Source: Chromatiales bacterium
GTDB lineage: Bacteria; Pseudomonadota; Gammaproteobacteria; CAMYNG01
Direction of reading: 5' to 3'
Length of the DNA: 64,000 nt
NCBI GenBank assembly: GCA_027005735.1
Contig: JALTLF010000218.1
Coordinates: 22,935-86,934 of the forward strand
Positions 1 to 64,000 of the stretch are shown piece after piece. Below the pieces are notes generated by a model. The model did no database searches. It was not told the origin of the DNA and saw nothing but the letters and a program-made list of their open reading frames with translations. The position numbers were made by a program, and so were the translations under genes. Position 1 is the first letter of the stretch; the number at the start of each line of letters is the position of its first letter.

Positions 1-1651
1 CCAGCGGCGGCGAGGCGAGGTAGTTCATGCGTACCTCGGCATGCACGCGTCCCTCGAAGTTGCGGTTGCCGGAGAGCACCGAGGTCACGGTGAGGTTGTT
101 GTCGGCGATGGCGCGGCTCACCGCCTCGGGCAGGGGGCCGGAATTGCCGATGCAGGTGGTGCAGCCGTAACCGACCACGTAGAAGCCCAGGGCCTCGAGA
201 TCGTCCATGAGGCCGGCCTTCTCGAGATAATCGGTGACCACGCGCGAGCCCGGCCCGAGAGAGGTCTTGACCCAGGGCTTGACGCGCAGGCCGCGCTCGC
301 GGGCCTTCTTCGCCACCAGGCCGGCGCCCAGCATCACCGAGGGGTTGGAGGTGTTGGTGCAGGAGGTAATGGCGGCGATGACCACGGCGCCGTCCTCGAG
401 GGTGACTTCCTCGCCGTCGAGGGTGAGGCGGCCCGCGCCGCTGGATTCAATCTTGCGTTCCTGCTTCAGCCTCGCGAGGGCGTCGTTGAACATGTCGCGC
501 GATTTCGACAGGGGCACGCGATCCTGCGGGCGCTTGGGGCCGGCGAGGCTTGGCACAATGCTGGCGAGATCCAGCGACAGGGTGCTGCTGTAGCGCGCCG
601 CCGGCTGGCTGCCGTCGGCGAACATGCCCTGGGCCTTTGCGTAGGCCTCCACCAGCCGGATCTGCTCCTCGTCGCGGCCCGACAGGCGCAGGTAGTTGAG
701 GGTCTCGGCATCGATGGGGAAGATGCCGCAGGTGGCGCCATACTCCGGCGCCATGTTGGCGATGGTGGCGCGGTCCGCCAGCGGCAGCTGGGCGAGGCCC
801 TCGCCGTAGAACTCGACGAACTTGCCCACCACGCCGTGCCGACGCAGCATCTCGACGATGGTCAGCACCAGGTCGGTGGCGGTGGCGCCTTCGGGCAGGG
901 CGCCGGTGAGCTCGAAGCCCACCACCTGCGGGATGAGCATGGAGATGGGCTGCCCCAGCATGGCCGCCTCGGCCTCGATGCCGCCCACGCCCCAGCCCAG
1001 CACGCCGATGCCGTTGATCATGGTGGTGTGGGAATCGGTGCCGACGAGGGTATCGGGATAGGCCTGCAGGACGCCGTCGTTTTCCTGCGCGAACACGGTA
1101 CGCGCCAGGTGTTCCAGGTTGACCTGGTGGACGATGCCGGTCTCGGGCGGCACGACGCGGAAGTTGGCGAAGGCCTGCTGGCCCCACTTGAGGAAGCTGT
1201 AGCGCTCGGTGTTGCGTTCGTATTCCAGCGTCTCGTTGGCGGCGAAGGCGTCCCGGTTGCCGAACCTGTCCACCTGCACCGAGTGATCGATGACCAGCTC
1301 GGCGGGCTGGAGAGGATTGATGCGGTCCGGATCGCCGCCGAGGGCCTGCATGGCGTCGCGCATGGCGGCGAGATCCACCACTGCGGGTACGCCGGTGAAG
1401 TCCTGCATGAGGACGCGCGCGGGACGAAAGGCGATCTCGCGATCCGGTTCGGCCTCCGCCTGCCAGCCGGCCAGCGCCTCGATGTCGGCCTTCTCCACGG
1501 TGACGCCATCCTCGAAGCGCAGCAGGTTCTCCAGCAGGATCTTGAGGGAATAGGGCAGTGTCTCGCTGCCGGCCACCTTGTCGAGGCGGTAGATTTCGTA
1601 GTCCTTGCCGTTGACCGAGAGGCGGTCACGGGCGCCAAAACTGTCGCTCAT
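1..1651 (-). CDS. acnA: Aconitate hydratase A, N-terminal ~550 aa; C-terminus lies beyond the window start
   Basis: Reverse-strand translation from the ATG at 1651 reads [49 protein letters not shown]... and continues through [26 protein letters not shown] and [16 protein letters not shown], the classic aconitase Fe-S ligand motifs. The frame is not in the ORF track because no stop lies inside the window. Overlapping plus-strand ORFs (41..1963 etc.) are high-GC mirror artefacts. Confidence 0.9.
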
Positions 1652-1787
1652 GCTTACTCCTGCCTGGGTTTGCGGCCACGGCTGCGGTGGCCATGCACAA
1701 TGAGGGCGCGATTATACGCGAAATGGCCCCGGCGTGGGACTCGGCGAGGGGGTGGCGCGCCGGGGTGCCGCGAAAGTCGAACGCGAT

Positions 1788-2429
1788 TCAGCTGTAGCGG
1801 CGCGGCAGCTCGGTGTGCAGCAGGTGCTCGGCGGCGGCCACGTAGCGGCCGCGCTGGAAGAGGATATGCCAGCGCCGGCCACCCACCTGGCGAAACAGCA
1901 CCGCGGCGCGAAATCCCGCCAGCAGGATGGCGCGGATCTTGTTGGCGTTGGCCTCGTTGTTGAGGTGCAGCGGTTCGCCGGTGACCATGATGCGCGGGCT
2001 GAGGGTGCTGATGGTGTCGGCGTAGAGCTGGCCGAGGCGTGCCAGCATGTTCTCGTGGGTGATGGGGAAGTGGCTGAGTTGCGCCCTGACGTCTTCCAGC
2101 CCGCTGAAGATGCGCGCCATGAGATCCCCGCGGCGCGCCAGCTTGCGTTCCAGGTGCAGGATGCCAACCACGTAGCGCGTGGTTTCGATGTCCCGTTGCG
2201 TGCTTTCCACGCCCAGTTGCGCGATGAGCACCTCGAGGCCGCGGCGCAGCTGGATGAGATTGCCGAAGACCGACTCGGTATCGGGGGGATCCTCCACCAG
2301 CAGGGAGTTGAGGCTGGTCTCCAGGTCATGGGGATTGGCGTTGCCGCTGTGGGAGACCTCGCGCACCAGGTCGGCGGCCTGGAAGACGCCGGCCAGCGCG
2401 ATGGTCCTGTCAGTGATGGAGCCTTTCAT
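1788..2429 (-). CDS. hflD: High-frequency lysogenization protein HflD
   Basis: MKGSITDRTIALAGVFQAADLVREVSHSGNANPHDLETSLNSLL... aligns along its length with E. coli HflD. Position after mnmA is the conserved mnmA-hflD pair. Start placed at the internal ATG 68 codons into ORF 1788..2633. Confidence 0.85.
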   Translation of the reverse strand: MKGSITDRTIALAGVFQAADLVREVSHSGNANPHDLETSLNSLLVEDPPDTESVFGNLIQLRRGLEVLIAQLGVESTQRDIETTRYVVGILHLERKLARRGDLMARIFSGLEDVRAQLSHFPITHENMLARLGQLYADTISTLSPRIMVTGEPLHLNNEANANKIRAILLAGFRAAVLFRQVGGRRWHILFQRGRYVAAAEHLLHTELPRRYS

Positions 2430-2431
2430 TC

Positions 2432-3550
2432 TTATTCTATTCCCCGTGGTGACTGCTCGGTGGCCTCGATGGTGCCCCCGCCGAGGCAACGCTCGCCATT
2501 GTACAGGACCACTGCCTGTCCCGGCATCACCGCCCACTGGGGCTGGGCGAAGACCACGCGGATGCGATCCTCGCCCAGCGCTTCGACGCGGCAGGCGGCA
2601 TCGGGGTGTCGGTAGCGGACCCTGGCGGTGCACTCCAGGGGCAGGGGCGGCGCCGCGCCCGCCACCCAGTGCAGGGCGTCGGCCTCCAGCCAGCGGCTGT
2701 AGAGCAGGGGGTGTTCATGACCCTGGGCGACGATGAGACGGTTGCGGGCGAGATCCTTGCCCACCACGTACCAGGGTTCTTCCGGGTAGTCCCGCAGACC
2801 ACCGATGCCGAGGCCCTGGCGCTGGCCGAGGGTGTAGTACATGAGGCCGTGGTGGCGACCGATCCGGTCGCCCTCGGGCGTTACCATCTCGCCGGGGCTG
2901 GCAGGCAGGTAGCGCTCGAGGAAGGCGCGAAAGTCGCGCTCGCCGATGAAGCAGATCCCGGTGCTGTCCTTCTTGTCGTGGGTGACGAGGCCGTGGCTTG
3001 CGGCCAGGCGCCGCACCTCGGGCTTGCTGAGCTCGCCGAGGGGGAACAGCGCACGCGCCAACTGGCGCTGGCCGAGGGTATAGAGAAAATAGGACTGGTC
3101 CTTGTTGGTGTCGCGGCCACGGCACAGCACATACTCGCCGTCGTGTTCCTCGATGCGCGCGTAGTGGCCGGTGGCGATGTAGTCGGCGCCCTGGTCCAGG
3201 GCGTAGTCGAGAAAGGCGGCGAACTTGATCTCCCGGTTGCACAGGATGTCGGGGTTGGGCGTCTTGCCCGCGCGGTAGCTCTCCAGGAAATAAGTGAACA
3301 CGCGATCCCAGTACTCGGCGGCGAAGTTGATCCCGTTGAGGGGGATGCCGAGGGTCTCGCACACCTGGCGCGCGTCGCGCAGATCCGTCTCGGCGCTGCA
3401 ATGGGTGTCGGTATCGTCCTCTTCCCAGTTTTTCATGAACACGCCACGCAGCTCGGCGCCCTGTTCCCTGAGCAGGAGTGCGGCCACGGAGGAATCGACC
3501 CCGCCGGACATGCCGATGATGACCTTGCTGTGGGCTGGGATCTTGCGCAT
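2432..3550 (-). CDS. mnmA: tRNA-specific 2-thiouridylase MnmA
   Basis: [27 protein letters not shown] (PP-loop SGGxDS), catalytic Cys region and C-terminal barrel are typical of MnmA. Start taken at the internal M preceding the PP-loop. Its stop abuts the hflD start (2429/2432), suggesting coupled expression. Confidence 0.9.
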
Positions 3551-3640
3551 GAAAAACCGCCAAACGGGCCGGGGCGTGAGAGGAGGAACCCGGGAAGGCG
3601 CAATCATACCCCCTTGCCGGGCAGGCTGCATCTCGCGGTT

Positions 3641-4099
3641 TCAACCCGCGCCGGGGATATCCCGCAGCAGGTCGAGATGGTAGCGCCGGCCCGCCAGGTA
3701 GTCGTCGATGCAGCGCATGACCAGCGGGCTGCGCAGCGGCAGGCCGGCGAGTTCCGCGTAGGGCTTCCAGTGGGTGGCGACGATGGCCGAATCCAGTGGC
3801 CGGGCCGCGGCATCGCGGCGGATCTGGCCGCCGAAACAGAAGCGCAGGAAACAGGGACTGTCGGCGTCCCGTTGCCAGCGATAGATACCCACCAGGTAGC
3901 CGGGGGTGAAATGCAGGCCGGTTTCTTCCCGGGTTTCGCGTTGCACGGCCTCGATGAGGCTTTCGCCTTCTTCCAGGTGACCGGCGGGCTGGTTGAAGAC
4001 CCGCTGTCCGGCATCACGCTCTTCCACCAGCAGGAAGCATCCCGCCTCCTCGATGATGGCGGCCACCGTGGCGCGGGGTGTCCAGCGAGTTTCCGTCAT
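3641..4099 (-). CDS. NUDIX hydrolase (NudJ-like)
   Basis: Nudix box GHLEEGESLIEAVQRETREETG (GX5EX7REUXEEXGU). Sits upstream of mnmA exactly as nudJ does in E. coli. Confidence 0.8.
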   Translation of the reverse strand: MTETRWTPRATVAAIIEEAGCFLLVEERDAGQRVFNQPAGHLEEGESLIEAVQRETREETGLHFTPGYLVGIYRWQRDADSPCFLRFCFGGQIRRDAAARPLDSAIVATHWKPYAELAGLPLRSPLVMRCIDDYLAGRRYHLDLLRDIPGAG

Positions 4100-4809
4100 C
4101 AGCCGTGTTTGAGCAACGAGGCGACCTGTTCGCGCAGGAAGTGGTTTTCGTCTTCCAGTGAGAAAATGCAGTGGGACAGTTCGCGGTGGCTGTTGGCCAG
4201 GGTATTCAGGCGTTTCTTCAGTTCTTCGGGGCCAAGCTCGCCTTCCTCTTCGTCAAGCGTACTCAGAAACCGTTCCAGTTCTTCCTGCTGTTGCTTCATC
4301 AGGGCCCGGAGTTCCGCGATCTCGTCCTCGTCCTCGTCCTCGTCCCCGGTCTCCGTGACCGGGATGCGTTTCACCAGGTGGCAGCCGGTGAGCAGGCGGC
4401 GGATACCCTCGGCCAGGCGCTTCCAGAAGACGTCTTCGCGCGCCGTGTCCTGCAGGAGTTCCGCTTCGAGACCCAGGTAGCGGTCCCGCAGGGAAAGCAG
4501 ATCCGCCTCGGTGAGCTCCGGCTCCAGCGGCACGCCCTCGGGGTAGAGGCTCTCCAGCCGCCCCCTGGTGAGCTTGATCTCGGTGGCGAGGTAGTGCGCC
4601 GTACTGGTGTCTGGCCGCTCACCGTCAGTGGCGTTTTCCGCCTCGTCCATCTGCCGGCCGCGTTTCAGCCGGCGGAGGCGGAAGTACAGCCAGCCGCTGA
4701 GCAGGGCGAGGACCACGAGGAGCTGGATATAGAGGGCGATGGCAAGGGGGGAGAGGGTGATCACGGCATCCTGCCTTCCGGGGTGTGGATAGAGGGGCGC
4801 ACGAGACAA
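4099..4809 (-). CDS. Hypothetical membrane-anchored coiled-coil protein with an acidic DEDEDEDE tract
   Basis: One N-terminal TM helix (LSPLAIALYIQLLVVLALLSGWLYF), then charged coiled-coil-like sequence and a TGDEDEDEDEIAELRAL tract. Strong GC3 bias. The track start is TTG; a GTG near 4764 with an AGGA upstream is a plausible alternative. No recognisable family. Confidence 0.55.
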   Translation of the reverse strand: MSRAPLYPHPGRQDAVITLSPLAIALYIQLLVVLALLSGWLYFRLRRLKRGRQMDEAENATDGERPDTSTAHYLATEIKLTRGRLESLYPEGVPLEPELTEADLLSLRDRYLGLEAELLQDTAREDVFWKRLAEGIRRLLTGCHLVKRIPVTETGDEDEDEDEIAELRALMKQQQEELERFLSTLDEEEGELGPEELKKRLNTLANSHRELSHCIFSLEDENHFLREQVASLLKHG

Positions 4810-4851
4810 AGTGTAGTCATAAAACCGGGCAGGAAAAAGCGCGCGCCCATG

Positions 4852-5478
4852 TCAGCTCCGTCGTGGGCCGTGTCGTCGCCCCCGCTGTCCCGGGCGACTT
4901 CCGCCCGCGCGCCGCTTCCTGCCGCCTCGCGCCAGCGGTGGCACCTCGAGGCAGCGCCACTGGCCGGGGGCGAGGCCATCCAGCGTCCAGTCGCCCACGG
5001 CGTAGCGCACCAGCCGCAGGGTGGGATGCCCCACCGCCGCGGTCATGCGGCGGACCTGCCGATTGCGGCCCTCCCGCAGGCGGATTTCCAGCCAACTGGT
5101 GGGGATATGGCGCCGGAAGCGGATGGGCGGATCGCGAGGCCAGAGATCGGGTGCCGCCATGCGCCGGGCTTCGGCGGGGCGGGTGGGACCGTCCTTGAGC
5201 ACCACGCCGTGGCGCAGTCGCGCCAGCGCGCTGTCGTCGGGAATGTTCTCCACCTGGACCCAGTAGGTCTTGGGCAGCTTGTGGCGGGGATCGGCGATAC
5301 GCTGCTGCCAGCGGCCGTCGTCGGTGAGCAGCAGCAGCCCCTCGCTGTCGTGGTCCAGGCGCCCGGCCGGATACACACCAGGGATATCAACAAGTTCGGC
5401 AAGCCCGGGGTGATGCCCGTCGCTGCGAAACTGGCTGAGGACGCCGAAGGGCTTGTTGAGCAGAACGATACGGGCCAT
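4852..5478 (-). CDS. rluE: 23S rRNA pseudouridine synthase RluE (RsuA/RluE family)
   Basis: MARIVLLNKPFGVLSQF...GRLDHDSEGLLLLTDDG contains the catalytic Asp motif of RsuA/RluB/RluE-type pseudouridine synthases; the C-terminal Arg-rich tail is typical of RluE. Position nudJ-side matches E. coli. Confidence 0.8.
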   Translation of the reverse strand: MARIVLLNKPFGVLSQFRSDGHHPGLAELVDIPGVYPAGRLDHDSEGLLLLTDDGRWQQRIADPRHKLPKTYWVQVENIPDDSALARLRHGVVLKDGPTRPAEARRMAAPDLWPRDPPIRFRRHIPTSWLEIRLREGRNRQVRRMTAAVGHPTLRLVRYAVGDWTLDGLAPGQWRCLEVPPLARGGRKRRAGGSRPGQRGRRHGPRRS

Positions 5479-5560
5479 GGGCGCATGTTAATGCCCACGT
5501 AAACTCTCAGCAATTTGTGGGCCCGGCCGATAAATATCAGGGTAGACGGTCACCGCAGGG

Positions 5561-8548
5561 TTGAGCAGGGATCCCCACATGCAGCAGACTCCCCCGGCAG
5601 GCAACACGCGCTCCAGTATCCGGCGCCATTTCATGGTGCTCATGGCTGCGGTGTTTGTCGCGCTGCTGCTGGCGGTCTGGTACACCGAGAAACTGGTGCG
5701 CGATACCGCGGTGGAGGCGCGTCTGCAGGCCGACACCGAGGAACAGGTCACCGCCCGCCTGGCGGAACTGAAAAACCGCCTGCAGACCACCGAGACCGCG
5801 GTCTATGAGTACCTGCTGTTGTTCGATCCCGAACAGCGTCGGACCATCGACAAGCGGCTTGAAAACGCCACCGTGGCATTAAATGTCCTCAACCGCTTTT
5901 CCACCCAGTCCCCTTACGAGGGATTCGTTCGTGACCTGGAAGAACTGAAGACCCGGTATCAGGAAATGGAGGCGGGGGTGCGCGAAGCCGTGACGGTGGC
6001 CTCGCGGGCGGAGACGCGGTTCCCGGCAATGAATATCCTGCTCGATGAACTCTATGTCAGCAACGCGAGTTTTTCGCGTGCCGTGGAATCGGCCATTGAA
6101 GAAGCACGCGAAATGCACACCATGCCCCGGCAGCGCGAGATCAACGAGCTGCTGTGGAAAATCCGCTACTACTGGTCGCAGCAGATCAGCGCCTTTCGTA
6201 TCTTCGTCGCCAATCGCTCTGGTGTCTTTGGCACGCCTGACAAATCGCTGGGCGACAACCTGGCCAATATCAAGATCTATTTCGAGGAGATACAACGCCT
6301 GCTTGGTGAGTTACGCAAGTACGATGAAGAAGACCTGCTTGGCTTGCAGCAATCCGAGTCGCTGGCGGAGATGGAGCTGCAACGGGAACTCTACGTGCGT
6401 GGTTTCAATCGTGCCGCGGAGATCTATCTCTCCGATCGCTGGCGGGCCGATATTCCCATCGTGCGCGAGCGGATCCAGCCGGCCTTCCTCGCGCTGCATC
6501 ATCATATCGGCGAGATAGAGAACAGCCTGGCGCAGCGTAGCGAGTCCACCATGGCCAATACCCTGGGTACGACGGAAACCCTGTCGCGTTTCATCTGGCT
6601 GTTGACGGCTTTCGTCAGTCTGCTGCTGTATCTTGCCTACCTGGCATTCGAGCGCATCATCCGCAGGCCCATGCTGCAGGTCAGCCGTGCCATGGAGGCC
6701 GAGGCCACCGGCCAGGGATCGCGGCCCTTGCCGACGCAGGCCTACCAGACCGAGGAGACCCGTAACCTCATCACCGCCTTCGAACACATGCGCCGCGAGG
6801 TGAATTCCCGCCAGCAGCGCCTCGAGTCCATCCTCGACAATGCCGCCGAGGGCATCGTCGTCATCGACGCCCGCGGCTTCATCGAGTCGGCCAATTCCGC
6901 GGCGCAGGCCCTGTTCGGCTTCTCGGAGGACGAGATGAAGGGCCGGCATATCCGTCGCATGGTGACGAAGGGAAGCTGGAAGAAGTTCCTGTCGCTCTAC
7001 AATCATGGCCGCCGGGGCGCGGCGCAACACATCGAAGGCATCGAAGACGAATTCTATGGGCGGCGCAAGAACGGTGAGGCCTTTGCCATGGCGGTGAAGG
7101 TCTCGCAAATGGAAATCGAGGGTCGGGTGCTGGCCACGGCCCTGGTTTCCGATGTCAGCGAACGCAAGGCCATGGTGGAGAGCCTGCGGCGCATGGCCGA
7201 GCACGACGCCCTCACCGGGCTCTACAACCGCCAGTACCTGCTCGACGAGCTGGAACGGGTTCATGCCTCGGCGCAACGCAGTGGCCGCTACCACTCGGCG
7301 CTGATTTATATCGACCTCGATCATTTCAAGTACGTCAACGATACGCTTGGTCACCTGGCCGGCGACAAGGTGCTGGTGGAGGTCACCGAACTCCTGCGCG
7401 ATCGCCTGCGCAAGGAAGACATACTCGCCCGTCTGGGTGGTGATGAATTCGCCATCCTGCTCTATGACATCAGCCCCACGCAGCTACCGCAGGTGGCCGA
7501 TGCCTATCGCCGGCGCCTGTCGGGTTACGTATTCCGCCATGACGGTGAGGCAGTGGACGTGGGTTGTTCCATTGGCGCGGCGATGCTCGAGCCCGACGTC
7601 GCTTCGAAGGAGGACCTGCTGGCGCGCGCGGACCTGGCCTGCCATATCGCCAAGCACGGTGGCCGCAACCGTATCCACGTATATACCGCCCACGACAGCC
7701 GCAACATGGACGTCATGTCCGCCGACATGGGCTGGGCGCGGCGTATCAAGTCCGCCATCGAGGAGGATCGTTTCATTCTTGCGCGCCAGCCCATCATTGA
7801 ACTCTCCAGCGGCCGTATCAGCCGCTATGAACTCCTGCTGCGCATGCTCGACGAGGAGGGGGACATCATCATGCCCGGCGGTTTTCTCTCCTCGGCGGAG
7901 CGTTTCAGCCTGTCGGTGGATATCGACAAGTGGGTCATCGGCGCGGCCATGGAACGCGTGGCGCAGAGCCTGCGGGAAGGACGCCGGGTTTCCTATGCCA
8001 TCAACCTCAGCGCCGATTCCATCGGCTCGCCCGAAGTGATGCAGCTGATCAAGTCGCGTGTGCGGGAACTGCGGATCCCGCCGGAGATCCTCGTCTTCGA
8101 GATCACCGAGACGGTGGCGATCCGCAACCTGTCCAGCGCCGCCGATTTCATTACCGAGTTGCGCAATCTGGGTTGCCTGGCTGCCCTCGACGACTTCGGT
8201 TCGGGCTATTGTTCCTTCGCCTACCTGGAGGACATTCCCGTCGACATGATCAAGATCGACGGTTCCTTCGTGCGCGATCTGAAAGACGATGACCTGCACC
8301 AGACCATCGTGCGCGCCATCAACGATATTTCCCATGCCATGGGCAAACGGACCATCGCCGAGTTCGTCGAGGACCAGGAGACGATGGAACTGTTGAAGCA
8401 GATCGGCGTGGACATGGCCCAGGGCTACGCCATCGGTCGCCCGGAACTGCTGGGACGCACGGACGAGGAACGCATCGACGCCGACCGGAATCCGGACAAC
8501 ATCGTGCCCTTCGGCAAACAGCGCGGCTCACGTGCCGCCGACGACTGA
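5561..8548 (+). CDS. Membrane sensor with HAMP-PAS-GGDEF-EAL domains (c-di-GMP cyclase/phosphodiesterase)
   Basis: Two TM segments bracket a ~300-aa extracytoplasmic region. Then a HAMP-like linker, a PAS domain (ILDNAAEGIVVIDARGFIESANSAAQALFGF), a GGDEF domain with an intact RLGGDEF motif, and an EAL domain (ELLLRM, EITE, DDFGSG motifs). The true start may be the MQQT or MVLMAAV methionine a few codons in. Confidence 0.85.
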   Translation: MSRDPHMQQTPPAGNTRSSIRRHFMVLMAAVFVALLLAVWYTEKLVRDTAVEARLQADTEEQVTARLAELKNRLQTTETAVYEYLLLFDPEQRRTIDKRLENATVALNVLNRFSTQSPYEGFVRDLEELKTRYQEMEAGVREAVTVASRAETRFPAMNILLDELYVSNASFSRAVESAIEEAREMHTMPRQREINELLWKIRYYWSQQISAFRIFVANRSGVFGTPDKSLGDNLANIKIYFEEIQRLLGELRKYDEEDLLGLQQSESLAEMELQRELYVRGFNRAAEIYLSDRWRADIPIVRERIQPAFLALHHHIGEIENSLAQRSESTMANTLGTTETLSRFIWLLTAFVSLLLYLAYLAFERIIRRPMLQVSRAMEAEATGQGSRPLPTQAYQTEETRNLITAFEHMRREVNSRQQRLESILDNAAEGIVVIDARGFIESANSAAQALFGFSEDEMKGRHIRRMVTKGSWKKFLSLYNHGRRGAAQHIEGIEDEFYGRRKNGEAFAMAVKVSQMEIEGRVLATALVSDVSERKAMVESLRRMAEHDALTGLYNRQYLLDELERVHASAQRSGRYHSALIYIDLDHFKYVNDTLGHLAGDKVLVEVTELLRDRLRKEDILARLGGDEFAILLYDISPTQLPQVADAYRRRLSGYVFRHDGEAVDVGCSIGAAMLEPDVASKEDLLARADLACHIAKHGGRNRIHVYTAHDSRNMDVMSADMGWARRIKSAIEEDRFILARQPIIELSSGRISRYELLLRMLDEEGDIIMPGGFLSSAERFSLSVDIDKWVIGAAMERVAQSLREGRRVSYAINLSADSIGSPEVMQLIKSRVRELRIPPEILVFEITETVAIRNLSSAADFITELRNLGCLAALDDFGSGYCSFAYLEDIPVDMIKIDGSFVRDLKDDDLHQTIVRAINDISHAMGKRTIAEFVEDQETMELLKQIGVDMAQGYAIGRPELLGRTDEERIDADRNPDNIVPFGKQRGSRAADD

Positions 8549-8629
8549 GCCCCGTGCCGGCACGGGTGCCATGGCGTCGGCAAAAATGGTAGTATGCGCG
8601 CCGGTTCACACTGGCTAAAGAGTATCGAC

Positions 8630-9886
8630 ATGGCGTACCAGCATATTTCCGTGCCGCAGGACGGCGAAAAAATCCAGGTCAATCCCGATCATTCCCTGAG
8701 CGTTCCCGCGCGGCCCATCGTCCCCTACATCGAGGGTGACGGCATCGGCGTGGACATCACGCCGGTGATGAAGAAGGTCACCGACGCCGCGGTGGAGAAG
8801 GCCTATGGCGGCGAACGTTCCATCGCCTGGATGGAGATCTACGCCGGCGAGAAGTCCACGCGCGTCTATGGCAAGGACACCTGGTTGCCCGAGGAGACCA
8901 TGGAGGCCATCCGTGAATTCGCCGTTGCCATCAAGGGCCCCCTGACCACGCCCGTGGGCGGCGGCATCCGTTCGCTCAACGTGACCCTGCGCCAGGACCT
9001 CGATCTCTATGTCTGCCTGCGCCCGGTGCGTTACTACGACGGCACGCCGAGCCCGCTGAAGGAACCGGAGAAGACCGACATGGTCATCTTCCGCGAGAAC
9101 TCCGAGGACATCTATGCCGGTATCGAGTGGGCCGCGGGAACCGAGGAAGTGAAGAAGGTCATAGCCTTCCTGCAGGACGAGATGGGCGTGCGCAAGATCC
9201 GCTTCCCCGAGACCTCGGGCATCGGCGTCAAGCCGGTCTCCAGCGAGGGAACGAAACGCCTCGTGCGTCGCGCCATCCAGTACGCCATCGACAATGACCG
9301 CGCCTCGGTGACGCTGGTGCACAAGGGCAACATCATGAAGTTCACCGAGGGGGCCTTCAAGAACTGGGGCTATGAACTGGCGCGCGAGGAGTTCGGCGCC
9401 ACCGAGATCGACGGCGGCCCCTGGTGTCGTCTTACCAACCCGAATACGGGCGGCGAGATCGTCGTCAAGGACGTCATCGCCGACGCCTTCCTGCAGCAGA
9501 TCCTCCTGCGTCCCGAGGACTATGACGTCATCGCGACGTTGAATCTCAACGGCGATTATGTCTCCGACGCCCTGGCGGCGCAGGTGGGCGGCATCGGCAT
9601 CGCGCCGGGGGCCAACCTGTCCGACTCCGTGGCCCTGTTCGAGGCCACCCACGGCACGGCGCCCAAGTATGCCGGCCAGGACAAGGTCAATCCCGGCTCG
9701 CTGATCCTGTCCGCGGAGATGATGTTGCGCCACCTGGGCTGGACCGAGGCCGCCGATCTGGTGGTCAGGGGCATGGCCGGCGCCATCGCCGCCGGCACCG
9801 TGACCTACGATCTCGAGCGTCTCATGGACGGCGCCACGCTGGTAAGCTGTTCCGGCTTTGGCGAGGCGGTCATCGCGAAGATGTAG
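8630..9886 (+). CDS. icd: NADP-dependent isocitrate dehydrogenase
   Basis: Near-colinear with E. coli Icd ([43 protein letters not shown]-terminal [11 protein letters not shown]). Start set at MAYQHISVP, 12 codons into the track ORF. Confidence 0.92.
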
Positions 9887-9920
9887 CCGGTCCGGCGACC
9901 CGGACAATCCGCATGAAAAT

Positions 9921-9952
9921 GAAAAAGGCGTGCCACGGGGCACGCCTTTTTC
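9921..9952. terminator. Bidirectional rho-independent terminator between icd and cspD
   Basis: GAAAAAGGCGTGCC-ACGG-GGCACGCCTTTTTC: an 8-bp GC stem flanked by an A-run and a T-run, between the convergent icd (+) and cspD (-) genes. Confidence 0.7.
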
Positions 9953-10020
9953 GCTGGCCGGGCGGGGGGCCTGGCCGTGTCAGTCACGGCTTCCCGGCAG
10001 CCGGCCGGGATGCCGCTTGC

Positions 10021-10266
10021 TCAATGGTTGGCGGAACTGGACTCGCCGGCACCGTCGCCGGCGTCATCGGGCCAGATCGCCGTGGCGTGCATGCCCTTGG
10101 GCCCCTGCGTCACGTCGAACTGGACCTTCTGGCCCTTCTTGAGGGTCTTGTAGCCTTCCATATTGATGGCGGAGAAATGCGCAAACACGTCGTCACCCCC
10201 TTCCACCGGTGAGATAAAGCCGTACCCCTTCGCATTACTGAACCACTTGACAGTACCATTCGCCAT
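10021..10266 (-). CDS. cspD: Cold-shock domain protein CspD-like
   Basis: [34 protein letters not shown] carries the RNP1/RNP2 motifs of the CSD. Divergent from clpS-clpA, as in E. coli and Pseudomonas. Confidence 0.85.
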
Positions 10267-10523
10267 GCCTTCCTAGCCTCCTTACATTCGGTCACATCTT
10301 GGGTCTACAATCGCGTTCGTGGCAAAAAACCCACAAAAATAAAGGGAATAAGCGGTCCCTGAGCGGGACTCTCGGTATTTTGTCCCCTTACTATAGTCAA
10401 ATCCGGCCAGGATTCACTATCAGGAAAACCCTAATACCCGGTCCCCCGCGTTGAAATCCAGCCCCGCCGCACCCACATCCCGGGGATAGGGTGTTTTGCC
10501 CGTTTGGGCTACAATCGTGAAAT

Positions 10524-10853
10524 ATGGCAAGCCGTAAAGATATTGAAAAATTCGACGACGGGCTGGCGCTGGAAGAGGCAAAACCGCGCCTCAAGAAGCC
10601 GCCCATGTATAAAGTTGTGCTGCTAAATGACGACTACACCCCTATGGAGTTTGTCGTGCACATCCTCGAGACCTTTTTTGGCATGGATCGTGTAAAGGCA
10701 ACCCGTGTGATGTGGATGGTCCACACCGAAGGCAAGGGGGTCTGTGGCGTCTTCACACGGGATATCGCCGAGACCAAGGTGGTGCAGGTCAACGAGTTCT
10801 CGCGCAAGCATGAGCATCCGCTGATGTGCACCCTCGAAGAATCCGATGGGTGA
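10524..10853 (+). CDS. clpS: ATP-dependent Clp protease adaptor ClpS
   Basis: [23 protein letters not shown] is the ClpS core; the gene lies immediately upstream of clpA. Confidence 0.9.
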
Positions 10854-10859
10854 ACAGTT

Positions 10860-13127
10860 ATGTTGAACAAGGAACTGGAAGCAGCACTCAACCAGGCTTT
10901 TCGCGAGGCCCGCGAGAAGGATCACGAATTCATGACCGTCGAGCACCTTCTGCTGGCCCTGCTCGACAACGACTCCGCGCGTGACGTGCTCACCGCCTGC
11001 GGCGCCGACATGAACGCCCTGCGCCGCGACCTGCAGGCCTTCCTCGAGGAGACCACGCCACTGTTGCCGCCCAACGACGAGCGCGAGACGCAGCCGACGC
11101 TGGGCTTCCAGCGCGTCCTGCAGCGCGCCGTGTTCCACGTGCAGTCCTCGGGCAAGCAGGAAGTCACCGGTGCCAACGTGCTGGTGGCCATCTTCAGCGA
11201 GCAGGAATCCCAGGCGGTGTATTTCCTCAAGCGCCAGGACATCTCCCGCCTCGACGTGGTCAACTACATCGCCCACGGTATTTCCAAGATCGGCGAGGAC
11301 GAGGGCCAGGCGGGTGAGGGCGTGGCCGGCAACGAGGAAGGTGGCGATACCCGCCAGAGCCCGCTGGAGCAGTTCACCAGCAACCTGAACGAACTTGCCC
11401 GTGCCGGCAAGATCGATCCCCTCATCGGCCGCAAGCACGAAATCGAACGCACCATCCAGATCCTCTGCCGTCGGCGCAAGAACAATCCGCTGTTCGTCGG
11501 CGAGGCCGGGGTGGGCAAGACGGCGCTGGCCGAGGGCCTGGCGAAGATGATTGTCGACGGCGAGGTGCCCGAGATCCTGCGGGATGCCACCATCTACTCC
11601 CTCGACATGGGTACCCTGCTGGCCGGCACCAAGTATCGCGGCGACTTCGAGAAGCGCCTCAAGGCCATCCTCGCCCAGCTCAAGCGCGAGGAAGGCGCCA
11701 TCCTGTTCATCGACGAGATCCATACCATCATCGGCGCGGGCGCGGCCTCGGGCGGCGCCATGGACGCCTCCAACCTGGTCAAGCCGGTGCTGGCCTCGGG
11801 GGAACTCAAGTGCATCGGTTCCACCACCTACCAGGAGTACCGCGGTATCTTCGAGAAGGACCGCGCCCTGGCGCGACGCTTCCAGAAGGTGGACGTCAAG
11901 GAACCGAGCGTCGAGGAGACCGTCCAGATCCTCGAGGGTCTCAAGAGCCGCTTCGAGGAACACCACGAGGTGCGCTATACGCGCCAGGCACTCCGGAGCG
12001 CCGCCGAGCTGGCGGAGCGCTACATCAATGATCGCCACCTGCCCGACAAGGCGGTGGACGTCATCGACGAGGCCGGCGCCAACCAGCGCATGCAGCCGGC
12101 CTCGAAGCGCAGGAAGACCATCGGCGTGCGTGAAGTGGAGTCGGTGGTGTCGAAGATCGCCCGTATTCCGCCGAAGTCCGTGTCGCGGGACGACAAGCAG
12201 GCGCTGCGCAACCTCGAGCGGGATCTCAAGCTGGTGATCTACGGGCAGGACGAAGCCATCGAGTCGCTCGCCACCGCCATCAAGCTGGCGCGCTCGGGTC
12301 TGTCCAGCGAGCACAAGCCCATCGGCTCCTTCCTGTTCGCCGGTCCCACCGGCGTGGGCAAGACCGAGGTCACGCGGCAACTGGCGCGCACGCTGGGTAT
12401 CGAGCTGATCCGCTTCGACATGTCCGAGTACATGGAACGCCATACCGTCTCGCGCCTCATCGGCGCGCCGCCGGGCTACGTCGGCTACGACCAGGGCGGC
12501 CTGCTCACCGAGGAAATCAACAAGCATCCCCATGCGGTGTTGCTGCTCGACGAGATCGAAAAGGCCCACCCGGATGTCTTCAACCTGCTCCTGCAGGTCA
12601 TGGACCACGGCACCCTGACGGACAACAACGGCCGCAAGGCCGATTTCCGCAACGTCATCATCGTCATGACCAGCAACGCCGGCGCGGACCGGCTGGATCG
12701 CCCGTCCATCGGCTTCACCCAGCAGGACCACAGCACGGATACCACCGAGGTGATTAACAAGGTCTTCTCGCCGGAATTCCGCAACCGCCTCGACGGCATC
12801 ATCCAGTTCCGCGCCCTGCAGCCGGACACCATCGGCAAGGTAGTGGACAAGTTCATCTTCGAACTGGAAGGCCAACTGGAGGAGAAGGGCGTCACGCTGA
12901 GCGTGGACGACGAGGCACGCACCTGGCTCGCCCTGCACGGCTACGATCCGAAGATGGGCGCCCGTCCCATGGCGCGGACCATACAGGAACACATCAAGAA
13001 GCCGCTCGCGGAGGAACTGTTGTTCGGCAAGCTTGCCCAGGGTGGGCACATTGCCATCAGCATTCGCGACGACGCCCTGCATTTCGAACTCACGGGCAAG
13101 AAGGAAGAGAAGGTCACCAGCGACTGA
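10860..13127 (+). CDS. clpA: ATP-dependent Clp protease ATP-binding subunit ClpA
   Basis: N-domain plus two AAA+ modules (GEAGVGKT and GPTGVGKT Walker A), 755 aa, directly following clpS. The minus-strand ORF 10623..13082 is a mirror artefact. Confidence 0.92.
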   Translation: MLNKELEAALNQAFREAREKDHEFMTVEHLLLALLDNDSARDVLTACGADMNALRRDLQAFLEETTPLLPPNDERETQPTLGFQRVLQRAVFHVQSSGKQEVTGANVLVAIFSEQESQAVYFLKRQDISRLDVVNYIAHGISKIGEDEGQAGEGVAGNEEGGDTRQSPLEQFTSNLNELARAGKIDPLIGRKHEIERTIQILCRRRKNNPLFVGEAGVGKTALAEGLAKMIVDGEVPEILRDATIYSLDMGTLLAGTKYRGDFEKRLKAILAQLKREEGAILFIDEIHTIIGAGAASGGAMDASNLVKPVLASGELKCIGSTTYQEYRGIFEKDRALARRFQKVDVKEPSVEETVQILEGLKSRFEEHHEVRYTRQALRSAAELAERYINDRHLPDKAVDVIDEAGANQRMQPASKRRKTIGVREVESVVSKIARIPPKSVSRDDKQALRNLERDLKLVIYGQDEAIESLATAIKLARSGLSSEHKPIGSFLFAGPTGVGKTEVTRQLARTLGIELIRFDMSEYMERHTVSRLIGAPPGYVGYDQGGLLTEEINKHPHAVLLLDEIEKAHPDVFNLLLQVMDHGTLTDNNGRKADFRNVIIVMTSNAGADRLDRPSIGFTQQDHSTDTTEVINKVFSPEFRNRLDGIIQFRALQPDTIGKVVDKFIFELEGQLEEKGVTLSVDDEARTWLALHGYDPKMGARPMARTIQEHIKKPLAEELLFGKLAQGGHIAISIRDDALHFELTGKKEEKVTSD

Positions 13128-13306
13128 TCTGGCAGGGCCCCTCCCCGCGGCGCAGGGGAAGCCCGGTGTCTTTCAATGGTCCTGTGATGAGGCGCCGTTC
13201 GTGCCTGAAGGGCGACTCGCGTCGCTCCGCTGGGGGAAGGACAGGTGGGGTGATCCGGGTCTTCTCGGGTGTTCGGGGATTTGGAACACGTATCTGGCGT
13301 CTGCCG

Positions 13307-13525
13307 CTATCTGCTGCGGAAGACGATGCGGCCCTTGCTGAGATCGTAGGGGGTCAGCTGAACGGTGACGCGGTCACCGGTGAGGATACGGATGTAGTGC
13401 TTGCGCATCTTGCCGGAGATATGGGCCGTGACGACGTGGCCGTTGTCCAGCTCGACGCGGAACATGGTGTTGGGCAGGGTGTCGATCACCGTGCCTTCCA
13501 TCTCGATGTGTTCTTCCTTTGCCAT
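13307..13525 (-). CDS. infA: Translation initiation factor IF-1
   Basis: [72 protein letters not shown] is nearly identical to E. coli IF-1. Start taken at the internal M of ORF 13307..13546. Confidence 0.93.
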
Positions 13526-13652
13526 CAGGGTTAACTGCTCTTCCAACCACGGGTCTGAATTCAGCGCGCATCATGCCTGAATCGGCGTGCATTTTCAAAG
13601 CCGTTTTCCCCTCCGCCGGTCCCGGCCGGCGTACTTCATCGCCCCCCCTGCC

Positions 13653-13946
13653 TCAGAGCGCGTGACCGGCGAGGTCCGCCGGCGTCTCCCCGTGCGGGCT
13701 GTTCGCGTCGGCGGCGCGCGGCATGGCGCGCCACTGGATGCGACTCCAGGCGACGTGGGGATGCTGCACCCCGCGATCGATGAGCATCTCCATGCCCAGG
13801 AAACGGGAGATCCCTTCCATGCCCTCGATGCCCGCCAGCTCCGCGCGCAGGCGGGCGAGGTGGCGGGGATTGAGGTAGAGGAGCGTGGGCGCGACGCCGT
13901 GGCGGCGCCGGTAGTCGGTGGCAATGCGGTACAGGTAGCTCAGCAT
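13653..13946 (-). CDS. Hypothetical small protein (97 aa)
   Basis: Strong GC3 bias in this frame. It fills an otherwise ~500-bp gap between infA and bpt. No recognisable domain. Confidence 0.35.
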   Translation of the reverse strand: MLSYLYRIATDYRRRHGVAPTLLYLNPRHLARLRAELAGIEGMEGISRFLGMEMLIDRGVQHPHVAWSRIQWRAMPRAADANSPHGETPADLAGHAL

Positions 13947-14024
13947 GATGCCTCCTTCGGGCTGACGGGCGCGAACGGCGTTCGCATCCGCATGCCCGTC
14001 ATAGCGGCCTGCCGTCTTCGACCT

Positions 14025-14789
14025 TTAGACCGTCGCCGGGGTTCCACCCGCACCGTCCCCGTGCAGCTCCGCCTTCCAGTAGCGTCCATCGAAGGCCTCC
14101 AGGGGGCGGTAGCGGTTCTTGTAGGCCATCTTCGGGCATTCGGCGATCCAGTAGCCGAGGTAGAGCCACCGGCGCTCCAGCCGCACGGCTTGCCGTATCT
14201 GCCATAACACAGCATAGACGCCCAGCCCGCGGCGACCCTGATCGGGATCAAAGAAGGTGTAGACGGCCGACAGCGCGTCGCCGAGGTGATCGGTGACGGC
14301 CACCGCCAGCAGGCGGCCGTCCTCGCGGAATTCGTACAGACGGGTGTCGCTCCACGGACTGGAGATAAAGGCCATGTAGTGCTCGGGGGAATCCTGATCC
14401 ATGCCGCCGCCGCGATGGCGCGTGCTGATGTAGCGCCGGTAGAGGGCATAGTGCTCCTCGTCGAAACGTACCGGCCGTTGGTGGGTGGTGAGATGGGCGT
14501 TGCGTTTCCAGGTACGTCGCTGGCTGCGGCTGGCGACGAAGCGCGCCACCGGCACGCGCACCGGTACGCAGGCGTGACAGGTGGCGCAATGGGGTCGGTA
14601 GATGTGCTCCCCGCTGCGGCGAAAACCCAGCGCGGAGAGCCGGGTATAGAGCGCGTTGTCCATGCGCGCGGAGGGATCGGCAAACAGGGTGGTGGCCTCG
14701 CGGCCGGGCAGGTAACTGCATGCGTGGGGCACGGTGGCGTAGAAGTGCAACGACTCCAGACTGACGGGAATGTCCTTGCCGGCTTTCAT
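14025..14789 (-). CDS. bpt: Arginyl-tRNA--protein transferase (bacterial Bpt/Ate, Asp/Glu leucyltransferase family)
   Basis: [39 protein letters not shown]...[22 protein letters not shown]...YLGYWI is the Ate1/Bpt N- and C-domain signature. Start at the internal ATG (cat at 14787-14789), overlapping the aat stop by 4 nt. The upstream part of ORF 14025..15407 is read-through artefact. Confidence 0.85.
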
Positions 14790-15529
14790 GCGAATCGCTT
14801 TCCGTTTACCACCTCGTCCCTGATGCGCGGGTCCAGTTGCCAGCGCGATGGCCGAGCCGCTTCGGCGGTGTGGCGCGCCAGCAGGGCGTTGAACTGGCGA
14901 CGCGGGATCATCTCCGCGCCGAAACGCTCGAGGTGCGCGGTATGGACCTGGCAGTCGATGAGACGCACGCCGCGCCCCTGCAACTGCGCCACCATGTGCG
15001 CGAAGGCCACCTTGGAGGCATCGCTGACGCGGGCGAACATGGACTCGCCGTAGAACACCCGGCCGATGGCCACGCCGTAGAGGCCGCCGACGAGCTGGCC
15101 GTCCTGCCAGCACTCCATGGAGTGCGCCCAGCCCGCCGCGTGCAACCTTGCATAAGCATAGATCATTTCCTCGCCGATCCAGCTGCCCGGTTCCGCGTCC
15201 TGCCGGCGGGGCGCGGCGCAGGCGCGCATGACGTCCTCGAAGGCGGTGTCCATGCTCAAACGGAAGGGATCGCGGCGCAGGGTCTTGCGCAGGCTGCGCG
15301 AGAGGTGCAGTTTTTCCGGGAACAGCACCATGCGGGGATCCGGCGACCACCACAGGATGGGTTGCGGTTCGCTGTACCAGGGGAAGATCCCCCGGCGATA
15401 GGCGCACAGCAGTCGTTCGACGCCGAGATCGCCGCCCACCGCGAGCAGGCCGTCGGGTTTGCGCAGGGCGCTCTCGACGTCGGGGAAGCCGCAGGGATCG
15501 CGGGGATCGAGCCAGGGGATGTCCAGCAT
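14786..15529 (-). CDS. aat: Leucyl/phenylalanyl-tRNA--protein transferase
   Basis: [69 protein letters not shown] is colinear with E. coli Aat. Start at the internal ATG of ORF 14786..16057. Confidence 0.88.
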
Positions 15530-15542
15530 GGGATGGCGGTCC

Positions 15543-16703
15543 TCAGGCCCCGGCCAGGGCCCGGCTGTCGGCACGGAAGGGCGCGCCCTCGCGCAGGCTC
15601 TCCATGTAATGCCGCACGCCGGCCCGTTCGCGGCGCAGGAAGTCGGCCACCGGCTCGCGGAAGGCCGGTTCGCGCAGCCAGTGGGCCGACCAGGTGGGGG
15701 TGGGCAGGAAGCCGCGCGCCACCTTGTGTTCCCCCTGGGCGCCGGGTTCGAAGCGGGACAGGCCGTGGCGGATGCAGTAGTCCAGGCCCTGGTAGTAACA
15801 GGTCTCGAAGTGCAGGCTGTGAAAATAGCGATCACAGCCCCAGTGACGGCCGTAGAGGCTGGTGTCGTCCCGCAGGTTGAGGGCGGCGGCGACGTACTCG
15901 CCCGCGTGGCGCGCCAGCACCAGCACCACGGCCTCGGGCATGCTGCGGGCGATCTCCGCGAAGAAACCCGGCGAGAGGGTGGGCAGGCCGCCCTTGCGGT
16001 CGAAGGTAGCAGCGTAATAGTGATGGAACAGGCGCCAGTGTTCCTCGCCGGCGGCATGACCGTCGAGGATCTCGAAGCTCACCGCCTGTTCCGCGGCGCG
16101 GCGGCGTTCGCGTTTGATCTTCTTGCGCTTCGCCGCGGTGAACTCGGCAAGGTAGTCGTCGAAGTCACGGTAGCCGGCATTGTGCCAGTGGAACTGGCAG
16201 CCGAGGCGTAGCATGAAGCCGGCCTCTTCGAGCCGGGCGGCTTCCGCCTCGGGGGGGAACAGCCAGTGCACGCCGGACAGTTCCCGTTCCTCGGCAAAGC
16301 CGCGCAGCGCTTCGCCGAAGCGGCGGGTGATGGCGTCGCGCTCGGCCTCGTGGGCGGGATCGATGAGCAGGCGCGGCCCGGTGACCGGCGAATAGGGCAC
16401 CGCCGCCACCAGCTTGGGGTAGTAGGCCAGGCCGCTGCGCGCATAGGCCTCGGCCCAGGCCCAGTCGAAGACGAATTCGCCGTAGGAGTTGCTCTTGATG
16501 TAACAGGGCGCGGCGGCGCGCAGGCGGCCGTCGGCGCGCAGGAGGAAGTACACCGGCAGCCAGCCGTAGGCCTCGCCCACCGCGCCGTGGCGCTCCAGCG
16601 CGACGAGGAATTCGTGGCGCAGGAAGGGATTGCCGCCGGGATTGAGCCGGTTCCAGTCCGCCGCCGGCACCGATTCCAGCGAGTGTGCCGTCTCCATGCG
16701 CAT
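15543..16703 (-). CDS. FemAB-like/DUF482 (COG3146) GNAT-fold N-acyltransferase
   Basis: About 387 aa. [32 protein letters not shown]...[24 protein letters not shown]...[53 protein letters not shown] is the conserved COG3146 'FemAB-related' core. Start at MRMET (16703) or MET (16697). Confidence 0.7.
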
Positions 16704-16741
16704 GGCGATGGGTCGGGCCGTGGCGATACCGCGAGGCGTGG

Positions 16742-17710
<969 letters not shown>

Positions 17711-17883
17711 CTAGACTCCGGCGAAATAAACCTGGGTGTGCGGAACGGCGACGCTGGCCCGCGGCGCCCGAAGCAACCAGCTGTTTGACAGCCTGTCGGC
17801 AACAGGTTCCGTGGTGCGCGCACAATATACGAGATGCGCTGCACAGGGTAAAGGCACATCGACACAGGACAGGACGGCGACAC

Positions 17884-18951
17884 ATGCATATCGGTATTCC
17901 GCGAGAGATCAAGATCCACGAAGGACGCGTGGCGCTCATCCCCGACGCCGTCGCCGAACTGGTGGCGGCGGGCCACACGGTGAGCGTGGAGACCGCTGCC
18001 GGCATGGGCAGCGGCTACCGCGACGAGGACTACGAGGCGGCGGGCGCGCGCATCGCGCCGGACGCCGCGGCGCTCTACGATGCCGCCCGGCTCATCGTCA
18101 AGGTCAAGGAACCCCAGGCGGAGGAGCTGGCGCTGTTGCGCGCCCATCACCTGCTGTTTTCCTACCTGCACCTCGCCGCCGCCCCGGCGCTGTTGCAGGC
18201 GCTGCTCGACATCGGTCTCACGGCGGTGGCCTTCGAGACCGTCAGCGATGCCCGCGGCCGCCTGCCTTTGCTCGCTCCCATGAGCGACATCGCCGGGCGG
18301 GTGGCGGTGATGACGGGCAGCAACCTGCTCTACCGGCATGCCGGCGGCAAGGGGCTGCTGCTGGGTGGCCTGCCCGGCGCCCCGCGCGGCCACGTGGTGG
18401 TGCTGGGGGCGGGCGTCGCCGGCGGCAATGCCACGCGCCTGGCGGCGGCCCTGGGCGCCGAGGTCACGGTCTTCGAGCGCCGCCGGGAGCGCCAGGAGGC
18501 CATGCGCGCCCTTGGCGCCAACGTCACCGCGCTGCACCCCTATCCCCGCGCCATCGCCGAGGCGGTGGCCCGTGCCGATCTGCTGGTGGGGGCGGTGCTC
18601 ATCACCGGTCAGCGGGCGCCGCACCTGGTGGACGAGGCCATGGTGGAGACCATGGCCCCGGGCAGCGTCATCATCGACATTTCCGTGGATCAGGGAGGCT
18701 GTATCGCCACCACGCGCCCCACGAGCTGGGCTGAGCCCACCTTCGTCCACGCCGGCGTGCTCCATTACGGCGTGACCAACATGCCCGGGGCGGTGCCCCG
18801 CAGCGCCTCACAGGCCCTCTCCGCGGCCCTGACGCCCTATGTCCATCGTCTCACGCAGGAAAACTGGGACGCAGCCCCGGATCTGGCTGCCGGGATCAAT
18901 GTAAAAGGGGGTAAAATCGTGTTTCCCGGCCTGTCCGCCCCCGCTGCGTAA
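17884..18951 (+). CDS. ald: Alanine dehydrogenase
   Basis: [36 protein letters not shown]..., NAD-binding [12 protein letters not shown], and the C-terminal [14 protein letters not shown] match the AlaDH/PNT family. Start at the internal ATG of ORF 17785..18951. Confidence 0.88.
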
Positions 18952-19026
18952 GGATGCTGCGCGGGCTTGTAAATTACCCGATATATTAGTAAGTTAAGCC
19001 ATCAACCTGATATAGAAGTTTAAGTC

Positions 19027-21336
19027 TTGGCCCAGGCATCGCAAAAGAAATCCGCCGATCCGGCGCCGCTGGCCGCGCACGTGCGCCGCGGCCTGAAGGA
19101 AGGGGCGCTGCTGGTCTTCGGCCTGGTGGCGCTCTACCTGTTGCTGGCCCTGGCCACTTACCACCCCGAGGATCCCGGCTGGTCCCACAGCACCGGTGGC
19201 GGCGGGGTGCACAATCTCGCCGGGCCCGCCGGCGCCTGGTTCGCCGACATCTTCCTCAGCCTGTTCGGCGCCATGGCCTTCCTGTTTCCCGTCATGGTGG
19301 CCTATGCCGGCTGGCTCATCTACCGCGGCCTGCGCCAGGACGCCCCCATGGACATGCGCGAGATCATCCTGCGCTCGGTGGGTTTCGTGCTGACCCTGCT
19401 GTCGGGCTGCGGGCTCGCGGCGTTGCACTACAGCGTGCCGGTGACGGTGCTGCCCGCCGATACCGGCGGGATCCTCGGCGACGTGGTGGGCGCGGGCATG
19501 CGCACGCTGTTCGGTTTCCTCGGCGCCACCCTGCTGCTGCTGGCGGGCTTCCTCTCCGGCGTCACCCTGTTTACCCACCTGTCCTGGATCCGGCTCATCG
19601 ATCTCACCGGCGCGGCGACCCTGCGCCTCGGCGGCTGGGCGCGCGGCCTGCTCGCGACGCTGCGCGAGGGCTGGCAGGCGCGCCGCGCGCGCCGCGACCA
19701 CGAGGCGCGTTCGCGGGAACGGGTGGCGAGCGTGCGCGCGAAGAGCGCGCGGCGCAAGCCGCCGCGCATCGAGCCGGTGGTGCGCGAGGTGCCGAAGGGC
19801 GAACGGGTCATGCGCGAGAAGCAGGCCACCCTGTTCGAGATCGAATCCGACGGCGAGCTGCCGCCGCTGTCGCTGCTCGATGAGGCCGAGGTCAACAAGC
19901 ATAGCCTGTCTCCCGAGGCGCTGGAGGCCATGTCCCGCCAGGTGGAACTCAAGCTGGCCGACTTCGGGATCAGCGTGGAGGTGGTGGCGGTGCATCCCGG
20001 CCCGGTGATCACGCGCTTCGAGCTGGAACCGGCGCCCGGCGTCAAGGTCAGCCAGATCACCAACCTTGCCAAGGATCTCGCGCGGGCCCTCTCCACCGCC
20101 ACGGTGCGCGTGGTGGAGGTCATTCCGGGCAAGTCCACCGTCGGCCTGGAGATCCCCAACCAGGTGCGCGAGACGGTGCGCCTCTCCGAGACCCTGCAGT
20201 CGCAGGCCTTCGAGGACTCCACCTCGCCACTGACCCTGGCGCTGGGCAAGGACATCAGCGGGGTGCCGGTGGTGGCGGACCTGGCGAAGATGCCGCACCT
20301 GTTGGTGGCGGGTACCACCGGCGCGGGCAAGTCGGTGGCCATCAACGCCATGCTCCTCAGCATCCTGTACAACGCCTCGCCGGAACAGGTGCGCCTGATC
20401 CTCATCGATCCCAAGATGCTGGAGCTGTCGGTTTACGACGGCATCCCGCACCTGCTGACGCCGGTGGTCACCGACATGAAGGACGCCGCCAACGCCCTGC
20501 GCTGGTGCGTGGCCGAGATGGATCGCCGTTACCGCCTGATGTCGGCGCTCAAGGTGCGCAACATCAACGGCTTCAATCGCAAGGTCAGCGAGGCGAAGGC
20601 GGCGGGCAAGCCCATCCTCGACCCGCTGTTCCAGCCGCAGCACGAGGAGGATCAGCCCGAGGAACTGGTGCCGCTGCCCTACATCGTCGTCACCGTGGAC
20701 GAACTCGCCGACATGATGATGCTGGTGGGCAAGAAGGTGGAGGAACTGATTGCGCGCCTGGCGCAGAAGGCGCGCGCCGCGGGGATCCACCTCATCCTTG
20801 CCACCCAGCGGCCCTCGGTGGACGTGCTCACCGGGCTCATCAAGGCCAATATCCCCACGCGCATCGCCTTCCAGGTCTCGGTGCGCGCCGACTCGCGCAC
20901 CATTCTCGACCAGATCGGCGCCGAGCAACTACTGGGCCACGGCGATATGCTCTACCTGCCGCCGGGGACCGCCAATCCCGTGCGCGTGCACGGCGCCTTC
21001 GTCGCCGATCAGGAAGTCCACCGCGTGGTGGAAAACCTCAAGCAGCGCGGCAGGCCCAACTACATCGAGGAGGTCACCGCCGAGATCAGCGACAGCGATG
21101 CTGGCGGGGAGGGCGGCGGCGCAGCGGACGCGGAACAGGATCCGCTCTACGACGAGGCCGTGCGCATCGTCACCGAGACCCGCAAGGCCTCCATCTCCGG
21201 CGTCCAGCGGCGACTCAAGATCGGCTACAACCGCGCGGCGCGCATGATCGAGGCCATGGAACTGGCGGGCATCGTCAGTCCCGCCGAGACCAACGGCGTG
21301 CGCGAGGTCCTCGCCCCGCCACCACCCAAAGACTGA
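19027..21336 (+). CDS. ftsK: DNA translocase FtsK
   Basis: N-terminal 4-TM domain, Pro/Arg-rich linker, RecA-like motor ([19 protein letters not shown] Walker A) and C-terminal gamma winged helix ([18 protein letters not shown]). The track start is TTG; the true start is uncertain. Confidence 0.9.
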
Positions 21337-21346
21337 GGGGCGAACC

Positions 21347-21976
21347 ATGTCATACCGATTCCAGCGCAGCGGCCTCGGCCTTGCCCTCTGGTGCCTGCTG
21401 GGCGTGGCCGGGGCGACGCCGGCCTCACTGACGGACTACTTCCACGGCATCACCACCCTGCGTGCCCATTTCACCCAGGAAGTGCGCGGCACGGTCTCCG
21501 ACCGAGTGCAGCGAACCGAGGGCATACTGGCCATCTACCGGCCGGATCGCTTCTACCTCGAGTACACCGAACCCTATCGCCAGCTCTACGTCGCCGACGG
21601 CAAGACCCTGTGGGCCTACGACGAGGATCTCGAGCAGGTCACCGTGCACCGCCAGCAGGGCATGCTGCAGAACACCCCGGCGCTGATCCTCACCCAGCCG
21701 GAGAAGCTGGCGGCCAGCTACACCATCGTGCGCCGGGAAGGGGACGGCAAGGTGGTCTTCGAACTCACGCCACGCGATCCCAACAGTCAGTTCGAATTGA
21801 TCAGCATCGGCTTTCGCGGCAAGCAGCTGGTGCTGATGGAACTGCGCGACGCGCTGGGGCAGACCACCGTGCTGCGTTTCAGTCGCCTGCAGTTGAACCC
21901 GCTCATCGACGAGGCGCGGTTTCGCTTTACGCCGCCGGAAGGCGTGGACCTGATCAGGGCCGATGAGAGCTTCTAG
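21347..21976 (+). CDS. lolA: Outer-membrane lipoprotein carrier LolA
   Basis: Signal peptide followed by a LolA fold sequence (FTQEVRG...LWAYDEDLEQVTV...FELTPRDPNSQF). ftsK-lolA-rarA-serS order as in E. coli. Confidence 0.85.
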   Translation: MSYRFQRSGLGLALWCLLGVAGATPASLTDYFHGITTLRAHFTQEVRGTVSDRVQRTEGILAIYRPDRFYLEYTEPYRQLYVADGKTLWAYDEDLEQVTVHRQQGMLQNTPALILTQPEKLAASYTIVRREGDGKVVFELTPRDPNSQFELISIGFRGKQLVLMELRDALGQTTVLRFSRLQLNPLIDEARFRFTPPEGVDLIRADESF

Positions 21977-21993
21977 CCGCCAGGTGATGGAGC

Positions 21994-23346
21994 ATGAACC
22001 GCAGCGGTGATCTCTTTGCCCCCGATGAAACCGCCACGGCGGAGGCCCGGCGTCCCTGGCAACCGCTGGCCGATCGCATGCGTCCGCGCACGTTGGCGGA
22101 GTTCGCTGGGCAGCAGCACCTGCTCGCGCCCGGCAAGCCCCTGCGCCAGGCCCTCGAGGAAGGCCGCCTGCATTCCCTCATCCTGTGGGGGCCGCCCGGC
22201 ACCGGCAAGACCACCCTGGCGCGCATGATGGCGGCCTGTTGCGAGGCGCACTTCCTGTCCCTGTCGGCCGTGCTCGCCGGGGTCAAGGACATTCGCGCCG
22301 CAGTGGACACCGCACGCCAGGTCTCGCAGCGCGAGAACCGCGCCAGCGTGCTGTTCGTGGACGAGGTGCATCGCTTCAACAAGGCCCAGCAGGATGCCTT
22401 CCTGCCGCATATCGAGGACGGCACCATCACCTTCGTCGGTGCCACCACGGAGAATCCCTCCTTCGAACTCAACAATGCGCTGCTCTCGCGCGCGCGGGTC
22501 TATGTCCTCAAGGCGCTCGACAGCGAAGATATCGTCAGCGTGCTGCGCGATGCGCTGGCCGACGCGGAGCGGGGGATCGCCGACCTTGGCTGCGACGACG
22601 AGAACCTGCGTCGCATCGCCGTGTTCGCCGACGGCGACGCGCGCCGCGCCCTCAACCTGCTGGAGCTGGCCGCGGAGATCAGCCGGGCGCAGGGCCGTGA
22701 GTGTATCGATGCCGCCATCCTCGACGAGGTCCTAACCAGCGGCACGCGGCGCTTCGACAAGCAGGGCGAGGCCTTCTACGATCTCATTTCCGCGCTGCAC
22801 AAGTCGGTGCGCGGCTCCGATCCCGATGCCAGCCTCTACTGGTTCGCGCGCATGCTGGACGGTGGCTGCGACCCTCTGTATATTGCCCGCCGGGTGGTGC
22901 GCATGGCCTCGGAGGACATCGGCAACGCCGATCCCCGCGGTCTCAGCCTGGCGCTGGATGCCTGGGAGACGCAGGAACGCCTCGGCAGTCCCGAGGGCGA
23001 ACTGGCGGTGGCGCAGGCCATCGTTTATCTCGCCTGCGCGCCCAAGAGCAATGCCGTGTACACGGCCTTCAAGGCCGCCATGCGCGACGTGAAAAGCGGC
23101 GGTTCGGAAGAAGTCCCGCTGCGCCTGCGTAATGCGCCCACCTCCCTGATGAAGGAACTGGGCTACGGCGAACAGTATCGCTACGCCCACGACGAACCCG
23201 AAGGCTATGTCGCGGGCGAACATTATTTCCCGGACGGCATGGAAAAGCGACGTTACTATCGACCGGTGATGCGCGGGCTCGAATCGCGCATTGCCGAGCG
23301 TCTGGCCTACTGGCGCGAACTGGACAGGAAACACGACAAGTCATGA
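21994..23346 (+). CDS. rarA: Replication-associated recombination protein A (RarA/MgsA AAA+ ATPase)
   Basis: [16 protein letters not shown]...[58 protein letters not shown] and the MgsA C-terminal domain. Confidence 0.92.
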
Positions 23347-23713
23347 ATCAGGTACTCGCCATCGCCGTGGGGGGCGCTGCCGGTGCGGTGATGCGCTTCT
23401 GGGTCTCCACCCTGACTTATCGCCTGCTGGGGCAGGGCTTCCCCTGGGGGACCCTGATGGTCAATGTCACGGGCTCGCTGGCCATGGGTTTCATCTACGT
23501 GCTGCTGGTGGAGCGCCTCAGCCTGGGCCCCGAGTGGCGCGCGGTGCTGATGATTGGTTTTCTCGGCGCCTTTACCACCTTTTCCACCTTTTCCGTCGAG
23601 GCACTCAACCTGGTGCAGGCGGGTTCGCCGATGCGCGCGCTGCTCTATATACTGGCGAGTGTCATCTTTTGTGTACTGGCTGCCTATGTGGGCATGATTG
23701 CGGGAAGACAGGT

Positions 23714-23717
<4 letters not shown>
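23343..23717 (+). CDS. crcB: Fluoride ion channel CrcB/FluC
   Basis: 124-aa, 4-TM protein with GxxGGxxR-like N-terminus ([12 protein letters not shown]), TLMVNVTGS and FTTFSTFS motifs. Its ATG overlaps the rarA stop, so there is no room for a fluoride riboswitch. Confidence 0.85.
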
Positions 23718-25350
<1,633 letters not shown>

Positions 25351-25369
25351 AGGGAAGAAAGTGCGTGCT

Positions 25370-25552
25370 TCAGCGCACTGACATGATCAGGAAGATCACG
25401 AACAACACCACCAGCCCGATGGGGATGAGCAGGGCCTGCCAGTCACCCTGTTTGGCCTTTGGGCTGTGCTTGACCATCTGCCTGGCGCGCGGCAGGAGAA
25501 AGATGATCATGGCGCCAATCAGGATCGCCGAGCCGATCTTGAACCAGTCCAT
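25370..25552 (-). CDS. Hypothetical small membrane protein (60 aa, two TM helices)
   Basis: MDWFKIGSAILIGAMIIFLLPRARQ...LLIPIGLVVLFVIFLIMSVR. A GGAGGGG Shine-Dalgarno lies 9 nt upstream. Convergent with serS. Confidence 0.5.
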   Translation of the reverse strand: MDWFKIGSAILIGAMIIFLLPRARQMVKHSPKAKQGDWQALLIPIGLVVLFVIFLIMSVR

Positions 25553-25574
25553 ATCCGGATCCCCTCCACGGTAG

Positions 25575-25606
25575 AAAAAGAAAAGCCCCGTAGTCGGGGC
25601 TTTTCC
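25575..25606 (-). terminator. Rho-independent terminator downstream of the BI-1/YccA gene
   Basis: On the minus strand GGAAAAGCCCCG-ACTA-CGGGGCTTTTCTTTTT: GC stem plus a U-run. Confidence 0.6.
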
Positions 25607-25626
25607 TCGGTTCCTGTGCTGCTGCC

Positions 25627-26298
25627 TTAGTCGTCGCCGCTCAGCGCGCCCAGCAGGTTCAACAGATGAATGAAGATGTTGAAGATGTCGAGATACAGGG
25701 CCACCGTGGCCATGATGTAGTTGGTCTCCCCGCCATTGATGATGCGGCTGGTGTCATACAGGATGAAACCGCTGAAGAGCAGGATGACGGCGGCGGAAAT
25801 GGCCAGCGAGAGGGCCGGGATGGCAAAGAAGATATTGCCCAGCGCGGCAAAGAGGATCACCAGCAGCCCCACGAACAGCATGCCACCAAGGAAGCTGAAG
25901 TCGCGCCTGGTGGTCAGGGCATAGCCCGACAGGCCCAGGAAGATCACCCCGGTGCCGCCCAGGGCGGTCATGATCAGCTGGGCGCCATTGGACAGGGCCA
26001 GGTACTGAGTGAGGATGGGGCCCAGCGAGAAGCCCAGCAGGCCGGTAATGGCAAACACCACCCCGATGCCGGCGCTGGAATTGGCGGTGCGCGGTAGCAC
26101 CAGCCAGATGAGCAGGAAGGCACCACCGACAGACAGCAGGTAGGTTCCCGGTCCGGTTTCCACGTACATGGAGACGGCGGCCATCAGGGCGCTGAACAGC
26201 AGTGTCATGGACAGCAGGCTGTAGGTGTTGCGCAGCACCTTGTTGGTGGCCAGCACCGATTCGGCGCTACGGCTGACGGCCGGTTGGTTAAATGCCAT
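25627..26298 (-). CDS. Bax-inhibitor-1/YccA family (TMBIM) membrane protein
   Basis: Seven predicted TM helices; the family signature C-terminus (ATVALYLDIFNIFIHLLNLLG) is present. Start at MAFNQP inside ORF 25627..26349. As in E. coli, it sits next to a tRNA-Ser gene (yccA-serT). Confidence 0.8.
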   Translation of the reverse strand: MAFNQPAVSRSAESVLATNKVLRNTYSLLSMTLLFSALMAAVSMYVETGPGTYLLSVGGAFLLIWLVLPRTANSSAGIGVVFAITGLLGFSLGPILTQYLALSNGAQLIMTALGGTGVIFLGLSGYALTTRRDFSFLGGMLFVGLLVILFAALGNIFFAIPALSLAISAAVILLFSGFILYDTSRIINGGETNYIMATVALYLDIFNIFIHLLNLLGALSGDD

Positions 26299-26621
26299 GG
26301 TTGGTATCCTCCTGATTCTCTGGATATAAATTACTAATTGCCTGGACACAGCATACCGGAACAGTTCCCGATATCAAGTAACAACATGGGGTCGGACGCC
26401 GCAAATTCAAACTGGCCAGCCCGCCCCCTTTTTGGGTATGCTTCGCCCCATTGTGCGTCGCCGGGCGAGCGGGGGCAAGGGCCGGACGTTTCGAAAAATC
26501 CGTAGCCGCCTCTCGGAAAAAACTGAAAAAAATCAGTCTGTTACCTTTTCTATATACGCCGCACGCGGGGGTATCGCTGGGATACTGCATACACCGGGCC
26601 GGGGCGGCGACGCGACAATCT

Positions 26622-26709
26622 GGAGAGCTGGCTGAGTGGTCGAAAGCGGCGGTCTTGAAAACCGTTGACCGGCGACGGTCCGGGGGTTCGAATCCCTCGC
26701 TCTCCGCCA
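26622..26709 (+). tRNA. serT: tRNA-Ser (anticodon UGA), type II tRNA with long variable arm, CCA encoded
   Basis: GGAGAGCTGGCTGAGTGGTCGAAAGCGGCGGTCTTGAAAACCGTTGACCGGCGACGGTCCGGGGGTTCGAATCCCTCGCTCTCCGCCA. Acceptor stem GGAGAGC/GCTCTCC, anticodon loop CU-UGA-AA, long variable arm, T-loop GGTTCGAATCC. Closely parallels E. coli serT. Confidence 0.9.
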
Positions 26710-26714
26710 CACAC

Positions 26715-26746
26715 GAAAGGCCCCTTCGGGGGCCTTTCGTGTTTGT
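26715..26746 (+). terminator. Rho-independent terminator after tRNA-Ser
   Basis: GAAAGGCCCC-TTCG-GGGGCCTTTC followed by GTGTTTGTGG. Confidence 0.7.
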
Positions 26747-27142
26747 GGAAAGGGGTCGATGACTCGCTGGACAGCGGATCTTCCCGAAGATAGTTGAACC
26801 CACTGCCCTCTCGGGTTTCGCACAAAGATAATCGGCCTGCAACCCCAGGCTGGGACTCAGGCGTTAGCAAGTCCGACGCCGGGGTGGTGCCGACTGGTGT
26901 TCGATATGCTCAAGAAATACGCACAGCGGGCCGAAACTTCATGCTGTCGGCACCGCAACAGGGCGCATTACAAGAGGATGCGGTCAAAATCTGACCATAT
27001 TACGGCCCATGCAGGCCTGCCGTGGAAAGGGTGTAGCACACCCCGATTGGCAGTTTGCGGTCTTTTGTGGGAGATTATGGCGTGCGTGCCCCGGGCAGGA
27101 AACCGGGTATGACGAGAAGAACAAGCCGGAGAAGAGCAGGCG

Positions 27143-27538
27143 ATGTCGCGGATCAAGATCTACAGGCTCGGTCGCAACAGCAGTAATGATTATGTCATCA
27201 ACGACGACACGGTCTCGCGTTCACACGCGGAATACATCGTCTGTGATGATGGCCGCCTGTACGTAACCGATTGTCACAGTACCAGTGGCACCTTCGTTTT
27301 CCGCGGTGAGACCTGGCAGAAGATCCGCCAGGACTTCGTGGCCCCCGATGAGAAGCTGCGCTTCGGCGAGGCCGAGGTGAGCCCCGTGGAACTGGCATCT
27401 CGCGCAAAGGCCAGTGGACCCACGGCGGCAACCGTGGCCCCGCAGGCCGGCGAGAGTGAAAAGCTTTCCGAAGCACCGGAGGCGGGCACCGGTTTCGTGC
27501 GCAATCCCGAAACGGGCGAAATCATTTCCAAACAATAA
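27143..27538 (+). CDS. FHA-domain protein (small, N-terminal FHA, disordered C-tail)
   Basis: YRLGRNSSNDYVINDDTVSRSHAEYIVCDDGRLYVTDCHSTSGTFV has the FHA hallmarks (GR, SRxH, S-x-NGT-like TSGTFV). Confidence 0.8.
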   Translation: MSRIKIYRLGRNSSNDYVINDDTVSRSHAEYIVCDDGRLYVTDCHSTSGTFVFRGETWQKIRQDFVAPDEKLRFGEAEVSPVELASRAKASGPTAATVAPQAGESEKLSEAPEAGTGFVRNPETGEIISKQ

Positions 27539-27558
27539 CACGAGACAATAATCAGGAA

Positions 27559-28314
27559 ATGGGAAATCGCACCACCGTATTACTGGTCAGCTCGGGTGCC
27601 GGCCTTGTTTTCATTCTGCTGCTCAGCCTGGTCCTCGACAGCGGTTTCTTTGCCGATTTTCTCCTCGATCGAAACACGAGCTGGGCGCCGTACCCGTTCA
27701 CCATCCAGAATGTCATGTGGCTGGTATTCTTCTTTGGCCTGGGCGAACTGTATCTTCGCCACGAGAGCGGCAGCGATGACCTGCGGCAGATTTCGCTGGG
27801 TCTCCTGCCCGAGGACGAAACCAGTCTCCTGCGCCCGAAAGACCTGCCGGCACTCTACCGCAAGGTACGCCAGTCCGATCCGGACAGGCGGCATTTTTTA
27901 CAACGCATGTTGACGCGCTGTATCCTGCAGTTTCAGAGCAGTAATTCCGTGGACCAGGCAAATACCCTGTTCAATTCCAGCCTCGAGCTGTACCAGCACG
28001 AGGTGGAGCTGCGCTATAACATGTTGCGCTATATCGTCTGGCTCATCCCGACCCTGGGGTTCATCGGCACGGTTGTGGGGATCGCGCTCGCCCTCAGTGA
28101 TGCCGGCGCGGCAAAGGATTTCCAGGATCCGGAACTGCTCAAGGTCCTGACCAGGAGCCTGGGCGTGGCGTTTTATACTACCTTGCTGGCGCTGATGATG
28201 TCGGCGGTGCTGGTATTTCTCATGCACGTGATCGAAGGCCGGGAAGAACGCGTGTTGAATACGGTTGGTCAATATACGCTCGATAACCTGATCAACCGGC
28301 TCTATGAAAAATAA
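27559..28314 (+). CDS. MotA/TolQ/ExbB-like proton-channel family membrane protein (orphan, no ExbD/TolR/MotB partner)
   Basis: Topology is an N-terminal TM pair, a cytoplasmic loop, then two C-terminal TMs. WLIPTLGFIGTVVGIALAL matches the conserved LGLLGTVxG channel helix of ExbB/TolQ, followed by a second amphipathic TM (LGVAFYTTLLALMMSAVLVFL). Confidence 0.55.
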   Translation: MGNRTTVLLVSSGAGLVFILLLSLVLDSGFFADFLLDRNTSWAPYPFTIQNVMWLVFFFGLGELYLRHESGSDDLRQISLGLLPEDETSLLRPKDLPALYRKVRQSDPDRRHFLQRMLTRCILQFQSSNSVDQANTLFNSSLELYQHEVELRYNMLRYIVWLIPTLGFIGTVVGIALALSDAGAAKDFQDPELLKVLTRSLGVAFYTTLLALMMSAVLVFLMHVIEGREERVLNTVGQYTLDNLINRLYEK

Positions 28315-28409
28315 ATGATCCCCCGGAATCGGTGGCAGGGAACCGACCGCAGCTCGATGCCGCGCCACCGCAGGGCTTGAACCACCAAAGCAGAACAGGC
28401 AGGTAAACC

Positions 28410-29003
28410 ATGAGTGACTCTGACTACGATTCACCTACCCGCAAGGTAGGATCTCCGACACGGCGCAATACGGTCAAATCGGGTGACGCGGGCGCCACCC
28501 GTCCGGCAGGAAGAGGTGGCGCCGCTGATAGCGGTGAGACAAAGACCCAGATCTATCGGCCGGGGCGTCGGCGGGATGCCGATGCCGACACCCAGTCCAA
28601 CCCCACCGGCAGTAGCGCGCGTCGCGCCGCCGCCTCCGCCATGGACGATCCCCCCGCGGGCTGGCTGGTGGTCATCAGGGGACCGGGGATGGGCAGTGTC
28701 GTGACCATCGGCATAGGCAGCAATTCCATCGGCCGGGATGCCAGCGAACGCATCAGCCTGGACTTCGGCGATGAGACCATTTCCCGTGAAGGCCATGCCA
28801 TCGTAACCTACGATCCGCGTGGCAAGAAGTTCTATATCCAGCATGGGGGCGGCAAGAACCTGACCTATCTCAACAACGAACCCGTGCTGGCCCCCGCCGA
28901 ACTGGAAGCGGGTGCGGAGATCGTCATCGGGGAGACTGCGCTGCGCTTCATGCCGCTGTGTGGGCCCGACTTCAACTGGGAAGATCTCGAGACGGATCGG
29001 TAA
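28410..29003 (+). CDS. FHA-domain protein (disordered Arg/Ser/Thr-rich N-terminus, C-terminal FHA)
   Basis: WLVVIRGPGMGSVVTIGIGSNSIGRDASERISLDFGDETISREGHAIVTYD...GGKNLTYLNNEPV is an FHA core. Confidence 0.8.
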   Translation: MSDSDYDSPTRKVGSPTRRNTVKSGDAGATRPAGRGGAADSGETKTQIYRPGRRRDADADTQSNPTGSSARRAAASAMDDPPAGWLVVIRGPGMGSVVTIGIGSNSIGRDASERISLDFGDETISREGHAIVTYDPRGKKFYIQHGGGKNLTYLNNEPVLAPAELEAGAEIVIGETALRFMPLCGPDFNWEDLETDR

Positions 29004-29025
29004 GGACAGCAAAGAAAGCGAGCGC

Positions 29026-29769
29026 ATGTTTCAGGTTAAAGGCGATCAAATCATCGGCGCCCGGACGCGCCAGGAAGACAGTTTTCGCATTGAACAACTG
29101 GATACCACGGCACAGCACCTCATGGTCATCACTGACGGCATGGGTGGTCATGCAGGTGGCGCGCAGGCAAGCCGCATCGTGGCAGACAGCTTCGTCGATG
29201 CATGGCTTGGTGGAGAAGGTACAACGGTGGATCGCCTGCACGATGCGCTGTTTTACGCCAACGACCAGGTGGCCCGGGCGATAGAAGACGATCCGGAGCT
29301 GGTCGACATGGGAACGACCCTGCTGGCCTGTGTGCTGGATGGCAGTGAGTTGTCCTGGGTCAGCGTGGGTGATTCCATACTGTGGGTTTACCGTGACGGT
29401 AAGCTGCTGCGCATCAACGACGATCACTCCATGGCCCCGGTAATCGATGGCCTGGTGGAAATCGGTCGCATGACACCCGAAGAGGCCGCCAGTGACCCCA
29501 GGCGGAACCAGTTGCGTTCAGTAGTGACGGGTGAGGACATACCGCTCATCGATATCAGCAAGACGCCTCTCGTGCTGGAGGACGCTGATATCCTGCTGCT
29601 CGCCACGGACGGCATCCTCACATTGGGTGAGGACGAAATTATTTCCGTGCTGCGGGATAGCCGCCCAGCGGGACCCGAGGCATGCGCCGGAGCGATTTTC
29701 GCCGCCATTGAATCACATGCGGAGCCACAGCAGGACAATACGACCCTGATAGTTGCTTCGCAAGACTGA
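29026..29769 (+). CDS. PP2C-family Ser/Thr protein phosphatase
   Basis: RQEDSF...VITDGMGGHAGG, LLATDGI and the C-terminal DNTTLIV are metal-binding motifs of bacterial PP2C (Stp/PppA-like). Start at the internal ATG of ORF 28912..29769. Confidence 0.85.
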   Translation: MFQVKGDQIIGARTRQEDSFRIEQLDTTAQHLMVITDGMGGHAGGAQASRIVADSFVDAWLGGEGTTVDRLHDALFYANDQVARAIEDDPELVDMGTTLLACVLDGSELSWVSVGDSILWVYRDGKLLRINDDHSMAPVIDGLVEIGRMTPEEAASDPRRNQLRSVVTGEDIPLIDISKTPLVLEDADILLLATDGILTLGEDEIISVLRDSRPAGPEACAGAIFAAIESHAEPQQDNTTLIVASQD

Positions 29770-29814
29770 ACTACGAGCTCCGGCCGACGCCGGTGAGTCA
29801 ACGCAGGAAAAAGA

Positions 29815-31299
29815 ATGAAAACATCCATCCTGAAGAAGATCCTTGTTTCGACCCTGATCATCCTCTCGTGCCTTGTGCCGATATCGTTCGCCGCCGCGGA
29901 TGCCATTCTCGACCAGACAGGAAAGGCCCTGGTCCGGATCCATGTTCTGCATGGCGGCAAGGTAGAGAGTGAGCAGATCGGTTTCATCATCAACAATGAA
30001 ACGGGTCATGTGGCAACCTACTCAGGCAGCCTGGGCAAGGACAGCACGGTCAGCATTACCACCGCCAGCAACCATGAACTCAAGGCAGAGGTCGTCTTGC
30101 TGCGCCCCGAGGAGGGCGTGGCCATCTTGCGCACCAATCTCGCCGGGATGGATGTGGACTCCGTCCTGTTTGCAAAGGATCCCCTCGAAGATGGACGTAC
30201 GGTGGCAACAGCGGTTCTTTCCGGTAGTGCGCCGGACACGGAGATCGGTATACGCCGCGGCAGTGTCGGGCAAATGGTGCCGGCGGTGGGCACTGGCAAG
30301 CCGGTGCTCATTCAGCACAACGCGCTGGCAAATACCCGCAGCTTTGGCGCGCCGCTGTTCAACAACTGTGGTGAAGTTGGCGGCCTGCTGATACCGGAAA
30401 AACGCGCGCTGACGGCCATTTTCGGCGTGCCCGATGCACAGGAAGAGGGCGTTGCCTACGCGATAAGTGGCGAATGGTTGAAGAATCTCCTGCTGGCGAA
30501 CGATATTCCGTATTACACCGCGGAAGAGACCTGTGCCAGCGAGATCGAGCAGGTCGCCCAGGCCGAGGGGGATGTGGAGCGGGCCGAGGAAGAGATCCGC
30601 GCCGCCAACGAACGCCTGGACGAACTGCGGCGCCAGCTCGAAGAGGCCGGACAGGCCAGCGCCGAGGAGCGGGCGCGCCTGCAGGACGAAATAAAGAAGG
30701 CCGAAGCCTCGGTACAGGCGCTGAAGAAGAAGCAGAAAGAGCTCGAGGCGCAGGCGGCGGAGCTGGCCGAGCGGGCCGAGGCCGTGCGCAAACGCGAGCG
30801 GCAGGTGACCATCGCCGCCGCCGTCGTTGTTGCCATCCTGTTACTGCTGGTTTTACTCGCATGGCGGCGCAAGCGCCGTGCCCTGCGGGAGAAACAGGCG
30901 GCGGAGCGGGCACGCCGGGAAACGGAAGGGGAGCTGGAAAAGAAACTGGCAGAAGAGGCCATGTTGAAGGAGATCCCCGACGTGCTGCTCGAAGCGGAGT
31001 CACCGGACGGGGAGAAATTTGCAGTCAAGATCCCGGGGCCCAATCTTGGCGGCGCGGAAGGGGCGACAGTAGGTCGCAATCCCGAGATGAGTAATTTCGT
31101 CATCAATCATCCCGATGTGTCCCGCACGCATTTCCGCCTGCTGTCAGTACGCAAGCAACTTCTGATCGAAGACCTGGGATCGACCAATGGTACCAGCATC
31201 AACGGCATCCTGCTTGGTGAAGGCGAACTGGAAGCGGTCATGAATGGCACCGTTATCAGGATCGGGGACCTGCGCATCAAGGTGACGATAAAACAATGA
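29815..31299 (+). CDS. Signal peptide / degenerate trypsin-like (S1) domain / periplasmic coiled coil / TM helix / cytoplasmic FHA domain
   Basis: Cleavable N-terminal signal peptide and an S1-like fold. Compared with the downstream paralogue the catalytic positions are altered (EGVAILRT in place of IDVALLRT; RSFGAPLF in place of GNSGGPLF). Heptad-rich EIEQVAQAEGDVERAEEEIRAANERLDELRRQLEEAG..., TM IAAAVVVAILLLLVLLAW, C-terminal FHA (ATVGRNPEMSNFVINHPDVSRTHFRLL...GSTNGTSINGILL). Confidence 0.75.
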   Translation: MKTSILKKILVSTLIILSCLVPISFAAADAILDQTGKALVRIHVLHGGKVESEQIGFIINNETGHVATYSGSLGKDSTVSITTASNHELKAEVVLLRPEEGVAILRTNLAGMDVDSVLFAKDPLEDGRTVATAVLSGSAPDTEIGIRRGSVGQMVPAVGTGKPVLIQHNALANTRSFGAPLFNNCGEVGGLLIPEKRALTAIFGVPDAQEEGVAYAISGEWLKNLLLANDIPYYTAEETCASEIEQVAQAEGDVERAEEEIRAANERLDELRRQLEEAGQASAEERARLQDEIKKAEASVQALKKKQKELEAQAAELAERAEAVRKRERQVTIAAAVVVAILLLLVLLAWRRKRRALREKQAAERARRETEGELEKKLAEEAMLKEIPDVLLEAESPDGEKFAVKIPGPNLGGAEGATVGRNPEMSNFVINHPDVSRTHFRLLSVRKQLLIEDLGSTNGTSINGILLGEGELEAVMNGTVIRIGDLRIKVTIKQ

Positions 31300-31318
31300 A
31301 TCACAGTGGAACTGGATA

Positions 31319-32638
31319 ATGTCTGAGAAACTCATGCGGCGCTCCCTGCTTCTCGGGGCTTGTCTCCTGTGTCTGCTGCTGGTGCCAGCGAGTGTGCTTG
31401 CGCGGCAGTTCGACGTGGTCAAGCTTGAGAAGAGCGTGGTTCGTGTCATCACCAACAACGGGACCGGCACCGGTTTTGTCATCAACAAGGATGGCTATGT
31501 TCTCACCAATCACCACGTCATCGAAGGCGCCTCACGTTTTGTCGTGATGTCAAGTTACCTGGCACAACCGGTCGAGGCCGAGGTGGTGTTTTTCGATCGC
31601 CAGATCGACGTCGCGCTTCTTCGTACCCGCGGTCTCAATCTGCCGCCGGTAACACTGACCACCGTGACACCGGAAAAGAGCGACCAGGTTTTCGCGTTCG
31701 GTTTCCCCGGTCTCGCCGACTACGGCTCCTGGGAAGAGATTGAAGGCATTGCCCTGGATGTCACCATTACCGATGGCGTCCTGAGCCGCATTTTTGATCA
31801 GCCCTGGGCGGGAAATTCCACGGTGATCACCATTCTCCAGCACAACGCCCAGATCAATCCGGGCAACAGCGGTGGCCCGCTGTTCGATCTATGCGGGCGC
31901 GTGATCGGTATCAATACCCAGCAGGGTGTCGGCGGCCAGGGGATTTTCTGGGCCTCGCACATCAAGGAGGCAATGGGCCTGCTGAAGCAGAAGAACATCC
32001 GTTTCAAGGTCACCAGCAAGCCCTGCAAGGAAGTGACGCCGGCCGCGCCACCTCCGCCGCCGGCACCGGCGCCGAAGGTGATTGTGCCTCCGCAGTCGCG
32101 TTACACCCCCTGGCTGGTGGCGCTTTCCATTCTCGTTGCCACCGCGGCACTGTTGCTGGCGCTCAGAAAGCCGCGCGAGCGCATCGTGGAAGTGACCAAG
32201 CGCTACGCGAGTGGTATCACGCGGCGCATTACCGGGGCAAGGAAAGACACGCAAAGCGAGGGGGGCGCCACTGTCAGGGCAGGTGCAGGCGGGAAGAGCC
32301 AGGGGAAAAAGGCTGGCAGGACGGGCTTGTTGCTTTCCGGGTTTACCAGCGGGGGCAAGCCAATACGCGTCGAGATCACCGATCAGCAACTCGCCGGTCT
32401 GGGGTTCAGTCTGGGGCGTCATCCCAACCTGGTGGACTTCGTTATCGCCGACGACTCCCTGTCACGGCGTCATTTGCGCATCAGCGGGGGACATGGGCGC
32501 TACTACGTGGAAGACCTCAACTCCAGCAACGGGGTATTGATCAACGGCAAGCCGGCGAAACCCTTCGCCAGGGTCGAGATTGTGCCGGGTGACAGGCTGA
32601 CGCTGGGAGACGTGGAAATCGATGTGTCCCGGATTTAA
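31319..32638 (+). CDS. Signal peptide / HtrA- or trypsin-like serine protease (intact triad) / TM helix / cytoplasmic FHA domain
   Basis: Catalytic His (GTGFVINKDGYVLTNHHVIEGA), Asp (IDVALLRT) and Ser (INPGNSGGPLFD) are all present. Pro-rich linker, TM WLVALSILVATAALLLAL, C-terminal FHA (FSLGRHPNLVDFVIADDSLSRRHLRI...SSNGVLINGKP). Confidence 0.8.
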   Translation: MSEKLMRRSLLLGACLLCLLLVPASVLARQFDVVKLEKSVVRVITNNGTGTGFVINKDGYVLTNHHVIEGASRFVVMSSYLAQPVEAEVVFFDRQIDVALLRTRGLNLPPVTLTTVTPEKSDQVFAFGFPGLADYGSWEEIEGIALDVTITDGVLSRIFDQPWAGNSTVITILQHNAQINPGNSGGPLFDLCGRVIGINTQQGVGGQGIFWASHIKEAMGLLKQKNIRFKVTSKPCKEVTPAAPPPPPAPAPKVIVPPQSRYTPWLVALSILVATAALLLALRKPRERIVEVTKRYASGITRRITGARKDTQSEGGATVRAGAGGKSQGKKAGRTGLLLSGFTSGGKPIRVEITDQQLAGLGFSLGRHPNLVDFVIADDSLSRRHLRISGGHGRYYVEDLNSSNGVLINGKPAKPFARVEIVPGDRLTLGDVEIDVSRI

Positions 32639-32689
32639 GCGCCTGGCACGGCGTTTGCCGGTGTCCGTCTCCGTGTCAGGACGCCAGCC

Positions 32690-33511
32690 GTGAGACGCCG
32701 CAACCGGGAGATCAATATCTTCAACGTTTCGGCGCTGGACCTGTTTGCCTCGGCGCTGGGGGCCTTCATACTCATCACGGTGGTCCTGTTCCCCTACTTT
32801 CCAAATACGGGAGACTCGCCGGAGCGGGTGGCGACCTGCAAGCAGGCCCTGCAGGAATGCCGCAAGGAAAAACAGCGTCTCGAACGGGAACTGGCCAGGG
32901 CACAATTCCCCCATCTCGACCTTGTCATTGCCCTGGATGTCACCGGCAGCATGAAAGAACAGATCGACGGTCTGAAGTCGGAACTACAGCAACTGACCAT
33001 GGTGCTGGGAAAACTGGCCCCTTCCCTCGGTATTGGCGTGGTTGCCTTTGGCGACCGAAAATGGGAACAACCCATCTTCACCTATCGTCTCAGGGAGGTT
33101 GGCGGCTCCCCTGCCAATTTCCGGGATCTGCAGCGATTCATCGATGGCCTGGCACCCAACATGGGCCTGGGTTCGGGGGATAACGATGATTACCCCGAAG
33201 CCGTTGCGCGCGCGTTAGATGAAGCCATAGCGATGCCGTGGCGGGCGCAGGCAAAGAAACGGATCATTGTCGTCATCACCGACAATCCGGCCTACCCGGA
33301 AAGGATTAGCTATTCTTTACGAAGGGCAGAGGAATTTGCGCGTACACCGGGACAACAGGTGTCCACCGTTCTGGTGATTTCGCAAAATGATCCCGAAATC
33401 TATGGGCCGGCACGGGAATTTTTGGCTAAACTGGCCCGTAAGGGGAAAGGAGAAGCCGTCAAGGCCGGCGGCTCCATGACTGCGGCACTGCTGTTGGCAT
33501 TGCTGGGATAA
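32690..33511 (+). CDS. Membrane-anchored periplasmic von Willebrand factor A (vWA) domain protein
   Basis: Basic N-terminus, TM LFASALGAFILITVVLFPYF, then LVIALDVTGSM (MIDAS DxSxS-type motif) and a Rossmann-like vWA fold (IGVVAFGD..., IIVVITDNPA). Confidence 0.75.
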   Translation: MRRRNREINIFNVSALDLFASALGAFILITVVLFPYFPNTGDSPERVATCKQALQECRKEKQRLERELARAQFPHLDLVIALDVTGSMKEQIDGLKSELQQLTMVLGKLAPSLGIGVVAFGDRKWEQPIFTYRLREVGGSPANFRDLQRFIDGLAPNMGLGSGDNDDYPEAVARALDEAIAMPWRAQAKKRIIVVITDNPAYPERISYSLRRAEEFARTPGQQVSTVLVISQNDPEIYGPAREFLAKLARKGKGEAVKAGGSMTAALLLALLG

Positions 33512-33553
33512 TTTGACTACCGAGGCACATCAAACCAGAAGCAGGAAATAACG

Positions 33554-34528
33554 ATGAATGATAACCATACGACAGTGAGAGAGAAAGGCGTATCGGGCTG
33601 GCTCATTACGGCCATACTTGGTCTGATGTTTGGTTCAACGGCGGCCTATGCGGATCAACCGTCCGATACGGCGACCTTCGATGCGGAATTCCAGGTCGCT
33701 CTGGAAGAGCAACCCGATCCTGCCCGTCTGCAGGCCATGCTACGGCTTGCCGAGGCAAAGAGCAGCAGCGGTGGAGGCGGCGGCAGCGCGCCCGTGGCGA
33801 GCGGGGGAAATGTCTGGTTCGCCATCTTTCGCACTACCGACAACCGACAGCGCTGGGTACGCAACACTTCGCTCCAGGAGTTCACGAATTCCATTCGCAA
33901 GGCCTGGAGGGACGGCTATCATCTCAAGCGTGTCAACTACGCCGATGGGCGCTGGGTGGGCATCTTCGTCGACACCAAGGTGGGTTGTGCCGAACGTAAC
34001 GGTTTTGAAACCGCTGGTTCACGCGAGGCTTTCCTCAAGGCCGTAAAGCAACGTTGGGTCGATGGTTATACCCTGGTAGATGCGGCCTATGGCGAAGGCA
34101 CCTGGTTTGGTAACTTCTGTGAGGATCCCCGTGACAATACCTATGTCACGGCGAGTGACTGGGATGCCCTGAGCAACCTGATCAGCAAGAAATGGGACCA
34201 GGACAGCCAGTGGCACGTGCTCTCAGCAGACCGTGGTCCCGACGGCTGGTTGGCGGTATTCGTCAAGGGGGAGTGCCCGGGACGCAATGGCTGGAGCATC
34301 TATGATTCCCAGGCCGCCCTGGAAGAAGCACTGCGCGACAGCAACAACGACGGTTTCGCGGTTCGCAACATGGCCTACACCAATGGAAACTGGATTGCGA
34401 TGCGTTGCGAAGAGGATGTCAGCAACATCTATGAAACTGCCGCCAGCTGGCCGCAGTTGAAGGAAAAAATCAAGCAGCGCTGGGGTCAGGGCCTAGACCT
34501 GATCGCCATCGACTACGGTCGGCGCTAG
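33554..34528 (+). CDS. Secreted protein made of five tandem copies of an uncharacterised ~55-aa W/G/aromatic repeat; paralogue of the kinase ectodomain
   Basis: Signal peptide (ITAILGLMFGSTAAYA). Repeats: NVWFAIFRTTDNRQRWVRNTSLQEFTNSIRKAWRDGYHLKRVNY..., ERNGFETAGSREAFLKAVKQRWVDGYTLVDAAYGEGTWFGNF, NTYVTASDWDALSNLISKKWDQDSQWHVLSA..., RNGWSIYDSQAALEEALRDSNNDGFAVRNMAYTNGNWIAM, SNIYETAASWPQLKEKIKQRWGQGLDLIAIDYG. About 60-70% identical to residues ~485-725 of the kinase. Confidence 0.7.
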   Translation: MNDNHTTVREKGVSGWLITAILGLMFGSTAAYADQPSDTATFDAEFQVALEEQPDPARLQAMLRLAEAKSSSGGGGGSAPVASGGNVWFAIFRTTDNRQRWVRNTSLQEFTNSIRKAWRDGYHLKRVNYADGRWVGIFVDTKVGCAERNGFETAGSREAFLKAVKQRWVDGYTLVDAAYGEGTWFGNFCEDPRDNTYVTASDWDALSNLISKKWDQDSQWHVLSADRGPDGWLAVFVKGECPGRNGWSIYDSQAALEEALRDSNNDGFAVRNMAYTNGNWIAMRCEEDVSNIYETAASWPQLKEKIKQRWGQGLDLIAIDYGRR

Positions 34529-34839
34529 CTCGCATATCCACACTTGGGGGCGGTCCCGGTCTCCGGGACCGCGCCCTGCCAGCGTGGAACCTTCCACGGC
34601 AGGCCCGGCAGGACGCCGCCACGGGAATACCGTCGTGCCCCCGTGTCGGTGGGGGCCGAAGGGCGCGCGCCTGGCCCGAGTCATTGAAATTGCGGGGATT
34701 TTCAGGTTAGATAAGCCACGTGGCGAGGATGTTGTCGGTAACGGCGAGCTTCCACGCCCGGCGCCATGCTCACATGGCCACTGGATCTACCCCCGGGATC
34801 CCGCTGGTCGCGGTACATTAAAATCATAATGAAGTCGCC

Positions 34840-37017
34840 ATGAACGAACATCACCATTCCCTGCCGGAGGGCTACCAGCTTTTCGAATATCGCATCGATG
34901 GTATTCTGGGCACCGGTGGCTTCGGGATCACCTACCTTGGGTGGGACAGCAATCTCGACAAGCAGGTGGCCATCAAGGAGTACCTGCCCGGTGAATACGC
35001 CGTGCGTCTCGAAGGCGAGACCGTGGCGCCCCGGTCCACCGAGGACGAAGACGACTATGCCTGGGGGCTGGAGCGTTTTCTCGACGAGGCCCGTGCCCTG
35101 GCCCGCTTCGATCATCCCAATATCAACCGCGTACTGCGTTTTTTCGAAGCCAACAACACGGCCTACCTGGTGCTGGAGTACGTCGAGGGCAGGACGCTGG
35201 CCAAGGTTCTCAAGTCCGGCTACAGCTTCAGCGAAGCCGAGATCACCGAAATGCTGGGCGCCATGCTGTCCGGCCTGGCGGTGGTGCACCGTGCCGGCTA
35301 TGTTCACCGCGACATCAAGCCGGCCAATATCATGTTGCGCCCGGACGGCCAGCCGGTATTGCTGGATTTCGGCGCTGCCCGCCAGGCCATCGGCCGCAAG
35401 ACACAGAGCATTACCACGGTCCTCACCCCCGGCTATGCGCCCATCGAGCAGTATGACCAGCATGCCGAGGACATCGGCCCGTGGACCGATATTTACGCAC
35501 TCGGCATGGTCTTCTACCGCTGCGTCACCGGGATCTCGGACGGTGAACTGGTCGATGCCGTGGCGCGCGCGCGCATGCAGCGCAAGGGAGAAGATCCCCT
35601 CGCGCCGGCGGTGATCGCCGCGCAGGGCAAGTACAGTCCGAAGTTGCTCGAAGCCATCGACTGGGCAGTGGCGGTCAACGAGGAGGATCGTCCCCAGAAC
35701 GTCTCCGAACTCACCTCGATTCTGCCGGCCTTCGAAAACCGCACCCAGGTCTCGGGACGCGGTGATACCCAGGCCCCCACGCAGGCCGCCGGCCAGGCCC
35801 CGGGCGGGCGGCATCCGGCGGATCAGAAGACCCGGGCGGTCGCGCCGGTGGGCATGACCAGTGGTGCCCGCTGGGCACTTGGCGTGACGCTGGCGCTGGT
35901 TCTCATCGGCATTGCCCTGGGTGCGGCGTGGGTCTTCTGGGCCGGCCCGCCCGATGGAGGGGAGTCCGGCGGCCCGCTTGCCGGTGGGCCCGCGCCCGGT
36001 CCGCAGGCCACGGATCCCACGCCCGCGGTGGCCTCGCCCGTGGAAGTCGCGCCGGCCTACCTGGTGGTGCGCAGCAATGTCTCCGGCGATCACGTCATCG
36101 TCGATGGTCGGGATCTCGGGCACAGCGGGACGCGCCGTCACGAACTGGCACCGGGTGAACATGAAATACGGGTGGAGAAAAAGGGTTACATCCCCTGGAA
36201 GCGGACGCTGACGCTGGAGAGTGGCAAGACCCTCACGGTCAGGGCGCGCCTGCGTCCCCTCGCCGGGGTGCCACCGGTGGCCGGCGGGGGCCGCAGGGGC
36301 CACTGGTTTGCCGTGTTCAGGTCGACGGACAACCGCCAGCGCTGGGTACGCAACAGTTCACTCCAGGAGTTCACGGCTTCCATCCAGAAGGGCTGGGAAG
36401 ACAACTACCACCTGAGCCGCGTGATCTACAGCCGTAATACCTGGGTCGGGGTTTTCGTTGACCCGGCGGTGGGCTGCGCCAATCGAAACGGCTACGAGGT
36501 GGCGAGTACGCGCAGCGAGTTCATTAATCGTATCAAGGAGCGCTGGAAGGATGGTTTCACGCTCGTGGACATGGCCTACGGCGAGGGCGTGTGGTTTGGA
36601 AACTTCTGTGAGGACGCGCGTGGCAATACCTATGCCACGGCATCCACCTGGGATGCGCTGGCGAAAAAGATCAGCCAGAAATGGAACAAGGACAGCGATT
36701 GGCATGTCATCTCGGTGGAGCGAGGCAGGGGCGGCTGGATGGCGGTCTTCGTCAAGGGGCTGTGCCCGGGGCGCAACGGCTGGAACCGTGTCGGCTCCAG
36801 CGCGGAGCTGGAAAGGGAACTCCGGCAGGGTAGCCGCGAGGGGTTTTCGGTACGCAATATCCGCTACACCGACGGCGCCTGGTATGCCCTGCGTTGCGAG
36901 GACGGGATGCACAACATCTATGAAACCGCCAGCAGTTGGGAGGAAATGAAGAAAAAGATCAGTACGCGCTGGAGCCAGAAACTGGATCTCGTGGCGCTGG
37001 ATTACGGCCCCAACTGA
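34840..37017 (+). CDS. Hanks-type Ser/Thr protein kinase / TM / periplasmic PEGA domain / five-repeat ectodomain
   Basis: GTGGFGITYLG...VAIKE (P-loop and VAIK Lys), HRDIKPANIML, DFGAA, TPGYAPIEQ. TM WALGVTLALVLIGIALGAAWVFW. PEGA-like YLVVRSNVSGDHVIVDGRDLGHSGTRRHELAPGEHEIRVEKKGYIPWKRTLTL. Five repeats HWFAVFRSTDNRQRWVRNSSLQEF... to ...LDLVALDYGPN. Confidence 0.85.
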   Translation: MNEHHHSLPEGYQLFEYRIDGILGTGGFGITYLGWDSNLDKQVAIKEYLPGEYAVRLEGETVAPRSTEDEDDYAWGLERFLDEARALARFDHPNINRVLRFFEANNTAYLVLEYVEGRTLAKVLKSGYSFSEAEITEMLGAMLSGLAVVHRAGYVHRDIKPANIMLRPDGQPVLLDFGAARQAIGRKTQSITTVLTPGYAPIEQYDQHAEDIGPWTDIYALGMVFYRCVTGISDGELVDAVARARMQRKGEDPLAPAVIAAQGKYSPKLLEAIDWAVAVNEEDRPQNVSELTSILPAFENRTQVSGRGDTQAPTQAAGQAPGGRHPADQKTRAVAPVGMTSGARWALGVTLALVLIGIALGAAWVFWAGPPDGGESGGPLAGGPAPGPQATDPTPAVASPVEVAPAYLVVRSNVSGDHVIVDGRDLGHSGTRRHELAPGEHEIRVEKKGYIPWKRTLTLESGKTLTVRARLRPLAGVPPVAGGGRRGHWFAVFRSTDNRQRWVRNSSLQEFTASIQKGWEDNYHLSRVIYSRNTWVGVFVDPAVGCANRNGYEVASTRSEFINRIKERWKDGFTLVDMAYGEGVWFGNFCEDARGNTYATASTWDALAKKISQKWNKDSDWHVISVERGRGGWMAVFVKGLCPGRNGWNRVGSSAELERELRQGSREGFSVRNIRYTDGAWYALRCEDGMHNIYETASSWEEMKKKISTRWSQKLDLVALDYGPN

Positions 37018-37311
37018 CGCGCGCACGCGGATCTTGCCGCAGCACATGCACAATTGTGGTGCGTGGAGATGGGGCCAGGCGGCCGGGCGGGCACGTTTCG
37101 CCTGTGCCTGTATCAGGACTGGGGTTTCGCGTATGGTTTGCGCTAGAATTACCCGGCCGACCGCCCATGCCGGTTTCCCCGGGAAGGGCGTAGGATAGCC
37201 GGGGCCCGCACAGTGCCAGCGGGCGGGGCAGCTGGAACACCAACCCCAATATAGACTTATGATGGTTTTTCCCGATCGCCCCCGTGGGCGTCAATGCTGG
37301 AGGAAGTCACC

Positions 37312-37959
37312 ATGATCAGGGTCCTGCTGGTGGATGACCACGATCTGGTGCGTACCGGGATCCGGCGCCTGCTGGAGGACGTCAACGATATCGAGATCGT
37401 CGGCGAGGCGGCCAGTGGCGAGGAGGCGGTCAACCAGGCACGGACGCAGATGCCCGACGTGGTGTTGATGGATCTCTCCATGCCGGGCATGGGGGGGATC
37501 GAGGCGACGCGCAAGCTGCTGCAACACCATCCCGATATCCGCGTCATCGTGGTGACCATGCACGACGACGAACTCTATCCCCAGCGGCTGCTCAAGGCCG
37601 GCGCGCGCGGCTATCTCACCAAGGGGGCCAGCGCCACCGAGATCGTGCGTGCCATCCGCGAGGTCATGGCCAACCGCCGTTACCTGAGTCCCGACGTCGC
37701 CCAGCAGATCGCCCTGTCCACCTCCACCGATGGCGTCGCCTCACCCTTTGCCAACCTCTCCGAACGCGAGCTGCAGGTCATGATGATGCTCATGGAAGGC
37801 TGCAAGATCGGCGACATCTCCGAGCGCCTGTGCCTGAGTCCCAAGACCGTCAGCACCTACCGCTACCGGCTGTATGACAAGCTCGGCGTGAACAACGACA
37901 TGGAACTGGCGCGGCTGGCCATCCTGCACGGCGTGGTGGAGGGCAACGGCCCGCACTGA
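37312..37959 (+). CDS. uvrY: NarL/FixJ-family response regulator UvrY/GacA/SirA orthologue
   Basis: MIRVLLVDDHDLVRTGIRRLLEDVNDIEIVGEAASGEEAV...VVLMDLSMPGMGGIEATRKL and a LuxR HTH (ERELQVMMMLMEGCKIGDISERLCLSPKTVSTYRYRLYDKLG) are colinear with E. coli UvrY. Confidence 0.85.
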   Translation: MIRVLLVDDHDLVRTGIRRLLEDVNDIEIVGEAASGEEAVNQARTQMPDVVLMDLSMPGMGGIEATRKLLQHHPDIRVIVVTMHDDELYPQRLLKAGARGYLTKGASATEIVRAIREVMANRRYLSPDVAQQIALSTSTDGVASPFANLSERELQVMMMLMEGCKIGDISERLCLSPKTVSTYRYRLYDKLGVNNDMELARLAILHGVVEGNGPH

Positions 37960-37982
37960 GGTTTTCGCGCTACCCCTGTTCC

Positions 37983-38441
37983 TCAGGGCGTCAGCCGCTT
38001 GTGCATGCGGGTATGGGTGATACAGCCGAACAGGGTCGGCCCCGGCCCCGCCTCTGCGTAACCCTGCCGGCGGTAGAAGCCCACCGCGCCGCTACGGGCG
38101 TTGAGACTGATTTCGCCGAGGCCCATTTCCCGTCCGCGTGCCTCCAGCCAGGCGAGGATGGCCGTGCCGACGCCACATCCCCGTGCGTCTTCCGCCACCG
38201 CCATGTAGCGGATCGCCCCTTCTCCCTCCGTCACGCGCTGCAGGCGTCCCACCCCCAGGGCCGCGCCGCCTTCGTCTCGCACCAGGCAATGAACGGCGCG
38301 TGAGGGAGGGCTGTCCCAGGCATCGCGCTCGCTACCCCGGGGCTGTCGCCAGGGGGCGCGCAACACCTGCCAGCGCAGGGCGAAATAGGCCTGCCACTCC
38401 GCCGTGGTGGCGGGCGGGCCGATGCGCCAGGACTCAGGCAA
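37983..38441 (-). CDS. GNAT-family N-acetyltransferase
   Basis: Acetyl-CoA motif A: RYMAVAEDARGCGVGTAILAWLEARGREMGL. Confidence 0.7.
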   Translation of the reverse strand: MPESWRIGPPATTAEWQAYFALRWQVLRAPWRQPRGSERDAWDSPPSRAVHCLVRDEGGAALGVGRLQRVTEGEGAIRYMAVAEDARGCGVGTAILAWLEARGREMGLGEISLNARSGAVGFYRRQGYAEAGPGPTLFGCITHTRMHKRLTP

Positions 38442-39042
38442 AGACCACCCAGGTGGTGGCGATGTACTTCACCCCCGCTTCCAGGGTCACGCCGCGGTGT
38501 TCGTGGGTCCAGAAGGGGGGAAACAGCAACAGGCTGCCCTCGCGGGGCGTGACCTTGAGATCCTGGAAGAGAAACTCCGTCTCCCCGCCGGGACCGGCGA
38601 CGTCGTTGAGGTACCACACCGCCACCAGCTGGCGCTGGGAGAACTCGTGGCTGCCGCCGTCGATGTGCCAGTGGTAGTGCTCGCCCGGCAGGGTACGCTG
38701 GATGGCGTAGCCCATGTCCTTGAACGGGCCCTTGAAGTAGGGGAAGTGTTCGCGGAACTCGAGGATGGCCTCGCCGAGCGAGCGAAACAGGGCGCGGTCG
38801 ATGTCCTTCCAGTGGGGCTTGCCGCTGACCACCAGGTCGGTGGACTTCTTGATGCTGCGATCCTTTTGCGCCAGCTGGCCGATACGGCCCTCGTATTGCT
38901 CGTCGTCGGCGGCCTCGAAGCGCGAAATCATCTCGCGACACAGGGCGGCGGGCAGGGCATGCTCCTTGAGGAAGATGAAACTGTTGGGGGCCAGCTCGCG
39001 AATGGTCTGCAAGGGGCGGCGGGTGGATGCTTCGGACGACAT
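38434..39042 (-). CDS. 2OG-Fe(II) oxygenase superfamily protein (PhyH/P4H-like)
   Basis: HWHIDGG ... TEFLF ... FWTHEHRG gives an HxD...H facial triad with an Arg for 2OG. Confidence 0.65.
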   Translation of the reverse strand: MSSEASTRRPLQTIRELAPNSFIFLKEHALPAALCREMISRFEAADDEQYEGRIGQLAQKDRSIKKSTDLVVSGKPHWKDIDRALFRSLGEAILEFREHFPYFKGPFKDMGYAIQRTLPGEHYHWHIDGGSHEFSQRQLVAVWYLNDVAGPGGETEFLFQDLKVTPREGSLLLFPPFWTHEHRGVTLEAGVKYIATTWVVFA

Positions 39043-39080
39043 GGGACAACCCCGGGGGTGACAAATGGCAGGGGGATTGT

Positions 39081-40127
39081 CTACAGGGTGTGCTTGTCGA
39101 TCAAGTCCTGCGTGGCCTGCTGGAGCGCCGCCGGGCCCCTTTCGTGGGCCGCGAGCAAGCGCGTGGCGGCCTCTCGCCAGTGTGCGCGGCCCGTGTCGAT
39201 GAGACGCGCGAAGACGTCCCAGTCACCGCTCTCGCGCCACGCTTGCCAGGCCGCCAGCAGGGCGGGGAACAGAACCTTGCGCATGCCGGTGAGATTGGCG
39301 ACATAGTAGTGCAGCGAGGGCGTGCGCCGCGCCGCCACCAGCTCGGGCAGGGTGGTGAGGCAGTCGGCGTAGAGATCCTTGACCGCGCGGGCGATCAGCT
39401 CGCTGCGGCTGCGCGGCAGGGCGGCGAGCATCTCCCGCCACTGGGGGCCAAGTGCGCGACCCGCGGTGATCTCGCCGATCTCGTGCAGGCGCACGGTGTC
39501 CAGTTCCTGGTTGGTCATGGCCTCCAGGGCGTCCTCCAGCCTGCCTTCGAAGTCGTAGCAGCCGAAGGCGGCGCCAAGGGCATTGTCGGGACGATTCCAG
39601 CGCCACTCCTCCAGTTTCTGCCACAGCAGGGCGCGCAGGGCCTCGCGGCGCAGGAAGATGGTGCTACCCTGGACCATGGCCGGCGGGGCGCTGAGATCGC
39701 GGGCGTATTCCTCGCCGCAGGTGAGGATGCGGTAACCATCACGTTCCTCGCAGGCCACGAGACGGGCGAGGAAGAAGTGGGGGCGGGCGCGCTGTCCCAG
39801 CCCGGCGCTGTAGACCAGGCCTTCCTCCAGCAGGTGGCGGTTGACCGCCTCGGTCTCGAAGGGCGGCACCTGCTCGCCGGCCACCGGCACGTCGGCATAG
39901 TCCTCTTCTTCCAGCTCGCTCCACAGGGCCTCGCGCTCCATCAGCCAGTTGCTCAGCGGCTCGTTGGGCAGGCGCGCGGAGAAACCGAAGCCATGTTCCC
40001 AGCGAAAGAATTCGCGCATCTTCATCAAGTAGATACACACGGTGTCGTCACCGGCGTGGCGGGCATCCGCGATGTGGCAGTTGCGTTGCACGGCTTCGCA
40101 GACAGGCTGAGCGACGGGTTTGTTCAT
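39081..40127 (-). CDS. Conserved hypothetical protein (~349 aa)
   Basis: Strong GC3 bias and a long uninterrupted frame. No recognisable motif. Start tentatively at MNKPVAQP. Confidence 0.5.
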   Translation of the reverse strand: MNKPVAQPVCEAVQRNCHIADARHAGDDTVCIYLMKMREFFRWEHGFGFSARLPNEPLSNWLMEREALWSELEEEDYADVPVAGEQVPPFETEAVNRHLLEEGLVYSAGLGQRARPHFFLARLVACEERDGYRILTCGEEYARDLSAPPAMVQGSTIFLRREALRALLWQKLEEWRWNRPDNALGAAFGCYDFEGRLEDALEAMTNQELDTVRLHEIGEITAGRALGPQWREMLAALPRSRSELIARAVKDLYADCLTTLPELVAARRTPSLHYYVANLTGMRKVLFPALLAAWQAWRESGDWDVFARLIDTGRAHWREAATRLLAAHERGPAALQQATQDLIDKHTL

Positions 40128-40290
40128 CACGGCATCCGGCTCCTCGTGATGGCGGGGGTTCACCCACACCGTTGAAAAAATGGTAGCATTGCCGCAGCCC
40201 GCTTGCTATTAACCTGAAAAATCAGGGGTTTTTCACGGCAGGGGGGCCGCGGGCCACCCGTGCCCGCCCATGGTCAAATAGCGAAGAGGT

Positions 40291-40875
40291 TTGAGATCCG
40301 TGCGTGTCAAAACCCGCTGGAACGACAAGAAGCAGCCCCGCAGCTACCGGGAAACCGCCAGCGCCCTGGCCTTCAATCTGTGGCGCCTGTGTGCCCAGGC
40401 GGTCCTGACCCTGGAGAACGAGAATTTTCAGACCGACTCCCAGAAGCAGCGCCTCGATATCATCGCCGAGTACATCGCCTTCCTGGTACACGTCACCGAT
40501 CGCCTCGCCTGGGGGCGTCTCGACGACGGGGAGCGCGCCGCCCTGGTGACGGAGATGGCGCTGGCCCTCAACCGGATCTTCGTCGACAACGCGCGCGACT
40601 TCGCCGACGCCGCGGTCTACCACGACGGCATCATCGACTTTATCAACCGGGTGGGCGGCGAGTATGCCGAGATGGCCTTTGCGGACGAGGAGCCCAGCTT
40701 CAGCATGCTGCGCCTGTTCGCCGAGCGCATCACTGCCGTGCTGGGTCCCCGCGATCGCAAGTGGGTCGCGGATCGCATCATCCAGCTGGACGGCCCGGAC
40801 GCCGTGGCGGTGCTGAAAAAGACCCTGCGCAGCCTGGTGCCGGAGCTGGGCCTGGGTAAGACCTCCCCGGCCTGA
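40291..40875 (+). CDS. Hypothetical protein (194 aa)
   Basis: Good codon bias; ends at a bidirectional terminator; no recognisable domain. Confidence 0.5.
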   Translation: MRSVRVKTRWNDKKQPRSYRETASALAFNLWRLCAQAVLTLENENFQTDSQKQRLDIIAEYIAFLVHVTDRLAWGRLDDGERAALVTEMALALNRIFVDNARDFADAAVYHDGIIDFINRVGGEYAEMAFADEEPSFSMLRLFAERITAVLGPRDRKWVADRIIQLDGPDAVAVLKKTLRSLVPELGLGKTSPA

Positions 40876-40893
40876 AGTGGCCACGCGGCCATG

Positions 40894-40933
40894 AAAAAAC
40901 CCCGTACGCGGTTTGCGCGATACGGGGTTTTTC
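40894..40933. terminator. Bidirectional rho-independent terminator
   Basis: AAAAAACCCCGTACGCGGTTTGCGCGATACGGGGTTTTTC between two convergent genes. Confidence 0.7.
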
Positions 40934-40954
40934 TTTTAGAACAGCAGGTTCTAC

Positions 40955-41152
40955 TTACTTCTTAACCCAGTTCTTGTAGTTGTCCATGTTCTTGGCGGCG
41001 CCGTCTTCGTAGCCGGCCTCGTAGGCCTCGGTGAGGCGCTGCTCTTCACGCTTGGGGTTGACGAGATAACCGCCCTGCCATCCCTGGATGTACTCGGGAT
41101 CGACACCGGCAGCTTCCATCTTGGTTACCATATCGTAGTAGGTCTGGTTCAT
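40955..41152 (-). CDS. Hypothetical small protein (65 aa)
   Basis: MNQTYYDMVTKMEAAGVDPEYIQGWQGGYLVNP.... Lower-GC, well-defined ORF between a terminator and the trpD-like gene. Confidence 0.45.
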   Translation of the reverse strand: MNQTYYDMVTKMEAAGVDPEYIQGWQGGYLVNPKREEQRLTEAYEAGYEDGAAKNMDNYKNWVKK

Positions 41153-41181
41153 GGTTCATGACTCCTCTATAGAATTCAGGG

Positions 41182-42309
41182 TTAATTGCTGCAAGCCGCC
41201 TGGAAGCGGGCCTTGGCGGCGCCGTTGTCCAGAACGTCTCTTACCAGGTTGGCCGCGCTGACCATGTCCTTCGCGCGACCCAGATGGTGAAGCACGATGG
41301 CACCACCATAAATCAGTGAATCCCGGGCGGGACCGGGGCTGCCCGCCAGCGCCGCGAGACCGTTTTCCGCCGCGCGCTCGGCGGCGGCATCGCTGTCCAG
41401 GCTCATGGCCCGGTTGTCGCCGGCCGCGGCCTGGGGCAGATCCGCCGGCAGGGGCGTGGCGCGCGTCTCGCTCTGGATGCCGATGTCCCCCGGCGCAATG
41501 ACCCGGGGCTGTTCCTCGCCGCCCTCGTGGCAGGCAAAGACCTTCGCCTCCTGCTGCAGGGACGGGATGATACCACCTTCCACGCCCCGGATGATGGCCG
41601 CGCTGTGGAAACCCGCCTCGCGGGCGAGGGACGCGTAGATGGGTGGATAGGCCTTGTGGACGTAGCCGGTGATCAGGTGCGTGCGGCGGCGTCCGCGCAG
41701 CGGGCCGAGCAGCACCTCCACGGTGGTCAGCACGGTGCGCTTGACCATGGTGGTGCGCAGGGGCACCAGGTCGTGGAGCGGCCGGCAGAAGGCGCGCTGG
41801 TCCACATAGCTCCAGCCGATGTTCGTATCGGCGAGGCGCGCTGCCGCCGTGGCCGGATCGAGATCCACCGGTGCGCCGGCGGCGCGCAGGACCTTGCGGT
41901 GGGTGATGCCGAACTTGGGTCCCACCGCCTCCAGGCCGTGGCTCACCGTGGCGAGACCGCAGGCGGCCAGCACGGCGGGCAGGAAGGGGGAGGCGGGCAG
42001 GCCGCGACTCCAGCCGTCGTAGGGATCCGCCAGATCCACCACCTCGTCCACCTCGGCGGTGGTGATGTCGGCGGCGTCGATGAGGGCGCGCAGGACGCCG
42101 CGGTTCTCCTCGTCGGTCTCGCGCTTCATGCGCATGGCGATGAGCAGAATGGCCGTCTGCACGGGATCGGCCTCGCCACGCAGGATGGTGGCCATGGCCT
42201 CGCGGGCCTCGTCGAGGCCGAGATCCTTGCTATACTCCGGGCCGGTGGCAACCTTCTGGATGCAGGCACGGAGCTGGAGCTGTGCGTCTGTCAGCGTGTC
42301 AGTTGTCAT
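41182..42309 (-). CDS. Anthranilate phosphoribosyltransferase-family protein (TrpD2/YbiB-like)
   Basis: GT3 N-terminal helical domain (DPVQTAILLIAMRMKRETDEE) and TrpD-like core (GTGGD-equivalent region ITGYVHKAYPP). Start at MTTDTL within ORF 41182..42411. Confidence 0.6.
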   Translation of the reverse strand: MTTDTLTDAQLQLRACIQKVATGPEYSKDLGLDEAREAMATILRGEADPVQTAILLIAMRMKRETDEENRGVLRALIDAADITTAEVDEVVDLADPYDGWSRGLPASPFLPAVLAACGLATVSHGLEAVGPKFGITHRKVLRAAGAPVDLDPATAAARLADTNIGWSYVDQRAFCRPLHDLVPLRTTMVKRTVLTTVEVLLGPLRGRRRTHLITGYVHKAYPPIYASLAREAGFHSAAIIRGVEGGIIPSLQQEAKVFACHEGGEEQPRVIAPGDIGIQSETRATPLPADLPQAAAGDNRAMSLDSDAAAERAAENGLAALAGSPGPARDSLIYGGAIVLHHLGRAKDMVSAANLVRDVLDNGAAKARFQAACSN

Positions 42310-42518
42310 TGAAATCCTTGTAATTCTCCCACGCGACCCCCAGCGGGCGCGGGCGCGGCAAGTATACCCAAGGCAAAAGAGCGTCATTATACCCCTATAG
42401 GGGTAGTTCATTGATTTCCCTGATTTCCTGCTGCGCGGGGGACGGATTTCAGGTTAAAATCGCCGTCCGCAAAATTTAGTGAATTAGTCGGATACTCCAC
42501 GGAGAACCCATCGGCATC

Positions 42519-42950
42519 ATGAGCAGTACAGAAGATACCCAGATGAGCCTGGAGAGCGGCATCGCCGCCTTCGAGGCGAAGCATTTTTCCACCGCCATGC
42601 AGCTGCTTTCGCCGCTGGCGGAGGCCGGCAATGCCGAGGCCCAGTACCGCCTCGCCATCATGTGCCAGAACGGCCTCGGCGTGGCGCAGAATCAGGCCCT
42701 GGGGGTGAAGTGGATGCGGGCCGCCGCCGAACAGGGGCTGGCCATTGCCCAGCACGGCCTGGGTTTCATGTACCTCGAGGGCGAGGGCGTGGAAAAGGAC
42801 GGCGAACAGGCGGTCGCCTGGTTCCGCAAGGCCGCGGAGCAGGGACTGGTGGGCTCCCAGGCCACCCTGGGGCGCATGTACGAGGAGGGTATCGGCGTGG
42901 AACAGGATGCCGAGGAAGCCCGCAAATGGTACGAAAAAGCCGGATTTTGA
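42519..42950 (+). CDS. Sel1-repeat (TPR-like) protein
   Basis: Four Sel1 repeats (AEAQYRLAIMCQNGLGVAQN..., AIAQHGLGFMYLEGEGVEKD..., VGSQATLGRMYEEGIGVEQDAEEARKWYEKA). Confidence 0.8.
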   Translation: MSSTEDTQMSLESGIAAFEAKHFSTAMQLLSPLAEAGNAEAQYRLAIMCQNGLGVAQNQALGVKWMRAAAEQGLAIAQHGLGFMYLEGEGVEKDGEQAVAWFRKAAEQGLVGSQATLGRMYEEGIGVEQDAEEARKWYEKAGF

Positions 42951-43012
42951 CGTATTTTCGCCGCAGATCGACGATACTGTTTCCTGTGAGCCAGCCGTAG
43001 CCCCACCGTCGT

Positions 43013-44161
43013 ATGGAATTATCCAAAGAAGACAGCCTGCGCCTGCACGTGTTGCTCAACCAGTCCCTCAAGGCGGTGCGTATCGACGAGGGGGCCATGG
43101 TGCTCCACGCGCTCACGGACCGCGGCGCGGCGCAGGTGCCCCTCAACCCCAACTGCCGCGACGAGCAGTACCTGCGGCTGGTCCGGGAGTTGCTCTCCAC
43201 CCACGTGCTGGGTTCGCCCGGGGGCTACCCGGTGTTTCTGCGCCGCTGGACGCGTATGGGACAGGCTCGCGCTGAAAGCCTGGACAAGCTGCTGCTGCTG
43301 GGTGAACCGGAAGCGGTGGTGGCCGTGGTTCACGCGGAGGGCCTGACCAACGAGCTGGCCCGCCGGGCATGGTGGATCATGCCCACGGCGGACAATGCGC
43401 GGCGCATGCTGGAGCGCGAGGACGTGGTACGCGGCGACATGGGGCCGGAACTGGCGGCCTTCCTGGTGGAATTTTTGCCCTTCGAGGAAGACTCGCGGGA
43501 CATTCTCGACTCCATCCGCCTCGTCCTGCAGCCGGGACTCATCGACGAGGCCACGCGGGACAAGCTGTGGCGGCGGGCGCGACAGAAATCGGTATACTAC
43601 GTGGGGTTTTTGAGCGGCGCGCCCCACACGCTGCCGGAACAGGCGGCGCCCCATCCGCTGCGCGAGGCCCTGCAGCCGGATGCCGATGCCGCGGCGCCGC
43701 TGGCGGAACTGGTGACGCTGATGCGCCAGGTCCTCGATGCCCCCGCGCAGACCTTCCTGCGGGTGGCGCTGGAGGCCATGCGCAAGCCGCGTGACCAGGA
43801 GACGGTGATCGCCCTGTTCAATGCCATCGGCCGGTATTTCCGCCCCTGCGAGCAGGTGCCACGCCAGGACACCATCGAGGCGCAGGTGGCCGCCGTGGAC
43901 GCCGCGCTGGCGGACGGGGACAATGAGACCCTGGCGCAGTTTCAGGCCCGTTATCCGGCCCATGGCGGGATGCTGCGGGCGGCGATGATCATCGGGGGTC
44001 TCTCGGACAGGATGCTCTCGCCCATCCTGTCGCGCACCGACGCCATGGGCAGCGTCATGCGCCGCAAGCTGGAGCCCGTGATGACGCCCGTGAGTGAACA
44101 GCTACAGGTATTACGCCCCGACGGGGGGCAGCGCGGCAGGCGCAGCGGGGCGCGAGGATGA
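43013..44161 (+). CDS. Conserved hypothetical protein (382 aa)
   Basis: Long GC3-biased ORF. Its stop overlaps the start of the next ORF (ATGA), so the two probably form an operon. Confidence 0.55.
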   Translation: MELSKEDSLRLHVLLNQSLKAVRIDEGAMVLHALTDRGAAQVPLNPNCRDEQYLRLVRELLSTHVLGSPGGYPVFLRRWTRMGQARAESLDKLLLLGEPEAVVAVVHAEGLTNELARRAWWIMPTADNARRMLEREDVVRGDMGPELAAFLVEFLPFEEDSRDILDSIRLVLQPGLIDEATRDKLWRRARQKSVYYVGFLSGAPHTLPEQAAPHPLREALQPDADAAAPLAELVTLMRQVLDAPAQTFLRVALEAMRKPRDQETVIALFNAIGRYFRPCEQVPRQDTIEAQVAAVDAALADGDNETLAQFQARYPAHGGMLRAAMIIGGLSDRMLSPILSRTDAMGSVMRRKLEPVMTPVSEQLQVLRPDGGQRGRRSGARG

Positions 44162-44706
44162 ATACGCTGAGCGTGGCCAAGGTGGCCCTGTCGCTGCGTC
44201 TGCGCATCCACCCCAACACCTTCGAGCGTTTCCTGCCGGCCTCGCCGGTGCGCGTCGGCGAGGAACTGGCGGAACTGGTGGACGGCATGGCCCGCCGGGA
44301 GGGCCTCGGTTACTACCCGGCGCTGGAATACTTCCGCGACCGCGAGGGCTTCGACGGTGATCTCCTCGATGCGGTGGAGCACATCGCCTGGGTGGCCACC
44401 AGCCTGGTGCGCGAGGAGGTGCAGATGAAACTGCGGCCGCTGTTTTCCAGCGTGCGCATCGAGGGGATCCAGTGCCTGGCCTTTACCCTGCCCACGGTAC
44501 GCCCGGGACAGGCCAATGCGCTGCAACGCCTGGCGATGCACTACACGCCGGACGCGGTGAAGCTGGACCTGACGCTGTCGCTGCTGCGCAAGGACACGCC
44601 GCGCGAGGGCCTGGAGAAATTTGCCGCCCACGTTGTGGAGCGCTGGCTGAAAGATTCCTTTGCAACCTTTGATATCACCTCGAGCCATCGTGTCGAGGCC
44701 GAATAG
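44158..44706 (+). CDS. Conserved hypothetical protein (182 aa)
   Basis: Translationally coupled to 43013..44161. No known motif. Confidence 0.5.
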   Translation: MNTLSVAKVALSLRLRIHPNTFERFLPASPVRVGEELAELVDGMARREGLGYYPALEYFRDREGFDGDLLDAVEHIAWVATSLVREEVQMKLRPLFSSVRIEGIQCLAFTLPTVRPGQANALQRLAMHYTPDAVKLDLTLSLLRKDTPREGLEKFAAHVVERWLKDSFATFDITSSHRVEAE

Positions 44707-44724
44707 AACGGGAGAACCCTGAAC

Positions 44725-44982
44725 GTGCCTGAAGTCCTCATGTACTGTACCGAGACTTGTCCCTTTTGCCAGCGCGCCCTGCGCCTGCTGGAGAAGAAGG
44801 GCGTGACCCCCGTGCGGATCGACGTCGACGACGATCCGGGCAAGTGGGAGGAGATGGAGAAACGCACCGGGCGCGACACCGTGCCGCAGATCTACATCGG
44901 TGAACGCCACGTGGGCGGTTTCGACGACCTCGTGGAACTGGACATGGACGGCGAACTGGATCCGCTCCTCGGACAGGAGTAG
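44725..44982 (+). CDS. grxC: Glutaredoxin 3
   Basis: MPEVLMYCTETCPFCQRALRLLEKKGV (CPFC active site), TVPQIYIG. Confidence 0.9.
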   Translation: MPEVLMYCTETCPFCQRALRLLEKKGVTPVRIDVDDDPGKWEEMEKRTGRDTVPQIYIGERHVGGFDDLVELDMDGELDPLLGQE

Positions 44983-45002
44983 GCGCGGGAGAACCCCCTG
45001 TT

Positions 45003-46460
45003 ATGGATTTTTTACCCATATTCATTGATATCCGCCACAAGCCGGTGCTGGTGGCGGGTGGCGGCAAGGTGGCGGCGCGCAAGGTGCGCCTGCTGCGCAA
45101 GGCCGGCGGCGAGGTCACCGTGGTGGCGCCGGAACTGTGCGAGGAACTGGCGGAACAGCGCGCGGCGGGCCACATCCGCCATGTGGCGCGCAAGTTCGAG
45201 GCCGCCGATCTGGATACGCCGGTGCTCATCATCGCCGCCACCGATGACCGCGAGGTCAACCGGGCGATCTCCGAGGGCGCTCGTGCCGCGCGCGTGCCGG
45301 TCAACGTGGTGGACGATCCGGAACTGTGCGGGTTTATCATGCCCTCCATCATCGATCGATCGCCGGTACAGATCGCCATCTCCACCGGCGGTTCCTCGCC
45401 GGTACTGGCGCGCCTGCTGCGCTCCAAGCTGGAGAGTTGTACCCCCGCCACCTACGGCAAGCTGGCCACCCTGGTGAATGACTACCGCGACCGGGTCAAG
45501 GAACGTTTTGCCGACGAGTCACAGCGCAAGCAGTTCTGGGAACAGATCCTCGAGGGTGAGGTGGCGGAACTGGTGTTCGCCGGCAAGGAGAAGGCCGCCC
45601 GCGAGGCGCTGTCGGCCGCCATCGCGTCCGCCGATCCCAGCGGCATGCCGAAGGGCGAGGTCTACCTGGTGGGTTCCGGTCCCGGCGATCCCGATCTTCT
45701 TACCTTCCGCGCCCTGCGCCTGATGCAGCAGGCCGACGTGGTGATCTATGATCGCCTGGTCTCGAAGCAGATCCTCGAGCTGGTGCGGCGCGACGCGGAA
45801 CTGGTCTATGCCGGCAAGGAACGGGACAACCACACCCTGCCACAGGAGCATATCAACCAGCTACTGGTGAAATATGCCCGCAAGGGTTATCGCGTATTGC
45901 GCCTCAAGGGCGGAGATCCCTTCATCTTCGGTCGCGGGGGCGAGGAGATCGCTACCCTCATGGAGGAGGGGATCGGCTTCCAGGTGGTGCCGGGGATCAC
46001 CGCCGCCGCCGGCTGCGCCTCCTATGCGGGGATCCCGCTGACCCACCGTGATCACGCGCAGAGTTGCGTCTTCGTCACCGGCAATCTCAAGGACGGTTCG
46101 CTGGATCTCAACTGGCAGGCGCTGGCCCATCCCAACCAGACCATCGTCTTCTACATGGGCCTGCATGGCGTACAGACCATTTGCACAAAACTCGTGGAAC
46201 ACGGGCTGGCCGCCGATACGCCGGCGGCGCTGGTGCAACAGGGGACGACGCCCAACCAGCGGGTGTTCACCGGCACGCTGGCAAGCCTGCCCGAGCTGGT
46301 GGAAAGCAACGACGTCAGGCCACCGACGCTGATCATCGTCGGTTCGGTGGTTTCACTGCAGGACAAGCTCGCGTGGTTCGAGCCGGTGACCACGGAGACC
46401 GAACAGAAGGACATCTTCAGTAGCAATCCCGGCCGTGACGGGAAAAGCGAAAAGAGGTAG
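45003..46460 (+). CDS. cysG: Siroheme synthase CysG (precorrin-2 dehydrogenase/ferrochelatase fused to uroporphyrinogen-III C-methyltransferase)
   Basis: N-terminal Rossmann VLVAGGGKVAARK plus the SUMT domain (GEVYLVGSGPGDPDLLTFRALRLMQQADVVIYDRLV, VRLKGGDPFIFGRGGEE). Confidence 0.9.
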   Translation: MDFLPIFIDIRHKPVLVAGGGKVAARKVRLLRKAGGEVTVVAPELCEELAEQRAAGHIRHVARKFEAADLDTPVLIIAATDDREVNRAISEGARAARVPVNVVDDPELCGFIMPSIIDRSPVQIAISTGGSSPVLARLLRSKLESCTPATYGKLATLVNDYRDRVKERFADESQRKQFWEQILEGEVAELVFAGKEKAAREALSAAIASADPSGMPKGEVYLVGSGPGDPDLLTFRALRLMQQADVVIYDRLVSKQILELVRRDAELVYAGKERDNHTLPQEHINQLLVKYARKGYRVLRLKGGDPFIFGRGGEEIATLMEEGIGFQVVPGITAAAGCASYAGIPLTHRDHAQSCVFVTGNLKDGSLDLNWQALAHPNQTIVFYMGLHGVQTICTKLVEHGLAADTPAALVQQGTTPNQRVFTGTLASLPELVESNDVRPPTLIIVGSVVSLQDKLAWFEPVTTETEQKDIFSSNPGRDGKSEKR

Positions 46461-46465
46461 CTGCC

Positions 46466-46789
46466 ATGTTAGACTTTGACTCGACAGGATGCGGCGAGGC
46501 GGAACACTTCGCGCTCCAGGTACTGGGCACCAGCATGGAACCGGAGTTCCCGGATCAGTGTATCGTCATCATCGATCCCGCCGGGGTCGCCGAGGATGGC
46601 GCCTATGTGATCGCCAATTACCGGGACGAACTGATCTTCCGCCAGCTGCGGATCATCGACCAGCGCTACTACCTGGTTCCGCTCAACGATGCCTTCCCCA
46701 CGCATGAGATCGCCGGACCCGAGGAAGTGAAGGGGATCATCGTGCAGCGTGCCGGCACGCGGCGCTCGATGCACAAGCACTATACCTGA
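46466..46789 (+). CDS. Stand-alone S24 (LexA/UmuD-like) peptidase domain protein
   Basis: GTSMEPEF (nucleophilic Ser) and a downstream Lys region (VKGIIVQRAG). No DNA-binding N-domain. Starts 6 nt after the cysG stop. Confidence 0.6.
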   Translation: MLDFDSTGCGEAEHFALQVLGTSMEPEFPDQCIVIIDPAGVAEDGAYVIANYRDELIFRQLRIIDQRYYLVPLNDAFPTHEIAGPEEVKGIIVQRAGTRRSMHKHYT

Positions 46790-46795
46790 AGCCGT

Positions 46796-47284
46796 TCAGG
46801 CAGCCTGTGGTCCAAGCTGTTCCTTGCTGACCTTCGAGGCGAAGAAGGCGTCGGCGGCCTCGATATCGACGACATTGCCGTTCTCGTCCACCAGTTCCTG
46901 TTCATAGTCGTTCCAGCCGCGCAGGCCGGTCTTGAGCGAGCGCACGGATCGGTAGCCCATGCGTTGCATGACCTCACAGGCCAGCGCGCTGCGGTTTCCG
47001 GAGCGACAGATGACGATGATGTCGCGTTCGCGCGCCTGTACCAGGTCGGGAATGGTCTCTTCGTAACCCCAGTCACAGGCGCTCTCGAGGATCCCGCGCG
47101 GCACGTTGATGGAGTTGCGGATGTGCATGGCGGCATATTCGTGGGGCTCGCGAACGTCCAGCAGCAGGACATCGCTGTAGCCCGCGATCAATTCCTCCAG
47201 GTCCCAGGGAAAGATCTCTTCGACGTGTTCGAGACTCTCTGCCACGAGTTGCGAAAAACTCATTGTCGGACTTGCTTCAGACAT
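46796..47284 (-). CDS. Rhodanese-domain sulfurtransferase
   Basis: LLLDVREPHEY...CRSGNRS (catalytic Cys loop). Start at ATG MSEASP with an AAGAGGA SD; the longer track ORF begins at a TTG. Confidence 0.75.
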   Translation of the reverse strand: MSEASPTMSFSQLVAESLEHVEEIFPWDLEELIAGYSDVLLLDVREPHEYAAMHIRNSINVPRGILESACDWGYEETIPDLVQARERDIIVICRSGNRSALACEVMQRMGYRSVRSLKTGLRGWNDYEQELVDENGNVVDIEAADAFFASKVSKEQLGPQAA

Positions 47285-47924
47285 TGCGTGTAATTCCTCT
47301 TTCAACGGCGATCACCGCGGCTTCGACGCGGGAGTGTACATCAAGTTTACGCAGGATGGCCTTGACATGAAGCTTGACGGTGCCATCCGATATACCGAGG
47401 TTGCGCGCGATAACCTTGTTGCTCTGACCCTCGGCAAGATGGCACAGGATCTCCATCTCGCGCGGGGTGAGACTGGAAAACGGCGACTCCGGCACCTCGA
47501 CCTCCTGGTCTCCGTCCTGTACCACCTTGGCCAGTACGCCGGTGAGGGTGGGGGCGACCACGGTCTTGCCCGTGGAGATGTCCTTGAGGACCTGTTCCAG
47601 TTCCTCGGGTTCGATGTCCTTGAGCAGGTAACCCTGGGCGCCATTGCGCAGGGCATCGACGAGATCCTTTTCATCGTCGCTGGTGGTGAGCATGACGATG
47701 GGCATCTCGGCGCCATTCTTGCGCAGCTCGCGCAGTACTTCGAGGCCGGACATGTCGGGCATGCGCATGTCGAGCAGGATAACGTCGGGGTTCTGTTCCT
47801 CGGCAAGACGCAGGCCCTCCTGCCCCGAGCCGGCCGTGCCGACGACGGTGATGCCGCGACTCTCAAGCAGGGTCTGCAGGCCGACGCGGAACAGGGCGTG
47901 GTCGTCGATGAGTAATACGCGCAT
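47277..47924 (-). CDS. NarL/FixJ-family response regulator
   Basis: REC domain (LLIDDHALFRVGL...VILLDMRMPDMSG) plus LuxR HTH (LTPREMEILCHLAEGQSNKVIARNLGISDGTVKLHVKAILRKL). Confidence 0.88.
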   Translation of the reverse strand: MRVLLIDDHALFRVGLQTLLESRGITVVGTAGSGQEGLRLAEEQNPDVILLDMRMPDMSGLEVLRELRKNGAEMPIVMLTTSDDEKDLVDALRNGAQGYLLKDIEPEELEQVLKDISTGKTVVAPTLTGVLAKVVQDGDQEVEVPESPFSSLTPREMEILCHLAEGQSNKVIARNLGISDGTVKLHVKAILRKLDVHSRVEAAVIAVERGITRNV

Positions 47925-47935
47925 AGTTTCTATCG

Positions 47936-49567
47936 TTAAAGTGTCGTTGACAGGCCGCCGGGGCCCTTGTGCTCGTCCGCGAAGGGATAGCGGAAGGTAA
48001 GGATAACACGTGTGCCTTCGCCGGGCTCGCTCTCCAGGCTCAGATCGCCATGCAGCTTCTGTGCGCGCTCGCGCATGATGGAAATGCCGATGTGGTTGCC
48101 GCCGACCCCGGCACGCGCGCTGATGTCTTCACCCAGGCCCACGCCATCGTCTTCCACCAGTACCAGGTAATTGTTGTCGGCCTCCTGACGCAGGAGAATG
48201 CGCACGGCGCGCGCCGAGCTGTGCTTGCGGATGTTGGACAGGGATTCCTGCACGATGCGCAGGATCTGCAACTCCAGGTTGGCCGGCAGCTTGGCCTCAT
48301 TCCATTCGTCCTGAAGGAAAACGAGGATATTGTTGTGGGCGCGGTATTTCTTGATCATGTCCTGCAGCGCGGGTACCAGGCCGCGCTCATCCATGGGGGT
48401 GCGGAAGTGATTCAGCAGCTCGCGCAGTTCCTGGTTGGCCTCCTCGATACTGTTCTTGAGCTGGATGACCTCGCTGTTGGAAATCGTCGACCAGGTGGCG
48501 AGGGATTCCTCCATGGTGCGGATCTGGAAACGCAAGCTGGCCAGCGTCTGCGCCAGTGAGTCGTGCAGTTCATGCGCCAGCAGGTTGCGTTCCTCGATGA
48601 TGGACAGGCGACGGGCTTCGTCGTCCAGACGCGCCTTTTCGATGGCCATGCCAAGGTGGCGGCCGATACTGGTGAGCAGTTCCTGCATGTCGCCCTGCAT
48701 GAGGGAATCCGGGTTGCTGGTATCGACGAAGAGATTGAAGACGCCGAGGGGCCGGCCCTGGTAGTCGAGGGGGACCGAGATCATCTCCGTGTTACCATCC
48801 TGGAACAGGGGCTGGCCGACGAATTTTTCACAGTCGGCATGGCGCGTGTGGCACACCGCCGTGCCCTCGTTGAGGGAACTGCCGCAGAAACAGCGATCTA
48901 CCGGGACAAGGGATTCTTCCTTCAGGACTTCCTCGCGAAAGCCGGCGCTGGCCACCATGCGTAACTGGTTGTTTTCGGTGAGCAGGCGGATCGAACCCGC
49001 GCGCGCGCCCAGTAGGCTCATGAGGATATCGAGGAAACGGCTGAGGAGATCTTCCACGGTAAGCGCGCCGTTGATATTGGCGGCAACCTCGTAGAGGATC
49101 TTCAGCGAACGGCTCTTCTGTTCGAGGCTCTCGGTCTGCTTGCGAATGCGGACCTCCATTTCCTGCGACAGGGTCTGCAGATCCTCGCTGAGGGCATTGA
49201 TGTCCCGCGCCAGCTCGGTGAATTCCCCATGGCCGGGGATGGGCAGGCGGGCGTTGAGGTGCCCGGCGCGCATGCGCAGTGCCCAGTTGCGCATGTGAGA
49301 GAGCGGCGTGAAGAGATCGGCGCGGATGCGCTGCGCGATGACCACCAGCAGCAGGACGGAGACGCCGATCAGCGCGAGTTGCAGCCATATTACGGGCCAG
49401 AAGAAGCTCAGCACCAGCGCCAGGAAGGTGAGCCCGAGGCCAAGGAAAGGGACGAACAGGCGGCTCTTGATGAGGCTCAGGCCCTTGTGGCGCCATCCCC
49501 GGGCCGGCGGGATCACCCGTGTGAGGAAATGCTTCCTCTGGCTGTTCGTCTGTACCGCTGCTTTCAT
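47936..49567 (-). CDS. NarX/NarQ-type sensor histidine kinase: 2 TM / HAMP / Cys-rich GAF / HisKA_3 / HATPase
   Basis: Short periplasmic loop, HAMP (LTFLALVLSFF...), GAF containing VDRCFCGSSLNEGTAVCHTRHADC, H-box LAHELHDSLAQTLASL (HisKA_3), then the N and G boxes (ESLSNIRKHS, DDGVGL, GISIMRERA). Confidence 0.85.
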   Translation of the reverse strand: MKAAVQTNSQRKHFLTRVIPPARGWRHKGLSLIKSRLFVPFLGLGLTFLALVLSFFWPVIWLQLALIGVSVLLLVVIAQRIRADLFTPLSHMRNWALRMRAGHLNARLPIPGHGEFTELARDINALSEDLQTLSQEMEVRIRKQTESLEQKSRSLKILYEVAANINGALTVEDLLSRFLDILMSLLGARAGSIRLLTENNQLRMVASAGFREEVLKEESLVPVDRCFCGSSLNEGTAVCHTRHADCEKFVGQPLFQDGNTEMISVPLDYQGRPLGVFNLFVDTSNPDSLMQGDMQELLTSIGRHLGMAIEKARLDDEARRLSIIEERNLLAHELHDSLAQTLASLRFQIRTMEESLATWSTISNSEVIQLKNSIEEANQELRELLNHFRTPMDERGLVPALQDMIKKYRAHNNILVFLQDEWNEAKLPANLELQILRIVQESLSNIRKHSSARAVRILLRQEADNNYLVLVEDDGVGLGEDISARAGVGGNHIGISIMRERAQKLHGDLSLESEPGEGTRVILTFRYPFADEHKGPGGLSTTL

Positions 49568-49675
49568 GTCTGCCGTGCCCGCGGGGCGGAGTAGGGTAAA
49601 ACCGCTCTAATATATCTGTTTTTGCCTCCCGGCGACAGCCCGCGGCCGGGGGTTTCGACAAAAATATCAATATAT

Positions 49676-51115
49676 TCAGTCGGTTATTGCGTAGATGCCG
49701 GGGCGGAATATGGCCTTGCCGGACTGCAGGAACTCGGCGGTATAGGGATCGACGGCATTCTCCAGCTCCTCGCACCAGGAGGGGTGGCTGTAGCTGATGT
49801 CCTTGAGGAACCACAGGCCGCGCGGCGACTGGCAGGCGGCGGTAAGCATCTGGATCTGCTCGCCGGCCTCGGGGCCGACGATGCAGCCGCCCAGCATCTG
49901 GCCGGTTTCCTCGTCGTGGATCACCTCCACGAAACCCTCGGCGTCGTGGCGTCCCAGAGCCTTGGCCGAGCCGGCGTAATTGGCGCGCGCCACGTCGGGT
50001 TCGAAGCCGGCGGACTCGGCCATGTCCTCGCTGAGACCGACGGCAGCGATCTCCAGCGCGGTATCGATGACCACCGGCACGCGGCGGTAGTTGCGCGCCA
50101 GCTCGTTGCCGTTCACGGCGTTGGTTGCCGCCACCTTGGCATCGTGCAGGGCCGCGTTGGCGGTCATGGGACCTTCCTTGACGTCACCCACGGCGTAGAT
50201 CCCGGCGACGCTGGTCTCGAGAAACTCGTTGGTTTCGATGAAGCCGCGCGCGTCACGCTGGATGCCCGCGGCGTCAAGACCAAGATCCGCGGTGCGCGGT
50301 TCCCGTCCGATGGCCACAAGCACACAGTCGAATTCCGCCTGGCTGTCATCGGAGAAGCCAAGCGTGATCGTCTCCCCCTGTCGCTGGCAGCGGGTGACCG
50401 CCGTCTCCAGGCGGTGGTGGATGCCCAGGCGATCGAACTTGCGCTGCAACATGCCGCTGGCGCGCAGCGGGATCTCCGGTTTGTTGAGCAGGCGTGGCGC
50501 GGTGTCGACGATAGTCACCTCGCTGCCGAACTGATGACACAGATAGCCCAGTTCCACACCGATGGCGCCCCCGCCGACGATGAGTATGCGGCGGGGAAGC
50601 GCCCCGCTGATACGCATGAAATCGCCGGAATGGATGATCTTCTCGCCGTCGTGACGACAGACGGGATGTGGCCGGGGGCGCGAGCCGGTGGCAAGGATGA
50701 TGCGCTCGGCCTGCAGATGAAGCGTTTTCCCTTCGCCGCATACCTCAACGCTGCGGGGATCGAGGAGGCGCGCCGCGCCGGCGAACATGTTGACGCCGAG
50801 ATGGCGCAACCAGAGGGGGAAGTGGCCACGGATACCGCTGATGACTTCTTCCTTGTGGCGCCAGGCGCCGGCGAAATCACCCTGGGTGGTACCCTTCAGG
50901 CCACGGCCCTGGAGTGAATTGACGTCCTCGATGAGGCTGGCGATATAGAGCATCGCCTTCTTGGGTATGCAACCCTGGTTGAGGCAGGTGCCACCCGGCA
51001 AGCCCTTTTCGATCAATGCCACGCGCGCACCGAGATGCGCCGCGGTCACCGCGGCCTTGTAGCCGCCCGGACCACTGCCAATGACGATGAGATCGAAGCG
51101 GGATCGCGAAGTCAT
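49676..51115 (-). CDS. Class-I pyridine-nucleotide-disulfide oxidoreductase (dihydrolipoamide-dehydrogenase-like flavoprotein)
   Basis: DLIVIGSGPGGYKAAV (FAD site), redox-active GGTCLNQGCIPKK, NAD(P) site ILIVGGGAIGVELG, C-terminal dimerisation domain with an HPSWCEE variant of the His-Glu dyad. It begins 12 nt after the dsrR stop, so it is probably the last dsr-operon gene. Confidence 0.85.
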   Translation of the reverse strand: MTSRSRFDLIVIGSGPGGYKAAVTAAHLGARVALIEKGLPGGTCLNQGCIPKKAMLYIASLIEDVNSLQGRGLKGTTQGDFAGAWRHKEEVISGIRGHFPLWLRHLGVNMFAGAARLLDPRSVEVCGEGKTLHLQAERIILATGSRPRPHPVCRHDGEKIIHSGDFMRISGALPRRILIVGGGAIGVELGYLCHQFGSEVTIVDTAPRLLNKPEIPLRASGMLQRKFDRLGIHHRLETAVTRCQRQGETITLGFSDDSQAEFDCVLVAIGREPRTADLGLDAAGIQRDARGFIETNEFLETSVAGIYAVGDVKEGPMTANAALHDAKVAATNAVNGNELARNYRRVPVVIDTALEIAAVGLSEDMAESAGFEPDVARANYAGSAKALGRHDAEGFVEVIHDEETGQMLGGCIVGPEAGEQIQMLTAACQSPRGLWFLKDISYSHPSWCEELENAVDPYTAEFLQSGKAIFRPGIYAITD

Positions 51116-51126
51116 GAGGGCGGTTT

Positions 51127-51441
51127 CTACTCGGCAGGCGGCGTGTAGTTGGGATCGTTTGGGTTGAGAAACACGAACTCCCTGTTGCCGTCGTCGAGTT
51201 CAACGAAGTCGATGGTCATACCGACGACCAGGTCGAGACTGACCGGTGAAACGACGATATCGATACCCTCGGACTTGAAATGGTTGTCGCCATCACGGGA
51301 CTCATCGTCGAAACCGATGCCGTAGTGGATGCTGCCATCGGGGTTACGTTGTGCGGCAATTCGCAGGGCCATGCCCTCCATGCGTCCTTCCTTGGCGGAA
51401 TGGCGAATTTGTGCGGCGGCTTCCGGGGTTATGGTGATCAA
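51127..51441 (-). CDS. dsrR: DsrR (IscA/HesB-like protein lacking the Fe-S cysteines)
   Basis: MITITPEAAAQIRH...GMALRIAAQRNPDGSIHYGIGFDD...DIVVSP: A-type-carrier fold with no conserved Cys, in the expected position after dsrN. Confidence 0.8.
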   Translation of the reverse strand: MITITPEAAAQIRHSAKEGRMEGMALRIAAQRNPDGSIHYGIGFDDESRDGDNHFKSEGIDIVVSPVSLDLVVGMTIDFVELDDGNREFVFLNPNDPNYTPPAE

Positions 51442-51465
51442 TGTGAGTACCTCGAAGTGGATTGT

Positions 51466-52878
51466 TCAACAAATGTCGGCCTGGCGGGCCTCTGCCTTGA
51501 CCGAGGCGACAAAGGCCAGAAAGCGCGTCACCCAGGGGTTCTGCCAGGTGTGACGTAGATGGCTGTAGTTGCCCAGCACGTTGCGATAGACGATACCGTC
51601 GTGGCCGTCCCCAATCCCCTTGCCGCGCTTCATGCGATAGGCAAAGCGCAGATCCGGGGCGAGTGCCTCCAGCGCGGAGTAGTGGAACTCGTGGGCAGGC
51701 ACCGGTCGTGCGGGCTTGATGGCAGCCGGGACGGGCCAGGGGAAATCCGCGGTCTCTTCCAGGAACACGTAGCCGCGGCCCTGGGGTCGCGCGTGCATGA
51801 CCGTATCGGCCGGCAGGACCCCGGCCATGGGGTACACGGCTTCCCCCCAGCGCAGGCTGCGGCTCAGGTACATGAGTCCGCCACACTCGGCATAGACCGG
51901 CAGTCCGGCCTCGATGGCGGCGGCAATGGCCTTGCGCAGGCCCTCGTTGGCGCTGATCTGCGCCGCATGGGTCTCGGGGAAACCGCCGCCGATGAACAGG
52001 CCGTCGAGGGGGGGCAGGGCGGTGTCGCGCATGCTGTTCAACCGGACCAACTGTGCACCCTGATCGCGGAAGGCCTGCAGATCGCCGGGGTAGTAGAAAC
52101 CGAAGGCGTCGTCCTGGATGATGCCGATACGCAGACCGTCAAAGCGGGCCGACGGCCCTGGCTCCGGGGCCTGCATCGTCGGGACGGCAAGGGCGGGCGC
52201 CTGCTCGGCGACGCCAATCAGCGCGTCGAGCTCCACCTCGGCAGCGAGACGTCGGGCGAAGGTGTCGATGATCTCGTTGGAACCCGCCTGTTCGTTGCTC
52301 GGCACCAGCCCAAGGTGACGCTCGTCGATATGCAGGCTCTCATCACGCCCCACGGCACCCAGCACCGGGAGATCGGTATAGCGCTCGATAATGGCGCGCA
52401 GCTTGCCCTCATGACGGCTGCCGCCCACCTGGTTGAGGATCACGCCGCGGATGGCGACTTCGGGATCGAAGGCCTGGAAACCCTGCAGTAGGGCCGCCAC
52501 GCCCCGCGTCATGCCACGGGTATCGACCACCATCACCACCGGACTGGCAACGAGTTTCGCCAACGCGGCGTTGCTGTTGCTGCCGTCGATATCGACGCCG
52601 TCGTGCAGGCCCTTGTTGCCCTCGATCAGGCTGAGATCGGCATCGCGCGAGTAGTGGGCAAGCTTGTAACGGATCTCGTCACTGCCCTGGGTGTGGAAAT
52701 CGAGGTTGTGGCAGGGGCGGCCGGCGGCCTGGCCCAGCCACAGCGGGTCGATATAGTCAGGCCCCTTCTTGAAGGGTTGGACCGCCAGGCCACGGCGCCT
52801 GAGCGCCGCGCACAGACCAACGGCGATGGTGGTCTTGCCGGAGGACTTGTGCGCCGCGGAGATCAGCAGGTGAGCCAT
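51466..52878 (-). CDS. dsrN: DsrN, siroheme amidase (cobyrinic acid a,c-diamide synthase homologue)
   Basis: MAHLLISAAHKSSGKTTIAVGL (CobB/CbiA P-loop) and a C-terminal glutamine amidotransferase domain (ECGGLMYL). Confidence 0.85.
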   Translation of the reverse strand: MAHLLISAAHKSSGKTTIAVGLCAALRRRGLAVQPFKKGPDYIDPLWLGQAAGRPCHNLDFHTQGSDEIRYKLAHYSRDADLSLIEGNKGLHDGVDIDGSNSNAALAKLVASPVVMVVDTRGMTRGVAALLQGFQAFDPEVAIRGVILNQVGGSRHEGKLRAIIERYTDLPVLGAVGRDESLHIDERHLGLVPSNEQAGSNEIIDTFARRLAAEVELDALIGVAEQAPALAVPTMQAPEPGPSARFDGLRIGIIQDDAFGFYYPGDLQAFRDQGAQLVRLNSMRDTALPPLDGLFIGGGFPETHAAQISANEGLRKAIAAAIEAGLPVYAECGGLMYLSRSLRWGEAVYPMAGVLPADTVMHARPQGRGYVFLEETADFPWPVPAAIKPARPVPAHEFHYSALEALAPDLRFAYRMKRGKGIGDGHDGIVYRNVLGNYSHLRHTWQNPWVTRFLAFVASVKAEARQADIC

Positions 52879-52935
52879 ATTCCAGCACCCTTGCCAGGGT
52901 CGACCTCACTGACCCGATCACCGTGGTGGCGGCGA

Positions 52936-54168
52936 TCAGGCCGATGCGGTATCGGCGGCCCCGGACTTGTGATAAGGATCGACCATGTTGTCTGCCAGGC
53001 TGATGGGCAGGAACTTGAGCACCTTCACCGCGAACAGCACCATGAACAGGGCCACGGCCACGCCACCCAGTCCCAGCATGACCTCGGGCCAGCTCGGCGA
53101 ATAGGGTGCCACCACGCCCTCGGTAAAGGTACTGGAGGCCTCGTAACCGGGGAAGATCACCAATGGGTAGGCCTGGCCGCCAATCACGATGACGTAGACC
53201 TGCGCGAGGCCGCCAATGATGACGAGCAGGGCGGCAAGACCGATGAGCTTGCGGTTTTTGCCCCAGCTCGGGTGGTAGAGCAGGGCCAGCGGTACCAGCG
53301 AGCCCAGGACGATCTGCACCCACCAGAACAGGGTCGTGTAGATGCCCCCGTCGCGCAGGATGAAGGCCTCCACGCCGTGATGCTCGGTGGCATAGAGATT
53401 GGTCAGGTGGAAGGCCAGCACGAAATACAGGACGCCGGCGATAAACACCCCGAGCAGGTTCTTCAGCCGCCGGATGGCGAGATCACCCAGGGGACGCCGG
53501 GTACCATTGTAGAGACCCATCAGCAGCAAAATGAAGATCGCCAGTCCGAACGAGAAGGACATGGCGATGAACAGGGGCGCCATGATGGCGGCATCGTAGC
53601 CCTGGCGCGCCACCAGGAATCCAAAGATGGAGCCGGTACCGGTGGTCAGGATGAGGCGCCACAGGAAGGCGAAGAAGCCGACCGGCTTGCTGTACTTGCC
53701 CAGCGAGTGCTGCATCATGGTCCACAGGTAGACGGCCACGATGGCAAAGAACCCGTTGTACAGGATGATGTTCCACGCAAAGATGGATTTGAAGTTGTAA
53801 TAGGTCATTGCGACGACGAGCCGCTCGGGACGTCCCAGGTCGAGCACCAGTACCGTCAGGCCACCGGCGAGCAGGCAGATGGCAAGCAGGCCGGAGAGCC
53901 GCGCCAATGGCTTGTACTGGTACTTCCCGAACACGGAGGCAATAGAGGCGACGTTGAGGGCGCCGGAAGCAGCCACGATGAGAAAGATGGCGAACACGTG
54001 CGGAGTTCCCCACACGATCTGGTTGCTCATGCCCGTGATCCAGTGGCCTTCATGCTCCATGAGGTACCAGCCATAGCCGGCGACGGCCATCAGGCCGACG
54101 AGGGCAAGCAGAATGGCCCAGTAACCGCCGGAACGTCCTTCGATCTCCTGGTAGTCGTAGTGATTCAT
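52936..54168 (-). CDS. dsrP: DsrP (NrfD/PsrC-like integral membrane quinone-interacting subunit)
   Basis: 410 aa with about 10 TM helices, of the NrfD family; position after dsrO. Confidence 0.85.
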   Translation of the reverse strand: MNHYDYQEIEGRSGGYWAILLALVGLMAVAGYGWYLMEHEGHWITGMSNQIVWGTPHVFAIFLIVAASGALNVASIASVFGKYQYKPLARLSGLLAICLLAGGLTVLVLDLGRPERLVVAMTYYNFKSIFAWNIILYNGFFAIVAVYLWTMMQHSLGKYSKPVGFFAFLWRLILTTGTGSIFGFLVARQGYDAAIMAPLFIAMSFSFGLAIFILLLMGLYNGTRRPLGDLAIRRLKNLLGVFIAGVLYFVLAFHLTNLYATEHHGVEAFILRDGGIYTTLFWWVQIVLGSLVPLALLYHPSWGKNRKLIGLAALLVIIGGLAQVYVIVIGGQAYPLVIFPGYEASSTFTEGVVAPYSPSWPEVMLGLGGVAVALFMVLFAVKVLKFLPISLADNMVDPYHKSGAADTASA

Positions 54169-54174
54169 AACCTG

Positions 54175-54930
54175 CTAAATCCCCTTGTAATGGATGCCCG
54201 GGTTGAGTCCCAGGTCTGCACGGATTTGCCGTGATCCAAATTTCTTGAGAGTCTGTGATAGGCGGCTGTCGGGATCGTTGAGATCGCCGAAGACAAAGGC
54301 CGCGTGACCTTCCTCGTTACAGGCCTCGGCGCAGGCCGGGACGGCGTTTTCACCGTCGCGGTCAACACGGTGCACGCACAGGGTGCAGGACTCCACCGTG
54401 CCCTTGCCGCGAGGCGCGTTCACGCTCTGATCCTGCAGGACTTCATGGATGAAGGATCGTGCCTTGTAGGGGCAGGCCATCATGCAGTAGCGACAGCCGA
54501 TACAGATATGCTTGTCCACCAGGACGATGCCATCCGCGCGGCGGAAGGACGCCCCGGTGGGACAGACATCCGCGCAGGGCGGCGTTTCGCAGTGCTGACA
54601 CAGCATGGGCAGGGAATAGGTCGCACCGGTGGCCTTGTGCTTGAGGTTGACCTTGCGGATCCACTGCGCCTGCTGGTCCGGGCGGGAGTTTACCTCGTTG
54701 GAACCCCAGCCGTTTTCCTGCTGGCAGGCGGTGACACAGGCGTTACAGTCCTTGGCGCACTTGTTGGTATCGATCAACATGCCCCAGCGATTCTTCGCGC
54801 TGACGGGTTCGTCGGCCGGTTTGCCGTGGGCCAGATCGACAAGAAATACGCCGGGCGCGACGGAAAGGCCAGTGAGGGCGGCGGCCTGACCAAGGAACTT
54901 ACGCCGCGTGGCGTTGACGTCTTTGCTCAT
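54175..54930 (-). CDS. dsrO: DsrO (Tat-exported 4x[4Fe-4S] ferredoxin)
   Basis: Tat motif TRRKFLGQAAALTGLSVA and multiple CxxCxxCxxxCP clusters (CAKDCNACVTAC, CQHCETPPCADVCP, CIGCRYCMMACP, CTLCVHR). Stop overlaps the dsrJ start. Confidence 0.88.
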   Translation of the reverse strand: MSKDVNATRRKFLGQAAALTGLSVAPGVFLVDLAHGKPADEPVSAKNRWGMLIDTNKCAKDCNACVTACQQENGWGSNEVNSRPDQQAQWIRKVNLKHKATGATYSLPMLCQHCETPPCADVCPTGASFRRADGIVLVDKHICIGCRYCMMACPYKARSFIHEVLQDQSVNAPRGKGTVESCTLCVHRVDRDGENAVPACAEACNEEGHAAFVFGDLNDPDSRLSQTLKKFGSRQIRADLGLNPGIHYKGI

Positions 54931-55415
54931 TCTTCCTCCTCCCTGGTGGCGACACGCACTGCTTCATCCACGAGGTCAAGCGGCTGGGCAAGGGGCGTCG
55001 GACGTCCTTCGGCGCCAGTCAACTCCAGCGGCTGCCCGGTGGGACCATCGTTGTGGCATTCGAAGCAGTCGATGGTGACACCGGCGTAATTGTGACAGGA
55101 GGAGCAGAAGTGCTCGTCGCTGCCATACCGAACCCGCTCCTGTCCTGCCTCGGCCTTCGGCACGTGGCAATTCAGGCACTGCGCAAGGGAATGTTGCGGC
55201 GTGCGAATACCCTCATGCATGGTGGCGTCACGTTGGTGCAGGATGAACTCGAAGTGACGTTTACGCATGACGTCGGTGGGCTCGACACACTTCACGCCTT
55301 TCCCCTTGGGGACCACCGGCACCGGCGTATCCGCCATGGCAGGCAAGGCGAAGGAAAGTAACACCGCCACCAGCAGGGTGGCGATGCGCTTATTGTTATA
55401 ATACAAAGACTTCAT
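54927..55415 (-). CDS. dsrJ: DsrJ (periplasmic triheme cytochrome c)
   Basis: Signal peptide and three CxxCH motifs (CLNCH, CSSCH, CFECH). Confidence 0.88.
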   Translation of the reverse strand: MKSLYYNNKRIATLLVAVLLSFALPAMADTPVPVVPKGKGVKCVEPTDVMRKRHFEFILHQRDATMHEGIRTPQHSLAQCLNCHVPKAEAGQERVRYGSDEHFCSSCHNYAGVTIDCFECHNDGPTGQPLELTGAEGRPTPLAQPLDLVDEAVRVATREEEE

Positions 55416-55432
55416 TGGGCTTCCCCGTTGGC

Positions 55433-57373
55433 TTATTCACCCATACCCATTTCGATGTAACCGGTCGGGCAAACATCGGCGCAGATGTGGCAACCAATAC
55501 ACTTCGTGTAGTCGGTGGCAACGTAGCGACCCAGGGTGCGCTTATCCTTCGGTACACGATAGACTGCATCCTGCGGGCAGTAGATGACGCAGTTGTCACA
55601 CTCGAAACACATACCGCAGCTCATGCAACGGTTCGCCTCGGCAACGGTCTCTTCCTCGCTGAGGCCCTTCATACGCTCTTCAAAGTGACCCAGAACCTCG
55701 TCTGCCGTGGGGACGTCTTCCCTGCGTTTGATACGATCGACGTGTTCGAAGTGACCAAGGAAGAGGTTGTCGGCCGGGATGATCTCCTGGCGGGCACGGT
55801 CTTCGAAGTTGTGGATTGCGAAATTGGCTTCCGAGGTACCGCGGGTCTCCTCGTGGTTGTACTCCTCGGGCGCCAGGCCGGTTTCACGCAGCTTGGCCAG
55901 CAGGTCGAAGTGGTGCTTGTCCACCTTGGGACGCTTGCCAAGTTCTTCATTGCGGAAATAGCGATCGATGCTCTCGGCTGCGACCGAGGCCTGGCCGATG
56001 GCCGTGGTCAAAAGGTGAGGACGTACGATATCGCCGGCGACGAAGTGGCCTTCCTTGCCCGGGACGCGATAGTGCTGGTCGGCATCGATGAAGCCCTTGC
56101 CATTGTCCAGATCCTCGAGGCCGGAGAGGTCGCCCTTCTGACCGATGGCGGCGACGATCAGGTCGGCCTCGATGTCGAACTCCGTGCCTTCCTTCGGCGT
56201 CTTGCCGTCGGCTTCCAGCTCAACGACGCGCAGGGCAACGGCACGACCGTTGTCGTCCTTGATGACCTTGACCGGGTTCAGGCAACCGCGGATATTGACA
56301 CCTTCGCGCAGGGCGTCCTGGATTTCGTGCTCGGCGGCGTTCATCTGCTCGATGGGCGAACGCGAGATGAGCGTTACCGTCGCGCCCATACGCTTGGCGG
56401 TGGCGGCAACGTCGTGCGCGGCGTGGCCGAGGACGATGTTTTCCGGACGGTCCTGTTCGTTCATGTTGGTGATGTGACCCAGACGACGGGCGACCGAGAC
56501 CACGTCGATGGAGGTATCACCACCACCGATGACGACGACTTTCTCGGAAACCGCCTTCAGGCGGCCTTCGTTGAAGGCGCGCAGGAAGTCCACGCCGGTG
56601 AGGCAGTTGGGCGCATCGGAGCCCTCGATGGGGAGCTGACGACCGGAGTGGGTGCCGACGGCCCACAGGATAGCGTCGTACTCCTTCTCCAGGTCTTCTA
56701 CCTTGACGTCGCGGCCCACGCGGGTCTTCAGTTTTACTTCGACGCCCATATCGACGATGCGCTGATTCTCGCCGTCGAGGACGGAACGCGGCGTACGATA
56801 ACCGGGGATGCCGTAGCGCATCATGCCGCCCAGCTCCTCGCGCTCGTCGAAGACGGTGCAGGCATGGCCCATTTTCCGCAACTGGTAGGCCGCGGCCATG
56901 CCGGCGGGGCCACCTCCGATGATGGCCACCTTCTTGCCGGATTCCTTTTCGGGCGGCGCGAAGGACATCTTGTTCTCCAGCGCCCAGTCGCCGATGAACT
57001 GCTCTACGGCGTTGATACCAACGCGGTCATCCACTTCGTTGCGGTTGCAACCGGCCTCGCAGGGTGCCGGGCAGACACGGCCCATGACGGCGGGGAAGGG
57101 GTTGGCGGCCGTGGAGCGCTCGAAGGCGTACTGCTGCCAGCTCTCGCCCTCGGCGGGCTTCTCAATGCCGCGGACGATATCCAGCCAGCCGCGGATGTCT
57201 TCACCAGCGGGGCAACTGCCCTGGCAGGGCGGAGTACGGTGAACGTAGGTCGGGCACTTGTGCGACCAACCGGCCTGGAAGATCGCCTCCTGCCAGTCGT
57301 CGTGTTGATAATCCCCGTCCTTAAACTTACGGAACGTATGTTCTTTGTGCATATCTTCCGGGGAAGTCGCCAT
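55433..57373 (-). CDS. dsrL: DsrL (NAD(P)H:acceptor oxidoreductase, GltD-like with C-terminal ferredoxin domain)
   Basis: N-terminal Fe-S Cys clusters (CPTYVHRTPPCQGSCPAGEDI, CPAPCEAGC), FAD/NAD sites VAIIGGGPAGMAAA and VVVIGGGDTSID, C-terminal 2x[4Fe-4S] CMSCGMCFECDNCVIYCP and CIGCHICADVCP. Confidence 0.9.
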   Translation of the reverse strand: MATSPEDMHKEHTFRKFKDGDYQHDDWQEAIFQAGWSHKCPTYVHRTPPCQGSCPAGEDIRGWLDIVRGIEKPAEGESWQQYAFERSTAANPFPAVMGRVCPAPCEAGCNRNEVDDRVGINAVEQFIGDWALENKMSFAPPEKESGKKVAIIGGGPAGMAAAYQLRKMGHACTVFDEREELGGMMRYGIPGYRTPRSVLDGENQRIVDMGVEVKLKTRVGRDVKVEDLEKEYDAILWAVGTHSGRQLPIEGSDAPNCLTGVDFLRAFNEGRLKAVSEKVVVIGGGDTSIDVVSVARRLGHITNMNEQDRPENIVLGHAAHDVAATAKRMGATVTLISRSPIEQMNAAEHEIQDALREGVNIRGCLNPVKVIKDDNGRAVALRVVELEADGKTPKEGTEFDIEADLIVAAIGQKGDLSGLEDLDNGKGFIDADQHYRVPGKEGHFVAGDIVRPHLLTTAIGQASVAAESIDRYFRNEELGKRPKVDKHHFDLLAKLRETGLAPEEYNHEETRGTSEANFAIHNFEDRARQEIIPADNLFLGHFEHVDRIKRREDVPTADEVLGHFEERMKGLSEEETVAEANRCMSCGMCFECDNCVIYCPQDAVYRVPKDKRTLGRYVATDYTKCIGCHICADVCPTGYIEMGMGE

Positions 57374-57454
57374 GTCTGTATCTCCTGTGAATTATCCGGA
57401 CCGTGTCCGATTAACAACTAAAACTCAAAATTGGATGAATTGCGTATCCAGTTA

Positions 57455-58978
57455 TTACTCTTCGTCACCACTATCGCCATCGTCGTCAGTGTCCGCGCCA
57501 TCAAGGATGATGGCCTCGCTGACGAGCTGATGCACGCTGACGATCTGATCCATGGTGAAGCCATAGTAGGGGATCACCTTGGTAAACTGACTCTTGCAGA
57601 TGGCGCAGATCGCGGCCATGTGCGTGACGCCGTGGTTTTCCACTACGTGTTTGAGGGCCTGCATGCGGGGCAGGGCGCCCTTGACGCGAATTTCCATCAG
57701 GTCGTCGGTGAGCAGGCCACCGCCGCCACCGCAACAGAAGGTTGCCTCGCCGATGGTATCGCTGGGCATATCGACGAAGTTGTTGCAGCAGGCCTTGATG
57801 ATTTCACGCGGGATCCTGAACTGGCCACCGGGTTCGTCACCCATGCGCGAGGCGCGCGCCACGTTGCAGGAGTCGTGGTACGTCAGCGTCATGTGATCGT
57901 TCTCGGACTTGTCGAACTTGATCACGCCGCGCTGAATGAGATCATAGGTGACCTCGCAGATGTGTTGGGGCACGGGGTAGTTCGGATCCAGGAAGTCGAA
58001 GGGCCCCGCAAGCGTGTTCAGGAAGGAGTAGGCGACACGCCAGGCGTGACCACATTCGCCGAAGACGATGCGCTTGACGCCCAGTTCCTCGGCGGCCTCG
58101 CGTATGCGCACGGAGATCCGGCGCATGTTCTCGTAGCTACCGATGAACATGCCGAAATTGGCCGCCTCGGAGGCATGGGAACTCAGGGTCCAGCTCAGGC
58201 CGGCCTGGTGAAAGACCTTGGCATAGCCGATGAGGCCATCGACATGCGGCTCGGCAAAGAAATCCGCGGAGGGCGTCACCAGGAGGATGTCGGCACCCTT
58301 CTGGTCGAGGGGGAACTTGACCGGCACGCCGGTGTCATCCTCGACTTCCTCTTCGAGACCTTCCAGCGTATCGGCCAGTGCGGGCTCCGGCAGGCCGAGG
58401 TTGTTGCCGATCTTGAAGACCTTGCCGATGATTTCGTTACAGTACTTCTGGCCCATGCCGATACTGTCCATGATCTCGCGCGCGGCCATGGAGATTTCGG
58501 CGGTATCGATACCGTAGGGACAGTACACGGAGCAGCGGCGGCACTGGGAACACTGGTGAAAGTAGCTGTACCACTCCTCGAGGACTTCCTTCGTCAGGTC
58601 GACAGCACCCACCAGCTTGGGGAAATACTTTCCGGCGAAGGTAAACTTGCGGCGATAGACGCGGCGCAGCAGGTCCTGACGTGCCACCGGCATGTTGTTG
58701 GCGTCCTCGGTACCGAGGTAATAGTGGCACTTGTCGGTACAGGCGCCACATTTCACACAGGAATCCAGGTAGACGCGGAAGGAGCGGTACTTGCCGAGCA
58801 GCTCCTCCATTTTCGCGTAGGCCTTCTCCTGCCAGTCATCCACCAGCTCACCGGGATACCCCAGAGGCTCCTGGAATTCCTCCTTGGAGAGGAAGGGCTT
58901 CGAATGCGACATCACACCCAGCTTGATGTGCGGGATGACGGGATATTCTTTGATTTCCGGCGTTTCAAAATCAGCCAC
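57455..58978 (-). CDS. dsrK: DsrK (HdrD-like catalytic subunit with CCG domains)
   Basis: CVKCGACTDKC and CSQCRRCSVYCP ferredoxin-type clusters, followed by two CCG domains (FGECGHAW; IKACCNNF; ATFCCGGGGG). Confidence 0.9.
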   Translation of the reverse strand: MADFETPEIKEYPVIPHIKLGVMSHSKPFLSKEEFQEPLGYPGELVDDWQEKAYAKMEELLGKYRSFRVYLDSCVKCGACTDKCHYYLGTEDANNMPVARQDLLRRVYRRKFTFAGKYFPKLVGAVDLTKEVLEEWYSYFHQCSQCRRCSVYCPYGIDTAEISMAAREIMDSIGMGQKYCNEIIGKVFKIGNNLGLPEPALADTLEGLEEEVEDDTGVPVKFPLDQKGADILLVTPSADFFAEPHVDGLIGYAKVFHQAGLSWTLSSHASEAANFGMFIGSYENMRRISVRIREAAEELGVKRIVFGECGHAWRVAYSFLNTLAGPFDFLDPNYPVPQHICEVTYDLIQRGVIKFDKSENDHMTLTYHDSCNVARASRMGDEPGGQFRIPREIIKACCNNFVDMPSDTIGEATFCCGGGGGLLTDDLMEIRVKGALPRMQALKHVVENHGVTHMAAICAICKSQFTKVIPYYGFTMDQIVSVHQLVSEAIILDGADTDDDGDSGDEE

Positions 58979-59030
58979 GATATTTTCCTCGATCCTGTTC
59001 TGCGCGCTATGGCAGTTTCGTTATGCTTTT

Positions 59031-59786
59031 TTAACCGTTGCCTTCTTCAAGCTTGGCGGCCCACGGCGCCAGGTGGCGCTTCTCCCGTGGGTTGTCCACC
59101 TGGTTGCGCGTCGGGCTGAAGAATACACCGGGAGCATGCAGCAGCTTGCTGATGGGGAAAATGACCATCAGGATCAGTACCAGCGCCAGATGCGTAATGA
59201 GCAGACCACTCTCGGGCAGGGGCTGCCAGTCGAAGTACAGCAGTCCCAGCGCAAAGGCCTTGAGCTGCACGATATCGACGTCCCGCGCATAGAAGGACAT
59301 TAATACGCCGGTGGCGGCAATGCTGAAGATCAGGATCAGCATCAGGTAGTCCGAGGGACTGGAAATATAGCGCACGCGGTCGACGACGATGCGACGCACG
59401 AACAGGCCGGCGAGGCCGATCAACATGGCGAGGCCGGCGTACTTACCGGCCGCCTGAACGATCTGCATGCTTACCAGCGGCCACAGGAAAGATTCCGGCG
59501 GCACGATGTAGCGCAGGTGGCGGAAGAAGGCCAGCAGCAGCGAGAAATGAAACATCCAGCCAAAGATCCAGATCCACTTGTTGGATTTGAACAGGCTGTT
59601 GAACAGCACGACTTCACTTGCCATGCGAACTACAACCCCGCTAGTGGTTGTCGGAGCGGGTGTTGTGGGGATCTTCAATGGGGCAGGGGTGCGCGCGTAC
59701 TGCACGATCTTTCGGGCCAGGCCGAAAACCAGCAGTATGGTGGCGGCGACGAAAGCGCCTGCAAATATATAGGACAAGGCCGACAT
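59031..59786 (-). CDS. dsrM: DsrM (NarI-like dihaem b membrane subunit)
   Basis: Five TM helices with conserved His pairs (FHFSLLLAFFRHL, ITHLALVLILMVIFPISKLLH). Confidence 0.88.
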   Translation of the reverse strand: MSALSYIFAGAFVAATILLVFGLARKIVQYARTPAPLKIPTTPAPTTTSGVVVRMASEVVLFNSLFKSNKWIWIFGWMFHFSLLLAFFRHLRYIVPPESFLWPLVSMQIVQAAGKYAGLAMLIGLAGLFVRRIVVDRVRYISSPSDYLMLILIFSIAATGVLMSFYARDVDIVQLKAFALGLLYFDWQPLPESGLLITHLALVLILMVIFPISKLLHAPGVFFSPTRNQVDNPREKRHLAPWAAKLEEGNG

Positions 59787-59862
59787 CCTAGTAAAATCCT
59801 CTGTTTTTATACTTCGATTAGGAAAGAGGGGGTTGAAAACCCCCTCTCGTCGTTCCTAAGCG

Positions 59863-60195
59863 TTATACGCAGCCCGTGGGCTTGGGCAGGCCGGCGTACT
59901 TACAGGCCTGCTTGGCGGGGCCGTAGGGGAACAGTTCGTACAGGTACTTGCTGTTACCCTTTTCCTTGCCCAGCTTCTTGCCGATGGCCTTGGTCAGAAC
60001 GCGGACTGCCGGAGCAATCTGGTACTCGTCGTAGTACTCGCGCAGGAAGTTGATGACTTCCCAGTGCTCGTCGCTGAGCTCGGTACCGTCTTCCTTGGCC
60101 ATTGCTTCACCAACTTCAGGGGTCCACTCGCTCAGGTTAGCCAGGTAACCCTCTTCGTCGGTTTCGTAGGTCTTACCGTTTACTTCAATAGGCAT
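59863..60195 (-). CDS. dsrC: DsrC (persulfide-carrying substrate protein)
   Basis: 110 aa. The C-terminal arm ...CKYAGLPKPTGCV carries the two conserved Cys (penultimate CV). A TusE/DsrC-family core (EHWEVINFLREYY) is present. Confidence 0.92.
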   Translation of the reverse strand: MPIEVNGKTYETDEEGYLANLSEWTPEVGEAMAKEDGTELSDEHWEVINFLREYYDEYQIAPAVRVLTKAIGKKLGKEKGNSKYLYELFPYGPAKQACKYAGLPKPTGCV

Positions 60196-60227
60196 TGTTT
60201 AGATCTCCTCGTTAGCAGATTGAATCG

Positions 60228-60536
60228 TTATAGCCAGGGCTGCACGTTGTCGTGGTCAGCCACCAGATCAACGAACCCGCCGTAATCCACAACCTTGACG
60301 CCATCCAGTAGCTGGTCGTCACGAATACCACGCGCTTTCATGTCAGGACCGAGCACGTAGAAGGTCAGGCCCTTCATTGCCGCGGTTACCTTGTCCGAAA
60401 TCACGGTACCCTTGGTTGCGCCATAAACACCGTCTTCAAACAGAAGGACAGCACCACCTTCCTTCGCCAGGCGAATACAGGCATCCAGCGAATTTTTCTC
60501 GAAGGGGGATTTGTTTACTGTGTGTAATTTCGACAT
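60228..60536 (-). CDS. dsrH: DsrH
   Basis: 102-aa DsrH/TusB family protein directly after dsrF. Confidence 0.85.
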   Translation of the reverse strand: MSKLHTVNKSPFEKNSLDACIRLAKEGGAVLLFEDGVYGATKGTVISDKVTAAMKGLTFYVLGPDMKARGIRDDQLLDGVKVVDYGGFVDLVADHDNVQPWL

Positions 60537-60548
60537 AACAAAACTCCC

Positions 60549-60956
60549 CTAGAAAGCAAGAACAACGTCTTGTTCATCCATGATATCAGCCAACTCGGCG
60601 CTGGAAACGACCCGAATGGAGGGCTTCTCGGCCCAGTCATCGTCCTCGTCTTCATACGTCAGCGGCATGAGATCATCCTCGGTCAGGCCACGCGCCTCGA
60701 GTGATTCCTTTTCGACATACAGCTTGTTGACGTCGTAGTCACCCAGGGCATTGTAGGTCGGCGAAAAGTTCTTCATGCCGATCTCGCTCGTGTCCTGCCC
60801 CTTGACCAACTGGTAGACGCCGTCATCGACGAAAGCCAGGCTTACATCCTGCTCGAAGGCCGCGCCAATCAGTACGACTTCCAGGGATTCCAGCGCATAG
60901 ATGGTACCGTAAGGGGCCTTGCGGTTGAGATAAAGAAACTTCTTGATATCAGACAT
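60549..60956 (-). CDS. dsrF: DsrF
   Basis: 135-aa DsrF/TusC family protein (MSDIKKFLYLNRKAPYGTIYALESLEVVLIGAAF). Confidence 0.85.
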   Translation of the reverse strand: MSDIKKFLYLNRKAPYGTIYALESLEVVLIGAAFEQDVSLAFVDDGVYQLVKGQDTSEIGMKNFSPTYNALGDYDVNKLYVEKESLEARGLTEDDLMPLTYEDEDDDWAEKPSIRVVSSAELADIMDEQDVVLAF

Positions 60957-60970
60957 AATTCCCCCTACGC

Positions 60971-61363
60971 CTAGTCGCCGAAGGTCACCAGGCGGTCTGC
61001 CTGGATACCGGCTTCAATCAACTGACCCAGACCAGAGATGCGGAAGCCCGGTGCGATGTTGTTGCCATCCTTACCGTTACGTTCCTGCTCACCTTCGTCG
61101 ATGATGCCGCGCCGCTGCGCTGCAGCGACGCACACCACGAGGTCCAGATCATGCTTCTCGGCCAGTTCGGTCCACTGCTGGGTGATGTTGCGATCATCCT
61201 GCGGCGGAATCGAATAGCGAGTCGCATTGTTGACACCATCGTTGTAGAAGAAGACACGGAAAATCTCGTGCCCCTTCTCCAGCGCCGCCTTGGTGAACTG
61301 GTAGGCGGAATCACTGGCCTGATGGTTGTAGGGCCCTTCATTAATGAGAATGCCAAGCTTCAT
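60971..61363 (-). CDS. dsrE: DsrE (sulfur-transferase with active-site Cys)
   Basis: 130-aa DsrE/TusD family protein; conserved Cys in LVVCVAAAQRRG. Confidence 0.88.
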   Translation of the reverse strand: MKLGILINEGPYNHQASDSAYQFTKAALEKGHEIFRVFFYNDGVNNATRYSIPPQDDRNITQQWTELAEKHDLDLVVCVAAAQRRGIIDEGEQERNGKDGNNIAPGFRISGLGQLIEAGIQADRLVTFGD

Positions 61364-61387
61364 TCGTTTTTACCTCGATAAATCGTC

Positions 61388-62464
61388 TTAGAAACGAATG
61401 TGCGTGGAGGCATTCAGGCTGGCACGAGCGCCGCGCCAGTTGTCCACGTGGTACTTGGTGAACGGCAGACCGGTAACCTCGAAGAAGCGCGGCCAGCCGA
61501 TACGCTCGATCCACTCGTTGATACGCTCCCAGTCCTTCGCGCCTGCCTTGTATTCCTTGAGAATACGCTTGACGATGGCGGTTGCTTCCGGCCAACGCGG
61601 CGGGTTGTTGGGGATGCCGGCGGCGACCAGCTTCTGGAAGGTCGGCTTGCCGCGAGCATTGGAGTGGTTACCACCCACCCAGATGGCCAGCTTGGTGTGC
61701 TCGGCGTCGTTGATCTGCATCGGCGGGCAGGGCGGGAAGCAGGCACCGCAGCAGATGCACTTCTTCTCGTCAACTTCCAGCGAGGGCTTGCCGTTGACCA
61801 TGGCCGGGCGGATGGCCGCAACCGGGCAACGTGCAACCACGGAAGGACGTTCGCAGACGTTGGCAACCTGGTCGTGGTTGATCTTCGGCGGCTTGGTATG
61901 CTGAACGTTGATGGCGATATCACCCTGGCCGCCGCAGTTGATCTGGCAGCAGGAGGTGGTGATGTGCACGCGGTTCGGCATGTTGCAGTTTTTGAACTCG
62001 TCGATGAGCTCGTCCATCATGGACTTCACCACGCCCGAGGCATCGGTGCCGGGGATGTCGCAGTGCAGCCAGCCCTGGGTATGGGACAGGGTGGTGACGG
62101 AGTTTGCGGTACCGCCGACGACGAAACCGGCGTCCTCGATGGCCTTGATCAGCGGATCGACCTTGGCCTCATCGGTAACGACGTACTCGATGTTGGAACG
62201 CAGGGTGAAGCGGATGTAACCCTCGGCATACTTGTCGCCGATGTCGCACAGGGTGCGCAGGCTGAAGACATCGAGGATACGCTGGGTACCGACCTTGATG
62301 GTCCAGATCTTCTCACCGCTCTTGGCAACGTGCAGCAGCACACCCGGCTTGACGTTTTCGTGGTAGTCCCACAGGCCGTAGTTACGACGCATGGTGGGGT
62401 GCATGTACTGAAACCCATCCGGACAACCGGACTCAATGGGCTGACGCATTTCTTCTAACGCCAT
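61388..62464 (-). CDS. dsrB: Reverse-type dissimilatory sulfite reductase beta subunit
   Basis: Siroheme-[4Fe-4S] site TTSCCQINCGGQ, ferredoxin insert CICCGACFPPCP; 358 aa. Confidence 0.93.
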   Translation of the reverse strand: MALEEMRQPIESGCPDGFQYMHPTMRRNYGLWDYHENVKPGVLLHVAKSGEKIWTIKVGTQRILDVFSLRTLCDIGDKYAEGYIRFTLRSNIEYVVTDEAKVDPLIKAIEDAGFVVGGTANSVTTLSHTQGWLHCDIPGTDASGVVKSMMDELIDEFKNCNMPNRVHITTSCCQINCGGQGDIAINVQHTKPPKINHDQVANVCERPSVVARCPVAAIRPAMVNGKPSLEVDEKKCICCGACFPPCPPMQINDAEHTKLAIWVGGNHSNARGKPTFQKLVAAGIPNNPPRWPEATAIVKRILKEYKAGAKDWERINEWIERIGWPRFFEVTGLPFTKYHVDNWRGARASLNASTHIRF

Positions 62465-62513
62465 TGTAATCTCCTGAAATTATTGAATTCGTTGTAAGTC
62501 GAATGCGTAATGC

Positions 62514-63764
62514 TTAGCCAGCGGCTTCTTCGGCCTTGCGGGCAAACCACTTCTCGGCTTCCTCGTCCCAGCCGTCGGTGCGCACATAGGAGCACTGGCG
62601 CGGGTTGTTGATCATATGCGGATCAACATCGACGCCGACACCTTCGAGGAAGTTCACCAGGCCGATACGCTCGATCATCTCGCCGCAGCGCTCGTGCTCG
62701 AGGCCGTTCTCGGCCCAGAAGTCGATGACTTCCTCGGCAAACTCGACCAGCGACTCGTAGTCTTCAGCGGTTTCGAGCTTCTTGAAGGGAATGACGACGG
62801 TACCCATGAGGTCGCCGATCTTCAGGGTGCGCTTGCCACCGATGAGGATGGTCACGCCACGGTCGTTACCCGGCGACAGGGCCTTGGGCATGACGTTCAG
62901 GCAGTGCATGCAGCGTACGCAGTTGCTGTTGTCGACCGTCAGGGTGTTGTCTTCGTTCAGCGTCATGCAGTTGGTCGGGCAACGGCTGGTGACGTTGTCG
63001 ATGACATAGTCGCGGCCCTTTTTCTCGACGAAGGCCTTGACTTCATCCTGGTTGATGACCATGTCATCGCGCCAGGTGCCAATCACGGCGAAGTCGGAAC
63101 GCTCGATGGCGTTCTGGCAGTCATTGGGGCAACCGGAGATCTTGAACTTGAACTTGTAGGGCAGGGCCGGACGATGTACATCGTCGGTAAAGTTGTTGAG
63201 CAGGTGACGATGGATCGCATGCTCGTTGCAGCAGGACTGCTCGCAGCGGGCCGCGCCTACGCAGGACATGCCGGTACGTACGCAGGGGCCGGCACCACCG
63301 AGGTCCCAACCGTATTCGTTGATTTCATCGAAGAAGTGCTGCGTGCCATCGGTGTCGGTACCGATGAACATGATGTTACCGGTCTGGCCGTGGAAGGTGA
63401 TCAGGCCGGAACCGTGCTTCTCCCAGCTATCGGCCAGCTGGCGCAGCATGTCGGTGCTGTAGTAGTTGCCCGCGGGCGGCTGAACGCGCAGGGTGTGGAA
63501 TTCCTTGGACTCGGGGAAGGCGTCACCGACTTCGGAGAAACGCGGGATGATGCCGCCGCCGTAACCGAATACGGAAACCGTGCCGCCTTTCCAGTAACCC
63601 TTGCGGGTCTCGTAGGAGTGCTCCAGCTGACCAAGCAGACTGCCGCACACTTCGTTGATACGCTTCTCGGGATGTTCGTCACGTAAGCGCTTGATACCGC
63701 TGATGAAGCTCGGCCAGGGGCCGTTTTCCAGCTCGTCAAGCATCGGTGTTTCGTATTTTGGCAT
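62514..63764 (-). CDS. dsrA: Reverse-type dissimilatory sulfite reductase alpha subunit
   Basis: CVRTGMSCVGAARCEQSCC..., ferredoxin domain CPTNCMTLNED...CVRCMHCLNVMP; 416 aa. An AGGAG SD lies 7 nt upstream of the ATG. Confidence 0.93.
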   Translation of the reverse strand: MPKYETPMLDELENGPWPSFISGIKRLRDEHPEKRINEVCGSLLGQLEHSYETRKGYWKGGTVSVFGYGGGIIPRFSEVGDAFPESKEFHTLRVQPPAGNYYSTDMLRQLADSWEKHGSGLITFHGQTGNIMFIGTDTDGTQHFFDEINEYGWDLGGAGPCVRTGMSCVGAARCEQSCCNEHAIHRHLLNNFTDDVHRPALPYKFKFKISGCPNDCQNAIERSDFAVIGTWRDDMVINQDEVKAFVEKKGRDYVIDNVTSRCPTNCMTLNEDNTLTVDNSNCVRCMHCLNVMPKALSPGNDRGVTILIGGKRTLKIGDLMGTVVIPFKKLETAEDYESLVEFAEEVIDFWAENGLEHERCGEMIERIGLVNFLEGVGVDVDPHMINNPRQCSYVRTDGWDEEAEKWFARKAEEAAG

Positions 63765-63898
63765 GTCGCACTCCTTAAACGATTAAACTCAGCATTGAAA
63801 TTGTTCGGTTACCGGATAACAGTCTTCACCAACCATCAGTCCGCGGGCCGGGGGCCCTTTTGCTGGGGTGAGAAGTCTAGGTATCTCTTCACAATTCG

Positions 63899-63928
63899 CA
63901 TACCCCACCTATGGGGTGGGGGTGGTAT
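63899..63928. promoter_or_regulatory. Imperfect palindrome about 135-165 bp upstream of dsrA; candidate regulator operator
   Basis: ATACCCCACC-TATG-GGGTGGGGGTGGTAT sits in the AT-richer dsrA leader/promoter region. Confidence 0.3.
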
Positions 63929-64000
63929 TTATCAGTTATCCCTATTGGGATATAAGACTTGGGGCGCAGATTGTGCCTTAATTACGCCCCGTTTGGGAGT

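What the first reader, a model, noticed from the sequence alone, without database searches (positions are those of the whole stretch)
49676..51115. Lipoamide-dehydrogenase-like flavoprotein disulfide reductase as the terminal gene of the dsr operon, in the position where Allochromatium has dsrS
The canonical Allochromatium vinosum order is dsrABEFHCMKLJOPNRS. Here dsrR is followed 12 nt later by a class-I FAD/NAD(P) disulfide reductase with an intact CxxxxC and an HPSWCEE C-terminal motif carrying an extra Cys. An Lpd-like enzyme in the Dsr context could reduce a protein disulfide or trisulfide such as DsrC or a DsrE/TusA persulfide relay, or regenerate a thiol carrier. It also echoes the Lpd-like genes found with sHdr/LbpA sulfur-oxidation clusters. 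The functional coupling to Dsr is inferred purely from operon position.
Basis: partly seen in the sequence, partly recalled or inferred. Interest (0 to 1): 0.6.

Follow-up and report, generated by a model that had tools for sequence, protein, structure and literature searches.

The report
Dsr-operon-specific lipoamide-dehydrogenase-like disulfide reductase
The gene is real and encodes an intact NAD-linked flavoprotein disulfide reductase of a small, distinct, uncharacterised subfamily that, wherever we could see its neighbours, directly follows the sulfur-oxidation (dsr) genes, so it looks like an overlooked part of that pathway rather than the housekeeping enzyme it resembles.

Summary
Window 49676-51115 (minus strand) is a 479-aa class-I flavoprotein disulfide reductase. 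It starts 11 nt after dsrR and follows a complete dsrABEFHCMKLJOPNR set. It has C44-LNQG-C49, an NAD-type second Rossmann fold and H444-PSWC-E449-E.

It is not a canonical E3. It scores below NCBI's lipoamide-dehydrogenase cut-off (375.6 against 408.8 bits). It branches outside the clade holding E. coli Lpd and 74 ordinary Lpds. In a 1.84-billion-protein library its family is two 50%-identity clusters, separated by a gap (466 to 305 bits) from all other relatives.

The dsr linkage is the main result. In all 50 metagenome loci with readable upstream DNA, and in nine further loci, the gene directly follows dsrR or dsrN on the same strand. These include the isolates Sulfurirhabdus autotrophica and Thiobacter aerophilum and the most divergent family member. 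Gaps are mostly -11 to +35 nt. Its divergence tracks that of DsrN, DsrP and DsrO.

dsrS is not replaced; it lies at 43013-44161 on the other strand. The extra Cys448 is frequent but not invariant, whereas Cys411 and Cys428 are better conserved.

The substrate is inferred only, with DsrC's Cys pair favoured. No searchable paper mentions the gene.

The parts
49676..51115 (-). Lpd-like class-I flavoprotein disulfide reductase, 479 aa (here called LpdX); member of a dsr-operon-specific subfamily
   Evidence: ORF; Pfam Pyr_redox_2 and Pyr_redox_dim; TIGR01350 375.6 bits, below the 408.8 cut-off; discrete family
51062..51079 (-). FAD-binding GxGxxG (G13-S-G-P-G-G18)
   Evidence: Invariant or nearly invariant columns in alignment A1
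50969..50986 (-). Redox-active pair C44-L-N-Q-G-C49
   Evidence: Invariant in 28/28 and 60/60; aligns with the CLNVGC of E. coli Lpd
50504..50575 (-). Second Rossmann fold G181-G-G-A-I-G186 through D204; the acidic residue is where Lpd has Glu and glutathione reductase has Arg, which predicts NAD(H) use
   Evidence: E or D in 59/60; alignment with E. coli Lpd, Gor and SthA
49883..49885 (-). Cys411 (GGC-I-V-G), a family-specific Cys replacing Ala of Lpd and His of Gor
   Evidence: 28/28 in the unbiased alignment; kept in the divergent representative P0217; alignment
49832..49834 (-). Cys428 (A-A-C-Q-S), a family-specific Cys
   Evidence: 28/28, 56/60, kept in P0217
49766..49786 (-). H444-P-S-W-C448-E449-E450: His-Glu catalytic dyad of the dimerisation domain, with an interposed Cys
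   Evidence: H, P, S, W and E449 in 60/60; C448 in 57/60, but Thr in 5/28
49688..49708 (-). Conserved C-terminal tail F-R-P-G-I-Y-A, which has no counterpart in E. coli Lpd, Gor or SthA
51116..51126 (-). 11-nt dsrR-lpdX spacer (AAACCGCCCTC); no terminator or promoter
   Evidence: homologous junctions are mostly -11 to +35 nt
51127..51441 (-). dsrR (IscA-like, no Cys)
   Evidence: PF01521; sequence
51466..52878 (-). dsrN (sirohaem a,c-diamide synthase type)
52936..63764 (-). dsrABEFHCMKLJOP; includes DsrC (59863-60195) with C-terminal Cys98 and Cys109
49568..49675 (-). 108-nt spacer between lpdX and the sensor kinase gene; no canonical intrinsic terminator or sigma-70 promoter found
   Evidence: RNA fold z-score 0.13
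46796..49567 (-). NarX/NarL-like sensor kinase (HAMP-GAF-HisKA_3), response regulator and rhodanese; linked to lpdX in many lineages in either orientation
43013..44161 (+). dsrS, present but relocated and on the other strand
   Evidence: Homologues of 51-55% identity are named 'sulfur reduction protein DsrS'
45003..46460 (+). cysG (sirohaem synthase); in betaproteobacteria this gene follows lpdX directly

Best explanation
LpdX is a FAD enzyme built like lipoamide dehydrogenase. It belongs to a discrete subfamily that is an integral, co-inherited gene of oxidative dsr operons in beta- and gammaproteobacterial sulfur oxidisers.

Shown: every catalytic element of a class-I dithiol/disulfide oxidoreductase is intact. 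These are the FAD fold, the C44/C49 redox pair, a second Rossmann fold with an NAD-type acidic residue, and the His444/Glu449 dyad. The gene sits 11 nt after dsrR and has kept that position across the whole family.

Inferred: it is translated from the dsr transcript. It moves two electrons between NAD(H), FAD and the C44-C49 disulfide. By thiol-disulfide interchange it then acts on a cysteine-based carrier of the cytoplasmic Dsr sulfur relay.

The most likely partner is the flexible C-terminal arm of DsrC (Cys98/Cys109 here), which is chemically analogous to the dithiol arm of a lipoyl domain. The enzyme would either keep that arm (or a persulfide on it) in the reduced, loadable state at the expense of NADH, or run the other way. 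The family-specific Cys411, Cys428, Trp447, Cys448 and FRPGIYA tail would form the substrate-specific part of the site.
For: - Domains and motifs.
- Not a canonical E3: TIGR01350 scores 375.6, below 408.8. In a neighbour-joining tree the family is monophyletic (20/20) and lies outside the clade with E. coli Lpd and 74 ordinary Lpds.
- Discrete family: in the 50%-identity library the hits are 597 and 466 bits plus fragments, then drop to 305 bits at 37% identity.
- Synteny in metagenomes: 45 loci with dsrR and 5 with dsrN directly upstream, out of 52 loci with at least 350 bp of upstream DNA. The other two are one interrupted gene seen twice.
- Synteny elsewhere: the same position in Ectothiorhodospiraceae bacterium 2226; in Sulfuriferula, Acidiferrobacteraceae and an unnamed MAG; in Sulfurirhabdus autotrophica, Thiobacter aerophilum and MAG locus L186; and in the 47%-identity member P0217.
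- Junctions are mostly -11 to +35 nt, several overlapping.
- Pairwise divergence correlates with DsrN (r = 0.76), DsrP (0.87), DsrO (0.64) and DsrL (0.45), Mantel p <= 0.002, at similar mean divergence.
- GC3 is like that of its neighbours.
- A bona fide DsrC with both Cys residues is in the operon.
- A rhodanese gene lies downstream. A glutaredoxin gene is called in the identical contig L081.
Against: - There is no biochemical or expression evidence.
- The accepted Dsr model already assigns the DsrC redox steps to DsrMKJOP and the NAD link to DsrL, and both are encoded here.
- The model operon of Allochromatium vinosum ends in dsrS, with no such gene in the published order (PMC3368242, PMC4205035). 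The enzyme therefore cannot be universally essential.
- Cys448 is replaceable.
- In betaproteobacteria the gene is flanked on both sides by sirohaem genes, which fits a maturation role equally well.
- Whether these genomes carry a separate canonical lpd was not tested.
Confidence: 0.5

Rival explanations
1. It reduces a low-molecular-weight disulfide, persulfide or polysulfide. This would make it an NADH-dependent reductase that regenerates the thiol carrier bringing sulfane sulfur into the cytoplasm, or that releases sulfide from it. The role would be comparable to that of glutathione amide reductase in purple sulfur bacteria.
For: - The active site is that of a small-substrate disulfide reductase. 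The HPSWCEEL motif resembles the HPTAAEE motif of E. coli glutathione reductase.
- Glutathione amide reductase 2R9Z is a clear homologue at 205 bits.
- The acidic residue at position 204 predicts NADH use.
- Rhodanese and glutaredoxin genes are nearby.
Against: - All Lpd profiles and structures score higher than any glutathione-type reductase.
- No thiol-biosynthesis gene is linked.
- The strict linkage to dsrN/dsrR, rather than to sulfur-import or relay genes, gives no specific support.
Confidence: 0.2
2. It belongs to a cofactor or maturation module at the 3' end of the operon (dsrN, dsrR, lpdX, cysG). It would supply or remove reducing equivalents during sirohaem/siroamide or Fe-S maturation of DsrAB, rather than acting in sulfur turnover.
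For: - The gene always follows dsrN/dsrR.
- In betaproteobacteria it is followed directly by cysG or a cobA-type methylase. In L186 it overlaps its neighbours on both sides, by 4 and 14 nt.
- cysG is also close by in the window.
Against: - No known step of sirohaem or siroamide synthesis uses a CxxxxC flavoprotein.
- DsrR has no Cys here.
- In gammaproteobacteria cysG is on the other strand, beyond the regulator genes.
Confidence: 0.12
3. It is the ordinary E3 (dihydrolipoyl dehydrogenase) of the 2-oxoacid dehydrogenase or glycine cleavage complexes and merely lies next to dsr. Alternatively, it is the E3 that reoxidises a lipoyl protein such as LbpA.
For: - The best profile match is lipoamide_DH and the best solved structure is Thermus E3 2EQ6 at 294 bits.
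- JGI pipelines label homologues 'dihydrolipoamide dehydrogenase'.
- An E3 is linked to archaeal hdr-like clusters (PMC6067878).
Against: - It scores below the curated cut-off, and NCBI names homologues only 'family protein' or 'NAD(P)/FAD-dependent oxidoreductase'.
- It lies outside the canonical Lpd clade and shares only 29% identity with E. coli Lpd.
- No gene call or Pfam hit typical of E1, E2, GcvH or LbpA appears in the window or in the loci whose gene calls were listed.
- Linkage to dsr held in every locus that could be checked.
Confidence: 0.06
4. It is a protective or sensory flavoprotein, not a disulfide reductase in the strict sense. Examples are RclA- or MerA-like reduction of a metal or oxidant, or handling of sulfite adducts. 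It may feed a redox signal to the adjacent GAF-domain sensor kinase.
For: - A NarX/NarL-like two-component pair neighbours the gene in most lineages.
- Extra conserved Cys residues are present.
- MerA and RclA profiles match at 271 and 200 bits.
Against: - The His-Glu dyad typical of dithiol/disulfide catalysis is invariant. MerA is known to lack this dyad and to use a C-terminal Cys pair instead; that statement is background knowledge, not tested here.
- There is no C-terminal Cys pair.
- The kinase genes vary in orientation and are absent in L087.
Confidence: 0.07

Closest known systems
Dihydrolipoyl dehydrogenase (E3; e.g. Thermus thermophilus 2EQ6, E. coli Lpd)
   Same: It has the same four-part architecture, the same CxxxxC position, an NAD-type acidic residue and the HPxxxE dyad. 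This is the best profile and structure match.
   Different: - Only 29% identical to E. coli Lpd, and below the TIGR01350 cut-off.
- Forms a separate clade.
- Has Cys411, Cys428, Trp447 and Cys448, and a conserved FRPGIYA tail.
- Never seen beside E1, E2 or GcvH genes; always seen in dsr operons.
Dihydrolipoamide dehydrogenase genes linked to hdr-like (sHdr) sulfur-oxidation clusters of Sulfolobales (Liu et al. 2014, PMC4175335; Cao et al. 2018, PMC6067878)
   Same: An Lpd-type flavoprotein is encoded beside a cytoplasmic sulfur-oxidation system. It is proposed to link a dithiol carrier to NAD+.
   Different: Those genes are described as bona fide E3 acting on lipoyl-LbpA, and are reported absent from bacterial hdr-like clusters. 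Here there is no LbpA or hdr gene and the partner system is Dsr. Sequence relatedness to the archaeal genes was not tested.
DsrL (NAD(P)H:acceptor oxidoreductase of the same operon)
   Same: It is an NAD(P)-linked flavoprotein encoded in oxidative dsr operons.
   Different: DsrL is a glutamate-synthase-small-subunit-type Fe-S flavoprotein of 646 aa with no CxxxxC disulfide centre. The two are not homologous beyond the Rossmann folds.
Glutathione amide reductase of purple sulfur bacteria (2R9Z/2RAB)
   Same: It is a class-I reductase from a sulfur oxidiser, and the HP(S/T)xxEE motif is similar. Its NADH dependence is background knowledge, not tested here.
   Different: It is a weaker match than the Lpds (205 against 294 bits). 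No evidence links LpdX to glutathione amide.
Mercuric reductase and high-Mr thioredoxin reductase (class-I enzymes with an auxiliary C-terminal redox pair)
   Same: Class-I enzymes with extra Cys residues close to the active site of the partner subunit.
   Different: LpdX has a single, non-invariant Cys448 inside the His-Glu motif and no Cys in its C-terminal tail.

Membership tests
Class-I (group 1) flavoprotein disulfide reductases | N-terminal FAD Rossmann fold with GxGxxG | tested here: met
   G13-S-G-P-G-G18; Pyr_redox_2 E 1.7e-63
Class-I (group 1) flavoprotein disulfide reductases | Redox-active CxxxxC in the FAD domain | tested here: met
   C44-LNQG-C49, in 28/28 and 60/60; aligned with E. 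coli Lpd and Gor
Class-I (group 1) flavoprotein disulfide reductases | Central NAD(P) Rossmann fold | tested here: met
   G181-GGAIG; Pyr_redox E 1.2e-15; acidic residue 204 in 59/60
Class-I (group 1) flavoprotein disulfide reductases | C-terminal dimerisation domain carrying the His-Glu dyad (HPxxxE) | tested here: met
   Pyr_redox_dim E 3e-19; H444 and E449 in 60/60
Class-I (group 1) flavoprotein disulfide reductases | Homodimer with bound FAD and NAD(P)H-dependent disulfide reduction | not testable with these tools
   The AlphaFold monomer gave pLDDT below 50 for residues 345-479
Dihydrolipoyl dehydrogenase (E3, TIGR01350 equivalog) | Score at or above the curated cut-off of the equivalog model | tested here: not met
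   375.6 bits against a cut-off of 408.8
Dihydrolipoyl dehydrogenase (E3, TIGR01350 equivalog) | Groups with canonical Lpd sequences | tested here: not met
   In a neighbour-joining tree the family is monophyletic and outside the clade of E. coli Lpd plus 74 Lpds. No bootstrap was run. There is a gap in the representative library.
Dihydrolipoyl dehydrogenase (E3, TIGR01350 equivalog) | Genomic association with E1/E2, GcvH or another lipoyl protein | tested here: not met
   None seen in the window or in the loci with listed gene calls. The metagenome loci were probed only with window Dsr-region proteins, not with E1/E2/GcvH queries.
Dihydrolipoyl dehydrogenase (E3, TIGR01350 equivalog) | Oxidises dihydrolipoamide or lipoyl domains; is the cell's E3 | not testable with these tools
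Proteins of the oxidative dsr operon | Same strand as, and tightly spaced after, a dsr gene | tested here: met
   11 nt after dsrR; homologous junctions mostly -11 to +35 nt
Proteins of the oxidative dsr operon | Position conserved across distant lineages | tested here: met
   50 of 50 informative metagenome loci plus 9 further loci, covering both 50%-identity clusters of the family
Proteins of the oxidative dsr operon | Co-divergence with core Dsr proteins | tested here: met
   Mantel r of 0.45-0.87, p <= 0.002. Shared species phylogeny alone could give the same result.
Proteins of the oxidative dsr operon | Co-transcription with dsr and a sulfur-oxidation phenotype on deletion | not testable with these tools
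   Only the absence of terminator or promoter consensus could be shown
MerA / high-Mr TrxR type (auxiliary C-terminal redox pair) | Conserved C-terminal Cys-Cys or Cys-Sec pair | tested here: not met
   No Cys occurs after residue 448, and C448 is replaced by Thr/Ser in some members
sHdr/LbpA-associated E3 | Linked to hdr-like genes and a lipoate-binding protein | tested here: not met
   No such genes among the 20 largest window ORFs of 1-41 kb that were scanned, or in the loci with listed gene calls

The most novel reading that the evidence does not exclude
LpdX may be a soluble, NAD+-reducing branch of the Dsr pathway. It would oxidise the dithiol or persulfide form of DsrC's Cys arm to the disulfide or trisulfide and pass the two electrons to NAD+. 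This would do for DsrC what E3 is proposed to do for lipoyl-LbpA in the sHdr pathway. Chemolithoautotrophic sulfur oxidisers would gain NADH without reverse electron flow, and the pathway would have a route parallel to DsrMKJOP.
Probability: 0.15. Interest if true: 0.8.

Novelty: new variant of a known kind. Interest (0 to 1): 0.6.

Why it matters
The dsr operon is the textbook system for cytoplasmic oxidation of stored sulfur. Its published gene list (dsrABEFHCMKLJOPNRS) comes from one phototroph. This analysis indicates that many chemolithotrophic beta- and gammaproteobacteria carry one more conserved operon gene, an NAD-linked disulfide reductase. Genome papers that describe these clusters stop at dsrR (for example PMC5024460).

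How DsrC is cycled between its thiol, persulfide and trisulfide states, and how electrons reach NAD+, are open points of the oxidative Dsr model. An enzyme of exactly this chemistry, encoded in the operon, offers a direct handle on both. The test is feasible: the protein should be soluble, DsrC is easy to make, and isolates that carry the gene exist (Sulfurirhabdus autotrophica, Thiobacter aerophilum, Ectothiorhodospiraceae bacterium 2226).

Tried and rejected
- The single genome-contig scan was wasted.
- I replaced it with a hand-made family-specific DNA pattern on metagenome contigs. That pattern requires Cys411, so Cys411 conservation in that set is by construction. I rely on alignment A1 for that residue.
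- The promoter/terminator scan of 46.5-52 kb found nothing. Folding the 108-nt spacer gave z = 0.13. Rfam found only a tRNA at 26622.
- AlphaFold with the 28-sequence alignment gave a confident FAD/NAD half but pLDDT below 50 for residues 345-479. Nothing could be said about Cys411, Cys428, Cys448 or the tail, so no fold search was run.
- The tree's sister sequence (L001, a Burkholderiales MAG, 38% identity) lacks the family motifs and has no dsr context. It was dropped.
- The listing of cluster members gave almost no names.
- Two DsrS contexts, from Thiohalobacter and Thiohalophilus, did not contain the dsr operon. They gave no independent estimate of how many dsr operons carry the gene.
- Ten literature searches found no paper linking an Lpd-like gene to dsr. 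One search was badly designed and returned medical papers. Grimm et al. 2010 and 2011 are not held, and subscription literature was not searched.
- Rejected: LpdX as a replacement for dsrS.
- Rejected: Cys448 as an obligatory second redox centre.
Full report
**The feature itself**

An ATG-initiated ORF of 479 codons occupies window 49676..51115 on the minus strand. Pfam assigns Pyr_redox_2 (E 1.7e-63), Pyr_redox (1.2e-15) and the dimerisation domain Pyr_redox_dim (3e-19).

The translation carries the following elements:
- the FAD motif G13-SGPG-G18;
- the redox pair C44-LNQG-C49;
- a second Rossmann motif G181-GGAIG, followed by D204;
- H444-P-S-W-C448-E449-E450.

D204 sits where E. coli Lpd has Glu and E. 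coli glutathione reductase has Arg, so NAD(H) use is predicted.

The gene starts 11 nt (51116-51126) after the stop codon of a 104-aa, cysteine-free IscA-like protein, DsrR. Upstream on the same strand lie dsrN, P, O, J, L, K, M, C, H, F, E, B and A. DsrA (622.6 bits) and DsrB (533.5 bits) score far above the NCBIfam cut-offs. DsrC carries both C-terminal cysteines, in ...QAC98KYAGLPKPTGC109V.

**Operon status in this genome**

No sigma-70-like promoter and no intrinsic-terminator-like site was found anywhere in 46.5-52 kb, and an 11-nt spacer cannot hold either.

Downstream, a 108-nt spacer separates the gene from a NarX-like sensor kinase (HAMP-GAF-HisKA_3), a NarL-like regulator and a rhodanese, all on the same strand. 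That spacer has a GC hairpin but no U-tract, and it folds no better than shuffled sequence (z = 0.13). Whether transcription stops after the gene cannot be decided from sequence.

GC and GC3 of the gene (0.651, 0.817) match those of its neighbours.

**It is not a canonical E3**

- The best NCBIfam model is lipoamide_DH (TIGR01350), but at 375.6 bits it falls below the curated 408.8-bit cut-off. MerA, glutathione reductase and transhydrogenase models score 255-271 bits.
- The best solved structure is Thermus thermophilus E3 (2EQ6) at 294 bits. Other Lpds score about 200-240 bits and glutathione amide reductase 205 bits.
- Identity to E. coli Lpd, Gor and SthA is 29, 26 and 27%.
- In a neighbour-joining tree, 20 family members are monophyletic. 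The tree also held 75 ordinary Lpd-like sequences from diverse genomes and the three E. coli enzymes. The family branches outside the clade that holds E. coli Lpd and 74 of the 75 ordinary sequences. The tree has no bootstrap and is only indicative.
- An exhaustive HMMER search of 1.84 billion 50%-identity representatives is more telling. The family collapses to two full-length representatives (597 bits at 58% identity, 466 bits at 47%) plus fragments. Scores then drop to 305 bits at 37% identity and continue as a smooth continuum of ordinary relatives. The family is thus small, tight and discrete.

**Family signature**

In an alignment of 28 homologues taken from the homology search, the invariant positions include C44, C49, H444, P445, S446, W447 and E449. 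They also include two cysteines with no counterpart in Lpd, Gor or SthA:
- Cys411, in GGC-IVG, where Lpd has Ala and Gor has His;
- Cys428, in AAC-QS.

A C-terminal tail ending in F-R-P-G-I-Y-A is also conserved.

It is Gly in the divergent representative P0217, which also has Tyr for Trp447 but keeps Cys411, Cys428 and the tail. Cys448 is therefore not an obligatory second redox centre.

**Genomic context of the family (the main result)**

- The window's own protein occurs on MAG contigs with the same gene order.
- Homologues of 62-64% identity directly follow dsrR, or dsrN where dsrR is absent, on the same strand. This holds in the complete genome of Ectothiorhodospiraceae bacterium 2226, in a Sulfuriferula MAG, in an Acidiferrobacteraceae MAG and in an unnamed gammaproteobacterial contig.
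- A family-specific DNA pattern (G-Q-x-L-G-G-C-I-x-G-x-E-x-G-E-Q) retrieved 93 metagenome loci. I probed them with the window's Dsr proteins by tblastn.
- Of the 52 loci with at least 350 bp upstream of the gene, 45 have dsrR and 5 have dsrN immediately upstream on the same strand.
- The remaining two (L104, L116) are the same interrupted gene, whose 5' fragment lies at the contig edge. They are uninformative rather than exceptions.
- Junction lengths are mostly -11 to +35 nt, with many 4- or 11-nt overlaps.
- The two cultured species found by name, Sulfurirhabdus autotrophica and Thiobacter aerophilum, show dsr...N-R-lpdX-cysG.
- A further MAG shows dsrN-lpdX-cobA with overlaps on both sides.
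- The most divergent family representative (P0217) overlaps dsrN and is followed by the kinase and regulator genes.

Both 50%-identity clusters of the family are therefore dsr-linked.

Pairwise divergence of the protein correlates with that of DsrN (r = 0.76), DsrP (0.87), DsrO (0.64) and DsrL (0.45), with Mantel p <= 0.002. Mean divergence is similar (0.39 against 0.35-0.37). This fits long co-inheritance under comparable constraint, although shared species phylogeny alone could produce it.

What follows the gene varies: kinase-regulator-rhodanese on the same strand, cysG on the same strand, or the regulator pair on the opposite strand. The gene is the last position-conserved member of the operon.

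**dsrS**

The 382-aa ORF at 43013-44161 (plus strand) has no Pfam or NCBIfam match. Its homologues of 51-55% identity are named 'sulfur reduction protein DsrS' by NCBI and UniRef.

So dsrS is present, 5.5 kb away and on the other strand. The Lpd-like gene occupies the slot that dsrS has in Allochromatium but does not replace it. This agrees with the genome paper on Sulfurifustis and Sulfuricaulis, which lists dsrABEFHCMKLJOPNR with dsrS elsewhere and does not mention the following gene (PMC5024460).

**Literature**

Ten full-text searches combined dsr gene names with dihydrolipoyl or lipoamide dehydrogenase and related terms. None found a paper that links such a gene to the dsr operon. A 2024 survey of Dsr evolution does not mention it (PMC11406059), nor does the Thioalkalivibrio survey (PMC6382920).

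For the hdr-like pathway, Cao et al. 2018 proposed that an E3 reoxidises dihydrolipoyl-LbpA and so yields NADH. [quoted passage not shown]

Subscription papers are not covered by the search, so prior mention cannot be excluded.

**How it most likely works**

Shown: an intact lipoamide-dehydrogenase-type catalytic apparatus with a predicted NAD(H) preference, strict and ancient linkage to dsr, and a family-specific set of residues around the His-Glu motif and in the tail.

Inferred: the enzyme passes two electrons between NAD(H), FAD and the C44-C49 disulfide, and exchanges them with a cysteine-based carrier of the Dsr relay. I favour DsrC (confidence about 0.5 for a Dsr-dedicated dithiol/disulfide role with DsrC as the first candidate). 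Its mobile arm with two cysteines is the closest protein analogue of a lipoyl arm, and its thiol, persulfide and trisulfide cycling is the redox chemistry of the pathway.

The direction is open. The enzyme could keep DsrC loadable using NADH. Alternatively, in the more novel reading (probability about 0.15), it could oxidise DsrC and deliver NADH.

Points against:
- DsrMKJOP and DsrL already cover these steps in the accepted model.
- Allochromatium's published operon order contains no such gene.
- In betaproteobacteria the gene is flanked by sirohaem genes.

**Rivals**

- A reductase for a low-molecular-weight thiol carrier or for persulfide/polysulfide (0.2).
- A helper in sirohaem/siroamide or Fe-S maturation (0.12).
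- A protective or sensory flavoprotein tied to the adjacent two-component system (0.07).
- An ordinary E3 (0.06).

The last is disfavoured by the sub-threshold score, the separate clade, the absence of recognisable E1/E2/GcvH/LbpA neighbours and the invariable dsr context. It is not formally excluded, because I could not scan whole genomes for a second lpd.

**What failed**

- The genome scan was consumed by a generic motif.
- The AlphaFold monomer was unreliable for residues 345-479, with pLDDT below 50. The positions of Cys411, Cys428, Cys448 and the tail relative to the active site remain unknown.

**Verdict**

The feature is real. It is a new, context-defined subfamily of a well-known enzyme class, and an apparently overlooked conserved gene of oxidative dsr operons. 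Its substrate is unknown but readily testable.

Noticed in passing
window 43013-44706 (+): dsrS (382 aa; homologues are named DsrS, yet no Pfam or NCBIfam model matches) overlaps by 4 nt a conserved 182-aa ORF (44158-44706) with no family. The pair recurs together in the Thiohalobacter and Thiohalophilus genomes, away from the dsr operon, often with a Sel1-repeat protein, a MoxR-type AAA plus DUF2201 pair, glutaredoxin and DUF6866.
   Followed up: partly
window 41182-42411 (-); L085 7449-8450; also L115, L133, L143, L144, L172: A TrpD/YbiB-like Glycos_transf_3 protein lies 7 kb from the operon here. In several betaproteobacterial loci the same gene sits inside the operon, between dsrP and dsrN. 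It may be another unrecognised dsr-associated gene.
   Followed up: partly
window 46796-49567 (-): A NarX/NarL-like two-component pair (HAMP-GAF-HisKA_3 kinase plus GerE-type regulator) accompanies the 3' end of the dsr operon in most lineages examined, in either orientation. In gammaproteobacteria a rhodanese follows it. It is a candidate dsr regulator.
   Followed up: partly
window 46466-46789 (+): A 107-aa protein consists only of a LexA/UmuD-like S24 peptidase domain, with no DNA-binding domain. It is conserved next to cysG and the dsr region in several lineages (L081, L084, L086, L087).
   Followed up: no
window 39081-40169 (-): A DUF6866 protein (362 aa) recurs near dsr or dsrS in Ectothiorhodospiraceae-like, Acidiferrobacteraceae, Thiohalobacter and Thiohalophilus loci.
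   Followed up: no
window 28912-37017 (+): A cluster encodes a PP2C phosphatase, two trypsin-like protease/FHA proteins, a VWA protein and a Ser/Thr kinase with a PEGA domain. It appears unrelated to dsr.
   Followed up: no
L104 and L116 (metagenome loci): The Lpd-like gene appears interrupted. Its fragments are separated by about 1.4 kb in two near-identical contigs. This could be an insertion or an assembly artefact.
   Followed up: no
L087 15270-15611: A second DsrC-family gene lies next to a Cas6-like gene, about 4 kb downstream of the Lpd-like gene, in an unnamed gammaproteobacterial contig.
   Followed up: no
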